Part shown: positions 1-64,000 of the stretch, in pieces | Numbering within the stretch: the first letter of the stretch is position 1 | Layout: the number at the start of each line of letters is the position of its first letter | DNA from: Gemmatimonadota bacterium | GTDB lineage: Bacteria; Gemmatimonadota; Gemmatimonadetes; Gemmatimonadales; GWC2-71-9 | DNA: 64,000 nucleotides | NCBI GenBank assembly: GCA_029262195.1 | Contig: JAJCZX010000030.1 | Span: 497,615 to 561,614, forward strand | Reading direction: 5' to 3' | Translations under genes and position numbers: made by a program | The notes under the pieces: model-generated | Seen by the model: the letters and a program-made list of their open reading frames with translations, nothing else | Database searches by the model: none | What the model was told of the DNA's origin: nothing

Positions 1-703
1 GAATAGAGTCTGTGAAACGCTGAGTTATTGTCGCCTGGACGGTTGACCCCTGGTAGGGCGGTTTGCCTGCTAACATCTCGAAAAGCACGCAGGCCAGAGA
101 GTAGATATCGGACCTGCCGTCGACTCCCGACTCTCCCGTGGCTTGTTCAGGACTCATGTAAGCCGGTGTCCCAATAGCGATCCCTGTGTGAGTTAGCCTA
201 TCCCCATCGGATTCGCTCACAGCAACCGCGACCCCGAAATCTGCAACCAGAGCCATACCTCCCGTCAACATTATGTTGGCCGGTTTGATGTCCCTGTGAA
301 TTACGCCTTCATCGTGAGCGTGTTGCAGTGCGTTTGCTACGTCGGACGCTATCTGCAGAGCTTCCTCTATGGACAATTTGCCCAGTCGCCCGAGGCGTTC
401 GGCTACCGACTCGCCAGACACGAATGGCATTACGTAGTACAGCTGTCCCTTGACCGACCCGGAATCGTAGACCGGCAAAATATGTGGATGTTGGAGGGTG
501 GCGGCGAACTTTATTTCGCGGGTAAAACGTTCAGCGCCAACGGCCAGCGCCAACTCCGGCCTCAGGACCTTCACGGCCACGGACCTGTCGTGTTTCACAT
601 CCCGGGCGAGGTAAACCGTCGCCATACCGCCACGTCCAATTTCGCGCTCGATTACATAAGCGCCGGACAGACCCTCTTTGATCAGAGTCAGCTGATCAGA
701 CAT
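1..703 (-). CDS. Serine/threonine protein kinase, N-terminal catalytic domain (partial; gene runs off the left edge of the window)
   Basis: Absent from the ORF track because it is truncated. My translation from ATG 703-701 gives MSDQLTLIKEGLSGAYVIEREIGRGGMATVYLARDVKHDRSVAVKVL...VIHRDIKPANIML...DFGVA...GTPAYMSPEQ. The Gly-loop, VAVK lysine, HRDIKPAN catalytic loop and DFG motif are all present. Confidence 0.9.
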   Translation of the reverse strand, partial: MSDQLTLIKEGLSGAYVIEREIGRGGMATVYLARDVKHDRSVAVKVLRPELALAVGAERFTREIKFAATLQHPHILPVYDSGSVKGQLYYVMPFVSGESVAERLGRLGKLSIEEALQIASDVANALQHAHDEGVIHRDIKPANIMLTGGMALVADFGVAVAVSESDGDRLTHTGIAIGTPAYMSPEQATGESGVDGRSDIYSLACVLFEMLAGKPPYQGSTVQATITQRFTDSI

Positions 704-890
704 CAACCAACACTAAGGCGATTTTTGACGTGTTTAACATGAGCGTAGCAGTCCCAGGAAGGCTGCAAATGATACATTTTTTGGCACGTTTCGTTCCTGA
801 ACAGGATGCTGACGGCGTCCTTGTACAAGGCCACGGTTTGAATATGTCGCGAAACGAGCGTGAAAGCCATCCGACAAGACTAACATGGCC

Positions 891-1478
891 TCACGGAGAC
901 CGAAGATAGAGAGCCACCGAGCGAAGATCATCTTCAACATCCAGGTCGGGAGGCATCCGCACCCCTAGCTCAAACTCAACCACCACTTCGGGCACTGATT
1001 TCAAACAGGCTCGTGCACCCACATCTCCATCCAGCCGGAAGAGACGGGGAAAAAACTCAGACCGAAAAATAACCGGGTTACCCCGTTGGCCCTGGTACGT
1101 GGGGACAATCACGTCACGCTCAGATTTCAGAGCTTCACACATCACCGCATTTAGAATCCCCGTTTTGATCGGCTGGTCGCCAAGGGCTACAAGGACCCTC
1201 CGTACACCAATTGGAAGCGATTTCAAACCCGCTTTCAGAGATTCACTGTGTACCCCGGGGCCGTCCAATCGAACAGTAGTCACCGGCAGGCCCTCTAACG
1301 CCTGAGCAACGGCAATATGGGGGCGGCGAATCACCACGTGACAGCAATCGACCTCTCGACAGGCGAGCACTCGCTCGACAGTGTGTCTCAACAACGGTTT
1401 CCCCTGGATTTCGCACAGAAGCTTGTGTCCGGGAAACCGGCGCGAAAACCCGGCGGCGAGAACAAGCGCGGCATTCAT
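891..1478 (-). CDS. MobA-like NTP transferase, probable molybdenum cofactor cytidylyltransferase (MocA-like)
   Basis: ORF 891..1547. The internal start MNAALVLAAGFSRRF carries the LAAGxSxRF nucleotidyl-transferase signature of the MobA/MocA family. ATG 1478 forms an ATGA overlap with the stop of the upstream ORF at 1475. Confidence 0.75.
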   Translation of the reverse strand: MNAALVLAAGFSRRFPGHKLLCEIQGKPLLRHTVERVLACREVDCCHVVIRRPHIAVAQALEGLPVTTVRLDGPGVHSESLKAGLKSLPIGVRRVLVALGDQPIKTGILNAVMCEALKSERDVIVPTYQGQRGNPVIFRSEFFPRLFRLDGDVGARACLKSVPEVVVEFELGVRMPPDLDVEDDLRSVALYLRSP

Positions 1479-1861
1479 TTTCCGATGTCCATCGCTACCA
1501 GTTTGTGAGCGGCATCTTGAAGCACCTTGATTGGCAATCCGACGCACTGCCGGCGCCCCGATTTCACGTCAGCAACAAGGTCTTCAATGACATCATCAAT
1601 CGAGATACGTGCCACCTCGTCAAGACCGAGACCGGTCACTTTTTCAGTGAGTATAGACGCGGTTGCAATCGAAATAGCGCAGCCATCTCCCAGGAACATC
1701 GCGGTGCCAACTCCATGCGGACTTCTTGACAACTGGAATCGGATGCGGTCCCCGCACAGTTCGTTGACGTCTTCACTAACTGCGTCCGGCGATTCCATAC
1801 AACCCATGTTGCGAGGGTGCTGGAAATGTTCAAGTACCAGCGTCCAGCCAGGCTCGGTCAA
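1475..1861 (-). CDS. NifU/IscU-like Fe-S cluster scaffold domain protein
   Basis: 128 aa. HFQHPRNMG ... LCGD ... GDGCAIS matches the IscU/SufU N-terminal domain pattern with conserved Cys. Overlaps both neighbours by 4 nt. Confidence 0.65.
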   Translation of the reverse strand: MTEPGWTLVLEHFQHPRNMGCMESPDAVSEDVNELCGDRIRFQLSRSPHGVGTAMFLGDGCAISIATASILTEKVTGLGLDEVARISIDDVIEDLVADVKSGRRQCVGLPIKVLQDAAHKLVAMDIGK

Positions 1862-2901
1862 AGGGCCGCCCTTCCCTTTCCAAGCTCTTTGCCGCGTCGG
1901 TTGGCCAGTACCTCCGCGAGAATACTCAACGCTATTTCCGAAGACGTGAGCGCCCCTATGTCCAGGCCGATTGGCGTCTTAACCCGCGCAATGGAATCAG
2001 CGCTGACTCCCCGCTCCAGTAGCAGATTTTTTACTCCAGCCGTCCTTTTCGTCCCTCCCAAAAGACCCACGTAGCCGCAATCGGTTCCCAGAACCCGCTC
2101 CAGAATCGGTACCTCAAATTTGTGGTCGTGCACAACGATGGCCAATGAAGTGGTGGGGCTTAATCGAACCATGGCTACTTCTTCCGAGGGTATTCCGACA
2201 CGCACATCGGCCCCTGGAAAACGGATCGGAGTAGCAAACGTTGGACGAGAATCGACCACAACCACGTTATACCCTTGCAACACGCCGAGGCGGCTAAGTT
2301 CAACACCAACATCATTAGCACCAACAACAACCAGGAGAGGCCTCGGTACGTGCAGTTCAGCGAAAATCTGACTGCCGCAAACCTCGAACGACGCCGAACT
2401 GCCTCTGTCAAATACCTGCTTTAATTCCGCTACCAGTTCGTGCCCCTGTTCATCCCCGTCAAGAGCCCCCGGCGTGAGGACAAGCTCAGGGTTATCACCT
2501 GTGACATCCACGCAGCGCAGGGTCCGTATTCCCTTCTGGAGGTTTTCATGAATGCGCCGATAGGTGTGAAACGCAGGATGCCCGGTCAACAGATACTCCA
2601 ACAACACCTGGACAATTCCACCGCAAATGAGTCCCATTTCAGCAGCTTCGTCGTCGGCAAGTTCTACGGAGACCGATTTGCGCCTATTCTCGGGACCCAT
2701 GGATCGGGCCTCAGCGATGACGCGGGCGTCAACACACCCCCCAATAGTCACGGACCCGACGATTTCCTTGCCATCCCCTGCCCGCACGAACATTTTCGTG
2801 CCGATCGGCTTTGGGCTGGTCCCGTGCGTCGACACAAGGGTGGCCATCACCACTGCCCTTCCTGATTCAGCTATCTCATCGATCGTACGATAGAGGTCCA
2901 T
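1858..2901 (-). CDS. xdhC: XdhC/CoxI family molybdoenzyme maturation (accessory) protein
   Basis: 347 aa. N-terminal ESGRAVVMATLVSTHGTSPKPIGTKMFV...GSVTIGGCVDARV and a C-terminal Rossmann-like LLVVVGANDVGVEL are typical XdhC_CoxI architecture. Confidence 0.85.
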   Translation of the reverse strand: MDLYRTIDEIAESGRAVVMATLVSTHGTSPKPIGTKMFVRAGDGKEIVGSVTIGGCVDARVIAEARSMGPENRRKSVSVELADDEAAEMGLICGGIVQVLLEYLLTGHPAFHTYRRIHENLQKGIRTLRCVDVTGDNPELVLTPGALDGDEQGHELVAELKQVFDRGSSASFEVCGSQIFAELHVPRPLLVVVGANDVGVELSRLGVLQGYNVVVVDSRPTFATPIRFPGADVRVGIPSEEVAMVRLSPTTSLAIVVHDHKFEVPILERVLGTDCGYVGLLGGTKRTAGVKNLLLERGVSADSIARVKTPIGLDIGALTSSEIALSILAEVLANRRGKELGKGRAAL

Positions 2902-2944
2902 CAGGCGGCCTAGTCGCGACGCGATCGGGAACGAAGCATGATAC

Positions 2945-4228
2945 TCATTGCAACATATGCCTCACCGTTTCGAGGTTGCCGTCATTGGGCGCCGGATCGA
3001 GCCCAAGTATCGCGGCCATCAGGTTGTAGATGTGAACGTTCTCGAACGGTTCGACAACCATACCCGACCGGAAGGCCGGCCCGGCTGCCACAAACAGCGC
3101 ATGCATAGATTCTACATCGTTCGCGAATCCATGCGTCGCTCCCTCGAAGGCCGTCGGCTGCGACTGCAGGAAATCGCTTGAAACCCCGCTCCATCCTTCA
3201 TCCATCACTCCGACCAGAGTGGTGATTCGATCACTCCCATCATAATGATAACGCGTTGGCAGGTTCTCTTTTCGAAACACCTCAATTCCTTCGATTCCCT
3301 GCAAATTGGCAAAGGCCTCGTCGAGATAGTCCGGATCGGGGGCCAATGCTAGCACCGGCGCCCAATCGACAACGTTTATACGGGAAAGGTCAACGTATTC
3401 ATCCAGGACGACAACTTTCTCGCCCGAAAGCTCTGTCATTCCGTGGTCGGATACAACGATGATATTTACTCGATCTTCCAGGGGGGCGGCGGCTATCCCC
3501 TCCATTAGCAAACCCAGGATACGATCGGCCTCTTCGATGGCGAGAGCCGTTTCCGGGGCGTTGGGCCCATATCGGTGGCCTGCGTCATCAACAAGACTAA
3601 GATATGTTGCAACAAACGTAGGACGATCAGCCTCGGGAAGATCAAGCCAGCCTAAGACGCGCATCACCCTCTCCTCGTTGGAAACTTCCGAGTCGTAATT
3701 AGCCCATTGCGTTGGCCTCATACCCTTAATCGGGGCCTCCGACCCGGGCCAAAAAAGGACGGCAGTTTTCATTTCGGCTTGCTGGGCAGTAACCCATATG
3801 GGTTCGCCACCCCACCATCTCCCATTTCCTACTTCTTCCCTATCGCTCAGTGTAAAGCGGGATTGGAAACCCTCATCCCACATGTTGTTGGCGATGATAC
3901 CGTGATGCGCTGGATAAAGACCGGTAACGATCGTGTAATGGTTAGGAAAGGTTTTTGTCGGAAAAGAAGGGATCAGCCTCTCCGCCCGCACACCTCTGGT
4001 CGCGAGCCGATCCAGATTTGGAGTCGCTGCCTTATCCATGTAGTCCCAGCGAAAGCCATCAAGTGATACGAGAACAACGACATCGCCATCCGGTGGACGC
4101 GGACCACACCCGGAGATAGCAAGGAGCACCATACAAAGGGTCAGGCGCTTCGCAAGCGAACCTAAAGACACGGATGGGGCCAACCGCCTAGTAGCCAACA
4201 CTGACGCCGAGGCTAACAAATGTCTCAT
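2945..4228 (-). CDS. Ectonucleotide pyrophosphatase/phosphodiesterase (NPP, alkaline-phosphatase superfamily) lipoprotein
   Basis: 427 aa. VVLVSLDGFRWDY...PTKTFPNHYTIVTGLYPAHHGI...VSDHGM are NPP metal and nucleophile motifs. Lipobox LLAISGC. The start may lie downstream because the ORF overlaps the upstream gene by 41 nt. Confidence 0.85.
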   Translation of the reverse strand: MRHLLASASVLATRRLAPSVSLGSLAKRLTLCMVLLAISGCGPRPPDGDVVVLVSLDGFRWDYMDKAATPNLDRLATRGVRAERLIPSFPTKTFPNHYTIVTGLYPAHHGIIANNMWDEGFQSRFTLSDREEVGNGRWWGGEPIWVTAQQAEMKTAVLFWPGSEAPIKGMRPTQWANYDSEVSNEERVMRVLGWLDLPEADRPTFVATYLSLVDDAGHRYGPNAPETALAIEEADRILGLLMEGIAAAPLEDRVNIIVVSDHGMTELSGEKVVVLDEYVDLSRINVVDWAPVLALAPDPDYLDEAFANLQGIEGIEVFRKENLPTRYHYDGSDRITTLVGVMDEGWSGVSSDFLQSQPTAFEGATHGFANDVESMHALFVAAGPAFRSGMVVEPFENVHIYNLMAAILGLDPAPNDGNLETVRHMLQ

Positions 4229-5015
4229 GGTTTAAAAGAAATTCCCCCTGAGGCGATGGCCCGGTAAGCCCCTCAAGCACAAAGCTGAAGCGGTTCGGAC
4301 TTTCGGGAAACAGTGTGACGCCAGAGCGTATACTTATCCTTGGATCCCAATCGGCGTTTTGGTCAAGCGTCACGTCAATCGATGCAAACCCGTCGGCCAC
4401 CGAGGTCAACCTTATGGCTCGCAGTTGTGCTCCGAACTGGGCGCCCCATCGCTCGAAGCCCTGTGGCGTTATGTTCATGGCAAACGTGCCACCTCCGTAA
4501 ACCTCTGCTTGCTCACCTACTGATCGAAACCAAATTGCTCGAAGGTTATCGATGCTGTAACTGATCGTAAACGCATCGAACCGATCTATATATTCGTCAC
4601 CCAGGTGCGAGCTGATATGGTTGTACGACAGTGCGAAACTGTTTGCTCCGCGCTTGATGATCACTGGCACTCTGAAATTCCAGTCAGAGGAAATAAAATG
4701 TTTCTGCGCAGTTTCCATGTTGAAGCGACCCCATACGCCGGCTCCCAAAGCAAGGGCAACGTAATCCCCGTCGGCGGACCCGCTAAAAAGATAAATCGGG
4801 AACGTGCGTCCGATTCCGGCTTCTCCTTCAATTCCCGATCCGAAAAGTGTAGCGCCCTCCGTCGCCGCGATCAGTTTGCCTGACAAACGTGGTTCCCTTT
4901 GATCACCCAGTACCCGTGGAATGAGATCGCCAGCGGGGAGCAATTTCCTCTCCTGTCCAATCAAGAGGCCGGGGTTGATTATGGCACAGAAACACAAAAT
5001 TGAAATAATTTTCAC
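4188..5015 (-). CDS. Putative outer-membrane protein (DUF1207-like)
   Basis: 275 aa with a GTG start and a signal-peptide-like N-terminus. From memory, the motifs LGDQREPRLS and YNHISSHLGDEY resemble the DUF1207 family. Sequence has beta-rich alternating character. Confidence 0.5.
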   Translation of the reverse strand: MKIISILCFCAIINPGLLIGQERKLLPAGDLIPRVLGDQREPRLSGKLIAATEGATLFGSGIEGEAGIGRTFPIYLFSGSADGDYVALALGAGVWGRFNMETAQKHFISSDWNFRVPVIIKRGANSFALSYNHISSHLGDEYIDRFDAFTISYSIDNLRAIWFRSVGEQAEVYGGGTFAMNITPQGFERWGAQFGAQLRAIRLTSVADGFASIDVTLDQNADWDPRISIRSGVTLFPESPNRFSFVLEGLTGPSPQGEFLLNHETFVSLGVSVGY

Positions 5016-5033
5016 TACCAGGTCCCGATGGAG

Positions 5034-5066
5034 AAAAAAAGGGTGATCTCCCCTCGGAGACCACCC
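5034..5066 (-). terminator. Rho-independent terminator downstream of 5099..5887
   Basis: On the minus strand GGGTGGTCTCC-GAGG-GGAGATCACCC (11-bp stem, one mismatch) is followed by T7 (A7 at 5034-5040 on plus). It starts about 33 nt after the stop codon. Confidence 0.7.
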
Positions 5067-5098
5067 TTAATTGTAACACCGGTACGAACTGTTAGTTG

Positions 5099-5887
5099 TT
5101 AGTTCTTGACCCAGGGAAGCCTGATGCGTTCGTCAACCTGATATATCTCCTCAGGCAGCGGGATATCAGTAGAGAAATCGCCGTACTCTTCAACCAACGT
5201 CACACGACCGTTGGCGAGGAAAATGACTTCGGGGGAAATCCAACCGCCGCCGAGTCTTTCGTAGTTGTTGAACTGGACCTCCCTCTCATTTCCGTTGGGG
5301 TTGTACTGCAGAGACCGGACAAAGACCATCCGTTCTTTGTCAATCCAAAATTGATTGGATTTGTCGTCTGCCGACTCTGCACCCACAACGTAGACATCCC
5401 GCCCCTGCCAGGTTGTCTCGTAACTCTTATTGAGGTCAAATCGGAGCGCAGTCAACTTGGAGATGGTTTCTTCGGGCTCATACTCATAGATATCGAAGCC
5501 GAGTACCAGCAGGGGGTGAACCGTCGGGCCGCCAAAGGCCTGCTGACCATTTCTAAACACGTACAATGAATCGTTACGAAAGATGATTCCGTTACCAGCA
5601 TCCAGTGGCGCGATATCGATGCGGAGGTTTCCGCCCAGAGTAAGGGACTCGTACCAGAGTTGGGCAGAATCCACCGTAGCAGTCCGAGGATTGTAGTAAG
5701 TCGTTCTTTGGATAAACGTAAGATCCTTGTACCAATGCCCGGCATAGCGCCGATGCATCTCCCGAATTATTTCTTCGCCGGTCAAGGTCGTACCGGTTTT
5801 GGGCGTTGCGCCAGCAGGCACCGCAATCAAGGCGGCAACCACCATCAAGGCGAAGTTACTTCGGACTATTTTCTTGTTCTCCACCAT
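5099..5887 (-). CDS. Hypothetical secreted protein (possibly LolA-like fold)
   Basis: 262 aa with an N-terminal hydrophobic signal (FALMVVAALIAVPAGA). I recognise no motif confidently. Followed by its own terminator. Confidence 0.45.
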   Translation of the reverse strand: MVENKKIVRSNFALMVVAALIAVPAGATPKTGTTLTGEEIIREMHRRYAGHWYKDLTFIQRTTYYNPRTATVDSAQLWYESLTLGGNLRIDIAPLDAGNGIIFRNDSLYVFRNGQQAFGGPTVHPLLVLGFDIYEYEPEETISKLTALRFDLNKSYETTWQGRDVYVVGAESADDKSNQFWIDKERMVFVRSLQYNPNGNEREVQFNNYERLGGGWISPEVIFLANGRVTLVEEYGDFSTDIPLPEEIYQVDERIRLPWVKN

Positions 5888-6105
5888 TTTGCAATCCGTT
5901 CATAAATGCCGATTCACCATTAGGGATCGGTTGGTTAAGTCCTCTCGGCGTGCACGCCGTAGGGTCGATTCAGGTACCGGAATACCATCAAACAGCAAAC
6001 CCGTTCCGTCGGAATCCAGAAAGAAACTTCGTTCCATCCGAAACGGGGTTGCATCTATTATCATTTTCATGACAAAAAGTTCCGGCACAACCGGAAGGCG
6101 CCGTT

Positions 6106-6600
6106 TTACATTTTGCGAAGGGGATGCGTCCACTTGAACGCTCCGCCGCTCACCTTCACAGCGCCGAGAAACCGATTCACAGCATTCAAGACCGCCAGGG
6201 CGGCGGCCCGGGCGGGCAATTCCTCCTCCACCACGCAAAACCCTACCAGGCTTTGAATTTCGCCTTCAACGTGGGCTGCCAGCGAGACCGCGATCGCAGG
6301 AGTATCAAACACACGAATAGTGCTGATATCGAGAAACTGCAAATTGGCTGCATCCACCAAGATGCCAGTCCGCACACCTTTGGCTGCGGCAATGGCTGCA
6401 CTCCGGATCCTTTCGATCTCGCTACCCTTGGACTCTACCTGCCCAGTATGGATTTCACCCGCTTTTCGTTCGAGTTGGACACGAACAATAAAGCGATCTC
6501 CAGAAAGCAGTTCTAGGTCTACGCCAACGTATTTCAGTCGCGGTTGAATTCGTTCTTCAAGGCTAATGTATTCTAGGTCTCGGGCGGATTTCTTTTTCAC
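6106..6600 (-). CDS. Hypothetical protein
   Basis: 164-aa ORF with coding-like composition and no recognisable motif. Confidence 0.4.
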   Translation of the reverse strand: MKKKSARDLEYISLEERIQPRLKYVGVDLELLSGDRFIVRVQLERKAGEIHTGQVESKGSEIERIRSAAIAAAKGVRTGILVDAANLQFLDISTIRVFDTPAIAVSLAAHVEGEIQSLVGFCVVEEELPARAAALAVLNAVNRFLGAVKVSGGAFKWTHPLRKM

Positions 6601-6667
6601 CGTAAGTCCCTCCGTCTCTTGTTCAGATCGAATTTAAGCCCTAACAGTCCGGCTCGGGAAGTCCCTG

Positions 6668-8224
6668 TCATCTTTTTCCATCCGACAAAACCTGGCGCGC
6701 GCAGTTTTTCCCTGCGAGCCCGCTCAAGCCAGAGCCAGGGTGGTTGCCCGCCCCACAGAGGTACAGTCCCCTGAACGGAGTTCGGTACGCATACCAACCT
6801 GGCATCGGCCTGAGGTACAACATTTGGTCCATGGCCGGTTCGACGTGATAGACACAGCCGTCCGTGATCCCAAAATCTCGTTCAATTTCGCGAGGCGTGC
6901 GCACGTGGGAATGGATAATGCTATTAGAAAATCCCGGGCTATGCGTTTCCAGAAGTCGAGTTGTAGCTTCGCGAACTTCGTCTGCTATGTCAGTTTCTCC
7001 ACATCCCATCGGGCCCGGAATCGACTGTACCCAGGCTGTCAGTACGTGTTTGCCCTCCGGTGCCAGGGTCCTGTCAACTGTGGTGGGGAGATAGACTTCG
7101 GCCCACGGGGACTCCGGCACCTTCCCGTACTTGATCGGGTCAAAAGCCCGTTCCAGCGTGTCAAGATCAGCTCCCAATTGAATTCGTCCGGTAAGCTTCT
7201 CGGAAGCGGAGCCAAAGGTAGGGAGCGAATCAAGCGCATACCGAACGATCGCCACGGATCCCCGAGAACGAATTCCCCTGGTAGCGAACGCCAACTCAGG
7301 ATCTAATTCGGAAGCATCGGCAAGATCCAACAATGTTGTTCTGGGGTCGACTCCGGAAATAATGGTCGGTGCCGTATGCTCATCTCCATCGCACATTTTG
7401 ACTCCGGTAACCCTCGTACCCGCGGACTCAATCTTTTGGACGCCGTTTCCCTTGCGAATCTCAACACCCTGTGCAACAGCGGACTCCTCAAGAGCCTCGG
7501 CTAGCCCGCCCATTCCGCCTTTGACGTGCGCCACACCGGGGAATAACCCATCGATCCATCCGGGCCGCTGATAAACCAACCCAAGCGCGGAGCCAGGCGA
7601 TCGCGGAGCCAGCCAGGACCCCAACAACGCCGGACCCGCCAGAGCAGCTCTGGTGGCATCATCGGATATCCTTTCGTCCAAAACATCTTTAACGCTCATC
7701 GGGATCATCCGCATTACTTCCAACCCCTTCGGGTCGCCCAGCTTGCGAAGCCTCCAGCCAGCTTTGAGAAGTTCGATCAGATCGCCCAAACCTCTCCGCT
7801 CAATATCTGGAAGCGGGCTGGTCATAAGGGGTTCCAGGGCTTTCCCGGTCGCCTCAATTAGGCTTGCCAGTTCTCTGAAACCGGCACGGTCGGCGTCAAG
7901 GATGCCTTCAATTCCTGTCCCCGAGCCAGCGAAATACCTCGACTCTCGGTCCCCATCCGGCACCAGGGTCCCCCCACCGGAGAGAAGTCTCAAGCCGTAT
8001 CGGTCAAGCTCCAGGTCGGACAGGACGGTTGGGTGGAGCAACTCAGCAGATTGGAAACAAACCGATGCGCGGAAACCAGGGGCAAACTCCTCAGTACCAA
8101 CGAGCCCCCCAACCCTTTCCCGCTGCTCGAGAATTAAAACTGACTTTCCCGCGCGAGCCAGATATGAAGCGCACACCAGCGCATTAAATCCACCCCCTAC
8201 AAAAATCACATCATGTTTGCTCAT
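6668..8224 (-). CDS. NAD(P)/FAD-dependent oxidoreductase, phytoene-desaturase-related (COG1233 type)
   Basis: 518 aa. N-terminal dinucleotide fold DVIFVGGGFNALVCASYLARAGKSVLILEQRERVGG and C-terminal GLYLCGAGNHPGSG are typical of CrtI-like COG1233 proteins. Confidence 0.8.
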   Translation of the reverse strand: MSKHDVIFVGGGFNALVCASYLARAGKSVLILEQRERVGGLVGTEEFAPGFRASVCFQSAELLHPTVLSDLELDRYGLRLLSGGGTLVPDGDRESRYFAGSGTGIEGILDADRAGFRELASLIEATGKALEPLMTSPLPDIERRGLGDLIELLKAGWRLRKLGDPKGLEVMRMIPMSVKDVLDERISDDATRAALAGPALLGSWLAPRSPGSALGLVYQRPGWIDGLFPGVAHVKGGMGGLAEALEESAVAQGVEIRKGNGVQKIESAGTRVTGVKMCDGDEHTAPTIISGVDPRTTLLDLADASELDPELAFATRGIRSRGSVAIVRYALDSLPTFGSASEKLTGRIQLGADLDTLERAFDPIKYGKVPESPWAEVYLPTTVDRTLAPEGKHVLTAWVQSIPGPMGCGETDIADEVREATTRLLETHSPGFSNSIIHSHVRTPREIERDFGITDGCVYHVEPAMDQMLYLRPMPGWYAYRTPFRGLYLCGAGNHPGSGLSGLAGKNCARQVLSDGKR

Positions 8225-9843
8225 AAGGACGCTTCCAACATGATATCGGCTGCCAATTTGCCTGGCGCACCCATGACTCCCCCACCCGGATGGGCTCCCG
8301 AGCCACAGAGGTACAGGTCTTTTACCGGAGTCCCGAAGCGACCGTATCCGGGAACCGGGCGGAGGAAGAAAAGTTGTTCAAGGCTGAGTTCACCATGAAA
8401 AATATTCCCATTCGTAAGACCGATTCTACGCTCTAAATCCAGCGGGGTCATAATCTGCCGGTGAAGAATCGTGCTTTTGAAATTGGGAGCATATTGTGCA
8501 ATCGTATTGACCACCGCGTCCCCGAAGGCTTCGCGCTGATCATCCCAGGTACCCTTGGCCAGATCGTAAGGAGCATACTGCACAAAACACGACATCACGT
8601 GTTTCCCGGCCGGTGCCATCGATGGATCGATAAGGGACGGAATAACAATGTCCATGTAGGGATGCCTGGAAAAATTTCCGTATTTGGCATCGTCATAGGC
8701 GCGTTCGAGGTATTCGAGATCCGGGCTTATCGAAATCGCCCCGGAAAGGTACGGAACTGCGTCCTTGCCAACCACCCCGATGTTCGCAAGACAATCGAAC
8801 TCCGGGAGAGCATCTAACGAAAGGTTCACCTTCCCCGACGAGCCACGGATCTTAAACCTGTCGATGCTCGCTTTGAAATCCTCTTCCAGGTGCGATTGAT
8901 CGACCAATTTCTGGAACGTAATTTTCGGATCCGCGCTGGACGCCACCATCGGAGCTTTTATTTCTTCGCCGTCCTCGAGTACCACTCCTGTAGCGCGACC
9001 GTTCTTGATAAGTATCTCCGATACAGGCGCATCCGTTCTGATTTCTGCTCCATGGTACCGGGCGGAGTCCGCGATCGCGTTGACAACACCGCTCATACCG
9101 CCTCTGGGCAGCCCCCAGGCCCGGAACTGGCCGTCAATCTCCCCCATATAGTGATGCATCATTACATAGGCCGAACCGGGCGATCGTGGGCCCAGAAAAG
9201 TGCCAATTATGCCGCTCGCCCCCAGAGTTCCCTGTAACACCGGCGTCTCGAACCACTGCTCCAGAAGATCCGCGCTGCTCATCGTCATTAACTTTGCGAG
9301 GTCGTAGAGGTGTTCGCCCCTCTCAGCAAATTTGCCTCCCAGCCTGGCAAGGTCGGCAATATTCGATGGAGAGAGGGAAAACGGATCCGGTGGAATAGTG
9401 GACAGCATCGGCCGAATGGTCATTGCCAAATGGTGCATCAGTCGGCCGAATTCTTCGTAGGCTTCGGCGTCTTTTGCCGAATGCCGCATCAACTCGAGCC
9501 GTGTATCAGCCGAGTCGTGCCAGCGCATCAGGTGATCGCCGTTGGGCATCGGCGTCATTGTCCCATCGAGAGGCAGCAACTCAAGCCCAAACTTCGGCAG
9601 GTTGAGGTCACTGATGATTTGAGGCCTCAGCAGACTCACGACGTATGAGCAAACGGTGTACTTAAAACCCGGATAGATTTCCTCGGTGACCGTGGCGCCA
9701 CCCAGAATATCTCTTCTTTCGAGAACCAGAACGGACTTGCCAGCCCGCGCAAGATATGCCGCACAAACCAGCCCGTTGTGGCCACCTCCAATTATGATCG
9801 CGTCGTAAGACCTGGCCAACGATTTCTCCTCACGCGTATACAC
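8221..9843 (-). CDS. NAD(P)/FAD-dependent oxidoreductase, phytoene-desaturase-related (COG1233 type), tandem paralogue
   Basis: 540 aa. DAIIIGGGHNGLVCAAYLARAGKSVLVLERRDILGG ... DLYLCGSGAHPGGG. 4-nt overlap with the downstream paralogue. Confidence 0.8.
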   Translation of the reverse strand: MYTREEKSLARSYDAIIIGGGHNGLVCAAYLARAGKSVLVLERRDILGGATVTEEIYPGFKYTVCSYVVSLLRPQIISDLNLPKFGLELLPLDGTMTPMPNGDHLMRWHDSADTRLELMRHSAKDAEAYEEFGRLMHHLAMTIRPMLSTIPPDPFSLSPSNIADLARLGGKFAERGEHLYDLAKLMTMSSADLLEQWFETPVLQGTLGASGIIGTFLGPRSPGSAYVMMHHYMGEIDGQFRAWGLPRGGMSGVVNAIADSARYHGAEIRTDAPVSEILIKNGRATGVVLEDGEEIKAPMVASSADPKITFQKLVDQSHLEEDFKASIDRFKIRGSSGKVNLSLDALPEFDCLANIGVVGKDAVPYLSGAISISPDLEYLERAYDDAKYGNFSRHPYMDIVIPSLIDPSMAPAGKHVMSCFVQYAPYDLAKGTWDDQREAFGDAVVNTIAQYAPNFKSTILHRQIMTPLDLERRIGLTNGNIFHGELSLEQLFFLRPVPGYGRFGTPVKDLYLCGSGAHPGGGVMGAPGKLAADIMLEASL

Positions 9844-9945
9844 CCGATCGCCCGATTTCGGGTTTATACTGGTAGACAGAAATGATTGAGTGTGAGTATA
9901 GTGGAGCGGGTATCACACTGCAAACATCATCAGGAAACTGCTTGA

Positions 9946-11133
9946 ATGGCAATCGGAACTCCCTTTCACGAACGAACATCCGGGATTTGCAAGAGCAACG
10001 ATTGGCGTCGCTGGTCGGGTTATTTTGCCGCCACATCGTACGGAGATTTCGTGCAACCTGAATACGCAGCAATTCGCCATTCGGCGGCGCTGTTCGATGT
10101 CTCTCCCCTGTACAAGTACCATCTTGAGGGTCCAGACGCCACAGCAATGGCCAACAAGGTCTTCACGCAGGACTTACAACAGGTACCAGTACAGAAAGCG
10201 GTCTACACGCCGTGGTGCGATTCAAAGGGAAAAGTCCGTCAGGAGGGAACGGTTTTCAGGCTGGACGACAACCACTACCAGATCAATGCGGCTGAGCCTG
10301 CGTTGCGGTGGCTGGGGATAAACGCGGAGGGTTTCGACGTAACGCTATCAGACCGTTCGACTGAAACCGCCGCTCTGGCGTTGCAGGGGCCAAAGTCGCG
10401 GGACATCCTGGTTGAGTGCGGAGCCGACATCGCTAGCCTCGAATTTTTTGGGATTCGTGACACAACTGTTGGCAACATCCCAATAACGGTGAGCCGCACA
10501 GGCTATACGGGAGACCTCGGCTACGAGATTTGGCTCCGCGCCACCGACGCGCTGGAGTTCTGGGACAATCTGATGGAGGCCGGTGCAGCTCATCACATCA
10601 CACCCGGTGGGTTGATGGCCCTGGACATGGCCCGCATCGAAGCAGGGTTCATCTTGATAGGTGTCGACTACAAAAGTTCTGATTCCGCCCTGGTAGACGA
10701 CGACAAAGTGACGCCCTATGAGGTAGGACTCGGATGGAGCGTCAAGTTGTCCAAGGACAGCTTCGTCGGGCGAGAAGCTCTGACTCGAGAAAAAGCCAGC
10801 GGACCCACTCGAAAAACCGTCGGACTTGAAATAGATTGGCAGCCGATGGAAGACCTCTACCTTGCCGCCGACCAGATGCCTGACCTGCCCCTGACAACCT
10901 GCCGCGAGCCGGTACCTGTGTATGCTGCCGGCGGACCACAAATCGGTAGAGTGACCACAAGGATCTGGTCCGCTCTGTTAAAGAAATACATTGCGATTGC
11001 GATGATCGACGCGACATACGCGGATGTCGGAACACACGTCGATATGGAAGTGACGGTGCAATATGAGAGGAAACGCGCACCCGCCAGGGTCGTGAAGCCG
11101 CAGTTCTATAGACCGGCCAGGATGAGGGAATGA
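9946..11133 (+). CDS. Aminomethyltransferase (GcvT) family folate-binding protein
   Basis: 395 aa. TPFHERT...EYAAIRHSAALFDVSPLYKYHLEGPDA...ALQGPKSRDIL...VSRTGYTGDLGYEIW are GcvT/DmdA-family hallmarks. Confidence 0.85.
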   Translation: MAIGTPFHERTSGICKSNDWRRWSGYFAATSYGDFVQPEYAAIRHSAALFDVSPLYKYHLEGPDATAMANKVFTQDLQQVPVQKAVYTPWCDSKGKVRQEGTVFRLDDNHYQINAAEPALRWLGINAEGFDVTLSDRSTETAALALQGPKSRDILVECGADIASLEFFGIRDTTVGNIPITVSRTGYTGDLGYEIWLRATDALEFWDNLMEAGAAHHITPGGLMALDMARIEAGFILIGVDYKSSDSALVDDDKVTPYEVGLGWSVKLSKDSFVGREALTREKASGPTRKTVGLEIDWQPMEDLYLAADQMPDLPLTTCREPVPVYAAGGPQIGRVTTRIWSALLKKYIAIAMIDATYADVGTHVDMEVTVQYERKRAPARVVKPQFYRPARMRE

Positions 11134-11189
11134 GGGGAAGGCGGGAAGCGGGAAGCGGGAAGCGGGAAGCGGGAAGCGGGAAGCGGGAA
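11134..11189. repeat. Heptanucleotide microsatellite: GGGGAAG + (GCGGGAA)x7
   Basis: Counted directly. Seven perfect GCGGGAA units span 11141-11189, preceded by one degenerate in-phase unit. Lies between convergent stop codons at 11133 and 11208. Confidence 0.95.
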
Positions 11190-11207
11190 AATTTATTCCC
11201 TATTCAC

Positions 11208-13220
11208 TTACCCACTTTTTTCGACCTCAACCCTGGCGTCATTAAAACACGCTCCTCCACCAACAACGTTGATGGTGTCGGGACACAGTGCGTTCGACGT
11301 TTTGCCGTTGCCCGACGATTTTCGCCACGCGCCTTTGGGGATCACCACCGTACCCACTCTCACATTTGCATTTATCAGCACCCGGCATTGGACTTCACCC
11401 AGGTTGTTGAACACCCTCACCGGGTCTCTGTCAGCCAGCCCCCTCGAATCGGCATCTTCTTTGTTCATGCTGATGCGCAGCTCTTTATAGGCATACTCTC
11501 CAAATGTCGACGACGTCATTCCGGCAACGGCTGGACTGATCAAGGCCAGCGGATGGTCTTCATCAACCAGTTCGATAAACTCGTAGGGTGAGTCGCCCAG
11601 GCTGGCCGGACACAAATCAATGAGACCGTCTTCAGTCCCGGGAAAGACTGTTTCGAATTGGATTGGTCTGCCCCCAGAAAACTCGTGAAACAGCGGTTCT
11701 CCGGTCTCCAGTTGCTCCGACGTCAGGGTTTGCTCGTTCATCTCAAGCCCGTCGGCGATCGCGCCCAGCCACTCTTGATTAGTCCAGGTGAAGGGTGCAT
11801 CATCCCAACCCATTGCCTGACCCAATTCACGGAAAACTTCGGGATTCGACCTGGACTCTGAAACCGGGTCTATAACGGGTACGACTCCTCCAACTACATA
11901 CGCACCATAACTTCGCCGCACATCGGACTCTTCAAAGAAGGTGGTGGCGGGAAGCACGATGTCGGCGTACGCCACAGTGTCGGTCATGACTTCTTCAAAG
12001 ACAACAGTAAAAAGATCTTCCCTCTCCAAACCCTTGATGACACGATTCTGGTCCGGCATGGTAGCAACGGGGTTACAGTTGTAGACGAAAACGCCTTTCA
12101 ACGGCGGGTCGTTCAATTCAGTGAGCAATCGACCCAGTTGAGACATATTCAATTCGCGTGTGTTCCACTCCACTCCGTTGTTCAACGCAGTTTTGTCAAA
12201 AGAGGTCGCGCCGCTATTTGAACCGGTGTAGCCTCCGCCGACTACACCGAATTTTCCCAACAACGCGGGGATAGCTAGAACGGCCGCGTAGGCCTGTCCC
12301 CCGTTGCGGTTGCGTTCAATGCCCCAACCAGCCCTGATCAAAGAGGGGTTGGCGTTGGCAATCCTGTCGGCGAGTGTCTCAATCACTTCTACGCTGATAC
12401 CCGTTTCGCCCGACGCGCTGGCGAGGTCCCAATTCCTGGCAGCGTCCAAAATCGGGTCCAGCCCTTTCGCGTGCCTGGCGAGAAACTCCTGGGCGAGCAG
12501 GTCTTTTTCTGCCCACTGATGGATAATGGCGAGCACCAACGGGAGGTCAGTACCCGGGCGGACGGGAACGTGTAGATCAATTTCGCCTTCAGAGAAATTG
12601 TTCACCGGATCTACAACTGCCACGAAGGCGCCTCTCTTCCGAGCTTCCTTCAAGACTGGAACGAGATGAATATTCGATGCTTTCGGGTTGGCGCCCCAGA
12701 TCACGATACACTCGGCGTGGACGAAATCTTCGAATGCCACACCTGGCATCTTGCCATACATAGATGACGCCACGGTCGACGATGGTGCCGCGCAAACCGT
12801 TTTCTGAAGACGCGAGGCTCCCAGTCGCGCAAAGTATTGGTCGTCAAGAAAACCGTCGGTCAAAAACCCGTTAGAGCCGCCATAGTTAAACGGCACGATC
12901 GCCTCTCCACCGAATTCGGACACAATTTCAGAAAAACGACGAGTGATCGTTTCTACAGCCTCGTCCCACGAGATTGGTTCGAATTCACCCGAACCTTTGG
13001 GACCAACTCTTCGTTTCGGCGTTCCGACTCTGTCGGGGCCGTAAACCCGCCGACTGAAATTGCGGACTTTTCCACAGACGAACCCTGAGGTGAACTCGCT
13101 GTGCCCGGAAGCCGCGACAGTGGTCGCTTTCCCGTTTTCGACCGTCACTTCCAGCGTGCAGGTGTCCGGACAATCCATGGGACAGGTTGTCAGCCGTGTT
13201 GAGGTTTCACCTTGGGGCAT
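11208..13220 (-). CDS. Molybdopterin (bis-MGD) oxidoreductase family protein, cytoplasmic type
   Basis: 670 aa. N-terminal Fe-S Cys cluster TCPMDCPDTC...C, a long molybdopterin-binding body, and a C-terminal beta-barrel-like domain (VRVFNNLGEVQCRVLINANVRVGTVVIPKG). No twin-arginine signal. Confidence 0.85.
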   Translation of the reverse strand: MPQGETSTRLTTCPMDCPDTCTLEVTVENGKATTVAASGHSEFTSGFVCGKVRNFSRRVYGPDRVGTPKRRVGPKGSGEFEPISWDEAVETITRRFSEIVSEFGGEAIVPFNYGGSNGFLTDGFLDDQYFARLGASRLQKTVCAAPSSTVASSMYGKMPGVAFEDFVHAECIVIWGANPKASNIHLVPVLKEARKRGAFVAVVDPVNNFSEGEIDLHVPVRPGTDLPLVLAIIHQWAEKDLLAQEFLARHAKGLDPILDAARNWDLASASGETGISVEVIETLADRIANANPSLIRAGWGIERNRNGGQAYAAVLAIPALLGKFGVVGGGYTGSNSGATSFDKTALNNGVEWNTRELNMSQLGRLLTELNDPPLKGVFVYNCNPVATMPDQNRVIKGLEREDLFTVVFEEVMTDTVAYADIVLPATTFFEESDVRRSYGAYVVGGVVPVIDPVSESRSNPEVFRELGQAMGWDDAPFTWTNQEWLGAIADGLEMNEQTLTSEQLETGEPLFHEFSGGRPIQFETVFPGTEDGLIDLCPASLGDSPYEFIELVDEDHPLALISPAVAGMTSSTFGEYAYKELRISMNKEDADSRGLADRDPVRVFNNLGEVQCRVLINANVRVGTVVIPKGAWRKSSGNGKTSNALCPDTINVVGGGACFNDARVEVEKSG

Positions 13221-13364
13221 CTTATCTCGCCGATTTTGTCTTTAGAACAATAAACCGGAAGAGGGAAAATCAAACACACGACATTGCAGTACAACAAAAC
13301 GCAAACATTTGACATTGAGTAGAATCGGAGACGATCCAGTGTCTCTCTTCCTCCAACTACCCAA

Positions 13365-14990
13365 TTATCCTGCAGGTATATTGGCGCCATGACAGGCGGT
13401 GCACATAGCGGAGTTACTTCTCCTCAAACGATCGGCGTCGAAGCCGGGACCGTGGGGACTGAACCGCCGCCCCGCCTGGGCAGAGTGACATGACATGCAG
13501 TCCTGTTCTGAGTGACAAGAAACACACGATTCAAGACTTTGCCGCGCCGCGCGACCGTGGCTCACCGAAAAAGCTCTACTTGCATCGTGAAACCCTGAGC
13601 TGAGGGTGCGGCGACCGGAAAGACCTGCATCTACGTGGCAGTCGGTACAGAAAGCCCGGGTGTTGTGGCAGGACTCGCAGGAAACTTCGCGGGCATATGC
13701 TGCAGCGGGATGCCTCGTTATGTAGTCGGCCGTGTGATAGTTGGCAGAAGAGGCTCCGGTTGGAAGGTGACACGAGAGACAGTCCTCCCGCACATGACAA
13801 CTGGCGCAATTCCCTGGATCCGCAATCGCGTCAATCCCGTGCCTTTCTCCAAAATCATTTCCATGAGATACTGGCGGCAGATTCCCCAACCCCTCACTGA
13901 GAAACTCCGTGAGCACCGCTTGTTGCGCTTCGCTGACAGCTCTTAGATTCTGGGCCGAGCCAATAGTAACCCTGTGGCAATCGAGACAATCTTCCCGAAC
14001 GTGGCAGCCAGAACAATTGGCCGGGTCGTCCCCCGCCCTATCTCCGTGGAAATCAGCGACGTTCTCACCATGCCATTCCGGCGTGCTACGCTCAACCGAC
14101 ACACCGATTCCGCGGCCAACCCCCGAGACAGGCAGGCGAGCTACTTCGGTCGGAACGTTCACGTGGCAGGCCAGACAACTTTCCTGGGTGTGACAGGTCG
14201 CGCAGGAGGAAATATCGTTAATAGAGCTCTCACCATGCAGTTCAAGAAACTCTGTCGAATCGTGGTCCGATGGTGCCCGTTCAATTTCCGCCGCAAACAC
14301 AAGTGACCGCGAATCCATCTCCAGGGATTGAATAGCTTCCTGTTCCGGCGCATCGACATGGCATTGGACGCAGTAGTCACGGGCATGACAGGTGGCACAG
14401 CTGGCGGCAATCGTCCCACCTTGATCAGCAAGCTCACCATGTAGTCCGCCGAGAAATTCGGGTTTATCGTGAGAACTCGGTGTCTGAAACTCCGATATAT
14501 CGGATTCCAGGAGACGATCTGCCCTCGACAGGGGCAGGTGGCACACGGAACAGGTTGTGTCAGGTGCTTCAAAATGCTGGGTACTGATTTCGTGACAATC
14601 GAGACAGCGTTGAACATCCGAAAACTTGATGGCCAACCAATCGCCCCCCGACTCGGAATGGCACTGCACACACCTCGTACTCCCTTCGCCCTCAACGGCC
14701 GTTTCAACTTCGGCATGGCGAAAATGATCAAACGCCAGATTCGTTCGGTGAGACTCAGTGGGCGGCTGCCACTCTACCGTTTCTTCGATTTCACCGTCAT
14801 GACAATTTTCGCACGACTCCGGCCTCGGCCAAACGGACCGTTCGGGTTCAACGATTCCAGCGTGACAACTCAGACAACTCGGAAAGAGCCCGCGATGAGC
14901 CTCGTGATCCCAGTGATCCCGCAGACCCAATTCGACGGCACCGTAACCGCTTACCATAATGGCAATCGCAGAGAAGAGCAGCGACCTCAC
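13365..14990 (-). CDS. Multihaem c-type cytochrome, 18 CxxCH motifs (doubled-CXXCH type)
   Basis: 541 aa. I count 18 CxxCH motifs. Many are paired, e.g. CATCHARDYCVQCH, CSGCHVREDCLDCH, CASCHVREDCLSCH, CVSCHSEQDCMSCH. Hydrophobic N-terminus. The ATG overlaps the upstream stop (ATGA, 14987-14990). Confidence 0.9.
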   Translation of the reverse strand: MRSLLFSAIAIMVSGYGAVELGLRDHWDHEAHRGLFPSCLSCHAGIVEPERSVWPRPESCENCHDGEIEETVEWQPPTESHRTNLAFDHFRHAEVETAVEGEGSTRCVQCHSESGGDWLAIKFSDVQRCLDCHEISTQHFEAPDTTCSVCHLPLSRADRLLESDISEFQTPSSHDKPEFLGGLHGELADQGGTIAASCATCHARDYCVQCHVDAPEQEAIQSLEMDSRSLVFAAEIERAPSDHDSTEFLELHGESSINDISSCATCHTQESCLACHVNVPTEVARLPVSGVGRGIGVSVERSTPEWHGENVADFHGDRAGDDPANCSGCHVREDCLDCHRVTIGSAQNLRAVSEAQQAVLTEFLSEGLGNLPPVSHGNDFGERHGIDAIADPGNCASCHVREDCLSCHLPTGASSANYHTADYITRHPAAAYAREVSCESCHNTRAFCTDCHVDAGLSGRRTLSSGFHDASRAFSVSHGRAARQSLESCVSCHSEQDCMSCHSAQAGRRFSPHGPGFDADRLRRSNSAMCTACHGANIPAG

Positions 14991-16489
14991 AAACCGCCTC
15001 CTCTCACCGGGACCTGCAAAATCGCCGGGTGGAGACCGCGCTCGTCAATGCCACTGCCAAAAAACAATCTGAGCCCCGCATCTACCCGCCACTGGTTCCA
15101 ATCGAATTCTCCCGCATCAGGCCGACGGCGCGTTTCGCTATATCTCCCGGCTGAAATGTCCAGCACGGCTCCACTTGGCAATTCAAAATCCGCTTTCAAA
15201 CTATAGAACCACACCTTGGCGTCCCCGAACCGAAACTCCAACGGTCGGCTGAGCACACCTCCAGCTCCCGTTACGGAAAAGCCCTGCCCGTTTCGGAGCT
15301 CGACGGCCCCGTTAAGCCCCTGCGATGAAGCACCAGGACCAAACTCCGCATGGTAGTCGAGGGACACAGTCGTTATTGCGGTGGTATTCACTCTTCCTCC
15401 CACACCAACTCGCCACCCGTCCTCTTCGAAATCTGAGAGCGGAGTATCAGCTTCGTCGTCTGCGAACTCATAAATTTCAGCGCGTCCGTGAATCTCAAGG
15501 TCTCCCAGCGGCCGCACAGAAATTGAAGCGTTGGCAGCATGGTACGGCACAGGACTGAACGCGCCCCAGATAGTCCAAAGATCGAAATGCGGCCGGTAGC
15601 GAATCAAACCCAGGCTCCCCGATAAACTCCGGGTTGCAACAGATGCCGTCATCTCACCGCTCCCAAACCAACCGGCAGCTATGTCGTAATCACCACCTCC
15701 CCGGACAATCAGTTGCGGCAAAACATTGAAACTCCCCGAGAAACCGACGCGCTCGGAGATCAACTGATCCGTTCCCCGATCTACCTCTCGTTCGTACATC
15801 ATCCGCAACTTCGCCGGTCCGTCGACTAACCCAAGGGAGCCTCCGGCCACGAGGTGTCTTTTGCGAGGTTGGAATTCATCGAGTGGACTCACGGCAGAAT
15901 TGTTGATCGGGACGGCAATGCCCCGGGCCAGACCCAGGCCCGCGTACACGTCGAGATCGACCACATCCCCCAGAGTCTTCTTGTTCAGGCGCGCGCCGTC
16001 AAAACCGGTAAAGCCAAATCGGGTGGTGACGTGAGTCCGTCCGAGCTGCAAATTCAAACCGGGCTTGGTGTAGTCAAAGAAGCCCGAAAGCATTTGCAGG
16101 TTCGGGTTGGAACCATTGAATACCCTGGCGTCGCTCAGGTCTACGCCGAAACGTTGCTTCGTCCGGAAACTTACCCCGGGCACTCCAATCCCCCATATGG
16201 CGACATCGGCCGTCGTGATCAACGGTTGCGAACGAAGGTTATTTCCCGGCCTGTAGTATGTGCAGAACACTTGCCCGGAACGACATCTTACCGCAAACCC
16301 ATCCGGCGTCAGGAGTCCACCCACCTGTCCAGCGACAACGTCCGTGGCGACGATGCTGTCGAATTCCACTCCGCGATATGTCGCTGATCTGACGCGCGAA
16401 TCAAGTCGGACCCGGTATCCCTGTCCACACAAAATTCCAGGCCACCCGACGGTCCACGCGAATAACATGACGACGTGAAACGTTTTCAT
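14987..16489 (-). CDS. Putative outer-membrane beta-barrel protein (porin-like partner of the multihaem cytochromes)
   Basis: ORF 14987..16582. I start at ATG 16489 (MKTFHVVMLFAWTVGWPGILCGQG signal peptide), which forms an ATGA overlap with the upstream stop. About 500 aa, rich in alternating amphipathic strands (YRVRLDSRVRSATYRGVEF, KVWFYSLKADFEL, WRVDAGLRLFF). No cysteine or haem motifs. Confidence 0.55.
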   Translation of the reverse strand: MKTFHVVMLFAWTVGWPGILCGQGYRVRLDSRVRSATYRGVEFDSIVATDVVAGQVGGLLTPDGFAVRCRSGQVFCTYYRPGNNLRSQPLITTADVAIWGIGVPGVSFRTKQRFGVDLSDARVFNGSNPNLQMLSGFFDYTKPGLNLQLGRTHVTTRFGFTGFDGARLNKKTLGDVVDLDVYAGLGLARGIAVPINNSAVSPLDEFQPRKRHLVAGGSLGLVDGPAKLRMMYEREVDRGTDQLISERVGFSGSFNVLPQLIVRGGGDYDIAAGWFGSGEMTASVATRSLSGSLGLIRYRPHFDLWTIWGAFSPVPYHAANASISVRPLGDLEIHGRAEIYEFADDEADTPLSDFEEDGWRVGVGGRVNTTAITTVSLDYHAEFGPGASSQGLNGAVELRNGQGFSVTGAGGVLSRPLEFRFGDAKVWFYSLKADFELPSGAVLDISAGRYSETRRRPDAGEFDWNQWRVDAGLRLFFGSGIDERGLHPAILQVPVRGGGL

Positions 16490-17352
16490 GGCGTGGCTCC
16501 ACCGAAGAGCAAAGCCCAAAGAATGAGTCCAATCAACAGCAGACCCACAGATAACCCCAGTAAACCCAACGATACGGACCACAGGTACGCGGCACGCGCC
16601 GGGGGATTGGTAATTTTTCCTTCGAGAGTACCGTCCTTGAGCATCCTCTCGTACTGCAGCGGATGTTCTTCCTTCAGATAGTCCATTGTGGCACGGCCAG
16701 TAAACATCACCACGTCGATTGGAAATTTTTCCGGACGCAGGTTGGCGTTGAAAAAGTGTATGGTAAAAATCACGCCAGCCGCCAACAACGCCTCAATTCC
16801 ATGGACGATAGAGGCAACATTGAAAATCCACCCGGGGAAAACCCTGGCAAACAACTCGGGAAACCATAGCAGCAAACCCGATCCCCCGATTATCGCGACT
16901 CCCCAAAATTCGCCCCAATAATCAAGCTTATCCATGTAGGAAAAACGGTCAAACTGCGGCTTCGGCGCTTTACCCACAAACCATTTAAACGTTTGCAACA
17001 GATCCCGCACGTCATTTGGCTGGGCGACCATGGAGTCCGGGCCCCAAAAAAAACTCTTCCGGTTTTCGCTTTTGGCTATTCGATACCCGAGATTGCCGAT
17101 GTGGATGAAGAAATACAAGAAAGTGATCACCCCGCACACTCTGTGAATCAAACCGGCCGACGCAGACCCGCCCACCAAACGAATCATCCTGGAAGCCCAC
17201 TCCGTCTGCGAGAAAAGAAGAGGGGTACCCGTTACCACCAGACCAAAAAAAGATATGATCACCATGATGTGCAGAGCACGCTCTATAGGAGAGAATCGCA
17301 GAACATACGGCCCCGCTCCGCGATCTGATGAGGCGACCGCTTCCCTAAACAT
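16486..17352 (-). CDS. FdnI/HydC-type (Ni_hydr_CYTB-like) membrane cytochrome b
   Basis: ORF 16486..17388. ATG 17352 gives an 8-nt overlap with the upstream gene. Four to five TM helices with conserved His (ERALHIMVI, GLIHRVCGVITFLYFFIH, ASIVHGIEALLAAGVIFTIHFF), as in dihaem b subunits of formate dehydrogenase and hydrogenase. Confidence 0.7.
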   Translation of the reverse strand: MFREAVASSDRGAGPYVLRFSPIERALHIMVIISFFGLVVTGTPLLFSQTEWASRMIRLVGGSASAGLIHRVCGVITFLYFFIHIGNLGYRIAKSENRKSFFWGPDSMVAQPNDVRDLLQTFKWFVGKAPKPQFDRFSYMDKLDYWGEFWGVAIIGGSGLLLWFPELFARVFPGWIFNVASIVHGIEALLAAGVIFTIHFFNANLRPEKFPIDVVMFTGRATMDYLKEEHPLQYERMLKDGTLEGKITNPPARAAYLWSVSLGLLGLSVGLLLIGLILWALLFGGATP

Positions 17353-18613
17353 TTTCTTCGAGCCTCGCTTTTGATCGCGTTGCCTCAATCAAGGAGCGGG
17401 TGAGCCAAAGTATCGAGTGAATGGCAAAAAAGGACCATACGCTTACCAGAAGCGTCGTCATCAGAGCCCAGGGCCAGAATAACACAGGGTACCGCTCGCG
17501 GTCCCGCATATCCCCGTGAGCGAGATATTTGACGAAATTTGCATTAGCCGCTTCGTGGCACCTGGCGCAGGTCTCAACAAGAGCCAGGGGCGAAACGGAT
17601 GACTCAGGGTTCGACGCAGGAAAGACCTGATGGGCCGTGTGACAGTCGCTGCACTTAGCGGTCAATCCGAATCCAAGTCCCGTCACCTGACCGTGGTACG
17701 TGTCAAAGTAGGTCTCATACACTCGTTCATGACAACCGCCGCAGGTTTCGGCAAGTCCAACAAACCATCGAGGTTCGTCTGATCGGACTATGGAATGGGC
17801 CGTGTGGCAGTCCGTGCAATCCGGGAGATCAGCTGCGTCCGTTACTCCTGCGGTGTCAACATGCATTGGAGAACGATGAACGTCGGCCGGGATATCATGG
17901 CACTCCCCACAGGTCTCCGTGATATGGGTCCTGTTGACCGTCGATGCTGGGGAGTCGGCGGGAAGGACGAAATGGGCTCCGTGACAATCGTTGCACGTGG
18001 CTGAAACGACCAGTCCGGCCTGCTCGACCGCTACGCCGTGGACCGTTTCGTGATACTGCTCGGCAGCCGTCCGGGCAAGCTCTTGCTCCGGCCCCACGAA
18101 ATAGGTTGCAAGAATCTCGGGGTCTGTGTGGCAACTGCCGCACAGCACCGCAACGTTGAGAGCGTTGGTTGGCGACGCGGGGTCAGCAGATGACAACACG
18201 TTGTGGGCAGTGTGGCAGCTAACGCATCCTGGTGTTGCCATCCCGTCGCCCAAGTGCACAGAGCCAGACCATTCAAACCCCTCGACTTCATGGCAAGACA
18301 CACAATTCACCGGCTCGACTTCCTCAACGTGGGGATAGCCCTCTGCCTCAGACTCATGACAATCGGCGCAGTCCAGATCGGAATGGCTGGTTCCCACCAG
18401 CACGGATTTCGGCACCATGAACGAATGCTCTCTCGTACCAGGGATATTCGCTACAAACTCTGCATCGCCGTGGCACTTTTCGCAGCTCACCTCGGGATCC
18501 TGCGCGTAAGATTTAGCCGGTTGTAGCAGCACCATCAAAAGAGCCGTGGCGCACAAACCCGAGAACCGACCGATTGAGTCGAAAAGCGGGCTGGAAAGGC
18601 GGTGGGCGCGCAT
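17345..18613 (-). CDS. Multihaem c-type cytochrome, 11 CxxCH motifs, C-terminal membrane anchor
   Basis: 422 aa. Signal peptide (ALLMVLLQPAKSYAQ), 11 CxxCH motifs counted, and a C-terminal TM helix (VLFWPWALMTTLLVSVWSFFAIHSILWL). Confidence 0.9.
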   Translation of the reverse strand: MRAHRLSSPLFDSIGRFSGLCATALLMVLLQPAKSYAQDPEVSCEKCHGDAEFVANIPGTREHSFMVPKSVLVGTSHSDLDCADCHESEAEGYPHVEEVEPVNCVSCHEVEGFEWSGSVHLGDGMATPGCVSCHTAHNVLSSADPASPTNALNVAVLCGSCHTDPEILATYFVGPEQELARTAAEQYHETVHGVAVEQAGLVVSATCNDCHGAHFVLPADSPASTVNRTHITETCGECHDIPADVHRSPMHVDTAGVTDAADLPDCTDCHTAHSIVRSDEPRWFVGLAETCGGCHERVYETYFDTYHGQVTGLGFGLTAKCSDCHTAHQVFPASNPESSVSPLALVETCARCHEAANANFVKYLAHGDMRDRERYPVLFWPWALMTTLLVSVWSFFAIHSILWLTRSLIEATRSKARLEENV

Positions 18614-18623
18614 CCAATCACCT

Positions 18624-20645
18624 TCACTCGCCGCCCGCCGAATCGGGATCGGCGGTCGTAGGAACCGTTACTCCCCCTACGGACATGGGCGGTAACTGAT
18701 GACATTCAGCACAGGCCTTGGGTTCATAATGGTCCTGGATCTCAATGTGGCAAGACAGGCAAACCGGTCTTGTCCAGCGATCAATCGTCTGGCCCTCAAC
18801 CTCGTGGCAATCGGAACAGGAAACATGGTCGTTCCTACTGTGGTCTTCCATGGCACCGTTTACATGGCAGCTGACACATGTCGTCTCCGGTTCATGGTGC
18901 TCCACATGGCAGCTCTGGCAATCCAATTCAGTTGCGGCCATTTCAGGGGGAGTGTGGCAATCCCGGCAGTCAAGGTCAGCCTGGCGGTGGACATCGTGCT
19001 CGAAAAACCCCGTTTCCGTCCGTGCAGGAGCTGTCGGGGCGCCGCCGGCTCCTTCGTGACAGGTGGCGCAGTTAGGCGGATCCACCACCGGATGGTGACA
19101 GTCATTGCAGGCTGAAAGGTCCTCGAATACTGTCCCTCCGTGTTCTTCGAGAGGAGTATGACAATCTTCACAGGCGAGACCCGCCGTCAACACATGGCTG
19201 TCGTGCTCAAAGTTGTTGCCCCGAAAACTCACAGACCTCCTTTCTTCACCAAGATGGCATTCCAGGCATGAATTTTCGCTTACCGGAGGGCCTAGATCCA
19301 GGTCACCAAGATGGTAGTCGAGCCTCCCCTCTTGAACCGCTCTGGTCAGCAAGGTCACAGCAGAACGCAACAGCTCGTCCGAGTACCCTATGTTGTGTGA
19401 ACTTTTCCCCACCCGGACGAACTCAACATTTTCTTCCGCAAGAGAAAGGAGTGAATCTGCCAACGACCTGGTCCGTATCGGTGCGGTAGGAAGAGCATGG
19501 CGTACTCCTTCCAACCGATTGGTAACCTGCCTGGTCCGCCGCTCCATCTCATCCTGCCATGACGGGAGAATGTTCGCGTACCTGATGCCGTGACACGACA
19601 TGCACGAGGCCTCACCAGCTACGTCAACCTCTGCGTGCCCTTCGATTGCGCGGGGCAATTCATGACATGCCTCGCATGACACCCGGGCGAGAAACATCGA
19701 ACTCGGTTGGTCAACAGCGTCATGTCCGCCCCGCCCTGCATACATCTGCTGCTGACTCGTGTGAACACCGCGATGACAGGAGCCACATTGGAGTTCGAAC
19801 GTAGAAGCCAGCGACACAACACTGTGTTGAATGGGAGTATGGCATTGCCCACACTCGATACTCCGTTCTTCGATATGGGCCACGTGCATGCGATCGACGT
19901 CAGACGATTGCTCCAATCGCTCTGTGTCATTGTGGCAATTAAAGCAACGTGATTCCTCAACCGACCCATCCCCCCGGGTGACATCTGCATGACAGGATAC
20001 ACACGAAACCATGTCTTCCACATACCGAGGATGGTCGACGATCGACCCGTCCAGGGTCGTGAGCGCCTCTGTCGCGGTGTGACACCCGACGCATCCAACT
20101 GGCGGCGTGACAAAATCGTCTCCGAAATGGCACAGATTGCAGGTAACCTGTGTTACTGCGACGTGCTCTCCCTGTACAATTTGAGAGTGGCAACTGGTGC
20201 ACCGGAGGTCTATACCGAGCCGTTGCTCTTCAAGGTGGGGAGTATGGTCAAAAGTGACCCCATTGTAGTCGACGAGACCCTCAATCTTCCGACTGGTGTG
20301 GCAGCCGGACCGGAGGCATGCGGCATCCTCTATCTCGGCCCAGGGTTTGAGGGCATAGGTGCCGGTGAAGTACTTCACCACCTGGTTTGCGGCCGCGACT
20401 TTTCCCATCGCTTCTGCCTTAATGCCAGGGGCGTAGTGACATTCGATGCACTTCACCTCGCTGTGGGCAGATGTGGCCCACGACTGGTAGTAGGGCTCCA
20501 TTAGATGGCAATTCCTACAAAACCCGGGTTGCGCCGAATACTCCACGAACCCAACTGTGCTGACTAATCCCGCAATCGTAGCCAGAACACCCAGCTGAAT
20601 AAGTATTTTCAACGGCCTTCGCATCCGACTCCAGCGGGATTTCAT
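18624..20645 (-). CDS. NapC/NirT-anchored giant multihaem c-type cytochrome, 21 CxxCH + 1 CX4CH
   Basis: ORF 18624..20747. I start at ATG 20645 (MKSRWSRMRRPLKILIQLGVLATIAGLV), which avoids overlap with the upstream gene. The N-terminal TM helix followed by FCRNCH...SAHSEVKCIECH is the NapC/NirT/NrfH quinol-dehydrogenase signature. 21 CxxCH motifs counted, plus CLRSGCH. Confidence 0.9.
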   Translation of the reverse strand: MKSRWSRMRRPLKILIQLGVLATIAGLVSTVGFVEYSAQPGFCRNCHLMEPYYQSWATSAHSEVKCIECHYAPGIKAEAMGKVAAANQVVKYFTGTYALKPWAEIEDAACLRSGCHTSRKIEGLVDYNGVTFDHTPHLEEQRLGIDLRCTSCHSQIVQGEHVAVTQVTCNLCHFGDDFVTPPVGCVGCHTATEALTTLDGSIVDHPRYVEDMVSCVSCHADVTRGDGSVEESRCFNCHNDTERLEQSSDVDRMHVAHIEERSIECGQCHTPIQHSVVSLASTFELQCGSCHRGVHTSQQQMYAGRGGHDAVDQPSSMFLARVSCEACHELPRAIEGHAEVDVAGEASCMSCHGIRYANILPSWQDEMERRTRQVTNRLEGVRHALPTAPIRTRSLADSLLSLAEENVEFVRVGKSSHNIGYSDELLRSAVTLLTRAVQEGRLDYHLGDLDLGPPVSENSCLECHLGEERRSVSFRGNNFEHDSHVLTAGLACEDCHTPLEEHGGTVFEDLSACNDCHHPVVDPPNCATCHEGAGGAPTAPARTETGFFEHDVHRQADLDCRDCHTPPEMAATELDCQSCHVEHHEPETTCVSCHVNGAMEDHSRNDHVSCSDCHEVEGQTIDRWTRPVCLSCHIEIQDHYEPKACAECHQLPPMSVGGVTVPTTADPDSAGGE

Positions 20646-20656
20646 GCCGACGCCCC

Positions 20657-21880
20657 CTAAGCCGATTCGCGCAGTTTGAATACCGCCAGAGCAATCCCCG
20701 AAAGGGCAAAAAACCAGATAGGCAGTAGCATCAATTTGTGCTCCCACCGTCTCTCAGCTCGTATCTCAGCGGTATTCCGGACCTCGTTCGAATTAGACGC
20801 AACCCGACGACCGAGCTCTTCGAGGACATCAACATCCATGCGATGTTGCGCCATACGCATTTGTTCGTAGTAGGTATTCGCGGTCTGATACCTGAAAAGA
20901 GCGTCTGCTACATTTTGGCCGGCTAATCTCAGTTCTGTGATCGCTTCCTCGGCCCCTTCTACATCCGACTCCGCCGCAATCATTAACGACTCGATTTCAT
21001 CTCCAAGGGTGCCAGCCGAAGTCCCTGCTTCATGGCAAGCACCACATACTTCCGAAATATCGGCATTGGGAATTGCTTCGCTATCGTGGCTCACATGGCA
21101 GGATAGGCAGGCGCTCATTTCTCCCGTATTGGTCGCCTCCCCATGGGGCCCATCCAGAAACGCCCGTCCCACAAGTTCATGACATTCCGCACAGACGTTC
21201 ACGACTTCTTGGGGTCTCGCCGGAAGGGCGGCGTGCGACCCATGACAGCCAATACAGGTAGGAGAAGAAAAATTTTGTTCTTCGTACAGAGCTCTTCCGT
21301 GCGCCCCCGAAACAAAATCCGCATATTGGGTCGTCGAAAGATCATAGCGGCCCATCAGCGCCGCATCCTCATGGCACCGGCGACACGTTTCAGCGATTTG
21401 TGTCGGGTACACATTACTCCGGGCATCTGTTTCCCGTCGGACCAGATGGGCGTCATGGCAATCGGTGCAAGTGGGTGCGTCATTATTGCCTTCCACCAAC
21501 AGCGATTGGCCGTGGCGACTAGTCCGAAACTCGGCCAACTGACCCGATGGCAAGCCGTACTGCCGCATCTGGTCAGCGTCAGAGTGACAGGACGCGCACA
21601 GAGTAACTGTTTCTACCTTGTTCGGCGCACCGATGAACCGACCCGAGTGGGCGCTGGGTAACTCGAAGGATCGAGGGTTGCCACCGTGACAATCATGACA
21701 ACGCATTCCGTAATCAGCGTGAATGCCCTCAAGAAAATTCGCTCGGTTTTCAGAGTGGCAGGTGACACACCCGTAAGATGTGTCTATACGGTCTCGGTTG
21801 GACTGTGCCAGAAGGTTTCCAGGAGAAGAAACTACAACCAAAGCTCCGACCGCAAAAAAAAGACGCAAGCGTTTCATCAC
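20657..21880 (-). CDS. Multihaem c-type cytochrome, 9 CxxCH motifs, C-terminal anchor (occupies the cytochrome c1 position of the bc-type module)
   Basis: 407 aa. Signal peptide, 9 CxxCH motifs counted, a helical C-terminal region, then a TM helix (LMLLPIWFFALSGIALAVF). ATGA overlap with the cytochrome b stop. Confidence 0.9.
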   Translation of the reverse strand: MMKRLRLFFAVGALVVVSSPGNLLAQSNRDRIDTSYGCVTCHSENRANFLEGIHADYGMRCHDCHGGNPRSFELPSAHSGRFIGAPNKVETVTLCASCHSDADQMRQYGLPSGQLAEFRTSRHGQSLLVEGNNDAPTCTDCHDAHLVRRETDARSNVYPTQIAETCRRCHEDAALMGRYDLSTTQYADFVSGAHGRALYEEQNFSSPTCIGCHGSHAALPARPQEVVNVCAECHELVGRAFLDGPHGEATNTGEMSACLSCHVSHDSEAIPNADISEVCGACHEAGTSAGTLGDEIESLMIAAESDVEGAEEAITELRLAGQNVADALFRYQTANTYYEQMRMAQHRMDVDVLEELGRRVASNSNEVRNTAEIRAERRWEHKLMLLPIWFFALSGIALAVFKLRESA

Positions 21881-23151
21881 TCTCCCCCCTGCGGTGTTCC
21901 GGCCGCCGGTGGCGTGGGACCAACGTTAGGAAGGCGAATGGGGTTTAGATCAACCTCGGATGAGTCCACGACCTCCGGAGGCCGAGCTATGTCAACGAGT
22001 GCCTGTTCGCCGCTACCTGCTGCCCAGAAGACCATGAACATGGCCAACAAGCCGAACGCGATCAAAAGCGATCCGACACGCTTGCCCGGGCGTAGGTCTG
22101 GATTTCGGTCCGTCAAAGGAAGAAGAATCATCGTCAGGCCGACCAGACCTGCCAGAGGGAGTCCCCAGGCACCGAGGTATTTGATTGCAGTAAGCGAAAC
22201 GCTCACCAGTCCCCAGGTGGGCACAATCGTCTCAGGCGGTACCGCAGGATCTGCCAGCGGAGCGAAGGGTCTCGGAAACAACGACGCCAATGAAAACACT
22301 ATAGCAAGCACCAACACCGAAAGGATAAACGAGCGCAGGAGATGCTGGGGGTAGAACTTCATTCCCTCCCCCTCGTGTTTTTTTACGGGTGAGGGAGCCA
22401 CGCCGTGCCGACGGACGAGAAGGAAATGAAAGGTTAGAAGTCCGAACACAATCCATGGCAACAAGACCGCGTGAAGTGCGAAATACCGACTCAACGTCGC
22501 GCCAGAAACCACAGCATCGCCCGTAAGGAATTCAGCGGCTAATCCGCCGAAAATGGGGAGTGCTTCGACCCACCCGAGAATCTCCGTCACGGTCCAGTAG
22601 GCCCACTGATCCCACGGAAGGAGAACACCGGTTGCCCCAAACGCCAGTACCATTCCCAGAAGCAGAACACCGACCAGCCAATTGGTTTCCCGCGGCGACT
22701 TGTAGGCCGCATCGTAGAAAATTCGCAGCATGTGCAGCAGCATCGCAACGACCAGTAGATTGGCCGTCCAGTGGTGAAGATCGCGAACCAACCAGCCAAA
22801 AGGAATCTCAGTTACCATGTGCTGGATACTCTGGTACGCCTCGGCGGCGGAGGGGCGGTAATAAAAAGTCATCAGCACCCCGCTGACTACCTGAACGATG
22901 AACAACAGGTAGGTTACTCCCCCGAATGCATGGCGCCATCCCGCGTGCGGAGGCAAACGGTAATCCAGCGCTTTTTTCAAAGCAGCGTCAATCCTCAATC
23001 GACGATCAATCGGACCATAAAGCAGTCCCAGAAAACGAGCCGCTCCCAAGACACTTGAATCTGTGCTCGCTTTGAGGTCCTCTACTCTCCGCCCCACTGA
23101 CGCGCGCAACGAATCCTTGTTTTCTCTGCGTCTATCCGAGTCTTTAACCAT
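21877..23151 (-). CDS. Cytochrome b of a bc/b6f-type complex (fused cytochrome b6 + subunit IV)
   Basis: 424 aa. FGWLVRDLHHWTANLLVVAMLLHMLRIF...SPRETNWLVGV...LLPWDQWAYW...RYFALHAVLLPWIVFGLLTFHFLLVRRHG aligns without gaps to cytochrome b6. Haem ligand pairs are H126/H140 and H227/H242. The subunit-IV-like part has PTWG where PEWY is expected. Confidence 0.9.
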   Translation of the reverse strand: MVKDSDRRRENKDSLRASVGRRVEDLKASTDSSVLGAARFLGLLYGPIDRRLRIDAALKKALDYRLPPHAGWRHAFGGVTYLLFIVQVVSGVLMTFYYRPSAAEAYQSIQHMVTEIPFGWLVRDLHHWTANLLVVAMLLHMLRIFYDAAYKSPRETNWLVGVLLLGMVLAFGATGVLLPWDQWAYWTVTEILGWVEALPIFGGLAAEFLTGDAVVSGATLSRYFALHAVLLPWIVFGLLTFHFLLVRRHGVAPSPVKKHEGEGMKFYPQHLLRSFILSVLVLAIVFSLASLFPRPFAPLADPAVPPETIVPTWGLVSVSLTAIKYLGAWGLPLAGLVGLTMILLPLTDRNPDLRPGKRVGSLLIAFGLLAMFMVFWAAGSGEQALVDIARPPEVVDSSEVDLNPIRLPNVGPTPPAAGTPQGGE

Positions 23152-23719
23152 TTTGGACCGAAACGAAAACGTATTCTCCCCGTAAGAACACGGAGTATCT
23201 AGAGAGTGGTTCTACCGAAAGACCCCGGACGACTCGGCCGTTTAGGTCATATTCGGCATGTTGACACGGGGAGACGACTCTTCGAGATGGCGCGTCCCAA
23301 TTCAACAGACACCCATCGCCCGAACCAGTGCCCTGAAGAGCAACGTAGCGATCCTCAGTAACGCGGACAACAAGTATCGTGCGTTGTCCCCATGTTATCG
23401 TACGACTACCTCCCACAGGGAAATTGGCCTGTTTGACAACCTGCACGGCCGTCTGCAATTCCGGAATCTCGAGATGTTCTGAGGGCAAGAGATACAACGC
23501 GGTACCCAACCCGAACATGACGGCAATCAAAACTATTATACTGGCCAAAAGCGTCTCCGTGAATCGGAAACGCCCCAACCATGTTGTGAATTGGCGCGAA
23601 GGCGGTGGCACCTCTTCGCCAGCGCCAGGCTGAAGGGGGTCCCTTAAGCCTCTTTCCTTCGTACTACCTGACTCTGATTTCATGACGTTCCCATTGGAGT
23701 AGTCCGGAACAGAATCCAA
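23144..23719 (-). CDS. Rieske-fold membrane-anchored protein lacking the canonical [2Fe-2S] ligands
   Basis: 191 aa (alternative ATG at 23683). One TM helix, then ...ITWGQRTILVVR...GSGDGCLLNWDAPSRRVVSPCQHAEYDLNGRVVRGLSVEPL. This aligns without gaps to CTHLGC..W-x8-CPCHGS.YD..G.VVRGPAP. 8-nt overlap with the cytochrome b start. Confidence 0.6.
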   Translation of the reverse strand: MDSVPDYSNGNVMKSESGSTKERGLRDPLQPGAGEEVPPPSRQFTTWLGRFRFTETLLASIIVLIAVMFGLGTALYLLPSEHLEIPELQTAVQVVKQANFPVGGSRTITWGQRTILVVRVTEDRYVALQGTGSGDGCLLNWDAPSRRVVSPCQHAEYDLNGRVVRGLSVEPLSRYSVFLRGEYVFVSVQNG

Positions 23720-23733
23720 CCGTCTAGTTAATC

Positions 23734-23785
23734 AAAAACGCCGGGCCGCAGCCATGACCTAACATGCAAACAGACCCGGCGTTTT
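23734..23785 (-). terminator. Terminator-like stem (AAAAACGCCGGG ... CCCGGCGTTTT) with a long loop
   Basis: An 11-12 bp inverted repeat at 23734-23745 / 23775-23785 with a 29-nt loop, flanked by A5 and T4-5 so each strand sees a U-tract. Lies between the lipoprotein cytochrome gene and the Rieske-like gene. Confidence 0.4.
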
Positions 23786-23827
23786 CTTTAATAAGAGTGG
23801 TGCCGATAAACCACTCTGTCCAATTCA

Positions 23828-23858
23828 ATTGTGAGCCCCACCCATCGGGGCTCACAAT
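23828..23858 (-). terminator. Strong GC-rich hairpin 17 nt after the stop of the lipoprotein cytochrome gene (no U-tract)
   Basis: ATTGTGAGCCCC-(7 nt)-GGGGCTCACAAT is a perfect 12-bp stem. No T-run follows on the minus strand, so it could be a processing/stability or attenuating element rather than a classical terminator. Confidence 0.45.
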
Positions 23859-23874
23859 GTTTGTGTATTCCTCG

Positions 23875-25314
23875 CTACAATTCCAGATCCAGAGACACCC
23901 TCGTCGCCGGAGCGGAAAGTCCATACTCGGCTCGGAGAGCCTTGATACTCGCCACCAGCACCTGCTCCGCGAAGAACGGGTTGTGCGTAGAAGTGCCAGG
24001 CAACTCCCCGAGGCGGGCGTTGAACCAGGCCCCGTCCGCAACCGTGAATACTCCATCGCGGCTGTCCCGCTCGCCAGCCGGGGCAAGAAGGATGAGGGAA
24101 TCTACTTCAGCCACCAGGGCAGCGATTCTGTTGAGTGCGGTCGTGTAAGCTGTGCGCGCCGCATCGGCCCCAAGGTGGCACCCACTCGTTGTGCAGCCTG
24201 AGAACTGTCTATCCGGAAGGTTGCATGTTTGATCCGTGGTGGGGATTCCCTGAGCATCAACACATGGGATCGCCAGGAACAGGTGTCCTGTGGAATTGAA
24301 GAGGAAATCTCCGGTTTCGTCGTCGTTGACCTCAAACGACGACACGTGACACGCCGCGCAGGTTCTTTCGTTCCCCTCGCTGCCGTGGGAGCCCACAATA
24401 CGATCCGCCAGCGGTTCAAAGCTGGGAGGTATCCAACCAACGCTTTCGCCAAGAAGTAGCGGACCTTCCGGGGAATGCGGTCCACGCAACGTCGAAGATT
24501 CTAGATCCGGCTGCGCGCGTTTGTAGTGGCATTTCATGCACAGGTTGGTTGCCTGTTCCGGTACATCAATCGGATATCTCAGTTGACCTTCGAAGGCAGA
24601 CCCGTGCGGATCGTGGCAGACTGCGCAGGTGATCCCAGCGTAATCGTCAACCGCCGCTGTGGCTTCCAGAAACTCCGGCTCAACCCCCCAGGCATCCAAC
24701 GCCCCTTGCGCGGTATGGCAATTAAGACACTCATCCTCGGGGTCCCCTGCCGCGTGGCTTATGACGAAACCAGCTGGTTCAGCATGAGCCGATTGAGACC
24801 ATTCTTCGGCAAACGGATGATGGGTACCGGAATGGCATTCGCCGCACCCGTTCAACGAATCGACCAAGATCGACGGAAGAGGCTGGCCCGCGTCAGGGTT
24901 TTCGACGTGCGCCAATCCCGGGCCGTGGCAACTTTCGCACTGGACATCGAAGTAAGACGTATCTGACACCAGATTGTGCCCGGCGGCTTCAGATACAAAA
25001 TTCCCCAATTCGCTAACAGTATGACAGCCTTCACAGAAAACCTGGGAATGCCCAGAACCTTCCAATGTGGCCCATGCATCTGCGTGAGCGGTATTCTCCC
25101 AACTCGCCTGAACACCGACGTGGCAGTTCCCGCAGGTGGTTACCTTCTCGGTCTCGTCGAAATACCCGAGGAAACCCGCTATCGAATCGGGCGGGGGATT
25201 AAAAAGTTCTCTGTCCTGAAAGACGATTTTTTCGTCTGTACAAGCTGTCCCGACAATCATCAATCCAAGGGCAGCCACCGTGGCCCGTAGAGCGCCAATT
25301 CTATGCAGTTTCAT
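23875..25314 (-). CDS. Multihaem c-type cytochrome, probable lipoprotein, 8 CxxCH + 1 CX4CH
   Basis: 479 aa. N-terminus MKLHRIGALRATVAALGLMIVGTAC (signal plus lipobox-like Cys). 8 CxxCH motifs counted, plus CTTSGCH. Confidence 0.9.
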   Translation of the reverse strand: MKLHRIGALRATVAALGLMIVGTACTDEKIVFQDRELFNPPPDSIAGFLGYFDETEKVTTCGNCHVGVQASWENTAHADAWATLEGSGHSQVFCEGCHTVSELGNFVSEAAGHNLVSDTSYFDVQCESCHGPGLAHVENPDAGQPLPSILVDSLNGCGECHSGTHHPFAEEWSQSAHAEPAGFVISHAAGDPEDECLNCHTAQGALDAWGVEPEFLEATAAVDDYAGITCAVCHDPHGSAFEGQLRYPIDVPEQATNLCMKCHYKRAQPDLESSTLRGPHSPEGPLLLGESVGWIPPSFEPLADRIVGSHGSEGNERTCAACHVSSFEVNDDETGDFLFNSTGHLFLAIPCVDAQGIPTTDQTCNLPDRQFSGCTTSGCHLGADAARTAYTTALNRIAALVAEVDSLILLAPAGERDSRDGVFTVADGAWFNARLGELPGTSTHNPFFAEQVLVASIKALRAEYGLSAPATRVSLDLEL

Positions 25315-25580
25315 GATCTTAACCCGGGTTTAAGGACGATCCTCCAAAACCTCCAGGTCAACGCTTGTCGCGTTAGACTCACATGTAGAATAAGGTGTCC
25401 GGCCCAGAATACAAGAAAAATTCATAATTCTAATACGACCCTAATCTGCCCTTTAAGAAAAACTCACAAACCACAAAACAGGCACCAGAAACGTTGTTTT
25501 TCCTGGAGCAACACTACGCTTCGTGATTGCTCACTCACATCAATTTAAAACCTTCGAACCCTGTTGCCCTTGTTAGAAAT
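25315..25580 (-). promoter_or_regulatory. Probable promoter/leader region of the cytochrome locus
   Basis: 266-nt non-coding, visibly AT-richer spacer upstream of the first cytochrome gene. I could not identify a convincing -35/-10 or regulator site. Confidence 0.3.
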
Positions 25581-25994
25581 TTATCCTTGAGAGGTCCTGT
25601 TGCGGCCTTCTGTGAGAAGGCGCTCGGCGAAATCCACGCGCTCGGTCAGATCGGCCATTTCCTCCCGAAGCGTGTAAATCTCATCCATAATCTCGCTTGG
25701 AATGGCCCGATGTTCGCCCGTCATACCCGTAATCCCAAATCCCTCTTCCTGCCACCTGACGACCCTTTTCCCCTCCTTATCCCTAAAAGAACCGCTGGCG
25801 ATCATGATAACGTCATAGAGCCACCACATCCCGAGGCCCCCAAACGTCATGAGTTGCATAACTCCGGTCCCAATCTTGCCGTTGTAAAATCGGTGGGCCC
25901 CAAAGACCCCCAACGGGAGCACCATTGCCAGCGAAACCGCTCGGGATCGATCTGAAATATGCTCCTGCTCCCATTCGAGAGTGTCCCTCGACAT
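25581..25994 (-). CDS. TM2 domain-containing membrane protein
   Basis: 137 aa. GVFGAHRFYNGKIGTGVMQLMTFGGLGMWWLYDVIMI is the TM2 domain signature. Confidence 0.8.
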   Translation of the reverse strand: MSRDTLEWEQEHISDRSRAVSLAMVLPLGVFGAHRFYNGKIGTGVMQLMTFGGLGMWWLYDVIMIASGSFRDKEGKRVVRWQEEGFGITGMTGEHRAIPSEIMDEIYTLREEMADLTERVDFAERLLTEGRNRTSQG

Positions 25995-26152
25995 GTTGCT
26001 CCTTTGGTTGCGACGTGTTCGGATATATCTAATACGAGCCTAACCAATTCTCGGTGTCACGCAACTGCAAAAAGGGCCAAAATAACACTGCCGCCATTGC
26101 TTGACTCGCCTTAAGCCAAACGTATCTTTCAAAGATACCAGTTGAGAGTCCT

Positions 26153-27997
26153 ATGTTCTGCCCAAGATGCGCATCTGAAGTCCAGGAAGACAAGAAGCTC
26201 TGCCCGACCTGCGGCATGGATATCTCCGCCATTACGGAGATAACGCGGGACAAAGCGACCGAACAACCCGACGACCTCGCCCTCGTCAAAGACGCCCTGG
26301 GAAGCGAGTATGAAATCCTTGGCGAACTTGGCCGCGGCGGCATGGCGATCGTTTATAAGGCCCTGGACAAAAGCCTTGAGCGCGAGGTAGCGGTAAAGGT
26401 TTTGCCCCTTTCGATGGCCTACGACAACGAATTTGTCGAACGTTTCCAGCGCGAGGCCAAAACCGCCGCAAAACTCGAGCACCCCAACGTTATCCCGATT
26501 TATAGAGTCGGGAAGACCGGTAGAATCATTTATTTCGTCATGAAATATCTCCGAGGAAAATCCCTTGGAGATTTGATTGACGAAAAAGGACCGCTCGCAC
26601 CAGAGGACATCCGAAGGGTGCTCGCCCAGTCGGCCGACGCACTCGGATACGCGCACGAGAGCAAGGTTGTCCACCGAGACATTAAGCCCGACAACATCGT
26701 TTTCGACGAAAAAGGCCGGGCCATTGTAACTGATTTCGGGATCGCCAAGGCGGCGACCGGCACCAAGCTGACCGGAACGGGCATGGCAATAGGGACGCCC
26801 TATTACATGAGCCCGGAGCAGGCGCGCGCGCAGGACCTCGATGGCAGAAGCGACATTTATTCACTGGGTGTCGTCGCTTTTCAATGCCTGACCGGGCACG
26901 TCCCGTTTGAAGGAGACGATTCATTTGCGGTTGGAATCAAGCACATTTCTCAAGAGCTTCCCAAACCCAACCTCAAGACGGCCGCCCAGAAAGAACTTTT
27001 CACGATCGTCGAGAAGATGCTGGCCAAGGCGCCGGAGGATCGGTTCCAAACAACTGATCAGCTAATTGAAGCCCTCACCGGTAGCCCAACCACCGCCGCG
27101 ACACAGGCGATGGCAGCCAGCGACCCGTCGTTTCCACCTGTCCGGGCAAGCACGCCGACCACTCCCCTACCCCAAATGGCAATCAACGACCACGCCAGCA
27201 CACCAACGAAGAAAAAATTGAGTCCGATAGTGATGGCCGGAATAGTAGGGTTTCTTATAGTCGGAGGTGGGTCTGCCGTATGGCTGTCGAACCGTCCCAC
27301 AGAAGATACCGGTAACACAAGCCAGACGACTCCGACTGAGGTTGCCTCAAACGCACAAGCATCTGAGTCCGACAACCCGGTTGACGCCGAAGCCACCAAA
27401 GGTCCCGAAGACGCCGAAGGCGAGGGAAATGGCGCTGAAGTCACGGCGCAAGGAGCGCCGGTAGTAGATCAGGAAAGCCAGGGAAACGCGACTAGTAACG
27501 AGCAAGAGCCTGAATCTGAATCTGAACAGACGGTCACACCCCCGGTGCAGGAACCCGAGCCCGAACCGGAGCCACAGGTTTCCCCTGCTGAACGGCGCTG
27601 GCGGCAGGCCATTGCAGACCGCTTCGCGACTATTGACGACGTGGCGACAGATAGGGGTTACGAACGCCGCGGAAACCCGATTACCGGACGGCTTGCTGAC
27701 GGAGCCAACGCAGACCACCAGATAACCCTGCTGGGGGAAACGGACTACGCTATCGTTGGTTTTTGTGACGAAGACTGCGACGACCTCGACCTAACGGTTT
27801 TCAACTCAGGGGACAGACAGATTGATACAGACGTTGCAGTCGACCCCACACCGCAGGTTGAAGTGTCGGTGCGCAACAGGGGGCTATACAGGGTCAATGT
27901 GAGTATGCCCGGATGTTCCGCCAGTGGTTGCCGTTACGTAATCGGAGTATATGCGAAGGCAGGTGAAAGCCGACCCCGGAGGCGCAAGGGTCAATAG
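26153..27997 (+). CDS. Serine/threonine protein kinase with N-terminal zinc ribbon, TM helix and extracytoplasmic C-terminal domain
   Basis: 614 aa. MFCPRCASEV..CPTCGMD zinc ribbon. Kinase motifs LGRGGMAIVYKA, VAVKVL, HRDIKPDNIVF, DFGIA, GTPYYMSPEQ. TM helix IVMAGIVGFLIVGGGSAVWL. Acidic E/P-rich linker, then a Cys-containing C-terminal domain. Confidence 0.9.
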   Translation: MFCPRCASEVQEDKKLCPTCGMDISAITEITRDKATEQPDDLALVKDALGSEYEILGELGRGGMAIVYKALDKSLEREVAVKVLPLSMAYDNEFVERFQREAKTAAKLEHPNVIPIYRVGKTGRIIYFVMKYLRGKSLGDLIDEKGPLAPEDIRRVLAQSADALGYAHESKVVHRDIKPDNIVFDEKGRAIVTDFGIAKAATGTKLTGTGMAIGTPYYMSPEQARAQDLDGRSDIYSLGVVAFQCLTGHVPFEGDDSFAVGIKHISQELPKPNLKTAAQKELFTIVEKMLAKAPEDRFQTTDQLIEALTGSPTTAATQAMAASDPSFPPVRASTPTTPLPQMAINDHASTPTKKKLSPIVMAGIVGFLIVGGGSAVWLSNRPTEDTGNTSQTTPTEVASNAQASESDNPVDAEATKGPEDAEGEGNGAEVTAQGAPVVDQESQGNATSNEQEPESESEQTVTPPVQEPEPEPEPQVSPAERRWRQAIADRFATIDDVATDRGYERRGNPITGRLADGANADHQITLLGETDYAIVGFCDEDCDDLDLTVFNSGDRQIDTDVAVDPTPQVEVSVRNRGLYRVNVSMPGCSASGCRYVIGVYAKAGESRPRRRKGQ

Positions 27998-28003
27998 CAG
28001 GGA

Positions 28004-28525
28004 TCAATTACCTGTACTGAGCAACTCGACTTCAAAAACCAGAGTAGCACCGCCCGGAATCACTCCACCGGATCCCACCTGCCCGTACCCCAGTTCTGAC
28101 GGCACAACCAATTGCCGTTTACCGCCTACCCGCATTCCTGTCAGCCCCTCATCCCAACCCCTGATAACGCTACCTGTCCCCAGGATAAGCGGTCTACCTG
28201 CCGGGGGCGGGTAGACGCCACTTTCCAGACCGGTGCCGTCTGGCAACCACAGGGAGTAGCGCACCGACACATTGTGGCCGGGGGCCGCCTCCGCTCCGGT
28301 TCCAACCTGAATGTCTTTGTACCTCAACCCGGTGGGAGACACCGTCAGCGATTCTAAATCGATGTCTAGTTCGGCAGCGTAATCAGTAGCGATTTCGGGA
28401 ATTGGCCCGGTCGCGGCCGGCGGACGAGAGCCCGCCGAAGGAATAAACCGATCGTCCGTTTCTGCCTCATCACCCCCACAAGCCGACGCAGCAAGCGCCA
28501 CCATTATCAATAGTTTCGTTTTCAT
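28004..28525 (-). CDS. FKBP-type peptidyl-prolyl cis-trans isomerase, lipoprotein
   Basis: 173 aa. Lipobox [20 protein letters not shown]...[31 protein letters not shown]...[14 protein letters not shown] is the FKBP_C signature. Confidence 0.9.
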
Positions 28526-28717
28526 TCCTCAACCGTCATTAATCGGAGTTCATCGCTTTCAGCGTTTCACACAGCTACCCCCACCGCAACGCAATTGTTG
28601 CTACCAGAGCCCGTCTGCCCGGGACGAAACATAATCGCGTTTGACGAGGGGCGTCGTTTCCGCCTTATTCACTACCGACAGTTTTGCATCTGTACCGCCG
28701 AAACCGATGGAGACGAT

Positions 28718-29434
28718 ATGTCCGCGTTCTTAACTATACTTCTCACAGGTCTTTCAATAACCGCCGCCGACGACGGTTACGTCTACCGACTCTCAAGCAT
28801 CAGGGCGGCACCGGGAACGCTTTTGGAGACTATTGACCTCCTACAGCAAAGGCACTCAGCTCTCGCCAATTTAGGATACCCGGAATCTCACATTATGCGG
28901 CATTCGCAGGGCGATCACTGGGACCTTCTGGTAATCACGCCCGTCGGCCAGATGGGGGAATACTTTTCCTCCGACCGCGTCGAGGAAAGACAGAATGCCA
29001 CCCGCGGGTTCGACGCCGCACTCGACAGAATCGTTGCCTGGGAAGACGAGGTTTATCTCACGGGACCCAACGTAGACATAGTCTCCCAAAATTTCGGGCA
29101 ATTCGATTTTTACCACATAGAAATGATGATCTCGGCGCCGGGTTCACGCGAAGCCCTTTACAGAGAACGAGAGATGGAAAACGATTACTCCAGGCGGGTC
29201 GGACGCCCTGAGAACCTCATTTTTGACCGCGTTGCCGGGGCCGCATGGGAGGTGATTACCATCGGTTTCTATCGAGACATTCAACATTTCGCCGAGGGCA
29301 CGCCAGATTTCTCCGACGAAGAGCGGGAAAGTGCTGCGGTCGCAGCCGGGTTCCCGGGGAGGGATTTCATCGGTACCTATTTAAGATCTTTGATGAGTTA
29401 CCATCGGGATACGCTGGCAGGGGCAGTGAGATAA
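28718..29434 (+). CDS. Hypothetical secreted protein
   Basis: ORF 28595..29434. I start at ATG 28718 (GGAG 8 nt upstream; MSAFLTILLTGLSITAA signal-like N-terminus). No recognisable motif. Confidence 0.45.
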   Translation: MSAFLTILLTGLSITAADDGYVYRLSSIRAAPGTLLETIDLLQQRHSALANLGYPESHIMRHSQGDHWDLLVITPVGQMGEYFSSDRVEERQNATRGFDAALDRIVAWEDEVYLTGPNVDIVSQNFGQFDFYHIEMMISAPGSREALYREREMENDYSRRVGRPENLIFDRVAGAAWEVITIGFYRDIQHFAEGTPDFSDEERESAAVAAGFPGRDFIGTYLRSLMSYHRDTLAGAVR

Positions 29435-29476
29435 GATAGAAGTCAGAAGATAAAAGTTAGTAGAAATGGGTAGGTG
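29435..29476 (+). repeat. Degenerate heptanucleotide array (GATAGAA GTCAGAA GATAAAA GTTAGTA GAAATGG GTAGGTG)
   Basis: Six in-phase 7-nt units fill the gap between the TAA stop (29432-29434) and the tag start region. Confidence 0.7.
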
Positions 29477-29480
29477 ACGT

Positions 29481-30041
29481 TTGGAACGAAAGCGTTGTTC
29501 GTGGGCCTCTGACGAGCGTTTGGCGGCTTACCACGATGAAGAATGGGGAGTCCCTGTTCATGACGACCGTACGCTCTTCGAGTTCCTCATCCTTGAGGGC
29601 GCACAGGCCGGGCTGAGCTGGAATACGATCCTCAAGAAGCGCGAGGGCTACCGCAAGGCGTTCCACGATTTTAACATTCGAAAAGTTTCACGAATCACTC
29701 AAAAAACTGTCGAACGTCTTCTCCTCAACCCTTCTATTGTCCGAAACAGGCTAAAGGTCGAGTCGACAGTATCCAACGCGGTCGCGGCACTGGAAGTTAT
29801 CAAGGAGTTTGAAAGCCTCGACAACTATTTTTGGGGATTCGTAGGCGGAAAACCGAAGAAGAACAAGTGGAAAAGCCTGAAGGACATCCCGGTATCAACT
29901 GAAATCTCAGACGCCCTGAGCAAGGATCTCAAAAAACGCGGTTTTAGATTCGTCGGGACGACTATATGCTACGCCTTCATGCAGGCGACCGGCATGGTCA
30001 ACGACCACACCACCGACTGCTTTCGCTATCAGAAATGCTAG
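29481..30041 (+). CDS. tag: DNA-3-methyladenine glycosylase I
   Basis: 186 aa. The TTG start is preceded by AGGTGA. (M)ERKRCSWASDERLAAYHDEEWGVPVHDDRTLFEFLILEGAQAGLSWNTILKKREGYRKAF aligns from residue 1 with E. coli Tag (MERCGW...YHDNEWGVP...EGQQAGLSW). Confidence 0.9.
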   Translation: MERKRCSWASDERLAAYHDEEWGVPVHDDRTLFEFLILEGAQAGLSWNTILKKREGYRKAFHDFNIRKVSRITQKTVERLLLNPSIVRNRLKVESTVSNAVAALEVIKEFESLDNYFWGFVGGKPKKNKWKSLKDIPVSTEISDALSKDLKKRGFRFVGTTICYAFMQATGMVNDHTTDCFRYQKC

Positions 30042-30047
30042 CAGCAG

Positions 30048-30088
30048 CTCTAACGTATTCTTCCTTCTTCTAACTTCTTTCTTCAACT
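30048..30088 (-). repeat. Degenerate GTTAGAA-type heptamer array (inverted orientation)
   Basis: CTCTAAC...TTCTAAC TTCTTTC TTCAAC contains the exact 12-mer CTTCTAACTTCT at 30067-30078. One 1-nt phase slip. Lies between the convergent stops of tag and the giant gene. Confidence 0.5.
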
Positions 30089-30092
30089 CCCG

Positions 30093-33000
30093 TCAGGGAT
30101 TCACATTCACAACCATGACCCCGTTGGGCGTCTGAACCACACCGGGAATGGTCGCGGAAACCGTCGTAGCACCCTGTGCCAATGGGTCGAATTCAACCCC
30201 TCCACCCAACACGGTGGACGGGGAACTCGAAGCTGTCGCCGGGATGGTTACCGTCACCGATCCGGCCCCTGGGACTGCAGACGTGACCAATTGGCCGATA
30301 GACGCTGCACTGCTCGTTATGGTCGCGGTGAGCGCCGGACCTCCTACTCGAATTGACTGGATCGCTACCGAATTCCCGCTCTGGTAGCCCAGCGTCACCA
30401 GGAAAAGATCGTTTGCGCCCCCGACGGTCGTAAACGTATTCAAGCCGCTCAGGATAAGGGCGGCTGGCGAGATTGTCACTGTCGCGGAGTCACTGACGAA
30501 TCCGGTCACCGTTGCAGTCACGGTCACGCCAGTATTCGACCCAAGGTTCAACGCCTGCGCGTAGTATGTGGCGCGATACGAACCATCGGCAAGATTGATC
30601 TGCAAAGTGCCGGTCCCCGGAGTGGCTGCGTCAGGGGCAAGCAGAAGCAAGCTGGAATCGGAACTGGTAAGCGTCACAGTGACGCCGCCATGGAATCGGC
30701 TGCTAGCCCCGAGGTCAACACAGCTATTGCAGCTACCCTGCAACCCGCCTCCGACAGTCATCCCTGATAGGGTTATCGCGGGCGATGAAATCGCAACATC
30801 CCAATCCGAATTCGGAGTGGGTGCGTGCCCCGGAATTGTGGCTGAGACTGTGGTCATCCCAGCTGTGAGGGGATCCAAGGCGACCCCACCCGGCGCAACC
30901 GTCGTCGGCGTTTGGAACAGTCCGGGCGCAATATCCATCATTATGGATGCCGCAGTATCGGCGTTCGTCACCAGGATTCCGACAGATGGTTGGGAAGTCA
31001 CGACCGTCGTCGTCAAAGTAGGACCGCCCATCCGCACTGCCTGGGCAAACACGCCGTTGCCGCTGGGCCTACCCACCCTCACGTAAAACGGGTCATCCAG
31101 GGAAAGAGTTGTTACGTTGTTCGTCTGGACACCAATAACATCCAGGGCAGGTTGTACAACCGTCATGACAGCGGATCCGTTGCTGAATCCGACATCTGCG
31201 ATCGCGTCAACCGTGACCGAGCCAGTCTGCCCAAGTGCCGTGCCCTGGACATAATATGAAACCAGGTATTGCTGATCCGGCACGAAGATCTGGATGGAAT
31301 CAGAGCCAGCTGTGTTGGCGTCAGGTGATACTAGCAACACCCCAGGATTGGAACTCCTTAGCGTAAGGGTTACTCCACCGTGGCCGCGGTTCTGTATGTT
31401 GAGGTTCACGCAGTTCGAACACTGTTGCTGCAAACCAGCGCCCACCGTTTGGGTTCCCATTGAAATGGCAGGAGCGGTTGTCGTAACCACGAAGTCTGAA
31501 CTCGGTGTCGAGATGAAACCCGGGATGGTCGCGGCTACGGTGGTTGTATCGGCTGTCAGAGCATCAAACGCCACTCCACCCGGGGCAACCGTGGTGGGTG
31601 AGTTGGATGCCCTCACAGGAATGGTTGCCGTCACCGAGCCTGCAGTAATCGCGTTAGTAACCAATTGGCCCACGCTGGGCCGCGAGCTGGTAAAGGTAAC
31701 TGTTGCGGCTTGCCCTCCAGCCCGGATCGCCTGAGTCACGACCCCGCTACCAGACGGATACCCAACCCGCGCGTAAAACGGATCGTCCGCCGATAGCGTT
31801 GTCAAACCTGATGTCTGAAGACCAATTAGTTGGACCCCGGGTTGCCGCACTGAAACCGTTGCAGTATCGGGAACGAACAAAGCTGGCGACGTCGTGACGA
31901 TTACCTGGGCAGAAACGATGCCCGTATCCGCAGCAGCTTCGACCCCCTGCGCCCAGTAGCTGAAGAAATAACTTGAATCCGGCAGGAATACCTGAATAGA
32001 ATCGGTCCCCGGCGTCGAATCGTTCGGGGAAATTAGGAGTGCGGTCGGGTCTGCACTTCTTACGGTAACCGTGACGCCCCCATGGGCCCGGTTCTGGACC
32101 AGAAGATTGACGCAATTACTGCATACCTGTTGGAGTCCCGTTCCAACCGTAGTGCCCGAGGCAGTGAGCGCAGGGGCGGTTGTAGTAACCACCCAATCGG
32201 AATTCGGAGTCGAAATCAGGTTGGGAACGCTCGCGGCGATCGTAGTCGTATCAGCAGTCAACGGATCAAACGCAACTCCACCCGGTGCCACTGTCGTGGG
32301 TGAATTGGAGGCGCCTACTCCAATCGTCACCGTCACCACGGAATCCGTGGTGGTATTGGTCACAAGTTGCCCAACTGCCGGTTGCGAACTCCTGATAGTT
32401 GCAGTGAGAGCTTGCCCGCCAACCCGAATAGGCTGCGAGGCCACTCCGTTACCACTTGGATACCCTACACGTACGTAAAATGGATCGTCAGGAGAAAGCG
32501 TTGTCAAACCTGTCGTCGATAGCGACACCAGGTCTATCGCGGCCTGTCTTACAGATGTGGTGCCCGTGTCAGGCTGGAAGATTGCGGGGCTCGTCGTGAC
32601 CACAACTCCGGCAGCAACATTGCCTGTGTCGGCAGCAAACTCGACACCATTCGCTGTATAGCTGAAGAAATATTGCTGGTCCGGAAGGAAGACCTGAATT
32701 GAATCGGTGCCCGCCGTCAGATTGTTTGGCGAAAGCAACAGCGCTCCCGGATCCAGACTCCTTACGGTGACCGTAACTCCTCCGTGAGCTCGATTTTGAA
32801 TACCGAGATTCACGCAACCGTTGCAATTCTGTTGTAAGCCTGTGCCAACAGTGGTACCGGAAGCCGTTATCGTCGGTGCGGTCGTGGTCACTACCCGATC
32901 AGCATTCGGAGTCATGATGACGCCGGGAATTGACGCCGCAATCGTCGTCGTGTCCGCCAAAAGCGGATCGAAGGCCACGCCGCCCGTCGCAACCGTTGTC

Positions 33001-36000
33001 GGGGAATTCGCGACCCCAACCGGAATAGTCACCGTAGCGATCGAATCGGTCGCGGAAGTTGTGGTAAGTTGCCCCACCGTCGGTTGGGAACTGCGGATCG
33101 TAGCGGTAAGGACCTGGCCACCGGCTCGAATAGACTGACTCGCAACGCCACTCCCACTCGGGTAACCTACCCGCACGTAGAAGGGATCATCTGCCGAAAG
33201 TGTTGTCAGACCACCGGTAGAAAGTCCAATTATCTCTACCCCGAGTTGTCGCACAGAAACGTTGGCCTGCGCCGATTGAAACAGGGTGGGACTCGCAGTT
33301 GCCATTACGGCGGCCGTGGCTATGCCCGTATCGGCAGCCGCTTCCACTCCCTGTACATAGTAGGTGAAGAAATACTGTTGGTCGGCCAGGAAAACCTGGA
33401 TCGAATCGGTGCCAGGGGTGCTCGCATCCGGGGATATGAGGAGCAACGAGGGGTCAAGACTCTTGACGGTTATCGTTACCCCGCCGTGGTCGCGGTTGTT
33501 GAACCCGAGATTGACACAATTGCCGCACGATTGCTGCAAGCCTGTCGCCACCGTGGTCCCGCTTAGAGAAATAGCAGGCGCGGCATTCACGGTAACGGTC
33601 ACGACATCGGAGTTAATGCTGGGGCCGGTCGCAGTTAGAACCGCGTTACATGTAGTGATCGCACTCCCCCCGTAACGGGGATTGGCGGTTGCCGAAACAA
33701 AACCTGCTCCGATCACGACCGAATCCATCACCGCGCAGGTGGAGTCGCTTGAGACGAACAGTACTTGGACCCCTCCCACCGGGGCCGGAATTGGCTGTCC
33801 TCCACTTTCAAGCTGGATAGTGACGTCGGGTCCGAACAACTCGTTGATCGTCACACCGGTTGTCGTGATATTGAAGTTCGCAGTCGTGGTAGCCACGCTC
33901 TGGGCATTCCCAAAGCTGGCCGATTGTGCAGTGATTGTCGCAACACCCGGAGCAGCCCCGTTTAGGATCACACTACCAAGGCTCGAACCCTGTGGTATCG
34001 TCGTCATCGCGGTTTGAACGCTTACCGCAGTCGGGTTGCCACTAAGTACCGTAACCGTCACACCACCGACGGGAGCCGGAGCGGAAAGTTGTATTGGCAG
34101 CGACGCGGTCCCGCCGAACGGAACGTTGACGGTCCCCGGCAGGCTCATGACCTGAGTTGATCCGTCGACGTTTAACATTCCGCTTGTAAAGCCCGGGGCT
34201 GCCCCGGTTATGGTTGCCGTCCCCGCCGCAATGGCGTTGAGAACGATCGTTCCAGTAGTCATGCCAGAGTCGACAAACACAGTATCGGGCATCGCCACTG
34301 TTATCACATTGGTGTTGCCACTCGTCACTTGGACCGGGAGACTATCGACCGCCGAAGGTGCCGTCAGTGTCACGGTCAGGGTGTCAGTACCGCCCACCGC
34401 AATCCGATCTGACGGCATTGACAGCAGTATCGACGGGTTGGGGAAATTAGCTGTTGCCGTCGCAATTACCGGCGTGAGGCCGGTGGCGGAAGCTGTAAGG
34501 GTTTGGGTGATTGCCGAAACGCCGAGGGTCCAGTTGGTCGAAGCATTGCCGGCGCTCGTAGTGACGCTGGTAGAGCCGGACAGACTACCGAAAGCAGTCG
34601 CCCAATTTATGGTGACTCCACCGACTCCATTACCGTACTGATCCCGAACTCCGACAACCACTTGGGTCGGCAAGGGCATCCCAGCGTCTGCCAATTGGTT
34701 ATTGCCGGATACAACGATCATTGAGACCGCAGTATCAGCAATCCCTGTGGCATTGAACAAAACCGGCGGCAACGTGTCGACTGTTGCCGAAATGGTGTTT
34801 AGCCCCGCAATCGTATCAATTGTCCAACCACCCAGGATCGCGACGCCCATCAAGTCGGTCACCATCGTGGCCCCTGACAACTGGCCGTTGCCGTTTACCA
34901 CAGAGAAGGTCACGGTTTGTCCGCCAAGAGGTTGTCCAAGGACGTCCGTGACCAGCACAGAGGGGGGCGTGACGACCAGTCTTCCCACCGTGGCCGACTG
35001 GCTGGTTGCCGAATTTGCTACGATGTTTTGCGGCCCACCACCTCCAGCCCCAGCATTGACGGTGACTATAAGTGAGTCAGCGACACCGCCGGTTGAGACT
35101 ATGATCGTATCGACGCCGTTGGCTACTGCGCGCACATGTGCTACGTCGACTATTATGACACCGACAGAGTCAATAACCACAGAGGTCGAATCCAGAACAT
35201 TCCACGTGAATGTCCGACCCGTTAGCTGGTTGCCCCCTGCGTCGAACGCGACTACCGGAATTATCCCGGTCTCGTTGATCGCCACCGCCGTTGCGGTATC
35301 GGCAAGCGGGAATCCGTTACTGCTATCCGAGTCCAACATTACAACGCTCGCCACGACACCCAGGACAACATCAAACGCGACCGAAGTATCGGACGGCAAC
35401 GCACCCACCATCGCTTCAAGTTGGTAACCGGTCCCGAGCAAATCGATGGACAGATCCGGGAAAGTGGCCGTACCACCCGCAACAGTTTGTGGAATTGTGC
35501 CCGACAGGGTGGCCCCCTGCGCACCGGTGCCCGGCACAATCACGATCTGGACCTGGGAGGTCGAGTCGTTATCGGCGAAGTTGTTAAACTGATCGTAAAG
35601 CCCCACCTGCACGGCCGGCGATATCGCTGAGCCCGCCGGCACGTCAGTGGGTTCGGTCGTTATCAAGACCGAGTTCACCGGCCCCGGGGTGGCCTGCGCG
35701 GTAAACGTCACAGTCAACGTATCAACCATCATTATTGACGTTTCGGGTTCCGTGACTACATCTGGTTCCTGGAAGTGCCGATCAATCCGAGCCTCTCGGT
35801 CTTTCTCCAATTCATCCAGGATTTCGTCATCGGAGTCCAGAAGTTCTGATGGGTTCCGATCAACCTGGCCCGGTGGAGACAGCGGGGTGCTGGTAATTAG
35901 CTCGGCGATTAGAGTGTTCGTTCCCGCGACCGTGCCCATGACCCAAGTCCCCACCGACGCGGTGCCACTGGAGTCGGTTGTCGCCGGTGTTCCTGTCACA

Positions 36001-37289
36001 CTTCCGCCACCCGCCGATACACTAAAGTCAATCATTACCCCTGAAACGGGATTGCCCAAGGAATCCGTAAGAAGTACAGACGGAGCGATGGGCGCATTCG
36101 TGTTGACCTGTACCGATTGGCCCTGGCCTGCGTCAACGGTGAGGATCGCTGGCGGACCAGGATCGGCACCAGCGGTTACGGTAACGTTCACGCCTGCTGC
36201 TTCGATCGCGGTAGCTGTTAAGGTCTGGGGGCCGGCGACGGTCCCGAGCGTCCAATCGGTCGACACGATGCCCAGGCTGTCAGTTTTTACGGTATCCGGA
36301 CTCACAGTCCCGGCGGTGGTCGTGAATACGACGGTGGCATTCCGAACTATGATTCCGTCGGCTGCCCTAACTTCAACCACAATTGGAGCCTGGAGCGCGC
36401 TGCCAGCAACGCCCACCTGATCGTCACCGGCGATCACATTCATAGCACTTGGCACCGGCTGTACAGCAACCAACACCGTGTCCGTCTGGCCAGTTAGAAG
36501 TTCGGCAACAATCCGGGCGTCACCTCGCTGACTACCACCCACTACCAGTGGAAAACGGGGATCGGGGACATCGGCCCGGGCGGCATCAAGACTCTTCCAA
36601 CCAATCGGCGTGTTAGCGATTGGCTCCCCTGCATTGTCGAGGGCCACAGCTGCAAGAGCAGTAGTGTCTCCGAAAAACACCACCGGATTAAGAGTGGTGA
36701 TATGGACTCCGGTCGCATCGGCGCCGGTTCCCGTGTAATCGAGAGGCAGGTCAACAACTCCGCTGGAATCCGATCCCGAGGGATTGGACGAAGTGACGGG
36801 AGAAACATTTTCGATAAAGCCAACGAATACTACCTCACCCGTGGGTGAAATAAGCGACATGCGAAGATTGAACCGGTCATCATCTGAGAACACAGGCACG
36901 GTGAGCGACAGGTCGACCGTGTCGCCGACCACCTGGGCCACCGTGTCCAAAACAAGTGTGTCGTCAAAAACGCGTCGCACTTCAGCGCGAACCGAATCGA
37001 TGTCAACCAGCCCCGACATCGAACTGGCGAAGGATGGATTAAGTGAAAAACGAGCATCAATCGGTCGTTGAGGCCCGGAAGAATCGTCCCGACAAGTGAG
37101 AAACACCAACCCAAAGAGTGCAACAAGAAGGGCGTGTTTTATTCTGTGCGAACTACGCAAGCTTCCAGAAACCAATAATCTCCACCTTCCAGGACAATCG
37201 TGGGCCGCCGCCCGAGGGACACCAAGTCCGACCTTTTTGGGGCCGAAACGTTGACCGTTGACAGAATTCCCAACACCCATCCACCTCAA
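30093..37289 (-). CDS. Giant (up to 2398 aa) cell-surface protein with bacterial Ig-like repeats and five C-terminal tandem modules
   Basis: The longest ORF in the window. The N-terminal hydrophobic segment ends in LVFLTC (possible lipobox). The real start may be the TTG near 37170, which is preceded by GGTGGAG. Multiple Ig-like (Big-type) units have the pattern GDDQ/GNNQ..G..L..P..V.V.D..GN.V.G..V.F...G.G......T.D..G.A...WTLG. Ser/Thr/Gly/Val-rich. Confidence 0.85.
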   Translation of the reverse strand: MRWMGVGNSVNGQRFGPKKVGLGVPRAAAHDCPGRWRLLVSGSLRSSHRIKHALLVALFGLVFLTCRDDSSGPQRPIDARFSLNPSFASSMSGLVDIDSVRAEVRRVFDDTLVLDTVAQVVGDTVDLSLTVPVFSDDDRFNLRMSLISPTGEVVFVGFIENVSPVTSSNPSGSDSSGVVDLPLDYTGTGADATGVHITTLNPVVFFGDTTALAAVALDNAGEPIANTPIGWKSLDAARADVPDPRFPLVVGGSQRGDARIVAELLTGQTDTVLVAVQPVPSAMNVIAGDDQVGVAGSALQAPIVVEVRAADGIIVRNATVVFTTTAGTVSPDTVKTDSLGIVSTDWTLGTVAGPQTLTATAIEAAGVNVTVTAGADPGPPAILTVDAGQGQSVQVNTNAPIAPSVLLTDSLGNPVSGVMIDFSVSAGGGSVTGTPATTDSSGTASVGTWVMGTVAGTNTLIAELITSTPLSPPGQVDRNPSELLDSDDEILDELEKDREARIDRHFQEPDVVTEPETSIMMVDTLTVTFTAQATPGPVNSVLITTEPTDVPAGSAISPAVQVGLYDQFNNFADNDSTSQVQIVIVPGTGAQGATLSGTIPQTVAGGTATFPDLSIDLLGTGYQLEAMVGALPSDTSVAFDVVLGVVASVVMLDSDSSNGFPLADTATAVAINETGIIPVVAFDAGGNQLTGRTFTWNVLDSTSVVIDSVGVIIVDVAHVRAVANGVDTIIVSTGGVADSLIVTVNAGAGGGGPQNIVANSATSQSATVGRLVVTPPSVLVTDVLGQPLGGQTVTFSVVNGNGQLSGATMVTDLMGVAILGGWTIDTIAGLNTISATVDTLPPVLFNATGIADTAVSMIVVSGNNQLADAGMPLPTQVVVGVRDQYGNGVGGVTINWATAFGSLSGSTSVTTSAGNASTNWTLGVSAITQTLTASATGLTPVIATATANFPNPSILLSMPSDRIAVGGTDTLTVTLTAPSAVDSLPVQVTSGNTNVITVAMPDTVFVDSGMTTGTIVLNAIAAGTATITGAAPGFTSGMLNVDGSTQVMSLPGTVNVPFGGTASLPIQLSAPAPVGGVTVTVLSGNPTAVSVQTAMTTIPQGSSLGSVILNGAAPGVATITAQSASFGNAQSVATTTANFNITTTGVTINELFGPDVTIQLESGGQPIPAPVGGVQVLFVSSDSTCAVMDSVVIGAGFVSATANPRYGGSAITTCNAVLTATGPSINSDVVTVTVNAAPAISLSGTTVATGLQQSCGNCVNLGFNNRDHGGVTITVKSLDPSLLLISPDASTPGTDSIQVFLADQQYFFTYYVQGVEAAADTGIATAAVMATASPTLFQSAQANVSVRQLGVEIIGLSTGGLTTLSADDPFYVRVGYPSGSGVASQSIRAGGQVLTATIRSSQPTVGQLTTTSATDSIATVTIPVGVANSPTTVATGGVAFDPLLADTTTIAASIPGVIMTPNADRVVTTTAPTITASGTTVGTGLQQNCNGCVNLGIQNRAHGGVTVTVRSLDPGALLLSPNNLTAGTDSIQVFLPDQQYFFSYTANGVEFAADTGNVAAGVVVTTSPAIFQPDTGTTSVRQAAIDLVSLSTTGLTTLSPDDPFYVRVGYPSGNGVASQPIRVGGQALTATIRSSQPAVGQLVTNTTTDSVVTVTIGVGASNSPTTVAPGGVAFDPLTADTTTIAASVPNLISTPNSDWVVTTTAPALTASGTTVGTGLQQVCSNCVNLLVQNRAHGGVTVTVRSADPTALLISPNDSTPGTDSIQVFLPDSSYFFSYWAQGVEAAADTGIVSAQVIVTTSPALFVPDTATVSVRQPGVQLIGLQTSGLTTLSADDPFYARVGYPSGSGVVTQAIRAGGQAATVTFTSSRPSVGQLVTNAITAGSVTATIPVRASNSPTTVAPGGVAFDALTADTTTVAATIPGFISTPSSDFVVTTTAPAISMGTQTVGAGLQQQCSNCVNLNIQNRGHGGVTLTLRSSNPGVLLVSPDANTAGSDSIQIFVPDQQYLVSYYVQGTALGQTGSVTVDAIADVGFSNGSAVMTVVQPALDVIGVQTNNVTTLSLDDPFYVRVGRPSGNGVFAQAVRMGGPTLTTTVVTSQPSVGILVTNADTAASIMMDIAPGLFQTPTTVAPGGVALDPLTAGMTTVSATIPGHAPTPNSDWDVAISSPAITLSGMTVGGGLQGSCNSCVDLGASSRFHGGVTVTLTSSDSSLLLLAPDAATPGTGTLQINLADGSYRATYYAQALNLGSNTGVTVTATVTGFVSDSATVTISPAALILSGLNTFTTVGGANDLFLVTLGYQSGNSVAIQSIRVGGPALTATITSSAASIGQLVTSAVPGAGSVTVTIPATASSSPSTVLGGGVEFDPLAQGATTVSATIPGVVQTPNGVMVVNVNP
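30096..33590 (-). repeat. Five tandem ~230-233-aa coding modules at the C-terminus of the giant protein
   Basis: Each module starts ...TTTAP.I(T/S).SG.TVG.GLQQ.C..CVNL..QNR.HGGVT.T.RS..P..LL.SP... and ends ...TTVAPGGVAFD.LTADTT..A..P....TP.SD..V. I counted modules of 233 and 230 aa. The left boundary is approximate. Confidence 0.8.
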
Positions 37290-37336
37290 ACGGATGGGCG
37301 TTTCTTTAGTCGTACAAGCGACCCCTTAAAGTTGCA

Positions 37337-38770
37337 TCAAAACCCGCCGGTTGTCCAATACTCAGTGGACGCTTCAACATCGCTATCGCTAATCTTGACG
37401 TCATCTTCATCTTCACCGTCGGGTGAGAGAATCCACCTCCCCAGCACCAGCCCCGCAACCCCGGATACTACCGTACCAACTAAAACGGCGAATTTCGCCA
37501 CTCCCAGCATTTCGCTCCCCGCAAAAGCCAGTTCGGTAATGAAGATTGCCATTGTGAAACCGATACCTGCAACCGTACCAACAACGCCCACTTCTTTCCA
37601 CGACATGCCGGCTGGCAGCACGCACAGTTTTAGTTTCACTGCAAGCCAGCTGAACAACAAAACCCCAAGCGGCTTGCCCAATGAAAGACCGATCGCCACG
37701 CCTGAGAAAGCCACCAGTGCCGAGGCATCGCCCAGGTCGATTCCGTCGATTCGCACCCCGGCGTTGGCGAGAGCGAAAATCGGCATGATACCGTAGGCGA
37801 TCCACGGGTGCATTACCTTTTCGATTCTCACGGTCGGGGATACCGCTTCCTTTCGGGCGCGGGACAATTTGTGCAGTGGGGCTATCAACTCGTGGTCGTG
37901 GAGACCTTTGTCATGACCGTCTTTGAATTCATCCAGCGCGCTGTTAGCCAATTCTAAAAAGCGATCCCTGCTTAACCAGGGCCTCACCGGGACCAGAAGA
38001 CCAACGATCACGCCAGCAATAGTCGGATGGATACCAGATTGAAGGAACCCGAGCCACACTATGAAAGCCGGAAAAAACAAAACCGGGCCCGGACGCACAC
38101 CCACGTAAAAAAGGCCCCAGATTGCGGCGATTCCTCCCGCGGCCAAAACAAGCCCGGAAATGTCGAACCCCGGGGTATAGAAAATGGCGATCACCAGTAT
38201 GGCGCCTATATCATCCACAATTGCGAGAGCCAGCAGCAACACCCTAACCCCCGGCGGCACCCGGTTTCCAAGCAAGGTGAGGACACCGACGGCGAACGCG
38301 ATATCAGTGGCCATGGGCACTCCCCACCCGTGAATCGTCTCAGGATTCCCTAGATTTATCGCGACATAAATTGCGGCCGGTACCAGCATCCCACCCAGCG
38401 CAGCAGCAAGTGGTAGGGCAGCCCTGCGGATTTCAGAAAGCGCACCTTCTACAATTTCCCTCTTGATTTCCACTCCCACGAGCATGAAGAAGAAGGCCAT
38501 CAGGAAATCGTTGATCCAGAAATGAAGCGACCGGTCCAGCTGCCAGGGGCCTAAACCGACCACGAAATTAGTGTGCCATAGCTCTTCGTAACTATGGCTC
38601 CACGGTGAATTTGCCCAGATCAGCGCTACAATCGCGGTGATAAGCAACAGTATGCCCGAAGATGCCTCCACCTTTATGAAAGCTTCGACGGGACGAACCA
38701 CACTCCAGGCAATGCGACGCAGTGACAGCCACGAGTGGGGCGTCGGTCCAAATTTTGTCGATAATTTCAT
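37337..38770 (-). CDS. nhaA: Na+/H+ antiporter NhaA
   Basis: ORF 37337..38851. I prefer ATG 38770 (MKLSTKF...). EASSGILLLITAIVALIWANSPW...WINDFLMAFFF...VDDIGAILVIA are NhaA hallmarks. Acidic C-terminal tail. Confidence 0.9.
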   Translation of the reverse strand: MKLSTKFGPTPHSWLSLRRIAWSVVRPVEAFIKVEASSGILLLITAIVALIWANSPWSHSYEELWHTNFVVGLGPWQLDRSLHFWINDFLMAFFFMLVGVEIKREIVEGALSEIRRAALPLAAALGGMLVPAAIYVAINLGNPETIHGWGVPMATDIAFAVGVLTLLGNRVPPGVRVLLLALAIVDDIGAILVIAIFYTPGFDISGLVLAAGGIAAIWGLFYVGVRPGPVLFFPAFIVWLGFLQSGIHPTIAGVIVGLLVPVRPWLSRDRFLELANSALDEFKDGHDKGLHDHELIAPLHKLSRARKEAVSPTVRIEKVMHPWIAYGIMPIFALANAGVRIDGIDLGDASALVAFSGVAIGLSLGKPLGVLLFSWLAVKLKLCVLPAGMSWKEVGVVGTVAGIGFTMAIFITELAFAGSEMLGVAKFAVLVGTVVSGVAGLVLGRWILSPDGEDEDDVKISDSDVEASTEYWTTGGF

Positions 38771-38931
38771 GCCTTTTCCTGAGACGGGGCTCATCAAAAA
38801 ATGCGCGGGAATACGGGCGTTTTCCGACGACGTGAACACGAAACATACCATGCAATCAACCCGCCGTGCAAACGGATATTCCCAAAGCGCCAGCTTGGCT
38901 TTCTAATCCGCAGTTTTAGGCGTAAATTCAG

Positions 38932-40287
38932 GTGTTTCCAACCTTTGGGGGTTTTGTGTTCAGACGTGCCATGCTGGTCGCGACGGTCGTCTCTGTTTCG
39001 CTACCGGTCAGCCTGACGGCTCAACAGGTGTACGAGGTCAATGTTCACGGCACCATCGAACTTGGCCTTGCACCCCACGTTCGTAGAGCGATCCAGGAAG
39101 CTGAGGCCGCGGGCGCTTCCGCCATCCTTCTACACATCAACACGCCGGGCGGAAGGGTAGACGCCGCCATTCAGATTGTCTCTGCGATTACCGCAACTGA
39201 CATCCCCGTCTATTCGTTCGTTAACCCCATGGCCTGGAGTGCCGGGGCACTGATCGCGCTTGCGACTGATTCCATTTTCATGGGTCCTGCGTCGTCCATC
39301 GGAGCAGCTACTCCCATCGACGGAGCCGGAACACGTGCGCCCGAAAAGATAGTATCGGCGATGAGGGCAGAGTTCAGAGCATTGGCCGAGCTCCGAGGTT
39401 TCGACCCCCATATTGCCGAAGCCATGGTAGACGAGGCCGTTCAGGTCGAAGGGGTGGTTGAAGAAGGCACCCTACTTGTCCTCACCGCTGCGGAAGCCCT
39501 GAGCATCGGCTTTTCCGCAGGCAGCTTCGATAACATCGAAGACCTCAAAACGAATCTCGGGTTTGGGGAGGCTACAACCGTGGCAGTCAGGGTCAACTGG
39601 GCGGAAAGGGTTGTGCGTTTCCTATCGAACCCGGCCGTGGCGCCAATCTTACTATCCATTGGTACGCTGGCATTGATCATCGAGATAAAAACCGGCGCGT
39701 TCGGGTTGGCCGGAATGATTGGCCTCGCAGCTCTGGGAGCGTTTTTTGGCAGCCATATGATCGTCGGACTTGCCGGGTGGGAAGAGGTCATTCTCCTCGG
39801 AATCGGGGCAGTCGCTCTGGTCATCGAAGTTGCAGTGGTGCCCGGATTCGGGGTCGCAGGAATAATCAGTTTCCTCTCAATTGGAAGTGCGGTTTATCTC
39901 GCAATGCTCGGGAATATCCCAACATGGCCCGATGTGGCCGAAGCAGGTGTGGTTATGATCGCGGTTGCCGCACTGGTTGCAGCGGGCATTTTTACGATAG
40001 TCCGCAACATGCCTAACAACTCTCGCCTCAAAGGCGTTTTTCTGAACGCCTCGACCAGAAAGGACGAGGGATACATCGCCGCATCGCCGCGGGACGACCT
40101 GATTGGGTTGGAAGGAGTTGCACTTACGGACCTGCGGCCCTCGGGAACCGCACACGTAGATGGGGAACGATTAGACGTGGTGACCGAGGGCGATTTCATA
40201 AACAAGGGAGCGCGAATCAGGGTGATCCGTTCCGACGGATATCGACATGTGGTTGACGTCCTCCAACAAGAATACCTAAACAGTTAA
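38932..40287 (+). CDS. NfeD-family membrane-bound ClpP-class serine protease
   Basis: 451 aa. Signal peptide, ClpP-like domain (ILLHINTPGGRVDAA...AWSAGALIALA), several TM helices, and a C-terminal NfeD beta-barrel (GTAHVDGERLDVVTEGDFINKGARIRV). Sits upstream of floA, as yqeZ does in Bacillus. Confidence 0.85.
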   Translation: MFPTFGGFVFRRAMLVATVVSVSLPVSLTAQQVYEVNVHGTIELGLAPHVRRAIQEAEAAGASAILLHINTPGGRVDAAIQIVSAITATDIPVYSFVNPMAWSAGALIALATDSIFMGPASSIGAATPIDGAGTRAPEKIVSAMRAEFRALAELRGFDPHIAEAMVDEAVQVEGVVEEGTLLVLTAAEALSIGFSAGSFDNIEDLKTNLGFGEATTVAVRVNWAERVVRFLSNPAVAPILLSIGTLALIIEIKTGAFGLAGMIGLAALGAFFGSHMIVGLAGWEEVILLGIGAVALVIEVAVVPGFGVAGIISFLSIGSAVYLAMLGNIPTWPDVAEAGVVMIAVAALVAAGIFTIVRNMPNNSRLKGVFLNASTRKDEGYIAASPRDDLIGLEGVALTDLRPSGTAHVDGERLDVVTEGDFINKGARIRVIRSDGYRHVVDVLQQEYLNS

Positions 40288-40299
40288 GGCGATTACCTA

Positions 40300-41313
40300 A
40301 TGAAAGGTCAAGATCAACTATCCGATTTCATAGGCTCTGGAGCAGGCGGCATTGTCGCACTTGGCGTAGCTGGCCTGGTCGGGGTCTTCATCCTGTTTCA
40401 GTTCGTACCTCTAGGTTTATGGGTGCAGACGTTAGCCGCCAATTGTCCGGTATCGATTCGTACCCTTATTGGCATGCGCCTGCGGAAGGTGCGGCCCCAG
40501 GTAGTGATCGGCCCCCGCATCAACGCGTGGAAAGCGGGCTTAGAACTGGGTGTAGACGACCTCGAAGCCCATTACCTCGCTGGTGGCGATGTCGACATGG
40601 TAGTCAGCGCTTTGATCTCGGCCGACAAGGCTGGCATCGACCTGGGCTTCCAGAGGGCGGCGGCTATTGACCTCGCCGGACGTGACGTGCAGGAAGCGGT
40701 GCAGGTGTCGGTTGTGCCGAAGGTCATTCAGACGCCCAAAGTATCGGCGGTCGCAAAGGACGGGATTCAACTTGTCGCTATTGCGAGAGTCACTGTCAGA
40801 GCCAACATCGAAAGACTCGTCGGCGGTGCAGGCGAAGAAACAATCCTGGCGCGAGTAGGAGAAGGGATCGTTTCTACCATCGGGTCGGCCGACACACACA
40901 AGGCAGTGCTCGAAAACCCTGATGCCATTTCAAAGACCGTACTGGCCAAGGGTCTCGATAGCGGCACCGCATTTGAGATTCTGTCAATCGACATCGCCGA
41001 TGTCGACGTGGGCAAAAACATCGGCGCCGAGTTACAAACCGACCAGGCGGAAGCCGATAAACGAATTGCACAGGCGAAAGCGGAGGAACGGCGCGCAATG
41101 GCCGTTGCCAACGAACAGGAGATGAAGGCCCGAGTGCAAGAGATGAAGGCGAAGGTTGTGGAAGCTGAAGCCCAGGTACCGCTTGCTATGTCCGAGGCCT
41201 TTAGGAGCGGCAATCTCGGTATCATGGATTTCGCACGCTTCAAGAACATGGAAAGCGACACGCGAATGCGGGACAACATTGCAGGTGAACCAGACTCCGC
41301 CCCTCAAGGCTAG
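40300..41313 (+). CDS. floA: Flotillin-like protein FloA (SPFH domain, YqfA family)
   Basis: 337 aa. Near-colinear with B. subtilis FloA as I recall it: GMRLRKV...[19 protein letters not shown]...[22 protein letters not shown]...[33 protein letters not shown]...[45 protein letters not shown]. Confidence 0.9.
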
Positions 41314-41321
41314 GGGTTTAG

Positions 41322-41777
41322 GTGGAAGGACTTGCAGGGCTTTTGGTAGCCCTCGTTTGGTGGTTGCTCATGGGCAAAAAAAGGCCTCAAGGAAACCACA
41401 GTCAGGTGCAAGCCGATTCGGCCTCGTCAGGTGGGGAGACGCCCCACCTGACGGAGACGGAAAGATTAATCCGCGAGGCGTTGGGGATCGTAGAGTCTCG
41501 CCCCCAGGCGTCTTCGTCCGTAGAAGAAGTCCCCGCATCCCCACCAAAGGTTACGGCCAGATCCACAATTTCTTCTGATCCGTTGCAACGGATGAGCGAC
41601 CCGCTCGCTTACAGCGTTCAAAAGGAAGAAGCCCGGCACGAACGGTTCCATGACTTATACGTGGAGGACCACGAACCGGATAAGAAGAAGAAAGTCTCCC
41701 GGCGAACAGATCGACGTGCAATACGTTCGGCAATCGTCTGGAAGGAAATACTGGGCCCACCCAAAAGCCTGGAGTAA
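41322..41777 (+). CDS. Hypothetical small membrane protein (third gene of the nfeD-floA operon)
   Basis: 151 aa with a GTG start 8 nt after the floA stop. N-terminal TM helix (LAGLLVALVWWLLMG), then a charged tail. Confidence 0.4.
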   Translation: MEGLAGLLVALVWWLLMGKKRPQGNHSQVQADSASSGGETPHLTETERLIREALGIVESRPQASSSVEEVPASPPKVTARSTISSDPLQRMSDPLAYSVQKEEARHERFHDLYVEDHEPDKKKKVSRRTDRRAIRSAIVWKEILGPPKSLE

Positions 41778-41783
41778 AAAAGT

Positions 41784-42866
41784 CTACTGGCCCGGCACCA
41801 CCAGCAAGCCCACTCGCCCGTTGAAATCGTCGTCCACCGGGGTCGTTCCCTCCGGGACAAACCAATCCCCCCTGTCAACCCTGATGTTGAAGAAGTGTGA
41901 TCCGACCTCAACCTGAATGATGGCCTCCCAAAGCCCTGGAGCTACGCGGACCATTTCCACTGGCTGCCAATCGGTAAACGACCCAACCACTTCAACGACT
42001 CCATCGGCTCTACCAAAATACCGCAGGACACGGGTTTCACCTTTGCCCTCGGGTGTCGCGGTGAAACGTCTGTTGGCACTTGGAGGCACGATGATGTGAG
42101 GTGTGACGAAAAGCCTGACTGGAGCCAGTCGCAGGCCCATGGTTATGTAGGTGCCGCCTGGCAAACGCTGAACCGGATCAGTGGAATACTTTCCGGCCGT
42201 GACCGCAGCGGCAACGAATCGAGTGAGCCAGAATGCTCCGTTAACAGACCAGGTGGTGGTCCCGTCAAAGAAATCTCCCACACTCCGCCCCAGCGAAGTC
42301 TCCCCTTCCAACGGGCCCTCTCGAAATAGCACGGTAAATTCAACGTGATAGAAATCTCTCGGTCTTGTCGCCAGCCGTAGAGGACGGTATTGAGAATGCA
42401 CCAACGTGGCCCGCGTACTTATATCCCTTGAGGGTTGCGCCCAGAGCCCAATTTCACGCCTCGGACTACCCTGCCAATAGTCCCCGTTCCAAACCTGCGC
42501 GGAGCCCGCACCTATCCAGATCCCCGCTCCTTCCCCTGAGAAATGCAGCCGCCCTCCTGCCGAGCCCTGTCGCGCAGCAGTAATTACCCGGTTAGCGTTC
42601 AGCTCGCCCCGCCCAAACACCTCGGCACGGAATCCTTCGTAGGAAGGAGAAAGAAGGGAGACAGCGGCCAGGCCCCTGCTCCCCCAGCCGGCGTTGTCAA
42701 AACGGGAAAAAGTCGCACCGACAACCGCTGACACAAAATCGCGGTTGATCGAAAAACGGGGGGTGATGGAGTAGACCGAAAGTTCGGCATTACCGTCGTA
42801 GTTGATATTGCCAGCGCCTACATCGAGCGTACTACTCGACTGCGCAGACGCCGTCAAAGGCGTCAT
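41784..42866 (-). CDS. Putative beta-rich envelope protein with C-terminal CBM48/AMPK-beta glycogen-binding-like domain
   Basis: 360 aa from ATG 42866. The frame stays open upstream, and ...FRLPSTIVVITAMTPLTASAQS looks like a signal peptide, so the true start is probably a non-ATG codon upstream. C-terminus VVEVVGSFTDWQPVEMVRVAPGLWEA...FFNIRVDRGDWFVPEG..VDDDFNGRVGLLVV. Confidence 0.6.
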   Translation of the reverse strand: MTPLTASAQSSSTLDVGAGNINYDGNAELSVYSITPRFSINRDFVSAVVGATFSRFDNAGWGSRGLAAVSLLSPSYEGFRAEVFGRGELNANRVITAARQGSAGGRLHFSGEGAGIWIGAGSAQVWNGDYWQGSPRREIGLWAQPSRDISTRATLVHSQYRPLRLATRPRDFYHVEFTVLFREGPLEGETSLGRSVGDFFDGTTTWSVNGAFWLTRFVAAAVTAGKYSTDPVQRLPGGTYITMGLRLAPVRLFVTPHIIVPPSANRRFTATPEGKGETRVLRYFGRADGVVEVVGSFTDWQPVEMVRVAPGLWEAIIQVEVGSHFFNIRVDRGDWFVPEGTTPVDDDFNGRVGLLVVPGQ

Positions 42867-42915
42867 CGCCGTAATTACAACAATTGTAGACGGCAGTCTA
42901 AAAATAACCGACCCC

Positions 42916-43557
42916 TCAGGGTTGAGGTGCTGCTGATACCCCCTCCGCTACCACGTCACCAAACGGCGGCGGCGCAGCCGTAGGTATCCCAGAACGCACC
43001 GAAGCAGCGATCATCGGCGGATACCCATTAATAACATCATTAACTACCTGGCGCTGTAACTCAAGTAGCTGAACGTCGGTGTGACCTTTTTCAGTAAGGC
43101 CGTAAACAATCACACCAGCGTCCTCGGCAGGTACGCCAATAGCTACCAGGTCCACAAGTACACCAAAAGGAGTCGTAAGGTCGCCTCCGGGCCGGGCGAG
43201 TTTGAGACCTTCAATAGCTTCAACATCGGCACCCGCTCTAAGTGCCAACGCACCGGCATTCAACTCTGAAGCACCCGCTCCCGGCCCCAGGACGCTTCGC
43301 ACCGTATTCATGCCGTCGAAGAGTCGTCTCACGGCTGCCACAATCATATCATGCGGAGCCCCGCGACTACTGCCTTCAAGCGCCTTATCAATCAGGGGCT
43401 CGCTAGGCAGCCCCACACGGGCGGCCTGTCGGAGAATCACGGTCATGACTTCCAGAGTCGGACCGTCAACCCGTTCGGCCAGCCGTTGATCGACCTGCGC
43501 TGTAAGCAGCGCGGGGCTCAGGAGTGCAATTGCAGTCGCGACGCTTGCAAGTTTCAA
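42916..43557 (-). CDS. Hypothetical secreted (periplasmic) alpha-helical protein
   Basis: ORF 42916..43677 overlaps the anti-sigma gene by 116 nt. The TTG at 43557, just after that gene's TAG, gives a clean signal peptide (M)KLASVATAIALLSPALLTAQ. The alternative ATG is at 43608. Confidence 0.45.
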   Translation of the reverse strand: MKLASVATAIALLSPALLTAQVDQRLAERVDGPTLEVMTVILRQAARVGLPSEPLIDKALEGSSRGAPHDMIVAAVRRLFDGMNTVRSVLGPGAGASELNAGALALRAGADVEAIEGLKLARPGGDLTTPFGVLVDLVAIGVPAEDAGVIVYGLTEKGHTDVQLLELQRQVVNDVINGYPPMIAASVRSGIPTAAPPPFGDVVAEGVSAAPQP

Positions 43558-43561
43558 AACA

Positions 43562-44125
43562 CTAAACCTCAGGAACCGTAATGGTTGAACTGGTTCCGCC
43601 AAAGTCATCGAATAGAGACGGCGGAGCTGCCGGGTCAGGAACCCATTTGTCACCGTCAACCACGAACGTGTACTCATAGCGACCGGGCACCAACTTAACC
43701 GTAGTCACCCATTCTCCGGATGAAGTTCTGGTCATCGGAGTGGCCTCAAGGTCCCAATCGTTGAAATCACCAGACAGGGTCACAGAAGAGGCTCTCGGGG
43801 CATCAAGCTCAAAACGAATTACCCTTGCGGCAGGGTCTTCAGCTATGGGCTCCACACCGTCGGGGTTTCCAAACCGCACCGGCGAAACCGCGACGGCCAG
43901 GATCAGAACAGCAGCCGACGCTGCCATGCTCAACGGGGACAGCGATAATTGTTGCGGTCGGCGCCACCAGGCAATCACGCGCACCCACATTGCAGGTTTA
44001 CCGTGGCGACGAACCTCTGCCATCACCGACTCGTCGAACGACGGATCTATTTTTATCGACCTTTTTAACTCGTGGGCTACTCGCTCCACCAGGCCGTTGT
44101 GTCCTGATTCATTCACGATAGACAC
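43562..44125 (-). CDS. Putative anti-sigma factor: single-pass membrane protein with periplasmic CBM48/AMPK-beta-like domain
   Basis: 187 aa. Overlaps the ECF sigma gene stop by 17 nt. Central TM helix (LSMAASAAVLILAVAV). C-terminus VTLSGDFNDWDLEATPMTRTSSGEWVTTVKLVPGRYEYTFVVDGDKWVPDP matches the AMPK1_CBM pattern. Confidence 0.65.
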   Translation of the reverse strand: MSIVNESGHNGLVERVAHELKRSIKIDPSFDESVMAEVRRHGKPAMWVRVIAWWRRPQQLSLSPLSMAASAAVLILAVAVSPVRFGNPDGVEPIAEDPAARVIRFELDAPRASSVTLSGDFNDWDLEATPMTRTSSGEWVTTVKLVPGRYEYTFVVDGDKWVPDPAAPPSLFDDFGGTSSTITVPEV

Positions 44126-44648
44126 CTTCCAAGAGTTCTCTGAGCCTTCTGCAGGCCCGGTTAACCCTCATCTTTAATGCCGAGACGCCCACTCCGGTCA
44201 CCTCAGCCATTTCATCGTAACGCAACTCTTCCACATACTTCAGTATGAATGCCTCCCGCTGGTCGGCGGGCAGTTCGGATAGGGCGCGTTCTATTTCTTC
44301 TCGCCATCCGTATTCGGACTGTTTCATGTCCGACGCATTCAGGATTGCAATTTCGTCTGTAACGAAGAGACGATCTCGCCTTCCCCTGATTGACCCCGCA
44401 GTGCGCGCCCGATTCACCAGGATTTTAAAAACCCACCGACCGAACAGTTCCGGATCCTGGCAATTCTTCAGCGACTTGAAGGCCCTGACAAAGGTGTCCT
44501 GAAGGACTTCTTCCGAATCCTCTAGATTCCCGAGCATCCGATACGCATAACGGCCAAGTCGATCCCGGTATCTTTCAACCAGAATCGCATACCGGTCAAC
44601 ATCTCCGGCCAGCACCGAGCGTACTAATTGTCCGTCAGATTCCACCAT
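44109..44648 (-). CDS. RNA polymerase ECF-type sigma-70 factor
   Basis: 179 aa. Region 2 (LQDTFVRAFKSL...FGRWVFKILVNRA) and region 4 (LPADQREAFILKYVEELRYDEMAEVTGVGVSALKMRVNRA). Confidence 0.9.
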   Translation of the reverse strand: MVESDGQLVRSVLAGDVDRYAILVERYRDRLGRYAYRMLGNLEDSEEVLQDTFVRAFKSLKNCQDPELFGRWVFKILVNRARTAGSIRGRRDRLFVTDEIAILNASDMKQSEYGWREEIERALSELPADQREAFILKYVEELRYDEMAEVTGVGVSALKMRVNRACRRLRELLEGVYRE

Positions 44649-44784
44649 AAATTATGACTCGCTTCATAACCGGTCGGTCACAACCGGATTGGGGGATACC
44701 GAACTGATACCCCTGACCCTGATAAATGTGACCCTTTCAAGCTGATTCGGGTAGAGCAAAATCGGCAGAACACGCAAAATCACG

Positions 44785-45783
44785 ATGATTTGCGTATTTC
44801 CCCGTTTTGGGGCAAGATTCCCACATTCTAACCAGAAGGAAATTCGTTTGTCGAAGAAGGTGGTCGTCCGCCGCGGCGAGGATCAATTCGAACTCGTCCG
44901 CGTGATATTTGATCGAGGACTGCAGGTTCTGCATTCTGATTCTGGGTGGCTGGTGCCTTCCTCCCGCACGCACCATACCCTGCAAACGCCCGAAGAGTTC
45001 GAGGAGAGGTTTGCTGCCCGCAGGATAACCGTTTATCGCGACATCGCCCCGTTCCTTTACCCTCGCCAGGTGTTGGACAAGCTTGGTAACAAATTGAGCA
45101 CGCCCAGATACCTTGCCGGATACGTCGAAGACAGTCGGCGACGGGTGTACAAATACCAGGTCGAGCACTTCCTGTTTACAGCCGTGACTCATCTCGCCTA
45201 TCTGGCTGAAGCCTACGCTGGCCTGGCCGTGTTAAAAAACCATGACGAATGGCAAATCGGCCAGGACGCAGTCATCACGTCCTCCCGTCACCTTTATAAC
45301 TCCGCGTTGCTGCATTCCGAGTCCATCTTCGCCGCTCTGGCCTCAGCGCTGCATTCCTCAAGACACCTAGTTTGGCGCTGGAGAACCCGAACCCCCTCAT
45401 CGCTTGCAGAAACCCTGGAAATCTGTGCCGCAATGAACGACGAATTCCTGAATCCCCACGTAGAATGCCTCAGCGATTGCCTGACGATTTGGGGAGACCG
45501 CATCGAAGCGTATCGGGACTGCGGGGCACACTACCATTCGGAGGAGACACTCGGCGGCAGATCGGGCGGGGATCTACTCGTTGACGACATCTGGGAGATT
45601 CTCATCGACCTCCCCGACAACCCCGAGGCCCACCCGAACAATTTCACTTTTGCAGACGACATCGACGCCCTCGATTTGGGATGGGACGCAACCACAGCCG
45701 TAGTGCGGGCATTCGAAGCGAGCCTTCCCGAATTCTTCCACAACGCCGACCTCTTTGAACATCACGCCCGCCGCTGGATCTGA
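44785..45783 (+). CDS. Hypothetical protein (orphan, opposite strand to both neighbours)
   Basis: 332-aa ORF. An alternative TTG start at 44848 is preceded by AAGGAA. No family recognised. Contains an R-D-x3-H motif (RDCGAH, nt 45514-45531). Confidence 0.5.
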   Translation: MICVFPRFGARFPHSNQKEIRLSKKVVVRRGEDQFELVRVIFDRGLQVLHSDSGWLVPSSRTHHTLQTPEEFEERFAARRITVYRDIAPFLYPRQVLDKLGNKLSTPRYLAGYVEDSRRRVYKYQVEHFLFTAVTHLAYLAEAYAGLAVLKNHDEWQIGQDAVITSSRHLYNSALLHSESIFAALASALHSSRHLVWRWRTRTPSSLAETLEICAAMNDEFLNPHVECLSDCLTIWGDRIEAYRDCGAHYHSEETLGGRSGGDLLVDDIWEILIDLPDNPEAHPNNFTFADDIDALDLGWDATTAVVRAFEASLPEFFHNADLFEHHARRWI

Positions 45784-45786
45784 GAG

Positions 45787-45856
45787 GTCGGAAGTAAGAA
45801 GAAAGACGTTAGAAGAAAAAGCTCTAACTTCCGATTTCTAACTTCTAATTTCCTAG
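45787..45856. repeat. Palindromic heptamer array: 5 forward GTTAGAA-type units + 5 inverted units
   Basis: GTCGGAA GTAAGAA GAAAGAC GTTAGAA GAAAAAG | CTCTAAC TTCCGAT TTCTAAC TTCTAAT TTCCTAG. Lies between convergent stops and overlaps the PAP2 stop codon at 45853-45855. Confidence 0.75.
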
Positions 45857-46605
45857 AATTTTATTTCGTGCACCAACCAGGCGCTGGCCGATCCAAGCGC
45901 CGCGCCGACGAGAACGTCCGACGGGAAATGGTACCGTGATGCAACGCGTGCGACCCCAACACCTACCATTGACGCCACCGTCACAACTTTCGCGAGAGTG
46001 CTCGCCTGCCCTCCCATACTTTTCAGGTAGCTCACGCCCATAGCGAAGGCGATGGTCGAATGGCCCGACGGAAACGACTTTGTAGCCTCCGATGCGCGGA
46101 AACCGTCCAGATCAAAGGCATCCTCAGAAAAAGTGAATGGACGGCGCCGTCCCACTATTTCCTTGAAGTTGAGAGTTATGGCGTAGGCAAGAGATGCGGA
46201 CTCCAACGACGCAACCGCATGTGATAGGCCCGTGCCGTCGTCACGGAGGTATAGATCAAGCAGAGAAAGTCCGCCGAAAGCGCCCAATAAAAGAGTGGAA
46301 GCATCTGATATTCCGTCACGTGATGTGCCGGTAACCCAGCGTTCGAAACCGGGAACGTCGTTACGGTCGCACGGGGCACAATCAAGCGGCGGGGCTTCGT
46401 TTATTGCGATTGAAAGCAAAGCCAATCCACCAGCCGCAGAGACAATCCCGATGTCGCCAACACCCCCGACCGGCTCCGGATTCGCAGGAGACAGAATTCT
46501 CAAGGCATGGTCAGCCGCAGGATAGAGTGATCGGGAAAAAGCGGTAGACGGTCCCTGCCCTGCCACAAGGCTGGCGGGGAAAAGGAAAAGGGCCCCGGCG
46601 ACCAT
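45853..46605 (-). CDS. PAP2-family (type 2 phosphatidic acid / acid) phosphatase, membrane protein
   Basis: ORF 45853..46797 overlaps the upstream gene by 140 nt, so I start at ATG 46605 (uncertain). Motifs KEIVGRRRP, PSGHST and SRYHFPSDVLVGAALG give the KxxxxxxRP / PSGH / SRxxxxxHxxxD signature. Confidence 0.8.
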   Translation of the reverse strand: MVAGALFLFPASLVAGQGPSTAFSRSLYPAADHALRILSPANPEPVGGVGDIGIVSAAGGLALLSIAINEAPPLDCAPCDRNDVPGFERWVTGTSRDGISDASTLLLGAFGGLSLLDLYLRDDGTGLSHAVASLESASLAYAITLNFKEIVGRRRPFTFSEDAFDLDGFRASEATKSFPSGHSTIAFAMGVSYLKSMGGQASTLAKVVTVASMVGVGVARVASRYHFPSDVLVGAALGSASAWLVHEIKF

Positions 46606-46657
46606 AAATGCGCCCACGGGACCCGAGCCCTTAACAAATTGCAGTTTGCACGAAGGG

Positions 46658-47440
46658 TTAATCAATGAGATTAGCCAGCCCTCCAAGTACGCCGCCCTCG
46701 CCCTTCTGGGTTCCCCCGGCTCTGGGAGCGTGAGCAATGATTCTGTCCGCCATGCGGGAGAAAGGCAAACTCTGGAGCCAAACGGTTCCATGGCCACGCA
46801 GGGTGGTCAGAAACATGCCTTCTCCACCGAAAAACATTGATTTGAGGTTACCTGCGCGTTCAATCGAGTAATCAATCTGCTTCGTAAACGCGACCAGACA
46901 GCCCGTATCAACCCGGAGTGATTCCCCGTTGAGATCCATGCGAATGATGGTTCCGCATGCGTGCGCGAAAGCCATTCCGTCACCGACCAATTTCTGCAGA
47001 ATAAATCCTTCGCCGCCGAAAAAACCTGCGCCAAGTTTCCGCGCAAATGCAATACTGAGTTGAGTGCCGAGCGCAGCGCAAAGGAACGCATCCTTCTGAA
47101 GAATTATTTCGTTGTCGAGTGTAGCCATGTCAAGAGGAACGATCTTGCCAGGATAGGGAGCGGCAAAGGCCACCCGGCGTTTCTCTCCACCATGGTTAGT
47201 AAAGTGAGTCAGGAAAAGCGACTCGCCGGTCAGCGCTCTCTTGCCCGCCGACATGAGTTTGCTCATCAGCCCTTGATCGGGCGTCGACCCATCACCCATT
47301 CGCGATTCGAACTCGATTCCCTCTTCTAGGTAATTCATTGCCCCGGCTTCGGCCACTACGCACTCGCCCGGGTCCAGTTCAACCTCGACCATTTGCATAT
47401 CATCGCCGATTATTTCGTAATCAACCTCGTGACATCTCAT
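46658..47440 (-). CDS. TIGR00266/AIM24 family protein
   Basis: 260 aa. [39 protein letters not shown]...[13 protein letters not shown]....G is the typical family pattern. Confidence 0.8.
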
Positions 47441-47556
47441 CGCTCAGTATTCCGCCGTTTGAATTGGACTGGAAAATCTACAGATGCACGGGCGGGGTCA
47501 ATGACTTCTGGATTCGTCAATTCCCGCCGGTGCCCGCCCGGCTTATCTTGGATGCC

Positions 47557-48687
47557 ATGTCCGACTCCTTATCCCCATCAGAGACTCTTAGATATTCTCG
47601 CCACCTCATCCTTCCGCAGGTCGGCGTCGAGGGACAGCGAAAGTTGAAGGATGCCCGGGTCCTAATCGTTGGAGCCGGCGGGCTGGGGTCACCTTCGGCT
47701 CTCTACCTTGCAGCGGCTGGAGTGGGAACAATCGGCCTCGTTGATTTTGATGACGTCGAAGTGTCCAACCTGCAGCGCCAGATAATTCACGATACCGATT
47801 CCGTTGGAAAATCAAAGCTGGAATCTGCCGCGGCACGATTGGGGGCACTCAACCCTCTGATAAACGTGATTCCAATCAAAGAACGGATCACCTCCGCAAA
47901 CGCCCTGGACCTGATGCGGGGTTACGATGTGGTGCTGGATGGTAGCGACAATTTTCCAACTCGCTACCTCATTAACGACGCCTGTGCCCTGCTAGGGATC
48001 CCGAACGTTTACGGTTCGATTTTTCAATTCGATGGACAAGCTTCCGTCTTTTCTACCCACGACGGACCATGTTACCGATGTCTTTTTCGTGACCCGCCCC
48101 CACCGGACCTCGTTCCATCATGCGCTGAAGGAGGCGTTTTCGGTGTATTGCCAGGAATCATAGGATCGATTCAAGCCCTGGAAGCAATCAAGCTCGTACT
48201 CGGCATCGGAGAAAACCTCGTCGGGAGGTTTCTGATGTTTGATGCCCTCAAAATTTCCTTCCGGGAAATTGCGCTAAAGAAAGACCCCGATTGCCCCCTA
48301 TGCGGCTTAACGCCGACTATCACCGAACTCATCGATTATGAACAGTTTTGTGGAGCAGCACCCGTAATGAATGGACCCGAAATACACGTTGGAGAGCTGG
48401 CCAGTCAAATTCAGGATGGCGAATCAGTCACACTGATTGATGTCCGCGAACCACATGAGAGAGCTATTTGCGAAATATCGGATAGCGAACTGATACCAAT
48501 GGGAGACCTCCCCCGTCGGCTTGAAGACCTGAGAGGCAAGCCAAATCTGGTCCTCTATTGCCACACCGGCGTACGGTCTTTACACGCCGTTCGTTTCCTT
48601 GAATCTGCGGGAATCAGCGGCCAAAGTTTGAGGGGTGGAATCAACGCCTGGTCGTTGGAAATAGATCCGGCCGTTCCGCGTTATTGA
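47557..48687 (+). CDS. moeB: Molybdopterin-synthase adenylyltransferase/sulfurtransferase (MoeB/ThiF domain fused to rhodanese; MoeZ-like)
   Basis: ORF 47338..48687. I start at ATG 47557 (MSDSLSPSETLRYSRHLILPQVG). RVLIVGAGGLGSPSALYLAAAGVG, a CxxC pair (CYRC...CPLC), and a C-terminal rhodanese domain with active-site CHTGVRS. Confidence 0.9.
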   Translation: MSDSLSPSETLRYSRHLILPQVGVEGQRKLKDARVLIVGAGGLGSPSALYLAAAGVGTIGLVDFDDVEVSNLQRQIIHDTDSVGKSKLESAAARLGALNPLINVIPIKERITSANALDLMRGYDVVLDGSDNFPTRYLINDACALLGIPNVYGSIFQFDGQASVFSTHDGPCYRCLFRDPPPPDLVPSCAEGGVFGVLPGIIGSIQALEAIKLVLGIGENLVGRFLMFDALKISFREIALKKDPDCPLCGLTPTITELIDYEQFCGAAPVMNGPEIHVGELASQIQDGESVTLIDVREPHERAICEISDSELIPMGDLPRRLEDLRGKPNLVLYCHTGVRSLHAVRFLESAGISGQSLRGGINAWSLEIDPAVPRY

Positions 48688-48689
48688 AT

Positions 48690-49922
48690 ATGGACGCCTT
48701 TGACTCCAAGCGCATCTTACTGGCGGACGCCGACGCTTTTTTTGTGTCTGTGGCGCGGTTGGTGGACCCGGAAGGCGCTGGTCGGAAAAAGTTGTTAATC
48801 GTCGGTGGGAGCCCCGACGGACGGGGGGTGGTAACATCTGCCTCGTACGAAGCCAGAGCATACGGTGTTAGATCCGCGATGCCTACGGGCAAAGCTTTAA
48901 AGCTCTGTCCGGGTGCCACCGTGGTGGGAGTGCCCCGCAAAGAATGCGTCGAGCGGAGCAAAGCCGTACGGGTTATCCTGCAGGATTTTTCTCCGTCGGT
49001 AGAACAGGCAAGCATCGACGAGTTTTATATCGACATGTCCGGCACCGAAGGCCTCTTTGGCCCCGACCTGAAATTCACGGCAGACGAGATCAGGAAACGA
49101 GTGCTTGAAGAAACCGGGCTTCCGTTTTCGATCGGAGGGGGAACGAGCAAACTTCTCGCGAAGCTCGCGGCCCAACGAGCCAAACCCCACCTGGACAACG
49201 ACGGTGTCTACATCGTCGCCCCCGGCGACGAAATCGAGTTCATGCGACTCCATCGTCTCGGAGAAATCCCGCTCATCGGTCCAAAGTTCGTGGAACGCCT
49301 GGAGAAGATCGGACTTCAAAACGTCGAGCAGGCCTTGAGGCTCGACGCCGACGCGATGGTAGCATTGATGGGCGAGAGAACCGGACGTTGGTTTTACCGC
49401 CGAATCAGGGGACTTGATGCATCGCGGGTTCGCGCGGGGAGGCCAAACAAATCGCTCAGCCATGAGGGGACGTTCGCGAGAGACATATCAAATGACGCAG
49501 AGCTAGAAAAACGGCTCCTGGCCTTTTCAACCCGCGTTGCCGCCGATGTTCGCAAAAAAAGGATGAAGGCGAAGACGATAAGCGTAAAAATTCGCTATCA
49601 CGATTTCAAGACGCGTCAGGCCAACAGCACTTTTACCTACCCCGTGTCAGCGGACAGACCCATTTGCGAGGAGGCTCTGACTTTGTTGCGCCGATTGCGA
49701 AAAGCCAGAAACGCGCCTGTCAGACTATTGGGCGTTTCTTTGTCACACCTCAACCCTGCGACAGGAGAGTGGCAACAACTTGGCTTATTCGGGGACCCGG
49801 AAAAGGGAATGGAAACCGATCACGACATTGTTCTATCTAAAGCTGTAGACAACATCACGACAAAATTTGGTCACAAGGGAATAGTAAGGGCGACGGAGGT
49901 CAAGCCCAGAGAAAAGGACTAG
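48690..49922 (+). CDS. dinB: DNA polymerase IV (Y-family translesion polymerase)
   Basis: About 410 aa. ILLADADAFFVSV...SYEARAYGVRSAMP...SIDEFYIDM...IGGGTSKLLAKLA are DinB motifs. I use ATG 48690. The track ORF starts at TTG 48684, overlapping the moeB stop. Confidence 0.9.
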   Translation: MDAFDSKRILLADADAFFVSVARLVDPEGAGRKKLLIVGGSPDGRGVVTSASYEARAYGVRSAMPTGKALKLCPGATVVGVPRKECVERSKAVRVILQDFSPSVEQASIDEFYIDMSGTEGLFGPDLKFTADEIRKRVLEETGLPFSIGGGTSKLLAKLAAQRAKPHLDNDGVYIVAPGDEIEFMRLHRLGEIPLIGPKFVERLEKIGLQNVEQALRLDADAMVALMGERTGRWFYRRIRGLDASRVRAGRPNKSLSHEGTFARDISNDAELEKRLLAFSTRVAADVRKKRMKAKTISVKIRYHDFKTRQANSTFTYPVSADRPICEEALTLLRRLRKARNAPVRLLGVSLSHLNPATGEWQQLGLFGDPEKGMETDHDIVLSKAVDNITTKFGHKGIVRATEVKPREKD

Positions 49923-50677
49923 GTACTGAACCGCTCGAGAAACGCCCTCTCGTCTACAGTGAGCGCCTCAACACCCATGCGGGTAATCTTGTCCAACACA
50001 CGATCAAGTTCCTCGCGGTTGATCTCGTGGAGGCCGTCCCGGGAGATGTTCTTCCACTTGTTAACGTTGGCGTTAGACACCGGCCCGGTAGCTGCCTGCC
50101 CACCGGCCGCGGCGCGTTTGAACTTCTCCGCCTGAGAGTTGCGTGAACGAAGACGCATAAACAGAAATCCAACAACCATTCCTCCCAGGTGAGCGAAATG
50201 AGCCGTGTTGTTTTGAATGACACCCAACCCGCCCCAGATAGCTGTGAGTCCCTGGAAGATCACGAGCCAACGTACCGGCATTGGTATCACAAAGAACAAC
50301 AGGATACGCTCGTGAGGCCAGAGCATAACAAAAGCTGTCATCACGCCAAGCACCGCCCCCGAGGCGCCAATTATGAGGACTCCCGGGCTGAAAAACGAGA
50401 GTAAGGCTCCCCCGAGTCCGCTGTACAGATACAACTTCAGGAACGACGCACCACCCAACCGGTCTTCTAAACGTGATCCGAAGAAATAGAGAAACAACAT
50501 GTTGAACAACAGGTGCCACGTGTCGGCGTGGAGAAACATGTAGGTCACCAACGACCACGGTTGGATGAAAACCGCAGCCGGGTAGAAACCAAAAACCCGC
50601 GCGGCGATTGGATTGTTGACCGTTACCAGGAACGCCAGAGCGTTGGTGATCAGCAGCCTTTTCACCCAGGGCGTCAT
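49919..50677 (-). CDS. Rhomboid family intramembrane serine protease
   Basis: ORF 49919..50728. ATG 50677 (MTPWVKRLLITNALAFLV). WHLLFNMLFLYFFG, GASGAVLGV (catalytic Ser) and AHFAHLGG (catalytic His). The stop overlaps the dinB stop (convergent, 4 nt). Confidence 0.85.
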   Translation of the reverse strand: MTPWVKRLLITNALAFLVTVNNPIAARVFGFYPAAVFIQPWSLVTYMFLHADTWHLLFNMLFLYFFGSRLEDRLGGASFLKLYLYSGLGGALLSFFSPGVLIIGASGAVLGVMTAFVMLWPHERILLFFVIPMPVRWLVIFQGLTAIWGGLGVIQNNTAHFAHLGGMVVGFLFMRLRSRNSQAEKFKRAAAGGQAATGPVSNANVNKWKNISRDGLHEINREELDRVLDKITRMGVEALTVDERAFLERFST

Positions 50678-50982
50678 ATACACGTAGTCGTTCTCACCTT
50701 TTCTTGCATTTATTAAAAGTAACCTCATCCATGAATGGCTGCCCTACCGCACACGGTTGGATGCTGTTTAGGACTTAAATTGGCACAATTCCACCCAAAT
50801 GCTCTGCGCAGGCATTAGAACACGAGAACGACCCCCGGGGTCCGTTCGCTGGTGGCGAGAAGGGCAGCTTGATTTTCCCACCAAGATCGCATTACTTCCC
50901 GTTAGGACCGGTTTCTACCGTCCTGCGGGGGATTAAAATGGCTGGGTGCTGAGCACCCTGCCCGAGCAAACAAGGTGCAAAC

Positions 50983-51369
50983 ATGTTGGCACACCCAGTT
51001 GACCTCGACGTCACCGGGTATGGCGTCAGGCACTCCTCCGCACAGGCTTCAGTGGTTCATTATAATTTCATGCCTCGTCTGCTGCGAGGTCTCGAGCGAG
51101 CAGTCCTTGTGTGGGTAGTCGCCATTCCACTGATGTTTATCCCGTTCCTGGCGATCCTCGTTTTACCGGCGGCGATCGGATTGAGCGTCTATCTGATCTA
51201 TTCTCGGATGCACGCTCCAGACGTGGCCAGAGCCTGTAAAGGTACCTGCCCGGACTGCGGCTTCGAGCAAGCGTTTGATCTCCCCCTCAAATTCGAATTA
51301 CCACTGGACGTGGAATGCGCGAGGTGCAATAGAGAATTGAGGTTGGAAGAACATCATTTCGCGAACTGA
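50983..51369 (+). CDS. Hypothetical membrane protein with C-terminal zinc-ribbon-like CxxC pairs
   Basis: 128 aa. Two TM helices, then CKGTCPDCG...CARCN. Confidence 0.4.
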   Translation: MLAHPVDLDVTGYGVRHSSAQASVVHYNFMPRLLRGLERAVLVWVVAIPLMFIPFLAILVLPAAIGLSVYLIYSRMHAPDVARACKGTCPDCGFEQAFDLPLKFELPLDVECARCNRELRLEEHHFAN

Positions 51370-51553
51370 ATTTTCAGGCGAGACAAAGCCTCTTTCTTAA
51401 GTTGTGGGCTGCTAGTGGTCTGCAACTAAGAAATGGGTGCGTTCCGGTATTCGGTTCGGCGGATGAATCCGTCGCTTTGCCCCTGGCGGGTCCGTCTTAA
51501 AAGACGGGGGAATCGAGTCGTCCCCCACCTACCGACTTACCCACCTACCGACC

Positions 51554-52759
51554 CTACCCTGTCATCCCCCTGAAGTCCGCCCCCGTAGGATTCTGGAAGA
51601 CACTCAACCCGAACTCCGGCACAATTGCCAGAAGATGATCAAAGATGTCCGATTGCAGGCCTTCGTAGGCGATCCAGTCGGTGTCGTTTGAGAAGACATA
51701 TATCTGAATCGGGACACCATGAATTCCGGGCTCCAACTGACGAATCAGGAAAGTCATTTTGTCGTGTATCATCGGGTGGCTGCGCAAATATCCAGCTATG
51801 TAAGCCCTGAAGGTACCGATGTTAGTGAGCTTCCTGGAGTTGGCGATGATGCCCGAAGCATCATTCTTATTGGCCTCAGCTAGCGCTTTTTTCTTTTCAC
51901 ATATGTATTCGTCAAGAGCACGAAATTTTTCAAAACGCTCGAGGTCATCGTCTTCCAAAAAGCGGATCGAGTGCATATCCAGATTTATCGATCTTTTGAT
52001 CCGCCTGCCGCCGGACAACGACATTCCTCGCCAGTTCTTAAACGAGTCATCGATGAGCTTGTAGGTAGGGATCGTCGTGATCGTTTTGTCCCAGTTCTGG
52101 ATCTTGACAGTGTGGAGGGCAATGTCTATTACATCACCATCGGCCGAGTATTTCGGCATCTCAATCCAGTCCCCTACTCTGACCATGTCGTTACTGGCTA
52201 TCTGCACGCTGGCAACCAGCGAAAGAATAGTGTCCTTGAAAATGAGGAGTAGAACCGCCGTCAGGGCACCGACACCGCTGAGTAGCAACAACGGCGACCG
52301 GCCCAGCAGGTTGGCCACAACAACAACGGCGCCTAGTGCAAAGAGGATGATTTTGAGGACCTGAAGGTAGCCTTTGATGGGCCGAGTTTTCGAAACTGGA
52401 TACCTGCTGTAAATCTCGCCCGCTGCATTAATGAGCCCGCTGGCCGATGCAAGCAAAACGATCAACATGATCGCAACTGAAAGCCGCTCAACGTGGGATT
52501 GCAGGCCTTCCGGGATCCCGGGGACGATCTGAGCGCCGTAGTAAATGACCATCGCTGGCGCGATATGGGCCAATCGCTCAAATACCAGGTTACTGTGCAA
52601 GGCGTCGTCCCAATCGCTTTCGGTCTTCTTCACGAAACGCACGATAAGTCGAGCGACAAGTCTGGAAGCGATTAGATAACTGATGTATGCGCCGAGAAGA
52701 ACAATCAGGGTTCCGAGAATTGAGTCAGCGTATGGGAGGTCGGCGAAGAATTGAGACAT
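51554..52759 (-). CDS. Mechanosensitive ion channel (MscS) family protein
   Basis: 401 aa. Several TM helices, then VRVGDWIEMPKYSADGDVIDIALHTVKIQNWDKTITTIPTYKLIDDSFKNW (MscS beta-domain signature). Confidence 0.85.
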   Translation of the reverse strand: MSQFFADLPYADSILGTLIVLLGAYISYLIASRLVARLIVRFVKKTESDWDDALHSNLVFERLAHIAPAMVIYYGAQIVPGIPEGLQSHVERLSVAIMLIVLLASASGLINAAGEIYSRYPVSKTRPIKGYLQVLKIILFALGAVVVVANLLGRSPLLLLSGVGALTAVLLLIFKDTILSLVASVQIASNDMVRVGDWIEMPKYSADGDVIDIALHTVKIQNWDKTITTIPTYKLIDDSFKNWRGMSLSGGRRIKRSINLDMHSIRFLEDDDLERFEKFRALDEYICEKKKALAEANKNDASGIIANSRKLTNIGTFRAYIAGYLRSHPMIHDKMTFLIRQLEPGIHGVPIQIYVFSNDTDWIAYEGLQSDIFDHLLAIVPEFGLSVFQNPTGADFRGMTG

Positions 52760-52913
52760 GAGTAAAGTCAGGAGTTAGAAGTTAGAAGTCAGACGGGGAA
52801 AGTTGTCAGTTGTCAATTGTCAGATGTCAGATGTCAGATGTCAGTTGTCAGTTGTCAGATGTCAGATGTCAGATGTCAGATGTCAGATGTCAGATGTCAG
52901 ATGTCAGATGTCA
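52760..52913. repeat. 22-unit in-phase heptanucleotide tandem array ending in (GATGTCA)8
   Basis: Counted base by base: GAGTAAA GTCAGGA GTTAGAA GTTAGAA GTCAGAC GGGGAAA (GTTGTCA)2 ATTGTCA (GATGTCA)3 (GTTGTCA)2 (GATGTCA)8 = 154 nt. Starts at the base adjacent to the mscS-family start codon (52757-52759). Confidence 0.95.
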
Positions 52914-53028
52914 GATCGGCTCGAAAGTAGCTCATTCGTCGGAGACTTTCCACCGGGCGCCGGGAATCTTTGAGGCCCGTCCGGTGTCAAACACCCCACA
53001 GTTACCTTTAACACATGAAACGCCTTGC

Positions 53029-53056
53029 TTCCTACTTCTAACTTCTTACTTATTAC
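53029..53056 (-). repeat. Four inverted GTTAGAA-type heptamers (TTCCTAC TTCTAAC TTCTTAC TTATTAC)
   Basis: In-phase 7-nt units that end 6 nt before the ADH start codon (53063). Contains the exact 12-mer CTTCTAACTTCT at 53035-53046. Confidence 0.8.
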
Positions 53057-53062
53057 GTTCAA

Positions 53063-54151
53063 ATGCTCAAAGCCGCAGTAATGACCGCGCCCAACGCGCC
53101 AATCGAAATGTGGGAGTTGCCAACTCCAGAAATGGAGCACGGTGCTGTACTTCTGCAGACCGTAGCCAGTGAGGTGTGTGGCACCGACGTGCACCTTCAC
53201 AACGGGCAGCTTGCTGGCGTCCCTTATCCCATCATCCCCGGACACGTGTCGGTAGGACGGGTTGCGGAGATGTGCGGAGTATCTCACGATTTCAACGGTG
53301 AAGAACTGCGGCAGGACGATCTGGTAACGTTTTATGACGTTCATGAAATTTGTGGCGAATGTTGGTTTTGCCTCGTGTCCAAACAACCCAATCGTTGCCC
53401 CGCGCGCAAAGTGTATGGAATTACGTATTCGGCGAATGACGGGCCAATGGGGGGCTGGGCTGAACAGATCTACCTCAAACCGGGTGTAAAGGTATTCAAA
53501 ATCCCTGAGGGCCTCAGCGCCGACGACATCATCGGAGGCGGTTGCGGACTTTTCACGGGCTTCGCTGCGGTTGACCGTGCCCAGGTTCGTCTTGGTGATC
53601 GTGTTCTTGTGCAGGGAACCGGACCTGTGGGCCTCTGTGCGATCAACTTCGCCTCGCTCAGTGGAGCATCCCACATAGTCGCCATCGGCGACCCCGACGC
53701 TCGGCTGGCACTCGCAAAAGACATGGGAGCCGACGAGACGCTATCGGTGAGCGGAAGCAGCAAAGAAGAACGTCACGACCGGGTAATGGAATTAAGCGAC
53801 GGACGAGGATTCGACGTTGTGATCGAAGCGACGGGCCATCCGTCGGCAATAAAAGAAGGTATGGGCCTGACCAGAGATGCTGGCACCTATGTGGTCGCTG
53901 GCCATTACACCGATGCCGGCCCAACCAGCATCAACCCACATTCCGACATTAATCGCAAGCACATAAAAGTGCTGGGTCAATGGGGTACCGACCTTGGACA
54001 CATAGCTCGTGCCCTAATTGTGGTTGGAAAGCACAGACCTCCCCTGGCAAGGATCGCGGGGGGCATCTATTCTTTGGAAAACGCAGAGGAGGCCCTCAAG
54101 GATGTCGGAAACCTCAGGGTGACCAAAGCGATAATAACTCCGCAAGATTAA
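53063..54151 (+). CDS. Zinc-dependent alcohol dehydrogenase family (MDR) oxidoreductase
   Basis: 362 aa. VASEVCGTDVHLHNG...PIIPGHVSVGRV (catalytic Zn ligands), CGECWFCLVSKQPNRC (structural Zn) and VLVQGTGPVGL (Rossmann). Confidence 0.85.
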   Translation: MLKAAVMTAPNAPIEMWELPTPEMEHGAVLLQTVASEVCGTDVHLHNGQLAGVPYPIIPGHVSVGRVAEMCGVSHDFNGEELRQDDLVTFYDVHEICGECWFCLVSKQPNRCPARKVYGITYSANDGPMGGWAEQIYLKPGVKVFKIPEGLSADDIIGGGCGLFTGFAAVDRAQVRLGDRVLVQGTGPVGLCAINFASLSGASHIVAIGDPDARLALAKDMGADETLSVSGSSKEERHDRVMELSDGRGFDVVIEATGHPSAIKEGMGLTRDAGTYVVAGHYTDAGPTSINPHSDINRKHIKVLGQWGTDLGHIARALIVVGKHRPPLARIAGGIYSLENAEEALKDVGNLRVTKAIITPQD

Positions 54152-54525
54152 CTCTCCGGTTCGCCGTCGGCCCAAACGTCGTCAAACCAGGAAGTTTTCG
54201 GGTCGACAGCGAGTATTCTCACCTGAGATCGCTTGTTCAAAAACTCTGAAGGAGCTACCCAGAAGCGGGCATCCCACAACAACCCCTCTAGTTCGAACGG
54301 CGCAATCTCCTCGTCGGTGGCGTCCAGAGTTATCTCAAGCTGTGCGTCGCCCTCAACACCGTCTGATTCCTCGAGTGGTCTACCCGAAAGCCATATCCCG
54401 GTCAGGGGTACCGCTTCGCCATCCTTCTCCAGGACGCCAAGATCCCACTGCCGATCTTCGAAACCGGTCTGCATTATAGAGCGCGCATGGGCGATCGAGG
54501 TTCGGTGAAAAACGACGAGGCTCAC
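54148..54525 (-). CDS. Hypothetical small acidic protein
   Basis: 125 aa. The N-terminus VVFHRTSIAHARSIMQTGF loosely resembles the h-h-[YF]-H-G-T-x5-I-x3-G-[FL] first motif of H-Y-E ADP-ribosyltransferase/Tpt1-like folds. This is weak evidence. Confidence 0.4.
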   Translation of the reverse strand: MSLVVFHRTSIAHARSIMQTGFEDRQWDLGVLEKDGEAVPLTGIWLSGRPLEESDGVEGDAQLEITLDATDEEIAPFELEGLLWDARFWVAPSEFLNKRSQVRILAVDPKTSWFDDVWADGEPES

Positions 54526-54703
54526 TCAAACTCCTTTTTCGATTGTTGCATACCTGAAGAATGCCCTAGATTGCACAGCCCGTCCAGTAGTCAAACACAC
54601 CTGAAGCAAGATGCGTTTCCTCACTTCCCATTCGAACACCGTTAAGGCAGTTTTCAATTTTGAGTACAGAACCGATAGGTAGCCACCCGATGCCGGGGAC
54701 TAA

Positions 54704-55549
54704 ATGGTATTGAGAAGACTCTGGACGCTCCCGCCAGCCACCGGGCGGTTCATAAAGAGCTCTCACCACGACAATGTTTTGTTTCTTGCCAGCGCCTTGA
54801 GTTTCGATGCGCTCATGGCAGCAATTCCACTGGCGTTACTATTCATCTCATTCCTTGGCTTTGTTTTGAACGGGCGATCGCCCGCTGATTTAGGAAGTGT
54901 TTTGCAGTTGATGCTTCCACCCCATGCCCCTGGAGACACCGGCCCCCTGGTCCAGGCCGAGAATATCATTCAAACAGTCATCGGTTCGCGTTCTCAACTT
55001 TCTCTCTATGCTCTCCCCCTGTTCTTACTTTTTTCCACACGCCTTTTCGCGTCAATCAGGGTGGCACTCAATCAGATATTAGGAATCCGCACTCGACGCA
55101 CTTTTCTCAGAGCGTTGGGGGTCGACGTGATCCTCGTTTTGCTGACGACCGTTCTCTTTGCGGCCAACTCGGTTGTCTCAATCCCCGTCTTTAACTCTTC
55201 GCTAATTGATCAAATCGCTGGACATCTCCTGGCGGTGGCGTTTGGTATCATCTTGTTCTTCCTGGTTTACTCCCTTGCTCCTGATGAAGAAATTCCGTGG
55301 GATACGGCGTTGCTATCTGCAACAGTGGTTTCGATCGGGTTCGAAATCGCCAAAGCGTTATTCGGCGCTTATCTCGCAAATGTAGCAACGGTCAACAACC
55401 TCATTTCGCACGCAAACGCGGTGGCAATCATCCTGTTTGTCTTCTGGATTTACTACTCTTCGTTGATTTTTCTGCTTGGCGCTGAGGTAGCGAAACAGCA
55501 CCGGCTTCTGCAAAGAGGCCGGTCAAGGAGGGGAATTCGAACTATTTAG
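54704..55549 (+). CDS. YihY/BrkB family membrane protein
   Basis: 281 aa. Six predicted TM helices. LASALSFDALMAAIPLALL and C-terminal YYSSLIFLLGAEV are typical of the YihY (formerly RNase BN) family. Confidence 0.75.
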   Translation: MVLRRLWTLPPATGRFIKSSHHDNVLFLASALSFDALMAAIPLALLFISFLGFVLNGRSPADLGSVLQLMLPPHAPGDTGPLVQAENIIQTVIGSRSQLSLYALPLFLLFSTRLFASIRVALNQILGIRTRRTFLRALGVDVILVLLTTVLFAANSVVSIPVFNSSLIDQIAGHLLAVAFGIILFFLVYSLAPDEEIPWDTALLSATVVSIGFEIAKALFGAYLANVATVNNLISHANAVAIILFVFWIYYSSLIFLLGAEVAKQHRLLQRGRSRRGIRTI

Positions 55550-55626
55550 GCCAAGGTCCGCTATAATTAGTCCTTGCCATGCGCGGATGGAGAGTCAACA
55601 TTCTCTGATTCGCGTCACCGGAACTT

Positions 55627-55632
55627 AGGAGG
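55627..55632 (+). promoter_or_regulatory. Shine-Dalgarno AGGAGG for the radical SAM gene
   Basis: AGGAGG lies 4 nt upstream of the in-frame GTG at 55637. The nearby ATG at 55635 is out of frame and is followed immediately by TGA. Confidence 0.7.
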
Positions 55633-55636
55633 ATAT

Positions 55637-57217
55637 GTGAAGAAACTCCGTATTGGAGTTCTCGACCTGGTAACTAAAGGTCCCACTAAAGCACTTTACG
55701 CGAGACTCATGCACGCCAATCTGGCGGGGATCATGGGACAGGTTGTCGCCGTTTGGTGCGAAGAAGAAGGGCATGACGTTACCCATGTTTGCTACACGGG
55801 ATTTGAAGACCTCGATGAGGCGATCCCGTCGGACGCAGATATAGTTTTCATTACGGCCTTCAGTCAGGCCGCGCAGATGGCATATGCCGCCAGCGCCCTC
55901 CTGAGATCCAAGGGTGTTATCACGGTATTGGGTGGACCGCACGCAAGATGCTATCCCGAAGATTCCGTGAAATATTTCGACTATGTCCTTGGTTTCACCG
56001 ACAAGCCACTCATCAAAGATCTCCTGGCAGACGCCACCCGGCAAACCCCCGTGGGAGTTTACCAGGAAGCCGCGCAACAACCCGCCACCATTCCCGGTGT
56101 CAGGGAGCGCTGGCGCTTCATTGAAAGCACTCTCGAGAAGGCACCGTGGTTTAAGATCGTGCCAATGATCGGAAGCCTCGGATGCCCCTATACTTGCAGC
56201 TTCTGCATCGACTCGGTGGTGAAATACCAACCGCTTGATTTCGGTCAAATAACTGAGGATCTGAAGTTCCTTCTCACCAAAATGGAACGTCCTATTGTCG
56301 GCTGGCACGACCCCAATTTCGGCGTGAGGTTCGACGAGTACATGGACGCTATTGAGGATGCGGTCCCACCGGGCCGGATCGACTTCGCAGCGGAATCGAG
56401 CCTCGCTTTGCTTTCAGAGGACCACCTCAAAAGGCTGAAGCGGAATGGATTCGCCGCGATGCTTCCGGGAATTGAATCGTGGTACGATGTTGGCAACAAA
56501 TCGAAGAGCGGTAGCAAGCAGGGCCTGGATAAAGTCCACCAGGTGTCCGAACACATCAACATGATTATGGAGTACCTGCCCTACAATCAAAGTAATTTCG
56601 TCCTCGGCCTTGATTCGGACGAAGGCACTGAACCGTTCGAGTTGACCAAGAAATTCGTGGACCTGACGCCGGGGACGTTCCCTGGATATTCGCTGTTGTC
56701 TGCGTTCGGCCGCGCAGCCCCTTTGAACCTCGGCTACCAACGAGAGAATCGGGTCCTGGCGTTTCCATTCCACTTCCTGAACAACAATCACGCGATGAAC
56801 GTCAAGCCTGCCAACTACGAATGGCGTGAGTTCTACGACAACGTGATTGACCTTACGAAGTATACGTTCTCAAAGAAAGCCATTTACAAACGTTTCAAGG
56901 CCAACAAGGGACGTTCGATTCCGAGATGGTTGAATGTGGTACGCGCGATTTCTTCCGAAGGTTTTGGACGAATCAAATACCATTCGGAGATCAGGCGTCG
57001 GTTCGACACCGATCCCGAGTTCGATCCGTTTTTTGAAGGAGAGAGCACCAAGTTGCCTCAGTTCTACGTTGACCGTGTCAAGCACGACCTCGGCGATTTG
57101 TGGGAATGGTTGCCAAAAGAGTCGCTTGAACACGATCCCAACGCTTACCTGAAGGCCGAAGATGCAAAGCAACAGGTAACGCAACTCACGTTGAACAAGA
57201 GAGAAGCGGTAGGCTAA
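55637..57217 (+). CDS. B12-binding-domain radical SAM protein (unknown substrate)
   Basis: ORF 55574..57217, with the start moved to GTG 55637 (VKKLRIGVLDL). N-terminal Rossmann-like B12-binding-type domain. CxxxCxxC cluster motif GCPYTCSFC. Confidence 0.85.
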   Translation: MKKLRIGVLDLVTKGPTKALYARLMHANLAGIMGQVVAVWCEEEGHDVTHVCYTGFEDLDEAIPSDADIVFITAFSQAAQMAYAASALLRSKGVITVLGGPHARCYPEDSVKYFDYVLGFTDKPLIKDLLADATRQTPVGVYQEAAQQPATIPGVRERWRFIESTLEKAPWFKIVPMIGSLGCPYTCSFCIDSVVKYQPLDFGQITEDLKFLLTKMERPIVGWHDPNFGVRFDEYMDAIEDAVPPGRIDFAAESSLALLSEDHLKRLKRNGFAAMLPGIESWYDVGNKSKSGSKQGLDKVHQVSEHINMIMEYLPYNQSNFVLGLDSDEGTEPFELTKKFVDLTPGTFPGYSLLSAFGRAAPLNLGYQRENRVLAFPFHFLNNNHAMNVKPANYEWREFYDNVIDLTKYTFSKKAIYKRFKANKGRSIPRWLNVVRAISSEGFGRIKYHSEIRRRFDTDPEFDPFFEGESTKLPQFYVDRVKHDLGDLWEWLPKESLEHDPNAYLKAEDAKQQVTQLTLNKREAVG

Positions 57218-57232
57218 TACGCCGAGTCAGAG

Positions 57233-57276
57233 AAAAAAAGGCCAGGCGGAATGAATCATCTGCCTGGCCTTTTTTT
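57233..57276. terminator. Bidirectional Rho-independent terminator
   Basis: A7-GGCCAGGCGGA-(loop)-TCTGCCTGGCC-T7 lies between the convergent stops at 57217 and 57291. The stem is about 11 bp including one G-U pair. Confidence 0.85.
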
Positions 57277-57290
57277 GTTCCCTGACCCAC

Positions 57291-58679
57291 CTACTCCAGT
57301 TTGGCAAACAGATTATTGAACGCCTCGGCAAAAGTAGGGTGAGCAAATATCCCATGGCGAAGTTTGGTATAGGGAGTGTCGCCCATCATGGCTATCTGGA
57401 TCATCGACATCATCTCTCCACCTTCAATCCCCAGAACGGCACATCCGAGTATCTGATCCGAATCTGCTGCGACAACCACTTTCATCAAGCCTCGAGTCTC
57501 GTCGACCTCCAGTGCCCGCGCGACGTGTGTCATTGGCATTGCTGCGATACGAACCTCAATCCCTTTCTCGCGCGCCTCTTTCTCACTGAGACCGACTCGA
57601 CCGTACTGCGGATCCATATAGGCCACATACGGAACGTCTCTGCCATCAGTAGTGCAGTCGCCCCCCCGGAGTAGGTTCTCGGCCAGTATCCGGTAGTCAT
57701 CATAGGAAATGTGCGTGAACGCAGGGCCGCCGGTTACATCGCCAAGCGCCCAAACGCCATCTTGAGACGTCTCAAGCTTGTTGTTGACCGGAATAAATCC
57801 GCGGGCATCGGTCGATACGGATGTGGCCGCCAGATTTAATCGGTCAGCGTTCGACCTCCGACCCGCCGCAACCAGCAGATGGGAACCGGTTATCGTCGAT
57901 TCTCCAGAGGAGTCGGAGACGTTGACGACAATGTCATTGCCCGCTTCAGTAACTTCGTTGACCGTGGTTCCAAGCCGCAGATCGATACCGTCTTCATTGA
58001 GTATCGCAACGACCGCCTCCCCGAACTCTGGATCTTCTCTGGGCAACAGGTTGTCCAGGAAATCGATGATGGTGACCTCGGCCCCAAACCTTCGAAACAT
58101 CTGTCCGAATTCCAACCCAATGTAACCACCGCCCATCACCACCAGGTGCCGCGGGACTTCGTCCAATTCCATGATGGATGTCGAGTCGAGAAACGCGACT
58201 CCATCCAGTCCTGTTATCGGTGGGATCGATGGCCGTGCACCGACATTGAGAAAGATCTTGTCGGACGTAATGACCTTTTGGCCTCCGTCATTCAAAGCGA
58301 CCGTAATTTCCTTCGGTCCGGTGAATCTAGCCTCCCCCATGATGAGGTCCATGGTTTCCCACTTCTCCAATCCCCGTCGGCTCCCGTTGGAAAACATGTC
58401 AACGATGGCCCGTTTTCGTTCGCGTACGACCTTCTGGTCAATCCAGATCTCTCCCACGTTGACGCCGTAGTCCGCTCCGCGTCGGGCCAGATGAGCCACA
58501 CGGGCGCTAGCAACCATTGTCTTGGTAGGAGTACAGCCTGCGATTACGCAACTGCCACCCACTTGATCTGCTTCGACGATGGCCGTCTTCCAGTTTGCCT
58601 TCGCGAATTCACCCGCCAGTGGTTTCCCTCCCTGGCCTGTCCCAATTACGATCGCATCGTATTTTTCTGGTTCGGTCAT
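57291..58679 (-). CDS. Class I pyridine nucleotide-disulfide oxidoreductase (mercuric-reductase/lipoamide-dehydrogenase-like flavoprotein)
   Basis: 462 aa. YDAIVIGTGQGG, redox-active disulfide GGSCVIAGCTPTK, a second Rossmann fold VVMGGGYIGLEFG, and a C-terminal dimerisation domain with HPTFAE. Confidence 0.9.
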   Translation of the reverse strand: MTEPEKYDAIVIGTGQGGKPLAGEFAKANWKTAIVEADQVGGSCVIAGCTPTKTMVASARVAHLARRGADYGVNVGEIWIDQKVVRERKRAIVDMFSNGSRRGLEKWETMDLIMGEARFTGPKEITVALNDGGQKVITSDKIFLNVGARPSIPPITGLDGVAFLDSTSIMELDEVPRHLVVMGGGYIGLEFGQMFRRFGAEVTIIDFLDNLLPREDPEFGEAVVAILNEDGIDLRLGTTVNEVTEAGNDIVVNVSDSSGESTITGSHLLVAAGRRSNADRLNLAATSVSTDARGFIPVNNKLETSQDGVWALGDVTGGPAFTHISYDDYRILAENLLRGGDCTTDGRDVPYVAYMDPQYGRVGLSEKEAREKGIEVRIAAMPMTHVARALEVDETRGLMKVVVAADSDQILGCAVLGIEGGEMMSMIQIAMMGDTPYTKLRHGIFAHPTFAEAFNNLFAKLE

Positions 58680-58712
58680 TCTCCTCCATTCGCCTAAAAG
58701 GTTAGCGCTGAA

Positions 58713-59015
58713 TTAGCTGGCCCCGCCTATCCTAAAAACCGACTTCAAAACCCCGCCAACGAACCCATCGGTTTCTTCTTCCGCCATTTTTTCGATCTCT
58801 CCTGCATCGAACCACACACCCTGGCATTCGTGGCAACGATCTATTTCCACTCCACGGTAGTCTTCTACGGTGAGATCGCTGCCGCATTTAGGACACTTCA
58901 TAAAATGAGAAGCGCGTTCGGCGGCCTTTTTTTCTCTTTCCTTCCTTTCCCGCTCCTTTTCCACCAATTCAGCGCTTTGTTTGGCAAAAAACTCGTGTTC
59001 GTTCTTGCTAGCCAT
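58713..59015 (-). CDS. Zinc-ribbon (TFIIB-type zinc finger) domain protein
   Basis: ORF 58713..59051. ATG 59015 is preceded by AGGAG. CPKCGSDL...CHECQGVWFDAGEIEKM is the zf-TFIIB bacterial pattern. Confidence 0.7.
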   Translation of the reverse strand: MASKNEHEFFAKQSAELVEKERERKEREKKAAERASHFMKCPKCGSDLTVEDYRGVEIDRCHECQGVWFDAGEIEKMAEEETDGFVGGVLKSVFRIGGAS

Positions 59016-59229
59016 CCTTGCTCCTAAGAAGTTTATGTTTCTAAAACCCAATTTAATATGGGACAGACGAACCTGAATTTACCATGGGCTCCCCGTATTC
59101 GCAGGAGTCGGTCAGTTGGTCTTCCATTTTGAAACGAACCCCGGATGAAACCGTATTGAGGGCACGAGAAAACAGGCGGGCCGATGCGACGAGCCCGGAG
59201 AATATTTCAATCAAATTCGAAGGTGAGAA

Positions 59230-59436
59230 ATGTTGGATTTAGACCGTCCTTTGCGCAGAAACACATCCGATTCAATGGTATCGGGAGTTTGCAGCGGACT
59301 GGCCGATTGGCTGGGGTGGGACCCCACACTGGTAAGAGTTTTGTGGGTTGCGGCCTCTGTAATGTCGGCCGGATTCCCCGGGTTGGTGCTCTATGTAGCA
59401 CTGACTTTTATAGTCCCAAAGGATTTCGAGTACTAA
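59230..59436 (+). CDS. PspC domain-containing membrane protein
   Basis: 68 aa. The SD AAGGTGA precedes the ATG. RRNTSDSMVSGVCSGLADWLGWDPTLVRVLWV is the PspC domain signature. Confidence 0.8.
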   Translation: MLDLDRPLRRNTSDSMVSGVCSGLADWLGWDPTLVRVLWVAASVMSAGFPGLVLYVALTFIVPKDFEY

Positions 59437-59442
59437 TAGAAA

Positions 59443-60099
59443 TCAGAAACCATGGGTCCCCAAATTTTCGTACTGAGATGCGTAGGTTATCACACACATA
59501 ACGCCGTAAAACGAGTGTTCCCCGCACGCCACACCAGTTTTGCTGTAGTTCGAGTCAAAAATCGCTGACCTGTGACCCCGATCAGCCACACCATCATCGA
59601 CGATCAATTGAGAAACCACGAGTCGCGCGCTGGTGCCAGTTGAATAGGGTCCATAAGCTATGTTCTCCCCAACCGACCTAAACCACTTACCGTAACGATT
59701 AACTCGGTCCCAGACCATACTGGAGTCCGTGCCAACATGCCCGACAAGCCCCTTCTCTCCGTGGTCGTCTACGTGGTCGAGGGCTCCAAGTCGGAGCCCC
59801 TCCGCCTCCGATAACGGCCCAACGGGTTCAAGCGCCCTGAGGAAGTTGATGGCTTCGGTGACCGCCGTAATGCCCTCCCGTGTGCGCTCGGCGATTTCAC
59901 CAGGACGAGTGACGAGATTCCCCGTGTAATACTGCAACGACTCCTGCAAGAAGTCGGCGTAAACATGGGGTGCCGTTCGAGCCAGGTTTTGTTCGCGAAC
60001 TATGGCCGCTGCAAGTTCCGCCTGTCGATTTGACTGCACCGCATGAGCCAGGGCGGGTGAAAAAACCGCCGCCAGTACGGTGGGTAACAATGTACGCAT
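59443..60099 (-). CDS. CAP/SCP/PR-1-like secreted protein
   Basis: 218 aa. Signal peptide. ...HVGTDSS.VWDRVNRYG....VGENIAYG...GHRSAIFDSNYSKTGVAC is the CAP-domain pattern. Confidence 0.75.
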   Translation of the reverse strand: MRTLLPTVLAAVFSPALAHAVQSNRQAELAAAIVREQNLARTAPHVYADFLQESLQYYTGNLVTRPGEIAERTREGITAVTEAINFLRALEPVGPLSEAEGLRLGALDHVDDHGEKGLVGHVGTDSSMVWDRVNRYGKWFRSVGENIAYGPYSTGTSARLVVSQLIVDDGVADRGHRSAIFDSNYSKTGVACGEHSFYGVMCVITYASQYENLGTHGF

Positions 60100-60167
60100 A
60101 GAGTATTGGTTACCATCTCCTCTCTAAAAAGTGCCGAAGAGAAAGGACAACCAACGCATTCATTCCG

Positions 60168-61661
60168 TCAGTGAACGTTGACGAAACGACCCCGAGCGAG
60201 TTCTCGTAGCCGGTTAATATCTTCCAGCTTTGAGACCGACAGCGGAACCGTTTCAGCCAACTCAGTAACCAAAAAGTCCGTTCCGAAAGGGCGATCGACG
60301 TATAGAGCACGATAAAGGCCGCCAACCACGGCCTGCTCGATTTCCGCGCCACTAAACCCATCCGATTTCTCCACCAGGAGATCGATGTCGAATTCGGTTG
60401 CTGTCTGTTGTCGCAAACCCAGGTGAATTTCGAAGATGTGGCGACGCTCCTCGGGAGCCGGCAGATCAACGAAAAAGATCTCATCAAACCGCCCTTTTCT
60501 CAGTAATTCTGGAGGGGTGTGGGAAAGATCATTGGCTGTCGCCACGACAAAAACCGGTTCCGTCTTTTCTTGCAACCACGTCAGAAAGGCCCCGAAAAGC
60601 CGACGACTGACGCCCCCGTCTCCGGAGGTGTCTCCCGCCCTCGGCATCGCCTTTTCTATCTCATCTATCCACAGAACTGCCGGAGCCATAGACTCAGCCA
60701 GAGATATCGCTTTACGAAAATTCTTTTCGGATTCGCCAATGAATTTGTCGAACAAACGACCCGCATCAAGTTTGAGGAGCGGCAGTTTCCACTCACGCGC
60801 AATCACTTTTGCAGCAAGCGACTTTCCACAACCCTGCACCCCCACAATGAAGATCCCCCGGGGAGGCTGAAGGTTCATCTCGCGAGCCTTATCGGTGAAC
60901 CCGACACTGGCTCGCTGCAGCCACTCCTTAAGGCGCGAAAAACCGCCAAGCTGATACCCGTTGTCCTGCACAGGGAAATATTCGAGCAATCCACCGTCCC
61001 GAATAACCTGGGCCTTACGGTCTGTCACTCGGGAGATGTCATCGGCGGTCAATTTTCCATCGAAAAGTGCTGCGTAAGCGACAATCTGACGAGCCTGATT
61101 CAGGGTCATCCCACTGAGGGCCCCCAACAATCCGTCGACATCCTCCGTTCCCATATGGAAATCGACATTCTGGCGAGACGTCAGCGATTCGATCACGGGC
61201 CAAACCGCCTTTCGCAACTCCTCTTTTCCCGGCAGCGCAAGCTGATAGCGAACGGCTTTGTGCTCCACCTCCGGCGGAAGATTAATTTCGTGGCCCGTAA
61301 TGACTATCGTAGAAAGTGAGTGGCTGAATTTTTGTGCCACTTCGCGAAACTTCCTCGCAACGGCATCTTCAGTTAGATGCCTGGCAAAATCCTTCAGAAA
61401 GAAGATCGAGTCGACCGTAAGGTCTTCGATATGGCGAACCACTCCGATCGGATCGGCCGTGCCGTGGATGGCGAGATCCTTATCGCTCCGCTTTAGGCCC
61501 TGAGTAATGGTCCAATCAAATCGGGCGAGATTCAATTCGCGGGCTACTGATTCAACCAACCCGGTGACCCGCTCCTCTTCGATGGTTTCAATTATCACCA
61601 CCGGATGGAACGAGATCACCAGAGTTTTTAAATCGTGTACCATTGATTGAGAATTCATCAA
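60168..61661 (-). CDS. AAA+ family ATPase (single C-terminal AAA domain, uncharacterised N-terminal domain)
   Basis: 497 aa. Walker A GVQGCGKS, Walker B VLWIDEIEK, the second region of homology ATANDL...PPELLRKGRFDEIFFVDLP. Confidence 0.9.
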   Translation of the reverse strand: MMNSQSMVHDLKTLVISFHPVVIIETIEEERVTGLVESVARELNLARFDWTITQGLKRSDKDLAIHGTADPIGVVRHIEDLTVDSIFFLKDFARHLTEDAVARKFREVAQKFSHSLSTIVITGHEINLPPEVEHKAVRYQLALPGKEELRKAVWPVIESLTSRQNVDFHMGTEDVDGLLGALSGMTLNQARQIVAYAALFDGKLTADDISRVTDRKAQVIRDGGLLEYFPVQDNGYQLGGFSRLKEWLQRASVGFTDKAREMNLQPPRGIFIVGVQGCGKSLAAKVIAREWKLPLLKLDAGRLFDKFIGESEKNFRKAISLAESMAPAVLWIDEIEKAMPRAGDTSGDGGVSRRLFGAFLTWLQEKTEPVFVVATANDLSHTPPELLRKGRFDEIFFVDLPAPEERRHIFEIHLGLRQQTATEFDIDLLVEKSDGFSGAEIEQAVVGGLYRALYVDRPFGTDFLVTELAETVPLSVSKLEDINRLRELARGRFVNVH

Positions 61662-61704
61662 ACAACGATACTACTGGTCCAAATCACGCGATAGGTTGTA
61701 GCCC

Positions 61705-62127
61705 CTACAGAGAACCTGGCCCGAAGTTGGCGTCTATCGCAGTCCGGATCGTCTCCACATCATCCCCCTGTTGGGTCATGGACGCTGCCATTTCCGCTTC
61801 GCCAATGCACACATCGCACGCAGCCCCGTGACGGTCGTTGAAGCACGTCAATAGGGATCTGTGTCCAATGTTTTCGTGGCACTCGCAGTAGCAATGCAGG
61901 CCGTCGAGAACTTCAGGAATAACTTCGGCGATCCGATAAGCGCGCACCGCCCTCTGGTAGTTTGAGGCGGTCGTGGGTTCCATAACGGACATGGTCAGCA
62001 CCCCATCGGTGTCGACGCGGGGGGCAGGATGCACATGTCCGTGGGCAGGATTCCGAGGAGCAACAACTAGCGCCACGGCCAGGACGGCCGTGACGGTCAC
62101 TGCCCAGGGCAGGATTTTCTTTAACAT
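61705..62127 (-). CDS. PCYCGC-motif domain protein (secreted/anchored metal-binding candidate)
   Basis: ORF 61705..62172. ATG 62127 (MLKKILPWAVTVTAVLAVALVV). LHCYCECHENIGHRSLLTCF...HGAACDVC resembles the PCYCGC family. Confidence 0.65.
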   Translation of the reverse strand: MLKKILPWAVTVTAVLAVALVVAPRNPAHGHVHPAPRVDTDGVLTMSVMEPTTASNYQRAVRAYRIAEVIPEVLDGLHCYCECHENIGHRSLLTCFNDRHGAACDVCIGEAEMAASMTQQGDDVETIRTAIDANFGPGSL

Positions 62128-62244
62128 GATTGACTCTCCGCAAAAAGACTCTGCTTTAAATCTGGCGTCCACACCGAAACACTCAGTGAACCATTTGTGA
62201 AGATCGCCTCACACAACACGTCTAATCTCAGCGATTCCGGCAAA

Positions 62245-62781
62245 TCAGTCGGCTGGCGCTTCGAACTTGAGGAACTGCAGCGCCGCGAGAGAAACCAGAC
62301 AATAGGCGGCAAAGAAGTAAAACCCGATCTCGATTGCCCCGGCAAGGTTGCTCGACGCTTCGGCGCTCAGGTAGGCGACGAATACACCTACGACGAAAAC
62401 GTCAGCCATGGACCACTTCGAAATATTTCGGACAAACAAATAGATACCAAAACGCCGTTTCACGTCTTTGAGCGCAATTGCGGTCAACAGAAGAACGCCC
62501 TTGAGGATCGGCACGATAACGGAAAAGAAAAGAATCAGCCCTGCCACAAAGTCGTCGCCGTTCTCGTGGAGCGACTTGATGGACTGCAAAATACTGCGCG
62601 TCTCCCGGAAAATCTCACCGCTGAAGCCGAAGACTTCGACCGAAGCCGATATGGTGATCAGCGGTTTGGTCAACCCGGGGATGAGCACAAGGAAGGACAC
62701 GATGATCAACGCAAATGCGGTGACGTTCCGTGGAGACATTGGGTGGTGAGATTCAATTTTCTCAGCGGCATCTGCTGTCAT
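62245..62781 (-). CDS. Paraquat-inducible protein A (PqiA)-like membrane protein, single module
   Basis: 178 aa with four TM helices. ...SILQSIKSLHENGDDFVAGLILFFSVIVPILKGVLLL... and NISKWSMADVFVVG are PqiA-family patterns. Confidence 0.65.
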   Translation of the reverse strand: MTADAAEKIESHHPMSPRNVTAFALIIVSFLVLIPGLTKPLITISASVEVFGFSGEIFRETRSILQSIKSLHENGDDFVAGLILFFSVIVPILKGVLLLTAIALKDVKRRFGIYLFVRNISKWSMADVFVVGVFVAYLSAEASSNLAGAIEIGFYFFAAYCLVSLAALQFLKFEAPAD

Positions 62782-62840
62782 GCAATCTTCCTTATGTCAA
62801 AGAGCAAAAGTCCAAGGTCTGTAGAGGGAACCGGGCGGAC

Positions 62841-63611
62841 CTAGCGTCGGCTGTTAAGTTTGGCGAGAAGTCGGAGAATCTCCAGATACAACCACACAAG
62901 GGTCACCAACAGACCAAACGCAGCGTACCATTCCATGTACTTCGGTGCACCGATCTCCGCGCCCTTCTCAATAAAATCGAAGTCCAGTACCAGGTTTAGA
63001 GCAGCAATCACTACCACGAACATACTGAAGCCAATACCGATCAGTCCCGCTTCGTGTACAAAAGGCACATTGAGCCCAAAGAAGCCCATCACAAATGAAA
63101 ACAGATAAACCAACCCGATACCGCCCGTGGCGGCTACCACACCGAGTCTGAAATTCTCAGTGGCGCGGATCAAACCGGACTTGTAGGCAAATAACAGAGC
63201 GAAAAGGGTACCGAAGGTCAGCCCGACCGCCTGCATTACAATCCCCGGAAATCGCATCTCGAACATCGCCGATACTCCGCCGAGGAATAAGCCCTCCAAC
63301 ACCGCATACATGGGGGCAGTCACTGGCGCGGCTGTTTTCTTGAAAATCGTGATGATCGCCATGATCAGGCCGCCGATCATTCCCCCGACCATCAAGCCCA
63401 TGGTCCCGGAGGGCACTCCAGCACCTGGGTTCTGAGCAATCGCTTCGGCAAACCTGTCCCACGTGAAACCGGCCGCCATTATCGTCAACGCCAGCAGAAT
63501 AGCTGTCCGATTGACCGTCCCCTGAATCGACATGACCTCCGAAGCGTCGCGAGCACGACCGGATTCCTTGAAGACTTTTTCGTTGAGGGCGGGATTGGCT
63601 GTTCTCATCAT
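62841..63611 (-). CDS. Bax inhibitor-1/YccA family membrane protein
   Basis: 256 aa. N-terminal SNPAL-like tail (RTANPALNEKVF), then seven TM helices and the C-terminal charged motif typical of BI-1/YccA. Confidence 0.8.
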   Translation of the reverse strand: MMRTANPALNEKVFKESGRARDASEVMSIQGTVNRTAILLALTIMAAGFTWDRFAEAIAQNPGAGVPSGTMGLMVGGMIGGLIMAIITIFKKTAAPVTAPMYAVLEGLFLGGVSAMFEMRFPGIVMQAVGLTFGTLFALLFAYKSGLIRATENFRLGVVAATGGIGLVYLFSFVMGFFGLNVPFVHEAGLIGIGFSMFVVVIAALNLVLDFDFIEKGAEIGAPKYMEWYAAFGLLVTLVWLYLEILRLLAKLNSRR

Positions 63612-63780
63612 GGCTTAGATCCTTGTGCAGGGTGTTGGACAGGTTAAAGATAGATGGATACTTACGACTGGTGTAGGGTTTTATTCAACCTGAGATTGTA
63701 GCGGGGGCGGACTAAAAGGGAGGAGGGGGGAGGGAGGCGTGAACTCTGACATACCGTAACAGGCCATTTCGGAGCATCCA

Positions 63781-64000
63781 ATGACAACATCAATCGCACG
63801 ATTTGGCCGCTGCGTTTTTGTGCTGAGCATTTGCGCATGCGACCAAGAACCACCGCGAGCGCCAAATCTTCCTGAAACTCATGCCGATGCGGCAGACAGA
63901 CCCCTGGTTTCACTTCGCGACGTGGACCCAACAATTTTACAGGAGATGCGCTACTTCAGCGGAGACAATTTCGTGGGGACGCGAATAGATGGATATCTTG
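63781..64000 (+). CDS. D-alanyl-D-alanine dipeptidase (VanX/DdpX, peptidase M15D) family, N-terminal part (partial; runs off the right edge)
   Basis: My translation: MTTSIARFGRCVFVLSICAC...RPLVSLRDVDPTILQEMRYFSGDNFVGTRIDGYL. The motif LV.L..v.P.I..d.RY....NF.G..I.GY is typical of the VanX family N-terminus. Signal/lipobox-like start. Confidence 0.6.
   Translation, partial: MTTSIARFGRCVFVLSICACDQEPPRAPNLPETHADAADRPLVSLRDVDPTILQEMRYFSGDNFVGTRIDGYL

Follow-up and report, generated by a model that had tools for sequence, protein, structure and literature searches.

Work on extracellular electron transfer has long asked how electrons cross a periplasm of about 20 nm, from a quinol dehydrogenase to an outer-membrane conduit. 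Geobacter employs soluble trihaem carriers for this purpose. In Shewanella, CymA and MtrA are jointly too short for a distance of 235 ± 37 Å (PMC3279761). NrfH (2j7a/2vr0) is a separate subunit of 140–160 aa that docks NrfA non-covalently and has a single N-terminal transmembrane (TM) helix and four haems. Its Met49 ligates haem 1 and its Asp89 binds quinol (PMC3279761); its Lys82, the counterpart of CymA Lys91, is essential and binds HQNO (PMC2762525). ImcH of Geobacter sulfurreducens, which like CbcL is an inner-membrane quinol oxidoreductase of extracellular electron transfer, carries seven haems, its homologues five to nine, and a structural model predicts a Gln as axial ligand of haem 1 (bioRxiv 10.1101/2023.05.03.539133). 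It has a NapC/NirT/NrfH-like head, a conserved Lys and up to three TM helices, and hands electrons to soluble trihaem PpcA-type carriers.

Two further kinds of protein bear on the locus described here. OcwA of Thermincola potens (6i5b) is a nonahaem terminal reductase, a soluble or surface protein at the cell surface of a Gram-positive, without a quinol head or a tail and with two demonstrated open haems. GSU1996, an “extended 12 nm protein” according to the title of Pokkuluri 2011 as it appears in the reference list of PMC9250108, consists of c7-type trihaem repeats. A span across the periplasm has been proposed for the periplasmic cytochromes of PCC3 clusters, whose median haem number is 21 (PMC5566968). 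Wires of the GSU1996 and PCC3 types are soluble and repeat-only, with neither an NrfA-like block nor a quinol head in the membrane. We analysed a 64,000-nucleotide stretch of Gemmatimonadota DNA (the window) and describe a gene whose product is, from its sequence, a membrane cytochrome of three modules: an NrfH-type head, an OcwA/NrfA-like eight-haem block and a c7-like tail. A literature search for this architecture or its operon returned nothing specific, PCC3 proteins and ImcH being close in concept and different proteins.

Gene integrity and haem content

The target gene and the features of its product lie on the minus strand, as follows.

18624–20645, minus strand: target open reading frame, ATG start, 673 aa plus stop, 22 haem c motifs (21 CxxCH and one CX4CH)
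20538–20606, minus strand: N-terminal TM anchor, aa ~14–36, preceded by a basic, putatively cytoplasmic N-terminus (hydropathy, helix ~11–36; AF2 helix 2–37, pLDDT 80–96)
20166–20645, minus strand: NrfH/NapC/NirT-type tetrahaem head, aa 1–160 (PF03264, TIGR03153, phmmer, Foldseek)
20499–20501 and 20400–20402, minus strand: quinol-site signature residues Met49 and Lys82, respectively (alignment with NrfH)
19581–20165, minus strand: eight-haem block, aa 161–355, haems 5–12, OcwA/NrfA/MccA superfamily (PDB profile, Foldseek)
19311–19580, minus strand: three-helix bundle, aa 356–445, with invariant His417-Asn418 (AF2, OcwA alignment)
18624–19310, minus strand: lineage-variable tail, aa 446–673, ten CxxCH (haems 13–22), c7/c3-type units (PDB profile, Pfam)

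The CxxCH motifs begin at residues 43, 66, 149, 169, 185, 215, 234, 265, 287, 324, 348, 460, 492, 513, 526, 560, 576, 590, 610, 629 and 645, and CLRSGCH at residue 110 is the 22nd motif. Motif count and hydropathy thus agree with the original prediction, made from the letters of the DNA, of 21 CxxCH plus CLRSGCH after one TM helix. All 44 cysteines fall inside the 22 motifs, the chance expectation for the protein's own Cys/His-rich composition being ~0.2 CxxCH, and all 22 motifs are invariant among 48 Gemmatimonadota homologues of 50–60% identity. The N-terminal pattern predicted at the same time is likewise present, as FCRNCH (42–47), 11 residues and then SAHSEVKCIECH (59–70); the “x18” of that pattern is the distance from His47 to Cys66. 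CLRSGCH falls opposite CKACH, the haem-3 motif of D. vulgaris NrfH, in the alignment, and across 141 family members this position holds CX4CH in 124 and the canonical CX2CH in 17, which marks it, by alignment, as a genuine haem site.

The original prediction treated the reading frame as one gene but allowed that it might prove to be two, parted by a frameshift or stop missed in the assembly. In that case an NrfH-like gene would have been run together with a gene for another multihaem cytochrome. This artefact is refuted by more than 1,100 relatives of 650–700 aa, found at 95–100% query coverage in independent assemblies (NCBI, JGI, ENA, Logan), and by the same architecture in at least 477 species-level genomes from many phyla, the outcome of a genome survey whose query was built from 22 sequences. 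The AF2 model, too, is an unbroken chain with pTM 0.70, and comparison of homologues, genomes and AF2 models yielded nothing in favour of a fusion, to which we assign a negligible probability. The model retained was built from 141 diverse sequences (pLDDT 83); a run with a shallow alignment of 48 sequences of 50–60% identity (pLDDT 59) was discarded. Open reading frames of 81–172 aa on the plus strand inside the gene were rejected as spurious, the minus-strand frame being kept across more than 1,000 homologues. Translation from a GTG at 20747 would lengthen the protein but run into the upstream gene, and an identical (100%) public protein derived from NCBI (P0001) begins at Met8 and has 666 aa, so translation starts at either Met1 or Met8.

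At 50% identity and E<1e-30 the relatives form 359 clusters. The family occurs in Gemmatimonadota, Acidobacteriota, Aminicenantes, Ignavibacteria, Binatia, Latescibacterota, Zixibacteria, Bipolaricaulia and others, and the members seen all come from MAGs or SAGs of uncultured bacteria and bear generic names; neither a second large homology search nor a cluster look-up returned a cultured or specifically named one. The homologue search and haem counts that had been proposed as a check gave 12 to about 31 haems per protein. The accompanying statement that NapC/NirT-type proteins stop at 4–5 haems was too strict, given this range and the seven haems of ImcH.

The membrane anchor and NrfH-type head

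Domain parsing with HMMs, the other check proposed, places PF03264 (NapC/NirT) on residues 12–99 (profile positions 8–101 of 174) with 44.9 bits (cutoff 24.1). The same model is above threshold in 22 of 22 diverse family members. The NapC/NirT-type N-terminus that had been predicted therefore does score against NapC/NirT models, and it keeps Met49 and Lys82 of the NrfH signature. For residues 1–160, the best family model and the best structural match are both NrfH. TIGR03153 (NrfH) covers the head from model position 11 to 136 of 138 with 48.5 bits (E 8.8e-13), far below its equivalog cutoff of 134.2 bits; the head is NrfH-like, and the target is no NrfH orthologue. A phmmer comparison with NrfH 2j7a_C (E 1e-7) brings Met49 and Lys82 into register, and Foldseek matches the head to 2vr0_F with a TM-score of 0.61. 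Haems 1–4, at Cys43, Cys66, Cys110 (CLRSGCH) and Cys149 and so confined to residues 43–153, align with NrfH haems 1–4 in the same order, behind a single N-terminal TM helix as in NrfH. Some homologues carry receiver, CBS or cNMP-binding domains, all of cytoplasmic type, N-terminal to the TM helix, which fits an N-in topology.

The residues of the quinol site are unevenly conserved. The haem-1 motif is the CxxCHxM of NrfH (C43-R-N-C-H47-L-M49), with Met49 in 141 of 141 family members, and Lys82, at a position identical to that of NrfH Lys82, is found in 129 of 141 (91%). In place of NrfH Asp89, most members have a Gln at the aligned position 88 (85 members; Met in 24, Glu in 9); Gln88 of the target recalls the Gln of ImcH. 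A different acidic residue, Asp107, is kept in 135 of 141. Beyond this replacement and the CX4CH of haem 3, the target differs from NrfH in having 18 more haems attached covalently to the head, and no nrfA gene lies near it. Compared with ImcH, it has one TM helix and 22 haems, an OcwA-type block, and a covalent tail of PpcA-like (c7) units in place of soluble carriers; no ImcH-named model was among its NCBIfam matches.

The eight-haem block, helix bundle and tail

Profile searches against the PDB matched the middle of the protein to OcwA (6i5b, E 5e-28, profile positions 230–450) and to the NrfA chains 1fs9, 1qdb, 2j7a_A and 8bcx (E 1e-6 to 2e-5), with MccA and NrfA chains among matches at E 1e-5 to 1e-12. 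OcwA is also the top Foldseek match of this block, and one family member (P0270) reaches the cutoff of the Pfam NrfA model (PF02335). OcwA haems 5–9 and its C-terminal bundle align with residues ~205–445, taking in PSxM(F/Y), G-V-H-N in the bundle and the positions of distal-pocket histidines. The NrfA matches cover only haems 11–12 and the bundle; the NrfA active-site region, home of the catalytic Arg/Tyr/His and the Ca site, does not align, and CxxCK, the motif of the NrfA active-site haem, is absent from the target sequence. Conserved candidate distal ligands in the block are His161, His205, His254, His257, His274, His295 and Met317, and the number of conserved His and Met is just what hexacoordination of haems 2–12 would take. 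OcwA has two demonstrated open haems; in the target this ligand count would leave none.

Residues 353–459 (107 aa) contain no haem motif, and AF2 folds them into helices 359–383, 390–413 and 419–439 with pLDDT 96–98. The haem-free helical insert of ~110 residues that had been predicted is thus helical and haem-free. It is no insert, however: since the block is homologous to OcwA and NrfA, this region is the C-terminal domain with which a 12-haem core ancestrally ended. Of the 141 aligned members, 21 still terminate after the bundle as 12-haem proteins. A similar revision applies to the haem wire of ~600 residues that was proposed behind the head, as the ~500 residues following the head are not uniform. 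The description suits the c7-type tail at ~446–673, whereas residues ~160–445 belong to the OcwA/NrfA superfamily block and its bundle.

The tail matches the profile of the dodecahaem GSU1996 (3ov0, E 2e-12, residues 460–598), whose c7-type trihaem repeats align with it. Further PDB profile matches are Hmc, a nine-haem cytochrome, ActA and PpcA/c7, and Pfam Cytochrome_C7 scores 75.6 bits against the target. The low-complexity PCC3 proteins showed no homology to it. Among the 48 Gemmatimonadota homologues the tail has 11 additional invariant His for its ten haems. Beyond residue ~580 the AF2 pLDDT falls below 60, and the last ~90 residues are of low confidence.

The operon and its neighbours

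The target is flanked by genes on the same strand whose predicted products are mostly cytochromes.

23875–25314, minus strand: gene A, putative lipoprotein cytochrome with 8–9 haems, head of the cluster (profile matches, synteny)
23144–23719, minus strand: Rieske-fold protein whose 2Fe-2S ligand boxes are degenerate; Met13 (nt 23683) is the likely start (weak PF00355 match, 16.8 bits)
21877–23151, minus strand: cytochrome b, b6/ExtP-like (PF00033, 164.8 bits; NF040969 ExtP, 205 bits, below its cutoff)
20657–21880, minus strand: gene D, upstream of the target, a 9-haem cytochrome that has a signal peptide, a helical region and a TM anchor at its C-terminus
17345–18613, minus strand: gene F, beginning 10 nt past the target stop, an 11-haem cytochrome anchored by a TM helix at its C-terminus
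16486–17388, minus strand: gene G, FdnI/cytochrome b561-like membrane cytochrome b (PF01292, 48.9 bits)
13365–16489, minus strand: genes H (531 aa, no family) and I (18-haem cytochrome), beside the target in many Gemmatimonadota loci

The stop codon of gene D lies 11 nt ahead of the target ATG, and the other junctions of the operon are of 10 nt or overlapping, an arrangement that suggests translational coupling of the target. Gene D was directly upstream of the target in 46 of 46 Gemmatimonadota loci and in 17 of 30 loci of other phyla. The order Rieske, cytochrome b, 9-haem cytochrome and target is kept in 35–46 of 37–46 Gemmatimonadota loci and recurs in Acidobacteriota, Latescibacterota, Eisenbacteria, Binatia, Bipolaricaulia and Tectomicrobia. 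Of the full-flank loci outside Gemmatimonadota that have no cytochrome b, 11 of 12 contain an FdnI-like b and a multihaem partner. Genes of the family, in short, nearly always have b-type quinone modules and further membrane-anchored multihaem cytochromes as neighbours, and the target is no stand-alone bridge. Genes F and G resemble a split CbcL and are fused in other phyla (loci L049, L070 and L076), and the presence of several quinone modules in one organism or operon recalls ImcH and CbcL in Geobacter.

The position of the target behind Rieske-like, cytochrome b and 9-haem genes is shared with Rieske/cytochrome b complexes that contain multihaem c subunits (Geobacter Cbc6/ExtMNOPQS-type, anammox bc). 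We know of no described bc-type complex with an NrfH-headed subunit of 12–22 haems. In contrast to those complexes, the Gemmatimonadota operon has lost both the Rieske ligands (box comparison, 56 loci) and PEWY. Its cytochrome b, for which b6 and ExtP are the best-scoring models, retains the four His for two b haems, and the Qo motif PEWY has become PTWG. A Rieske protein without its cluster beside a cytochrome b without PEWY suggests that bc-type scaffolds can be put to new uses.

PDB searches with genes D, F and H gave no match. Gene H encodes a signal peptide followed by about 500 aa, and a beta-barrel or “porin” label would be a mere guess, because its Pfam OMP_b-brl match is non-significant (E 0.22); PDB and Pfam searches lend no support to an outer-membrane role for this 531-aa protein. 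An Rfam scan of 10–27 kb of the window gave no match, and promoter and terminator scans found no more sites than in shuffled sequence.

Proposed role and alternatives

Taken together, the comparisons favour, with a probability of roughly 0.6, a menaquinol-linked entry or exit point for electrons with a built-in periplasmic wire, made of three modules. Menaquinol would most likely be oxidized at haem 1 of the head, with its Met49 and conserved Lys82, and the protons released on the periplasmic side; were the flow inward, menaquinone would instead be reduced at haem 1. Head and eight-haem block amount in effect to an NrfH–NrfA-type pair fused into one chain, in which the block and bundle most likely serve as an electron relay only, perhaps also as a point of oligomerization. 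The tail of c7-like units, with ten more bis-His haems, may extend the chain into the periplasm, and the ligand count is consistent with hexacoordination of haems 2–22. The operon products together would then form an envelope-crossing pathway of the extracellular electron transfer type.

Because the target almost never occurs without a b-type quinone module, quinol turnover could happen at the b-type neighbour, and the target could be the c-type output hub of neighbouring b-cytochrome quinol oxidoreductases, its head mainly an anchor and docking site. Quinol would then be oxidized by the cytochrome b/Rieske-like and 9-haem module, the FdnI-like b and 11-haem module, or both, and the target would collect and distribute the electrons, the part played by cytochrome c1 or f in bc complexes. 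The gene order kept in Gemmatimonadota and several other phyla, the FdnI-like b and multihaem partner at loci lacking cytochrome b, and the short or overlapping junctions, which suggest co-translation and complex formation, all speak for such an arrangement, and it is possible, if rather unlikely. The invariance of Met49 and near-constancy of Lys82 across phyla are hard to explain for a mere anchor, and the target is unrelated in sequence to cytochromes c1 and f. Linkage, moreover, is tightest in Gemmatimonadota, yet it is there that the loss of Rieske ligands and PEWY impairs the canonical route from Qo to a c-type subunit.

An open catalytic haem is conceivable because the invariant His205 and His295 align with OcwA His282 and His380, non-ligating distal-pocket residues of its two open, reactive haems, although both could just as well be axial ligands in the target. 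OcwA leaves two haems open even though its His would suffice for all-bis-His coordination, and it reduces nitrite and hydroxylamine in vitro (PMC6703420). The 12-haem core could accordingly be a single-chain enzyme of the NrfH–NrfA/ONR/OcwA type that reduces a small substrate (nitrite, hydroxylamine, sulfite, a metal chelate or a shuttle), with haem 8 (Cys234), whose motif aligns with that of OcwA haem 5 and which would also correspond to NrfA haem 1, as the open haem and the tail feeding or draining extra electrons. The significant homology to OcwA and NrfA, helix bundle included, agrees with this. The missing CxxCK, the unaligned NrfA active-site region and the exact sufficiency of conserved ligands nevertheless make catalysis improbable; the operon contains no nitrogen- or sulfur-cycle genes, its neighbours being cytochromes throughout, and membrane anchoring and a variable wire tail suit electron relay better. 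Equally doubtful at present is the larger proposal that the Gemmatimonadota operon encodes a new respiratory complex, in which the remodelled cytochrome b and cluster-less Rieske protein use the haem-1 site of the target as their quinol-oxidizing centre on the periplasmic side. If true, one path would run along the covalent haem wire toward the outer membrane and the b haems would provide the transmembrane path, giving a Q-cycle-like or redox-loop device that needs neither iron–sulfur protein nor cytochrome c1 and is wired directly to the outside of the cell. In a broader view, a single-chain NrfH–NrfA ancestor, or “missing link”, of multihaem reductase families would then survive in the 12-haem core.

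On the preferred reading, a quinol-linked wire, the family joins covalently what model organisms keep apart, namely the quinol head, the NrfA/OcwA-type block and the carrier units of c7 type, and it is a candidate for carrier-free periplasmic wiring. Its carriers are hundreds of uncultured species of soils and sediments from many phyla, and it offers a handle on the respiratory abilities of Gemmatimonadota. It is also a natural case of modular cytochrome growth: across the family the tail holds 0, 3, 6, 9, 10, 12, 15 and up to 19 haems, lengthening mostly in steps of one trihaem unit.

Architecture and reading frame

The 22-haem cytochrome is a new assembly of known parts, namely an NrfH head, an OcwA/NrfA block and a c7 wire. 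The features originally observed are confirmed, and the original prediction of a quinol-dehydrogenase-type head on a multihaem chain is partly supported, with an anatomy richer than was proposed. No description of this architecture was found in the searchable literature, and it is widespread among uncultured bacteria. The gene is as follows:

18624-20645, minus strand: open reading frame, translated into 673 amino acids

The product has a basic N-terminus followed by a single hydrophobic helix (residues ~11-36 by hydropathy, 2-37 in the AF2 model), and the one transmembrane helix and N-terminal FCRNCH pattern that had been predicted were both recovered. A recount gave the predicted 21 CxxCH motifs plus CLRSGCH at residue 110, 22 in all, and these contain every one of the 44 cysteines. 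Only about 0.2 CxxCH would be expected by chance from the protein's own composition, which makes a chance origin impossible, and all 22 motifs are invariant among 48 homologues of 50-60% identity. Translation starts at Met1 or Met8; the public record of a 100% identical protein (P0001) begins at Met8, and an alternative longer GTG start would overlap the gene upstream.

A search of 5.8 billion proteins returned 1,153 matches at E≤1e-5, of which the best 120 measure 650-730 aa and align over 93-100% of the query; those with a named source are from Gemmatimonadota/Gemmatimonadales MAGs. An exhaustive search gave 359 clusters (50%-identity representatives) with E<1e-30, and a scan of species-representative genomes found relatives encoded in at least 477. 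The possibility, raised with the original prediction, that two genes had been joined by a frameshift is ruled out by this large family of full-length homologues; the target is one gene. Carriers include Gemmatimonadota, Acidobacteriota/Thermoanaerobaculia, Aminicenantes, Neomarinimicrobiota, Bacteroidota/Ignavibacteria, Binatia, Latescibacterota, Eisenbacteria, Zixibacteria, Bipolaricaulia, WOR-3 and others. Every member seen derives from a MAG or SAG and bears a generic name ("NapC/NirT family cytochrome c", "cytochrome c3 family protein" or "nitrate/TMAO reductase-like tetraheme cytochrome c subunit"). One locus (L033, contig CAXMRU010000218.1) bears the label of an Akkermansiaceae MAG. It has the complete Gemmatimonadota-type operon, including a target 51% identical and Rieske boxes degenerate as in Gemmatimonadota; its label is likely a binning error, or else reflects horizontal transfer.

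The NrfH-type head

The predicted NapC/NirT-type N-terminus (residues 1-160) was confirmed by Pfam model PF03264, whose score of 44.9 bits exceeds the cutoff of 24.1 and which matches 22 of 22 diverse family members. The best NCBIfam model is that of NrfH (TIGR03153), aligned from position 11 to position 136 of its 138; the score of 48.5 bits falls far short of the 134-bit equivalog cutoff. The TorC model is weaker, and a NapC model is absent among the NCBIfam matches. A phmmer search of the PDB found Desulfovibrio vulgaris NrfH (E 1e-7) in exact register, with Cys43/Cys46/His47/Met49, His61, Cys66/Cys69/His70 and Lys82 bearing the same numbers in both proteins and CLRSGCH aligned with the NrfH haem-3 motif CKACH. 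Foldseek matched the AF2 model to NrfH chain 2vr0_F with a TM score of 0.61.

In NrfH, Met49 takes the place of His as haem-1 ligand, and the quinol site adjoins haem 1 and involves Asp89 (PMC3279761); Lys82, the counterpart of CymA Lys91, is an essential residue that binds HQNO (PMC2762525). In an alignment of 141 diverse family members, Met49 is present in all and Lys82 in 129, while the position equivalent to Asp89 is chiefly Gln (85 members), Met (24) or Glu (9). This Gln recalls the axial ligand of ImcH haem 1 predicted in a structural model (bioRxiv 10.1101/2023.05.03.539133). At haem 3, 124 members have CX4CH and the other 17 have CX2CH, an interchange that marks a true haem site.

The middle block and three-helix bundle

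The middle block, bundle included, takes up residues ~161-445. Against the PDB, the family profile matches Thermincola OcwA (6i5b) with E 5e-28 over profile positions 230-450, as well as the Carboxydothermus multihaem cytochrome 6qvm, MccA and several NrfA chains (E 1e-6 to 2e-5); OcwA is also the top Foldseek match of the AF2 model. Target haems 8-12 align with OcwA haems 5-9, which are superimposable on the pentahaem core of NrfA (PMC6703420). The OcwA alignment spans the entire three-helix bundle (AF2 helices 359-383, 390-413 and 419-439, pLDDT 96-98), including a common G-V-H-N motif whose His417-Asn418 is kept in 139 of 141 members.

The shortest members (430-480 aa, 11 CxxCH and one CX4CH) end directly after the bundle. 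The ~110-residue haem-free stretch of the original prediction, found at residues 353-459 (~107 residues), is therefore not an insert but the ancestral C-terminal domain of a core with 12 haems. As read from the sequences, this core joins a tetrahaem head of NrfH type to eight further haems; one polypeptide carries what amounts to an NrfH-NrfA-type pair.

Conserved candidate axial ligands (His61, 134, 137, 161, 205, 254, 257, 274, 295 and 417, and Met317) just suffice in number for haems 2-12. His205 and His295 coincide in the alignment with His282 and His380 of OcwA, the non-ligating pocket residues of its two open haems, and OcwA likewise "has enough histidines" on paper (PMC6703420). The middle block may thus hold a candidate open haem.

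Some 12-haem members carry additions N-terminal to the transmembrane helix. P0153 has a response-regulator receiver domain there, and P0270 has CBS and cNMP-binding domains. Others of this type (among P0188, P0233 and P0264, 1321-1441 aa) have ~890 residues without a recognised domain. The cytoplasmic-type domains suggest that signalling sometimes employs the module or controls it.

The c7-type tail

The tail (residues 446-673) contains ten CxxCH motifs and 11 further invariant His, and matches the c7-repeat dodecahaem GSU1996 (3ov0), Hmc, nine-haem cytochrome c, ActA and PpcA; AF2 confidence is poor over the last ~90 residues. Among the 141 members, the haem motifs after the bundle number 0 in 21, 3 in 12, 6 in 56, 9 in 10 and 10 in 28 (mostly Gemmatimonadota), with 12, 15, 17 or 19 also found. 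That these numbers are usually multiples of three (0, 3, 6, 9, 12, 15), ten being the Gemmatimonadota number, indicates that the tail grew mainly by whole c7-like trihaem units.

The operon

The target lies in a minus-strand operon whose junctions overlap or measure ~10 nt. Four genes precede it, encoding in order an 8-9-haem lipoprotein-like cytochrome, a Rieske-fold protein, a b6/ExtP-like cytochrome b and a 9-haem cytochrome anchored by a C-terminal TM helix. The four that follow it encode, again in order, an 11-haem cytochrome likewise anchored at its C-terminus, an FdnI-like cytochrome b, a 531-aa protein that belongs to no family and an 18-haem cytochrome. The whole cluster has about 69 haem motifs. 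Four of its segments are considered here:

23144-23719, minus strand: Rieske-fold gene, 2Fe-2S ligand boxes degenerate
21877-23151, minus strand: cytochrome b, four His (both pairs) for two b haems kept
16486-18613, minus strand: 11-haem cytochrome and FdnI-like cytochrome b, downstream of the target
13365-16489, minus strand: 531-aa protein (~500 aa secreted) and 18-haem cytochrome

The gene immediately before the target encodes the 9-haem cytochrome in 46/46 Gemmatimonadota loci and in 17/30 from other phyla, and the cytochrome b gene lies upstream in 35/37 and 10/19, respectively; a 12-haem member in a Tectomicrobia MAG likewise adjoins Rieske and cytochrome b genes. Outside Gemmatimonadota, the FdnI-like b occurs in 11 of 12 full-flank loci, and in three loci (L049, L070 and L076, from Aminicenantes, Bipolaricaulia and Acidobacteria) it is fused with the 11-haem cytochrome into one ORF. 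In CbcL the multihaem part and cytochrome b are fused, and the pair in the window resembles a split CbcL-type quinol oxidoreductase. The 18-haem cytochrome has six closely paired CxxCH-x4/5-CxxCH motifs; its ~500-aa secreted partner has no relative in Pfam, NCBIfam or the PDB, the only hint being a non-significant OMP beta-barrel match (E 0.22). Together they may form a candidate outer-membrane conduit.

The Rieske boxes are degenerate in 44/44 Gemmatimonadota loci (S-P-x-D-G-C and S-P-C-x-[YHF]; GDGCLLNW and SPCQHAEY in the window), whereas orthologues of other phyla retain C-[TS]-H-x-x-C and C-[PA]-C-H; the Gemmatimonadota protein is probably a cluster-less "pseudo-Rieske". At the Qo-site PEWY position, cytochrome b has PTWG in the window, S-T-W-V in other Gemmatimonadota and PEW[YF] or PPWY in other phyla. 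The canonical Qo/iron-sulfur route thus appears, from these motifs, to be lost in Gemmatimonadota, the lineage with the longest and most tightly linked NrfH-headed proteins. This loss motivates a speculative reading of the operon as a new kind of respiratory complex.

Proposed mechanism

We propose that the NrfH-type haem-1 site oxidises menaquinol and releases protons to the periplasm, a reaction that would be electroneutral, as in NrfH, CymA and ImcH. Electrons would pass through the OcwA-like block and the c7-type tail to the operon's other multihaem cytochromes, or the flow may be reversed for electron uptake. We give this joint reading, oxidation at haem 1 with relay to the operon cytochromes, a probability of roughly 0.6. 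The flanking cytochrome b genes would also suit a protein that served as the output hub of neighbouring b-cytochrome modules; with Met49 and Lys82 kept in the target's own head, we regard such a role as possible but rather unlikely. A catalytic, single-chain NrfHA/OcwA-like enzyme would find its active site in the candidate open haem; with conserved ligands numerous enough for all of haems 2-12, such an enzyme seems improbable to us.

The proposed relay invites a comparison of lengths. GSU1996 reportedly fits 12 haems into a length of 12 nm. An OcwA monomer spans about 90 Å and the dimer 180 Å (PMC6703420), and MtrA has 10 haems in ~100 Å (PMC3279761, PMC5566968). By arithmetic on these analogues, a fully extended 22-haem chain could approach the width of the Shewanella periplasm, 235 ± 37 Å (PMC3279761).

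Other features of the window

11208-13220, minus strand: molybdopterin oxidoreductase
23828-23858, both strands: perfect inverted repeat, 12-bp stem (ATTGTGAGCCCC...GGGGCTCACAAT)
30093-37289, minus strand: ORF of 2,398 aa

The molybdopterin oxidoreductase, 144 nt downstream of the cytochrome operon, is cytoplasmic, without a Tat signal; it has an N-terminal 4Fe-4S motif and falls under the cutoff of all named subfamilies. The inverted repeat sits in the 155 nt that separate the first cytochrome gene from the Rieske-like gene. It could act as an internal terminator or attenuator, or be bound by a protein. The sole Pfam match of the 2,398-aa ORF is to repeated bacterial Ig-like (Big_1) domains.

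Follow-up and report, generated by a model that had tools for sequence, protein, structure and literature searches.

In the 64-kb window analysed here, that is, the whole stretch of 64,000 nt, an MscS-family channel gene and a zinc-type alcohol dehydrogenase (ADH) gene stand back to back, separated by a spacer of 303 nt (positions 52760-53062) that consists largely of 7-base tandem repeats reaching both start codons (Table 1). The coordinates, the spacer length and the 12-mer positions given in a preliminary description of this DNA are exact to the base. The MscS reading frame begins with the ATG at 52757-52759, which is directly adjoined by the repeats, aligns with the N-termini of homologues and is preceded by an in-frame TAA 18 nt upstream, as read from the sequence. 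The ADH of relatives likewise has 362 aa, and the best named protein matches come from Gemmatimonadota/Acidobacteriota MAGs at only 60-65% identity. A repeat-encoded peptide was also considered, given two plus-strand ORFs (52803-52973 and 52810-53172), and was rejected: these ORFs exist across the core of the repeats only because the GWTGTCA strand is devoid of stop codons, and one of the two continues into ADH in another frame. In the MscS sense, all three frames of the core are closed because each unit carries a TGA.

Table 1. Genes and repeat features of the MscS/ADH locus and selected heptamer arrays elsewhere in the window
Feature	Position	Strand	Evidence or remarks
MscS-family mechanosensitive channel gene, 401 aa	51554..52759	-	Pfam PF00924, E=1.1e-15
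MscS-proximal leader	52760..52801	-	TRF period 7, lag-7 identity, motif positions
Core array	52802..52913	-	16 units, 112 nt; TRF, unit cutting, lag-7 identity
Central non-repetitive single-copy segment	52914..53021	.	without period-7 signal
ADH-proximal leader	53022..53062	+	TRF period 7, lag-7 identity
Zinc-type alcohol dehydrogenase family gene, 362 aa	53063..54151	+	Pfam ADH_N + ADH_zinc_N
(GGGAAGC)7.7 array between convergent genes	11135..11189	+	TRF score 101
CT-rich heptamers between convergent genes	30042..30092	+	TRF
Inverted GTTAGAA-type heptamers, spacer between convergent genes	45784..45852	.	TRF

The spacer contains three heptamer arrays, namely a 16-unit GWTGTCA core and two short degenerate GTYAGRA arrays adjoining the two starts. 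On the plus strand, the core reads (GTTGTCA)2 ATTGTCA (GATGTCA)3 (GTTGTCA)2 (GATGTCA)8, which corresponds to (TGACATC)/(TGACAAC), i.e. CATCTGA/CAACTGA, in the MscS sense. Tandem Repeats Finder (TRF) reports period 7 for all three arrays: 52804-52916 in the core (16.1 copies, 95% matches, score 191), 52765-52793 on the MscS side (4.1 copies, 81%) and 53024-53056 on the ADH side (4.7 copies, 76%). When the lag-7 self-identity of the spacer parts was compared with 5000 shuffles, the core reached 0.95 as compared to 0.26+-0.04, a value matched by none of the 5000 shuffles. The same holds for the ADH-proximal 41 nt (0.65 versus 0.30+-0.07; 0/5000), and for the MscS-proximal 42 nt (0.60 versus 0.31+-0.07) a single shuffle of 5000 came up to the observed value. 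The central 108 nt are not periodic (0.31, matched by 518/5000 shuffles). The arrays thus belong to the class of heptanucleotide SSRs (STRR/LSSR), being head-to-tail 7-nt units in at least three copies and far above chance, and they have the intergenic location of this class, between confirmed MscS and ADH genes. The preliminary description had counted 22 consecutive in-phase heptamers from 52760 to 52913. Its list of units could be reproduced, but GAGTAAA and GGGGAAA are unconvincing as units, and the TGAC motif is 3 nt out of register between the MscS-proximal and the core families. Biologically, the MscS side is better described as 16 core and about four proximal units joined by a linker than as 22 homogeneous units; the ADH side comprises about four to five. 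Independent k=31 assemblies of the same organism from three sequencing runs, which were found by exact-protein look-up, recover the two flanks together with the first 11 complete units as counted from MscS. Hence, the array is real and not the assembly artefact that had been considered initially. All k=31 contigs stop within the perfect (GATGTCA)8 run, and its count of eight units is provisional.

Read in the sense of its own gene, each short array forms a leader. The MscS leader (CTTTCCC CGTCTGA CTTCTAA CTTCTAA CTCCTGA CTTTACTC-ATG) is made of degenerate CTRACTY heptamers with TGAC or TAAC at -32, -25, -18 and -11, and the ADH leader (CTTGCTT CCTACTT CTAACTT CTTACTT ATTACGT TCAA-ATG) of pyrimidine-rich heptamers. 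Both repeats point towards their own gene and come to within a few nt of its start, with the last TGAC at -11 of MscS and the ADH heptamers ending 6 nt upstream of the ATG. The two leaders are identical at 26 of 44 positions when a 1-nt offset is allowed, and ACTTCTAACTTCT is present in both, read in the sense of the respective gene, at -30 to -18 in the case of MscS and at -29 to -17 in the case of ADH. The preliminary description had seen the 12-mer AGAAGTTAGAAG at 52777 and its reverse complement at 53035 as an inverted bracket around the array. There is no need for such a bracket, as the inverted 12-mers are best read as this one motif, placed sense-oriented before each ATG.

A hairpin-based reading of the same inverted sequences seems most improbable to us. 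It holds that the GTTAGAA arms (52765-52795 and 53021-53051) pair in a whole-spacer transcript and sequester a start, or that the array was brought in by a MITE whose terminal inverted repeats they represent. Indeed, the arms show 77-81% complementarity across 26-31 nt and are paired on both strands in whole-spacer folds, a second inverted heptamer hairpin is present at 45784-45852 (-19.4 kcal/mol, z=-1.77), and a repeat-containing hairpin is used by the hmw 5'-UTR (PMC12721329). However, only a transcript covering the entire spacer forms the long-range stem. Such a transcript would have to start at or inside the start codon of the neighbouring gene, and the minus-strand fold is no better than that of shuffles (z=-0.41). 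The MITE variant was rejected: the central segment is single-copy, with no second copy in the 64-kb window or among 252 loci, a target-site duplication is not apparent, and the arms are explained by the same leader motif present in sense before two divergent genes.

Neither start codon is preceded by a motif resembling a Shine-Dalgarno (SD) sequence, that is GGAG, GAGG or AGGA were not found upstream of the MscS or the ADH ATG; other genes of the window do carry an SD-like motif. No 16S rRNA gene is located within the window. In predicted folds, ADH and MscS possess the two least structured initiation regions of the 44 genes in the window, with MFE values of -1.4 kcal/mol for ADH (-0.4 in another fold) and -2.9 kcal/mol for MscS (-50 to +15) as compared to a median near -13. 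The core is likewise predicted to be unstructured as MscS-sense RNA (MFE -11.8 versus -18.9+-3.3 in shuffles, z=+2.18; centroid without pairs), and its opposite strand yields z=-3.16. The sequence UAACUU presumably resembles the T7 epsilon enhancer UUAACUUUA.

The central segment is the only place in the spacer for conventional promoters. A promoter and terminator scan detected no credible sigma-70 promoter in the spacer, including its non-repetitive centre, and the only match was the repeat-internal CTGACA-17-GACAAT. Two short GC-rich hairpins are predicted in the central segment. Searching the spacer against Rfam gave no match at gathering scores; mir-999, retrieved in E-value mode, was dismissed as a chance match (18 bits versus a gathering score of 58). 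If MscS transcription starts within the proximal units, the core would be promoter-upstream DNA and not part of a leader. The TGTCA/TGACA units could be iterated DNA sites bound cooperatively by a putative transcription factor or nucleoid protein at the divergent promoter(s), an explanation we regard as very unlikely. With a distance of 150-260 nt to the ADH start, the core has a plausible position for an upstream activating region; CTGACA, a 5/6 match to TTGACA, is present in each unit and one unit carries TTGACA exactly; and heptad promoters are known, e.g. the ToxR/H-NS (TTTTGAT)n repeats of ctxAB and the heptameric direct repeats of SARPs. Yet no regulator gene is adjacent, the arrays end only a few nt short of the start codons, in DNA that must be downstream of the promoters, and the pronounced strand preference with respect to the following ATG that is seen across phyla (see below) is not expected of a DNA site.

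Heptamer arrays are also present in other spacers of the window, at 5090, 11135, 29435, 30049, 45808 and 63717. Altogether, TRF lists eight period-7 rows within the window. At a moderate threshold, six lag-7 regions were obtained as compared to zero to three for every other lag from 4 to 12, and at a strict threshold regions remained at lag 7 and its multiple 14 only. Period 7 is therefore the dominant tandem period of the window, which harbours many arrays. Absence of arrays elsewhere, named in the preliminary description as a point that would speak against its interpretation, does not apply because heptamer arrays occur in these other spacers. A third copy of the 12-mer (CTTCTAACTTCT) is located at 30067 in reverse-complement orientation. 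Not every array can be a translational leader, because arrays also fill spacers between convergent genes (11135, 30042 and 45784) and one (29435-29480) precedes an SD-bearing gene in the reverse orientation. These convergent sites fit the view that the heptamers are a neutral by-product of slippage, to which we return below.

The array is a recent gain in this lineage, because relatives with the same gene order (loci L004-L010; MscS identity 73%) have a spacer of 125 nt between ADH and MscS that contains no array. This spacer carries only two TAACT motifs, 21 nt apart, which are conserved between two of the relatives' spacers while the surrounding bases diverge. Positional conservation of TAACT with respect to the start was considered and dropped, as the motifs lie at -61/-40 in the relatives and at -25/-18 here. 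In the protein database, no MscS relative between 73% and 100% identity was found, and no orthologous array pairs were present among the 120 genome loci listed, which gave repeat-to-repeat matches only. Turnover of arrays is fast, because relatives at 81-84% identity lack the 11135 array or carry different heptamers at this site.

Such turnover is also what a DNA-level contingency locus would produce. That is, as inferred in the preliminary description, slippage by 7 bp could shift the spacing or rotation of divergent promoters or regulator sites and cause phase-variable or graded transcription, comparable to the (ATCTTTC)n repeats of hmw1A. It had been argued in the preliminary description that 7 nt is not a helical repeat. 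This is correct for one unit, but three units make 21 bp or two turns at 10.5 bp per turn, so that the rotational phase returns every third unit. Ongoing slippage is implied by the perfect 8-unit run and the 95% unit identity, and the missing array in relatives, the replacement at the 11135 spacer and 7-nt indels between Cyanothece strains (PMC4679880) are in line with this idea. In H. influenzae, the (ATCTTTC)n repeats of hmw1A/hmw2A are phase-variable 5'-UTR repeats located between promoter and start codon, and hmw expression is inversely proportional to the heptamer number (PMC12721329). As pyrimidine-rich 7-nt SSRs upstream of a start codon, they resemble the spacer arrays. However, the mechanism at hmw involves a long hairpin with one G-rich arm, a substrate of RNase III (PMC12721329), whereas the MscS-sense array is predicted to be unstructured and no host-interaction gene is involved. 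The bacterium appears to be environmental and free-living, neither MscS nor ADH is a typical contingency gene, and a purely DNA-spacing mechanism does not predict a cross-phylum strand bias and abutment to the ATG. We therefore consider a contingency locus of this kind unlikely.

Intergenic heptanucleotide repeats are a class that has been known since 1990 and re-described several times, the classical STRR units of heterocyst-forming cyanobacteria being CCCCAGT, TTGGTCA and CAACAGT. The spacer arrays are an example of this class (STRR/LSSR) and not a new type of element. The likeness to cyanobacterial STRR arrays noted in the preliminary description holds, as does that to the long SSRs of Mrazek et al. 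2007: period 7, intergenic location, many arrays, several unit families and rapid turnover are shared. STRRs in the strict sense they are not, since the host is no cyanobacterium and the units are unlike the three canonical ones. By comparison of sequence and arrangement, the TAACTGA-type repeats (MacGregor 2015, PMC4679880) fit especially well. These repeats, described for Beggiatoaceae, Thiocystis, Cyanobacteria and some Bacteroidetes (MacGregor 2015, Front Microbiol, PMC4679880), are intergenic, in 'forward' orientation and within a few nt of start codons at which a canonical RBS is rare; in related strains the spacers are shorter and free of repeats, and a role in translation was suggested (PMC4679880). 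Likewise, the repeats studied here lie in a spacer near the ATG without canonical RBS, are mixed with related heptamers, consist of stop-containing units and are missing from the shorter spacer of relatives. The units CATCTGA, CAACTGA, TAACTTC and TGACTTC differ from TAACTGA by 1-2 nt, and an exact TAACTGA is absent. Unlike in the TAACTGA reports, both genes of a divergent pair carry a leader, and the 16-unit core exceeds the two to six copies typical of the Beggiatoaceae genome. A further type, the G-rich GGGAATC/GGGGAYT heptamers of Xanthomonas and Nostoc (Rehm et al. 2015, PMC4692102), is also intergenic, sometimes forms inverted pairs, lies near ORFs and varies in length between related genomes. 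The (GGGAAGC)7.7 array of the window is of this type, whereas the MscS/ADH array is not G-rich and cannot form a G-quadruplex. In Nostoc, reporter data show an effect of start-codon-proximal heptamer repeats on expression (bioRxiv 10.1101/2022.06.06.494920).

The preliminary description had noted that such arrays were not known for this kind of genome. This understates the literature, which covers Beggiatoaceae, Thiocystis and Bacteroidetes (PMC4679880) as well as Xanthomonas (PMC4692102), and the units also occur in Acidobacteriota, Planctomycetota, Chloroflexota and others among the matches listed in our scan. In species-representative genomes, (GWTGTCA)x3 gave at least 120 matches, as compared to about two expected by chance. 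Array-bearing groups among the matches listed are Acidobacteriota, Planctomycetota, Bacteroidota, Chloroflexota, Cyanobacteria, Calditrichia, Latescibacterota, Poribacteria, Myxococcota and some Proteobacteria; the TGACAAC unit was found, again among the matches listed, in Nostoc, Calothrix, Tolypothrix, Microcoleus and others. This spread exceeds the narrow distribution reported for TAACTGA. We then compared, for both array orientations, how often an ORF of at least 100 aa starts within 40 nt downstream of the array. Among the matches listed, this was the case for 52 of 106 arrays in the TGACAWC orientation and for 10 of 106 in the opposite one (binomial p=6e-8). Similarly, (CTRACTY)x4 arrays in metagenomes were forward in 18 and reverse in five cases within 40 nt of a start, and forward in 12 and reverse in two within 20 nt, among the matches listed. 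The array-associated starts are ATG in 49 of 65 cases among the matches listed. Only seven of these 65 (11%) have an SD-like motif, versus 21% in a crude control (p=0.05), a depletion of marginal significance only, and gene calls in the loci were crude. Between the last TRAC and the ATG, distances vary broadly (-4 to -33) with no preferred value. A fixed SD-like spacing is thus not supported, which argues against specific base pairing of the SD type.

The orientation bias could reflect tolerance instead of function, as the G/U-rich strand would fold and block initiation. On the neutral view, slippage-born heptamers persist where they are harmless, and the bias arises from purifying selection against G/U-rich structure and stop-free repeats near starts. 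In many genomes, no other class of long SSRs is as abundant as heptamers, and slippage has been proposed as the explanation, 7-nt units being considered especially prone to it (Mrazek 2007 via PMC4679880; PMC4692102). In addition, unit sequences differ between sites and relatives, and the spacing to the ATG is not fixed. On the other hand, the same few units (CTRA+3 nt) recur in many phyla far above chance, two TAACT motifs are kept between the relatives' spacers amid diverged bases, and the arrays are at least initiation-competent, because they occupy the ribosome-binding position without SD in 58 of 65 cases among the matches listed. Purely neutral persistence therefore appears doubtful to us.

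Taken together, the reading we favour, which we judge about evenly balanced between right and wrong, is that the repeats are slippage-generated, G-poor and unstructured mRNA leaders of the STRR/TAACTGA-like class that allow SD-independent initiation. The arrays would have arisen recently in this lineage by replication slippage, of which the long perfect run is a signature that points to ongoing slippage. In both genes, the mRNA sense corresponds to the G-poor, C/U/A-rich strand with units CTRACTY and CTGACAW, in which three units close all reading frames because each unit carries TAA or TGA. These units fill the space up to the ATG where an SD site normally sits and most likely act at the RNA level, by providing an unstructured 5' leader for SD-independent initiation. 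This leader may act as a standby or S1-type site; alternatively, a single-strand-binding protein, e.g. a cold-shock protein, may use it as a platform. The 16-unit core would belong to the MscS side, its unit number tuning expression gradually and not in an on/off manner. The analysis itself shows that the arrays exist, their period and orientation, the missing SD, the predicted absence of structure, the biased orientation of arrays next to start codons in many phyla and the lack of an array in syntenic relatives; we infer that the arrays are transcribed, that translation is affected and that the unit number varies.

A more far-reaching version, which we put forward only tentatively, is that (CTRA+3 nt)n arrays represent a widespread cross-phylum alternative to the SD that is read by a conserved single-strand RNA-binding factor and forms a slippage-tuned translation 'rheostat'. 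In this scenario, the arrays would be oriented, unstructured and stop-codon-rich mRNA leaders, and ribosomal protein S1 or a cold-shock-domain protein would be the candidate reader. Expansion and contraction of the arrays by slippage would provide each gene with evolvable translation control. The present locus would then be an extreme case, with both divergent genes equipped and one leader expanded (22 heptads).

Thus, the locus is an ordinary though unusually clean case of intergenic heptanucleotide repeats. What the analysis adds is that a few units recur far above chance in species-representative genomes of at least 10 phyla and in metagenomes, strongly strand-biased, at the RBS position and typically without SD. 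If only tolerance of slippage is involved, the arrays show which SD-less leaders the ribosomes of many phyla accept. If functional, they may be relevant to gene-start prediction in MAGs as well as to assembly, because short-read graphs break at heptamer arrays, and they could point to a common way of starting or controlling translation in environmental bacteria that has been overlooked.

Cutting the sequence in sevens returned the 22 heptamers at 52760-52913 exactly as the preliminary description had listed them for the spacer between the MscS-family channel gene and the zinc-type alcohol dehydrogenase (ADH) gene. Its wording of twenty-two in-phase units is formally true, but the biology is that of 16 plus about four units with a linker between them: 'GAGTAAA' and 'GGGGAAA' are unconvincing as repeat units, and the TGAC core is shifted by 3 nt in register between the proximal and the core families. 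Self-identity at lag 7 was 0.95 in the core array (52802-52913) as compared to 0.26+-0.04 in shuffles, 0.60 in the 42 nt adjoining the MscS start (equalled by 1 of 5000 shuffles) and 0.65 in the 41 nt upstream of the ADH start (equalled by 0 of 5000); by the same comparison, periodicity was not found in the central 108 nt (52914-53021). These data confirm that the heptamer array lies far beyond chance. Nor is it an assembly artefact, as had been considered beforehand, since independent k=31 assemblies of three runs recovered the two flanks together with the 11 complete units nearest to MscS. All independent contigs (L001-L003) stop inside the perfect (GATGTCA)8 run (56 nt, 52858-52913), and the count of eight comes from the window sequence alone. 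In these short-read k=31 assemblies of three runs from the same organism, heptamer arrays are systematic contig breakpoints, and are therefore expected to be under-represented in short-read MAGs.

The MscS start codon is in line with the N-termini of aligned homologues. Read in MscS sense, the core is made of (TGACATC)/(TGACAAC), equivalent to CATCTGA/CAACTGA, and the proximal leader reads CTGACTT CTAACTT CTAACTC CTGACTT TACTC-ATG; the proximal ADH leader reads CCTACTT CTAACTT CTTACTT ATTACGT TCAA-ATG in its own sense. ACTTCTAACTTCT occupies -30 to -18 in the former and -29 to -17 in the latter, and, when offset by 1 nt, the two leaders agree in 26 of 44 positions. Thus, the same pyrimidine-rich motif stands before each gene, each time in the gene's own sense orientation. 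This accounts for the exact 12-mer at 52777-52788 and its reverse complement at 53035-53046, both located correctly in the preliminary description, so that neither a hairpin nor terminal inverted repeats need be invoked; the 12-mer occurs a third time at 30067. A mobile element as the origin of the array is argued against by the central segment, which is single-copy. Each sense-strand unit contains TAA or TGA, and since 7 cannot be divided by 3, every reading frame is closed within three units. The strand opposite the MscS-sense core is devoid of stop codons and thereby mechanically yields ORFs of 56 and 120 aa across the core, which we rejected as genes.

The motifs GGAG, GAGG or AGGA, present upstream of many other window genes, were not found in the MscS or ADH leader. 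When the regions from -50 to +15 of 44 window genes were folded, that of ADH was the least structured (-1.4 kcal/mol), followed by MscS (-2.9; median about -13) and, in third place, by the methyladenine glycosylase gene, which also has upstream heptamers. The predicted fold of the 176-nt MscS-sense array RNA was weaker than 200 of 200 shuffles (z=+2.18, centroid unpaired), whereas that of the opposite strand was stronger than every shuffle (z=-3.16). In our best-supported reading, which we regard as an even bet, slippage-generated, sense-oriented, G-poor and unstructured mRNA leaders replace the Shine-Dalgarno (SD) sequence at both genes, the MscS-side array having expanded recently. Were a single transcript to cross the entire spacer, pairing would be predicted between the antisense of one leader and the other leader; such a transcript would have to begin at or within the neighbouring gene, and on the minus strand the whole-spacer fold is unexceptional (z=-0.41). 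A promoter scan of the non-repetitive centre did not find a recognisable promoter. Two short GC-rich hairpins without a U-tract (CACCGG...CCGGTG and GAAAGT...ACTTTC, minus strand; 52940-53010) are candidates for regulator sites or for RNA structures.

The window is part of a 731-kb NCBI contig, and its lineage is uncultured and has a poor placement. The best named protein matches came from Gemmatimonadota and Acidobacteriota MAGs, at 60-65% identity only. The contigs of the nearest MscS homologues (73% identity) keep the divergent ADH-MscS arrangement and the wider gene order, and the array was not found in their 125-nt ADH/MscS spacer. This spacer contains only TAACTTC and TAACTAA, 21 nt apart, which are the same in both relatives while the adjoining bases differ. 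At the place of the 11135 array, the spacer of an 81% relative (L131) is only 10 nt long and free of arrays, and an 84% relative (L132) carries other heptamers, namely AGTTAGA/GTTTAGA and (GTTGCAC)3. The differing spacers thus show rapid gain, loss and replacement of arrays at fixed intergenic sites. The relatives syntenic at MscS/ADH have a four-codon mini-ORF, ATG GGT CGC A/CAG TAA, joined to the MscS start by a TAATG overlap (L004 5984-6003; L010 4966-4985). It may encode a leader peptide with translational coupling, and no such mini-ORF is present in the MscS leader of the window. A block of ~70 nt 5' of the aminomethyltransferase-family gene, which includes TGGTGGACAGGAATGACTGGATGTGAGTATAGTGGAGCGGGTAAC.CACAGCAAACGTCTTC, is near-identical in relatives of 81-84% protein identity (window 9870-9945; L131 3140-3213; L132 690-764). 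A search for an Rfam match to this block found none, covariation was none and its predicted structure is weak; its probable role is that of a promoter or operator also used by the divergent FAD-oxidoreductase operon.

The presence of heptamer arrays elsewhere in the genome was borne out, as several further spacers of the window carry them (see table). Period 7 is the preferred tandem period in the window: a strict threshold returned regions at lag 7 and its multiple 14 only, and a moderate one six lag-7 regions as compared to 0-3 at every other lag between 4 and 12. The G3-N4 spacing at 11135-11189 is of the G-quadruplex type, as in the GGGAATC repeats of Xanthomonas. An SD-like AGGTGA comes after the purine-rich units of 29435-29480. 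The heptamers of 45784-45852 form a predicted hairpin (-19.4 kcal/mol, z=-1.77), which may be a 3'-end structure working in both directions. Elsewhere in the window, a single ORF on the minus strand, opened by TTG, spans 30093-37289 (2398 aa), and 13365-25314 holds at least six multihaem c-type cytochrome genes (Cytochrome_C7, c3 and MtrC/MtrF-like domains) plus a cytochrome b gene, a set that points to electron transfer by an extracellular or periplasmic module.

Heptamer arrays detected in the window
Feature	Position	Copies and scores	Context
Period-7 array (Tandem Repeats Finder)	52804-52916	16.1 copies, 95% matches, score 191	
Period-7 array (Tandem Repeats Finder)	52765-52793	4.1 copies	
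Period-7 array (Tandem Repeats Finder)	53024-53056	4.7 copies	
(GGGAAGC)7.7 array	11135-11189		74-nt spacer between convergent aminomethyltransferase-family and molybdopterin oxidoreductase genes
CT-rich units	30042-30092		Downstream of methyladenine glycosylase gene; includes third copy of CTTCTAACTTCT
Purine-rich units AGAAGTC AGAAGAT AAAAGTT AGTAGAA	29435-29480		Upstream of methyladenine glycosylase gene, reverse orientation
Inverted GTTAGAA-type heptamers	45784-45852		Entire spacer between two convergent genes
Short heptamer array	5090		
Short heptamer array	63717		

The preliminary interpretation is supported in part. Its comparison with STRR-like heptanucleotide simple sequence repeat (SSR) loci stands, similar arrays being present elsewhere in the genome, and the mechanism of promoter rotation and phase variation that it put forward is a hypothesis. 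Its statements on helical phase and novelty need correction: 7 nt was said not to be a helical repeat, yet 21 bp make two turns, and such arrays, of which it knew no description for this kind of genome, have already been described outside cyanobacteria. The units found here are one or two bases apart from TAACTGA, for which MacGregor (2015; PMC4679880) reports 169 sets of direct repeats in a 'Maribeggiatoa' genome, mostly a few nucleotides 5' of start codons and forward-oriented, canonical ribosome-binding sites being rare there. The same paper mentions the repeats in other Beggiatoaceae, Thiocystis, Cyanobacteria and five Bacteroidetes, their intermixing with other heptamers, shorter and repeat-free spacers in close relatives, 7-nt indels between Cyanothece strains, and ribosomal protein S1, cold-shock proteins and CsrA as proposed partners. 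It also cites Mrazek et al. (2007), in whose analysis heptamers outnumbered every other class of long SSR and who put forward polymerase slippage as an explanation. The GGGAAGC array is of the same type as the G-rich GGGAATC heptamers of Xanthomonas and Nostoc analysed by Rehm et al. 2015 (PMC4692102). Start-proximal heptamers are reported to affect reporter expression in Nostoc (preprint, bioRxiv 10.1101/2022.06.06.494920), and (ATCTTTC)n of H. influenzae lies within the transcribed hmw 5' UTR and acts via an RNase III-processed hairpin (PMC12721329).

Among bacteria represented by one genome per species, (GWTGTCA)3 gave at least 120 matches, as compared to about 2 expected by chance. Those listed came from Cyanobacteria, Acidobacteriota, Planctomycetota, Bacteroidota, Chloroflexota, Calditrichia, Latescibacterota, Poribacteria and Myxococcota, with a few Proteobacteria, Thiocystis included. 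Of the 106 listed arrays with enough flank, 52 were followed within 40 nt by an ORF of at least 100 aa in the TGACAWC orientation versus 10 in the opposite one (p=6e-8). Among the listed matches, 49 of 65 array-associated starts were ATG, and an SD-like motif was present at 7 of 65 as compared to 21% in a crude control (p=0.05). In metagenomes, (CTRACTY)4 gave at least 120 matches, and forward exceeded reverse arrays by 18 to 5 within 40 nt and by 12 to 2 within 20 nt among those listed. The last TRAC lies anywhere from -4 to -33 relative to the start, which makes precise SD-like pairing unlikely; a better fit is a generic role, as an unstructured or standby sequence, or else protein coating. 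At least 10 phyla carry (TGACAWC)n and (CTRACTY)n far more often than chance would give (loci L011-L130 and L133-L252), and both unit types are strongly biased towards having the G-poor strand in the mRNA, directly against ATG starts without SD. Tolerance, and not function, could lie behind this strand bias. The distribution of the two unit types is much wider than the literature gives for TAACTGA, and it is their breadth and strong orientation across many phyla that are more interesting than the single locus, itself of modest interest.
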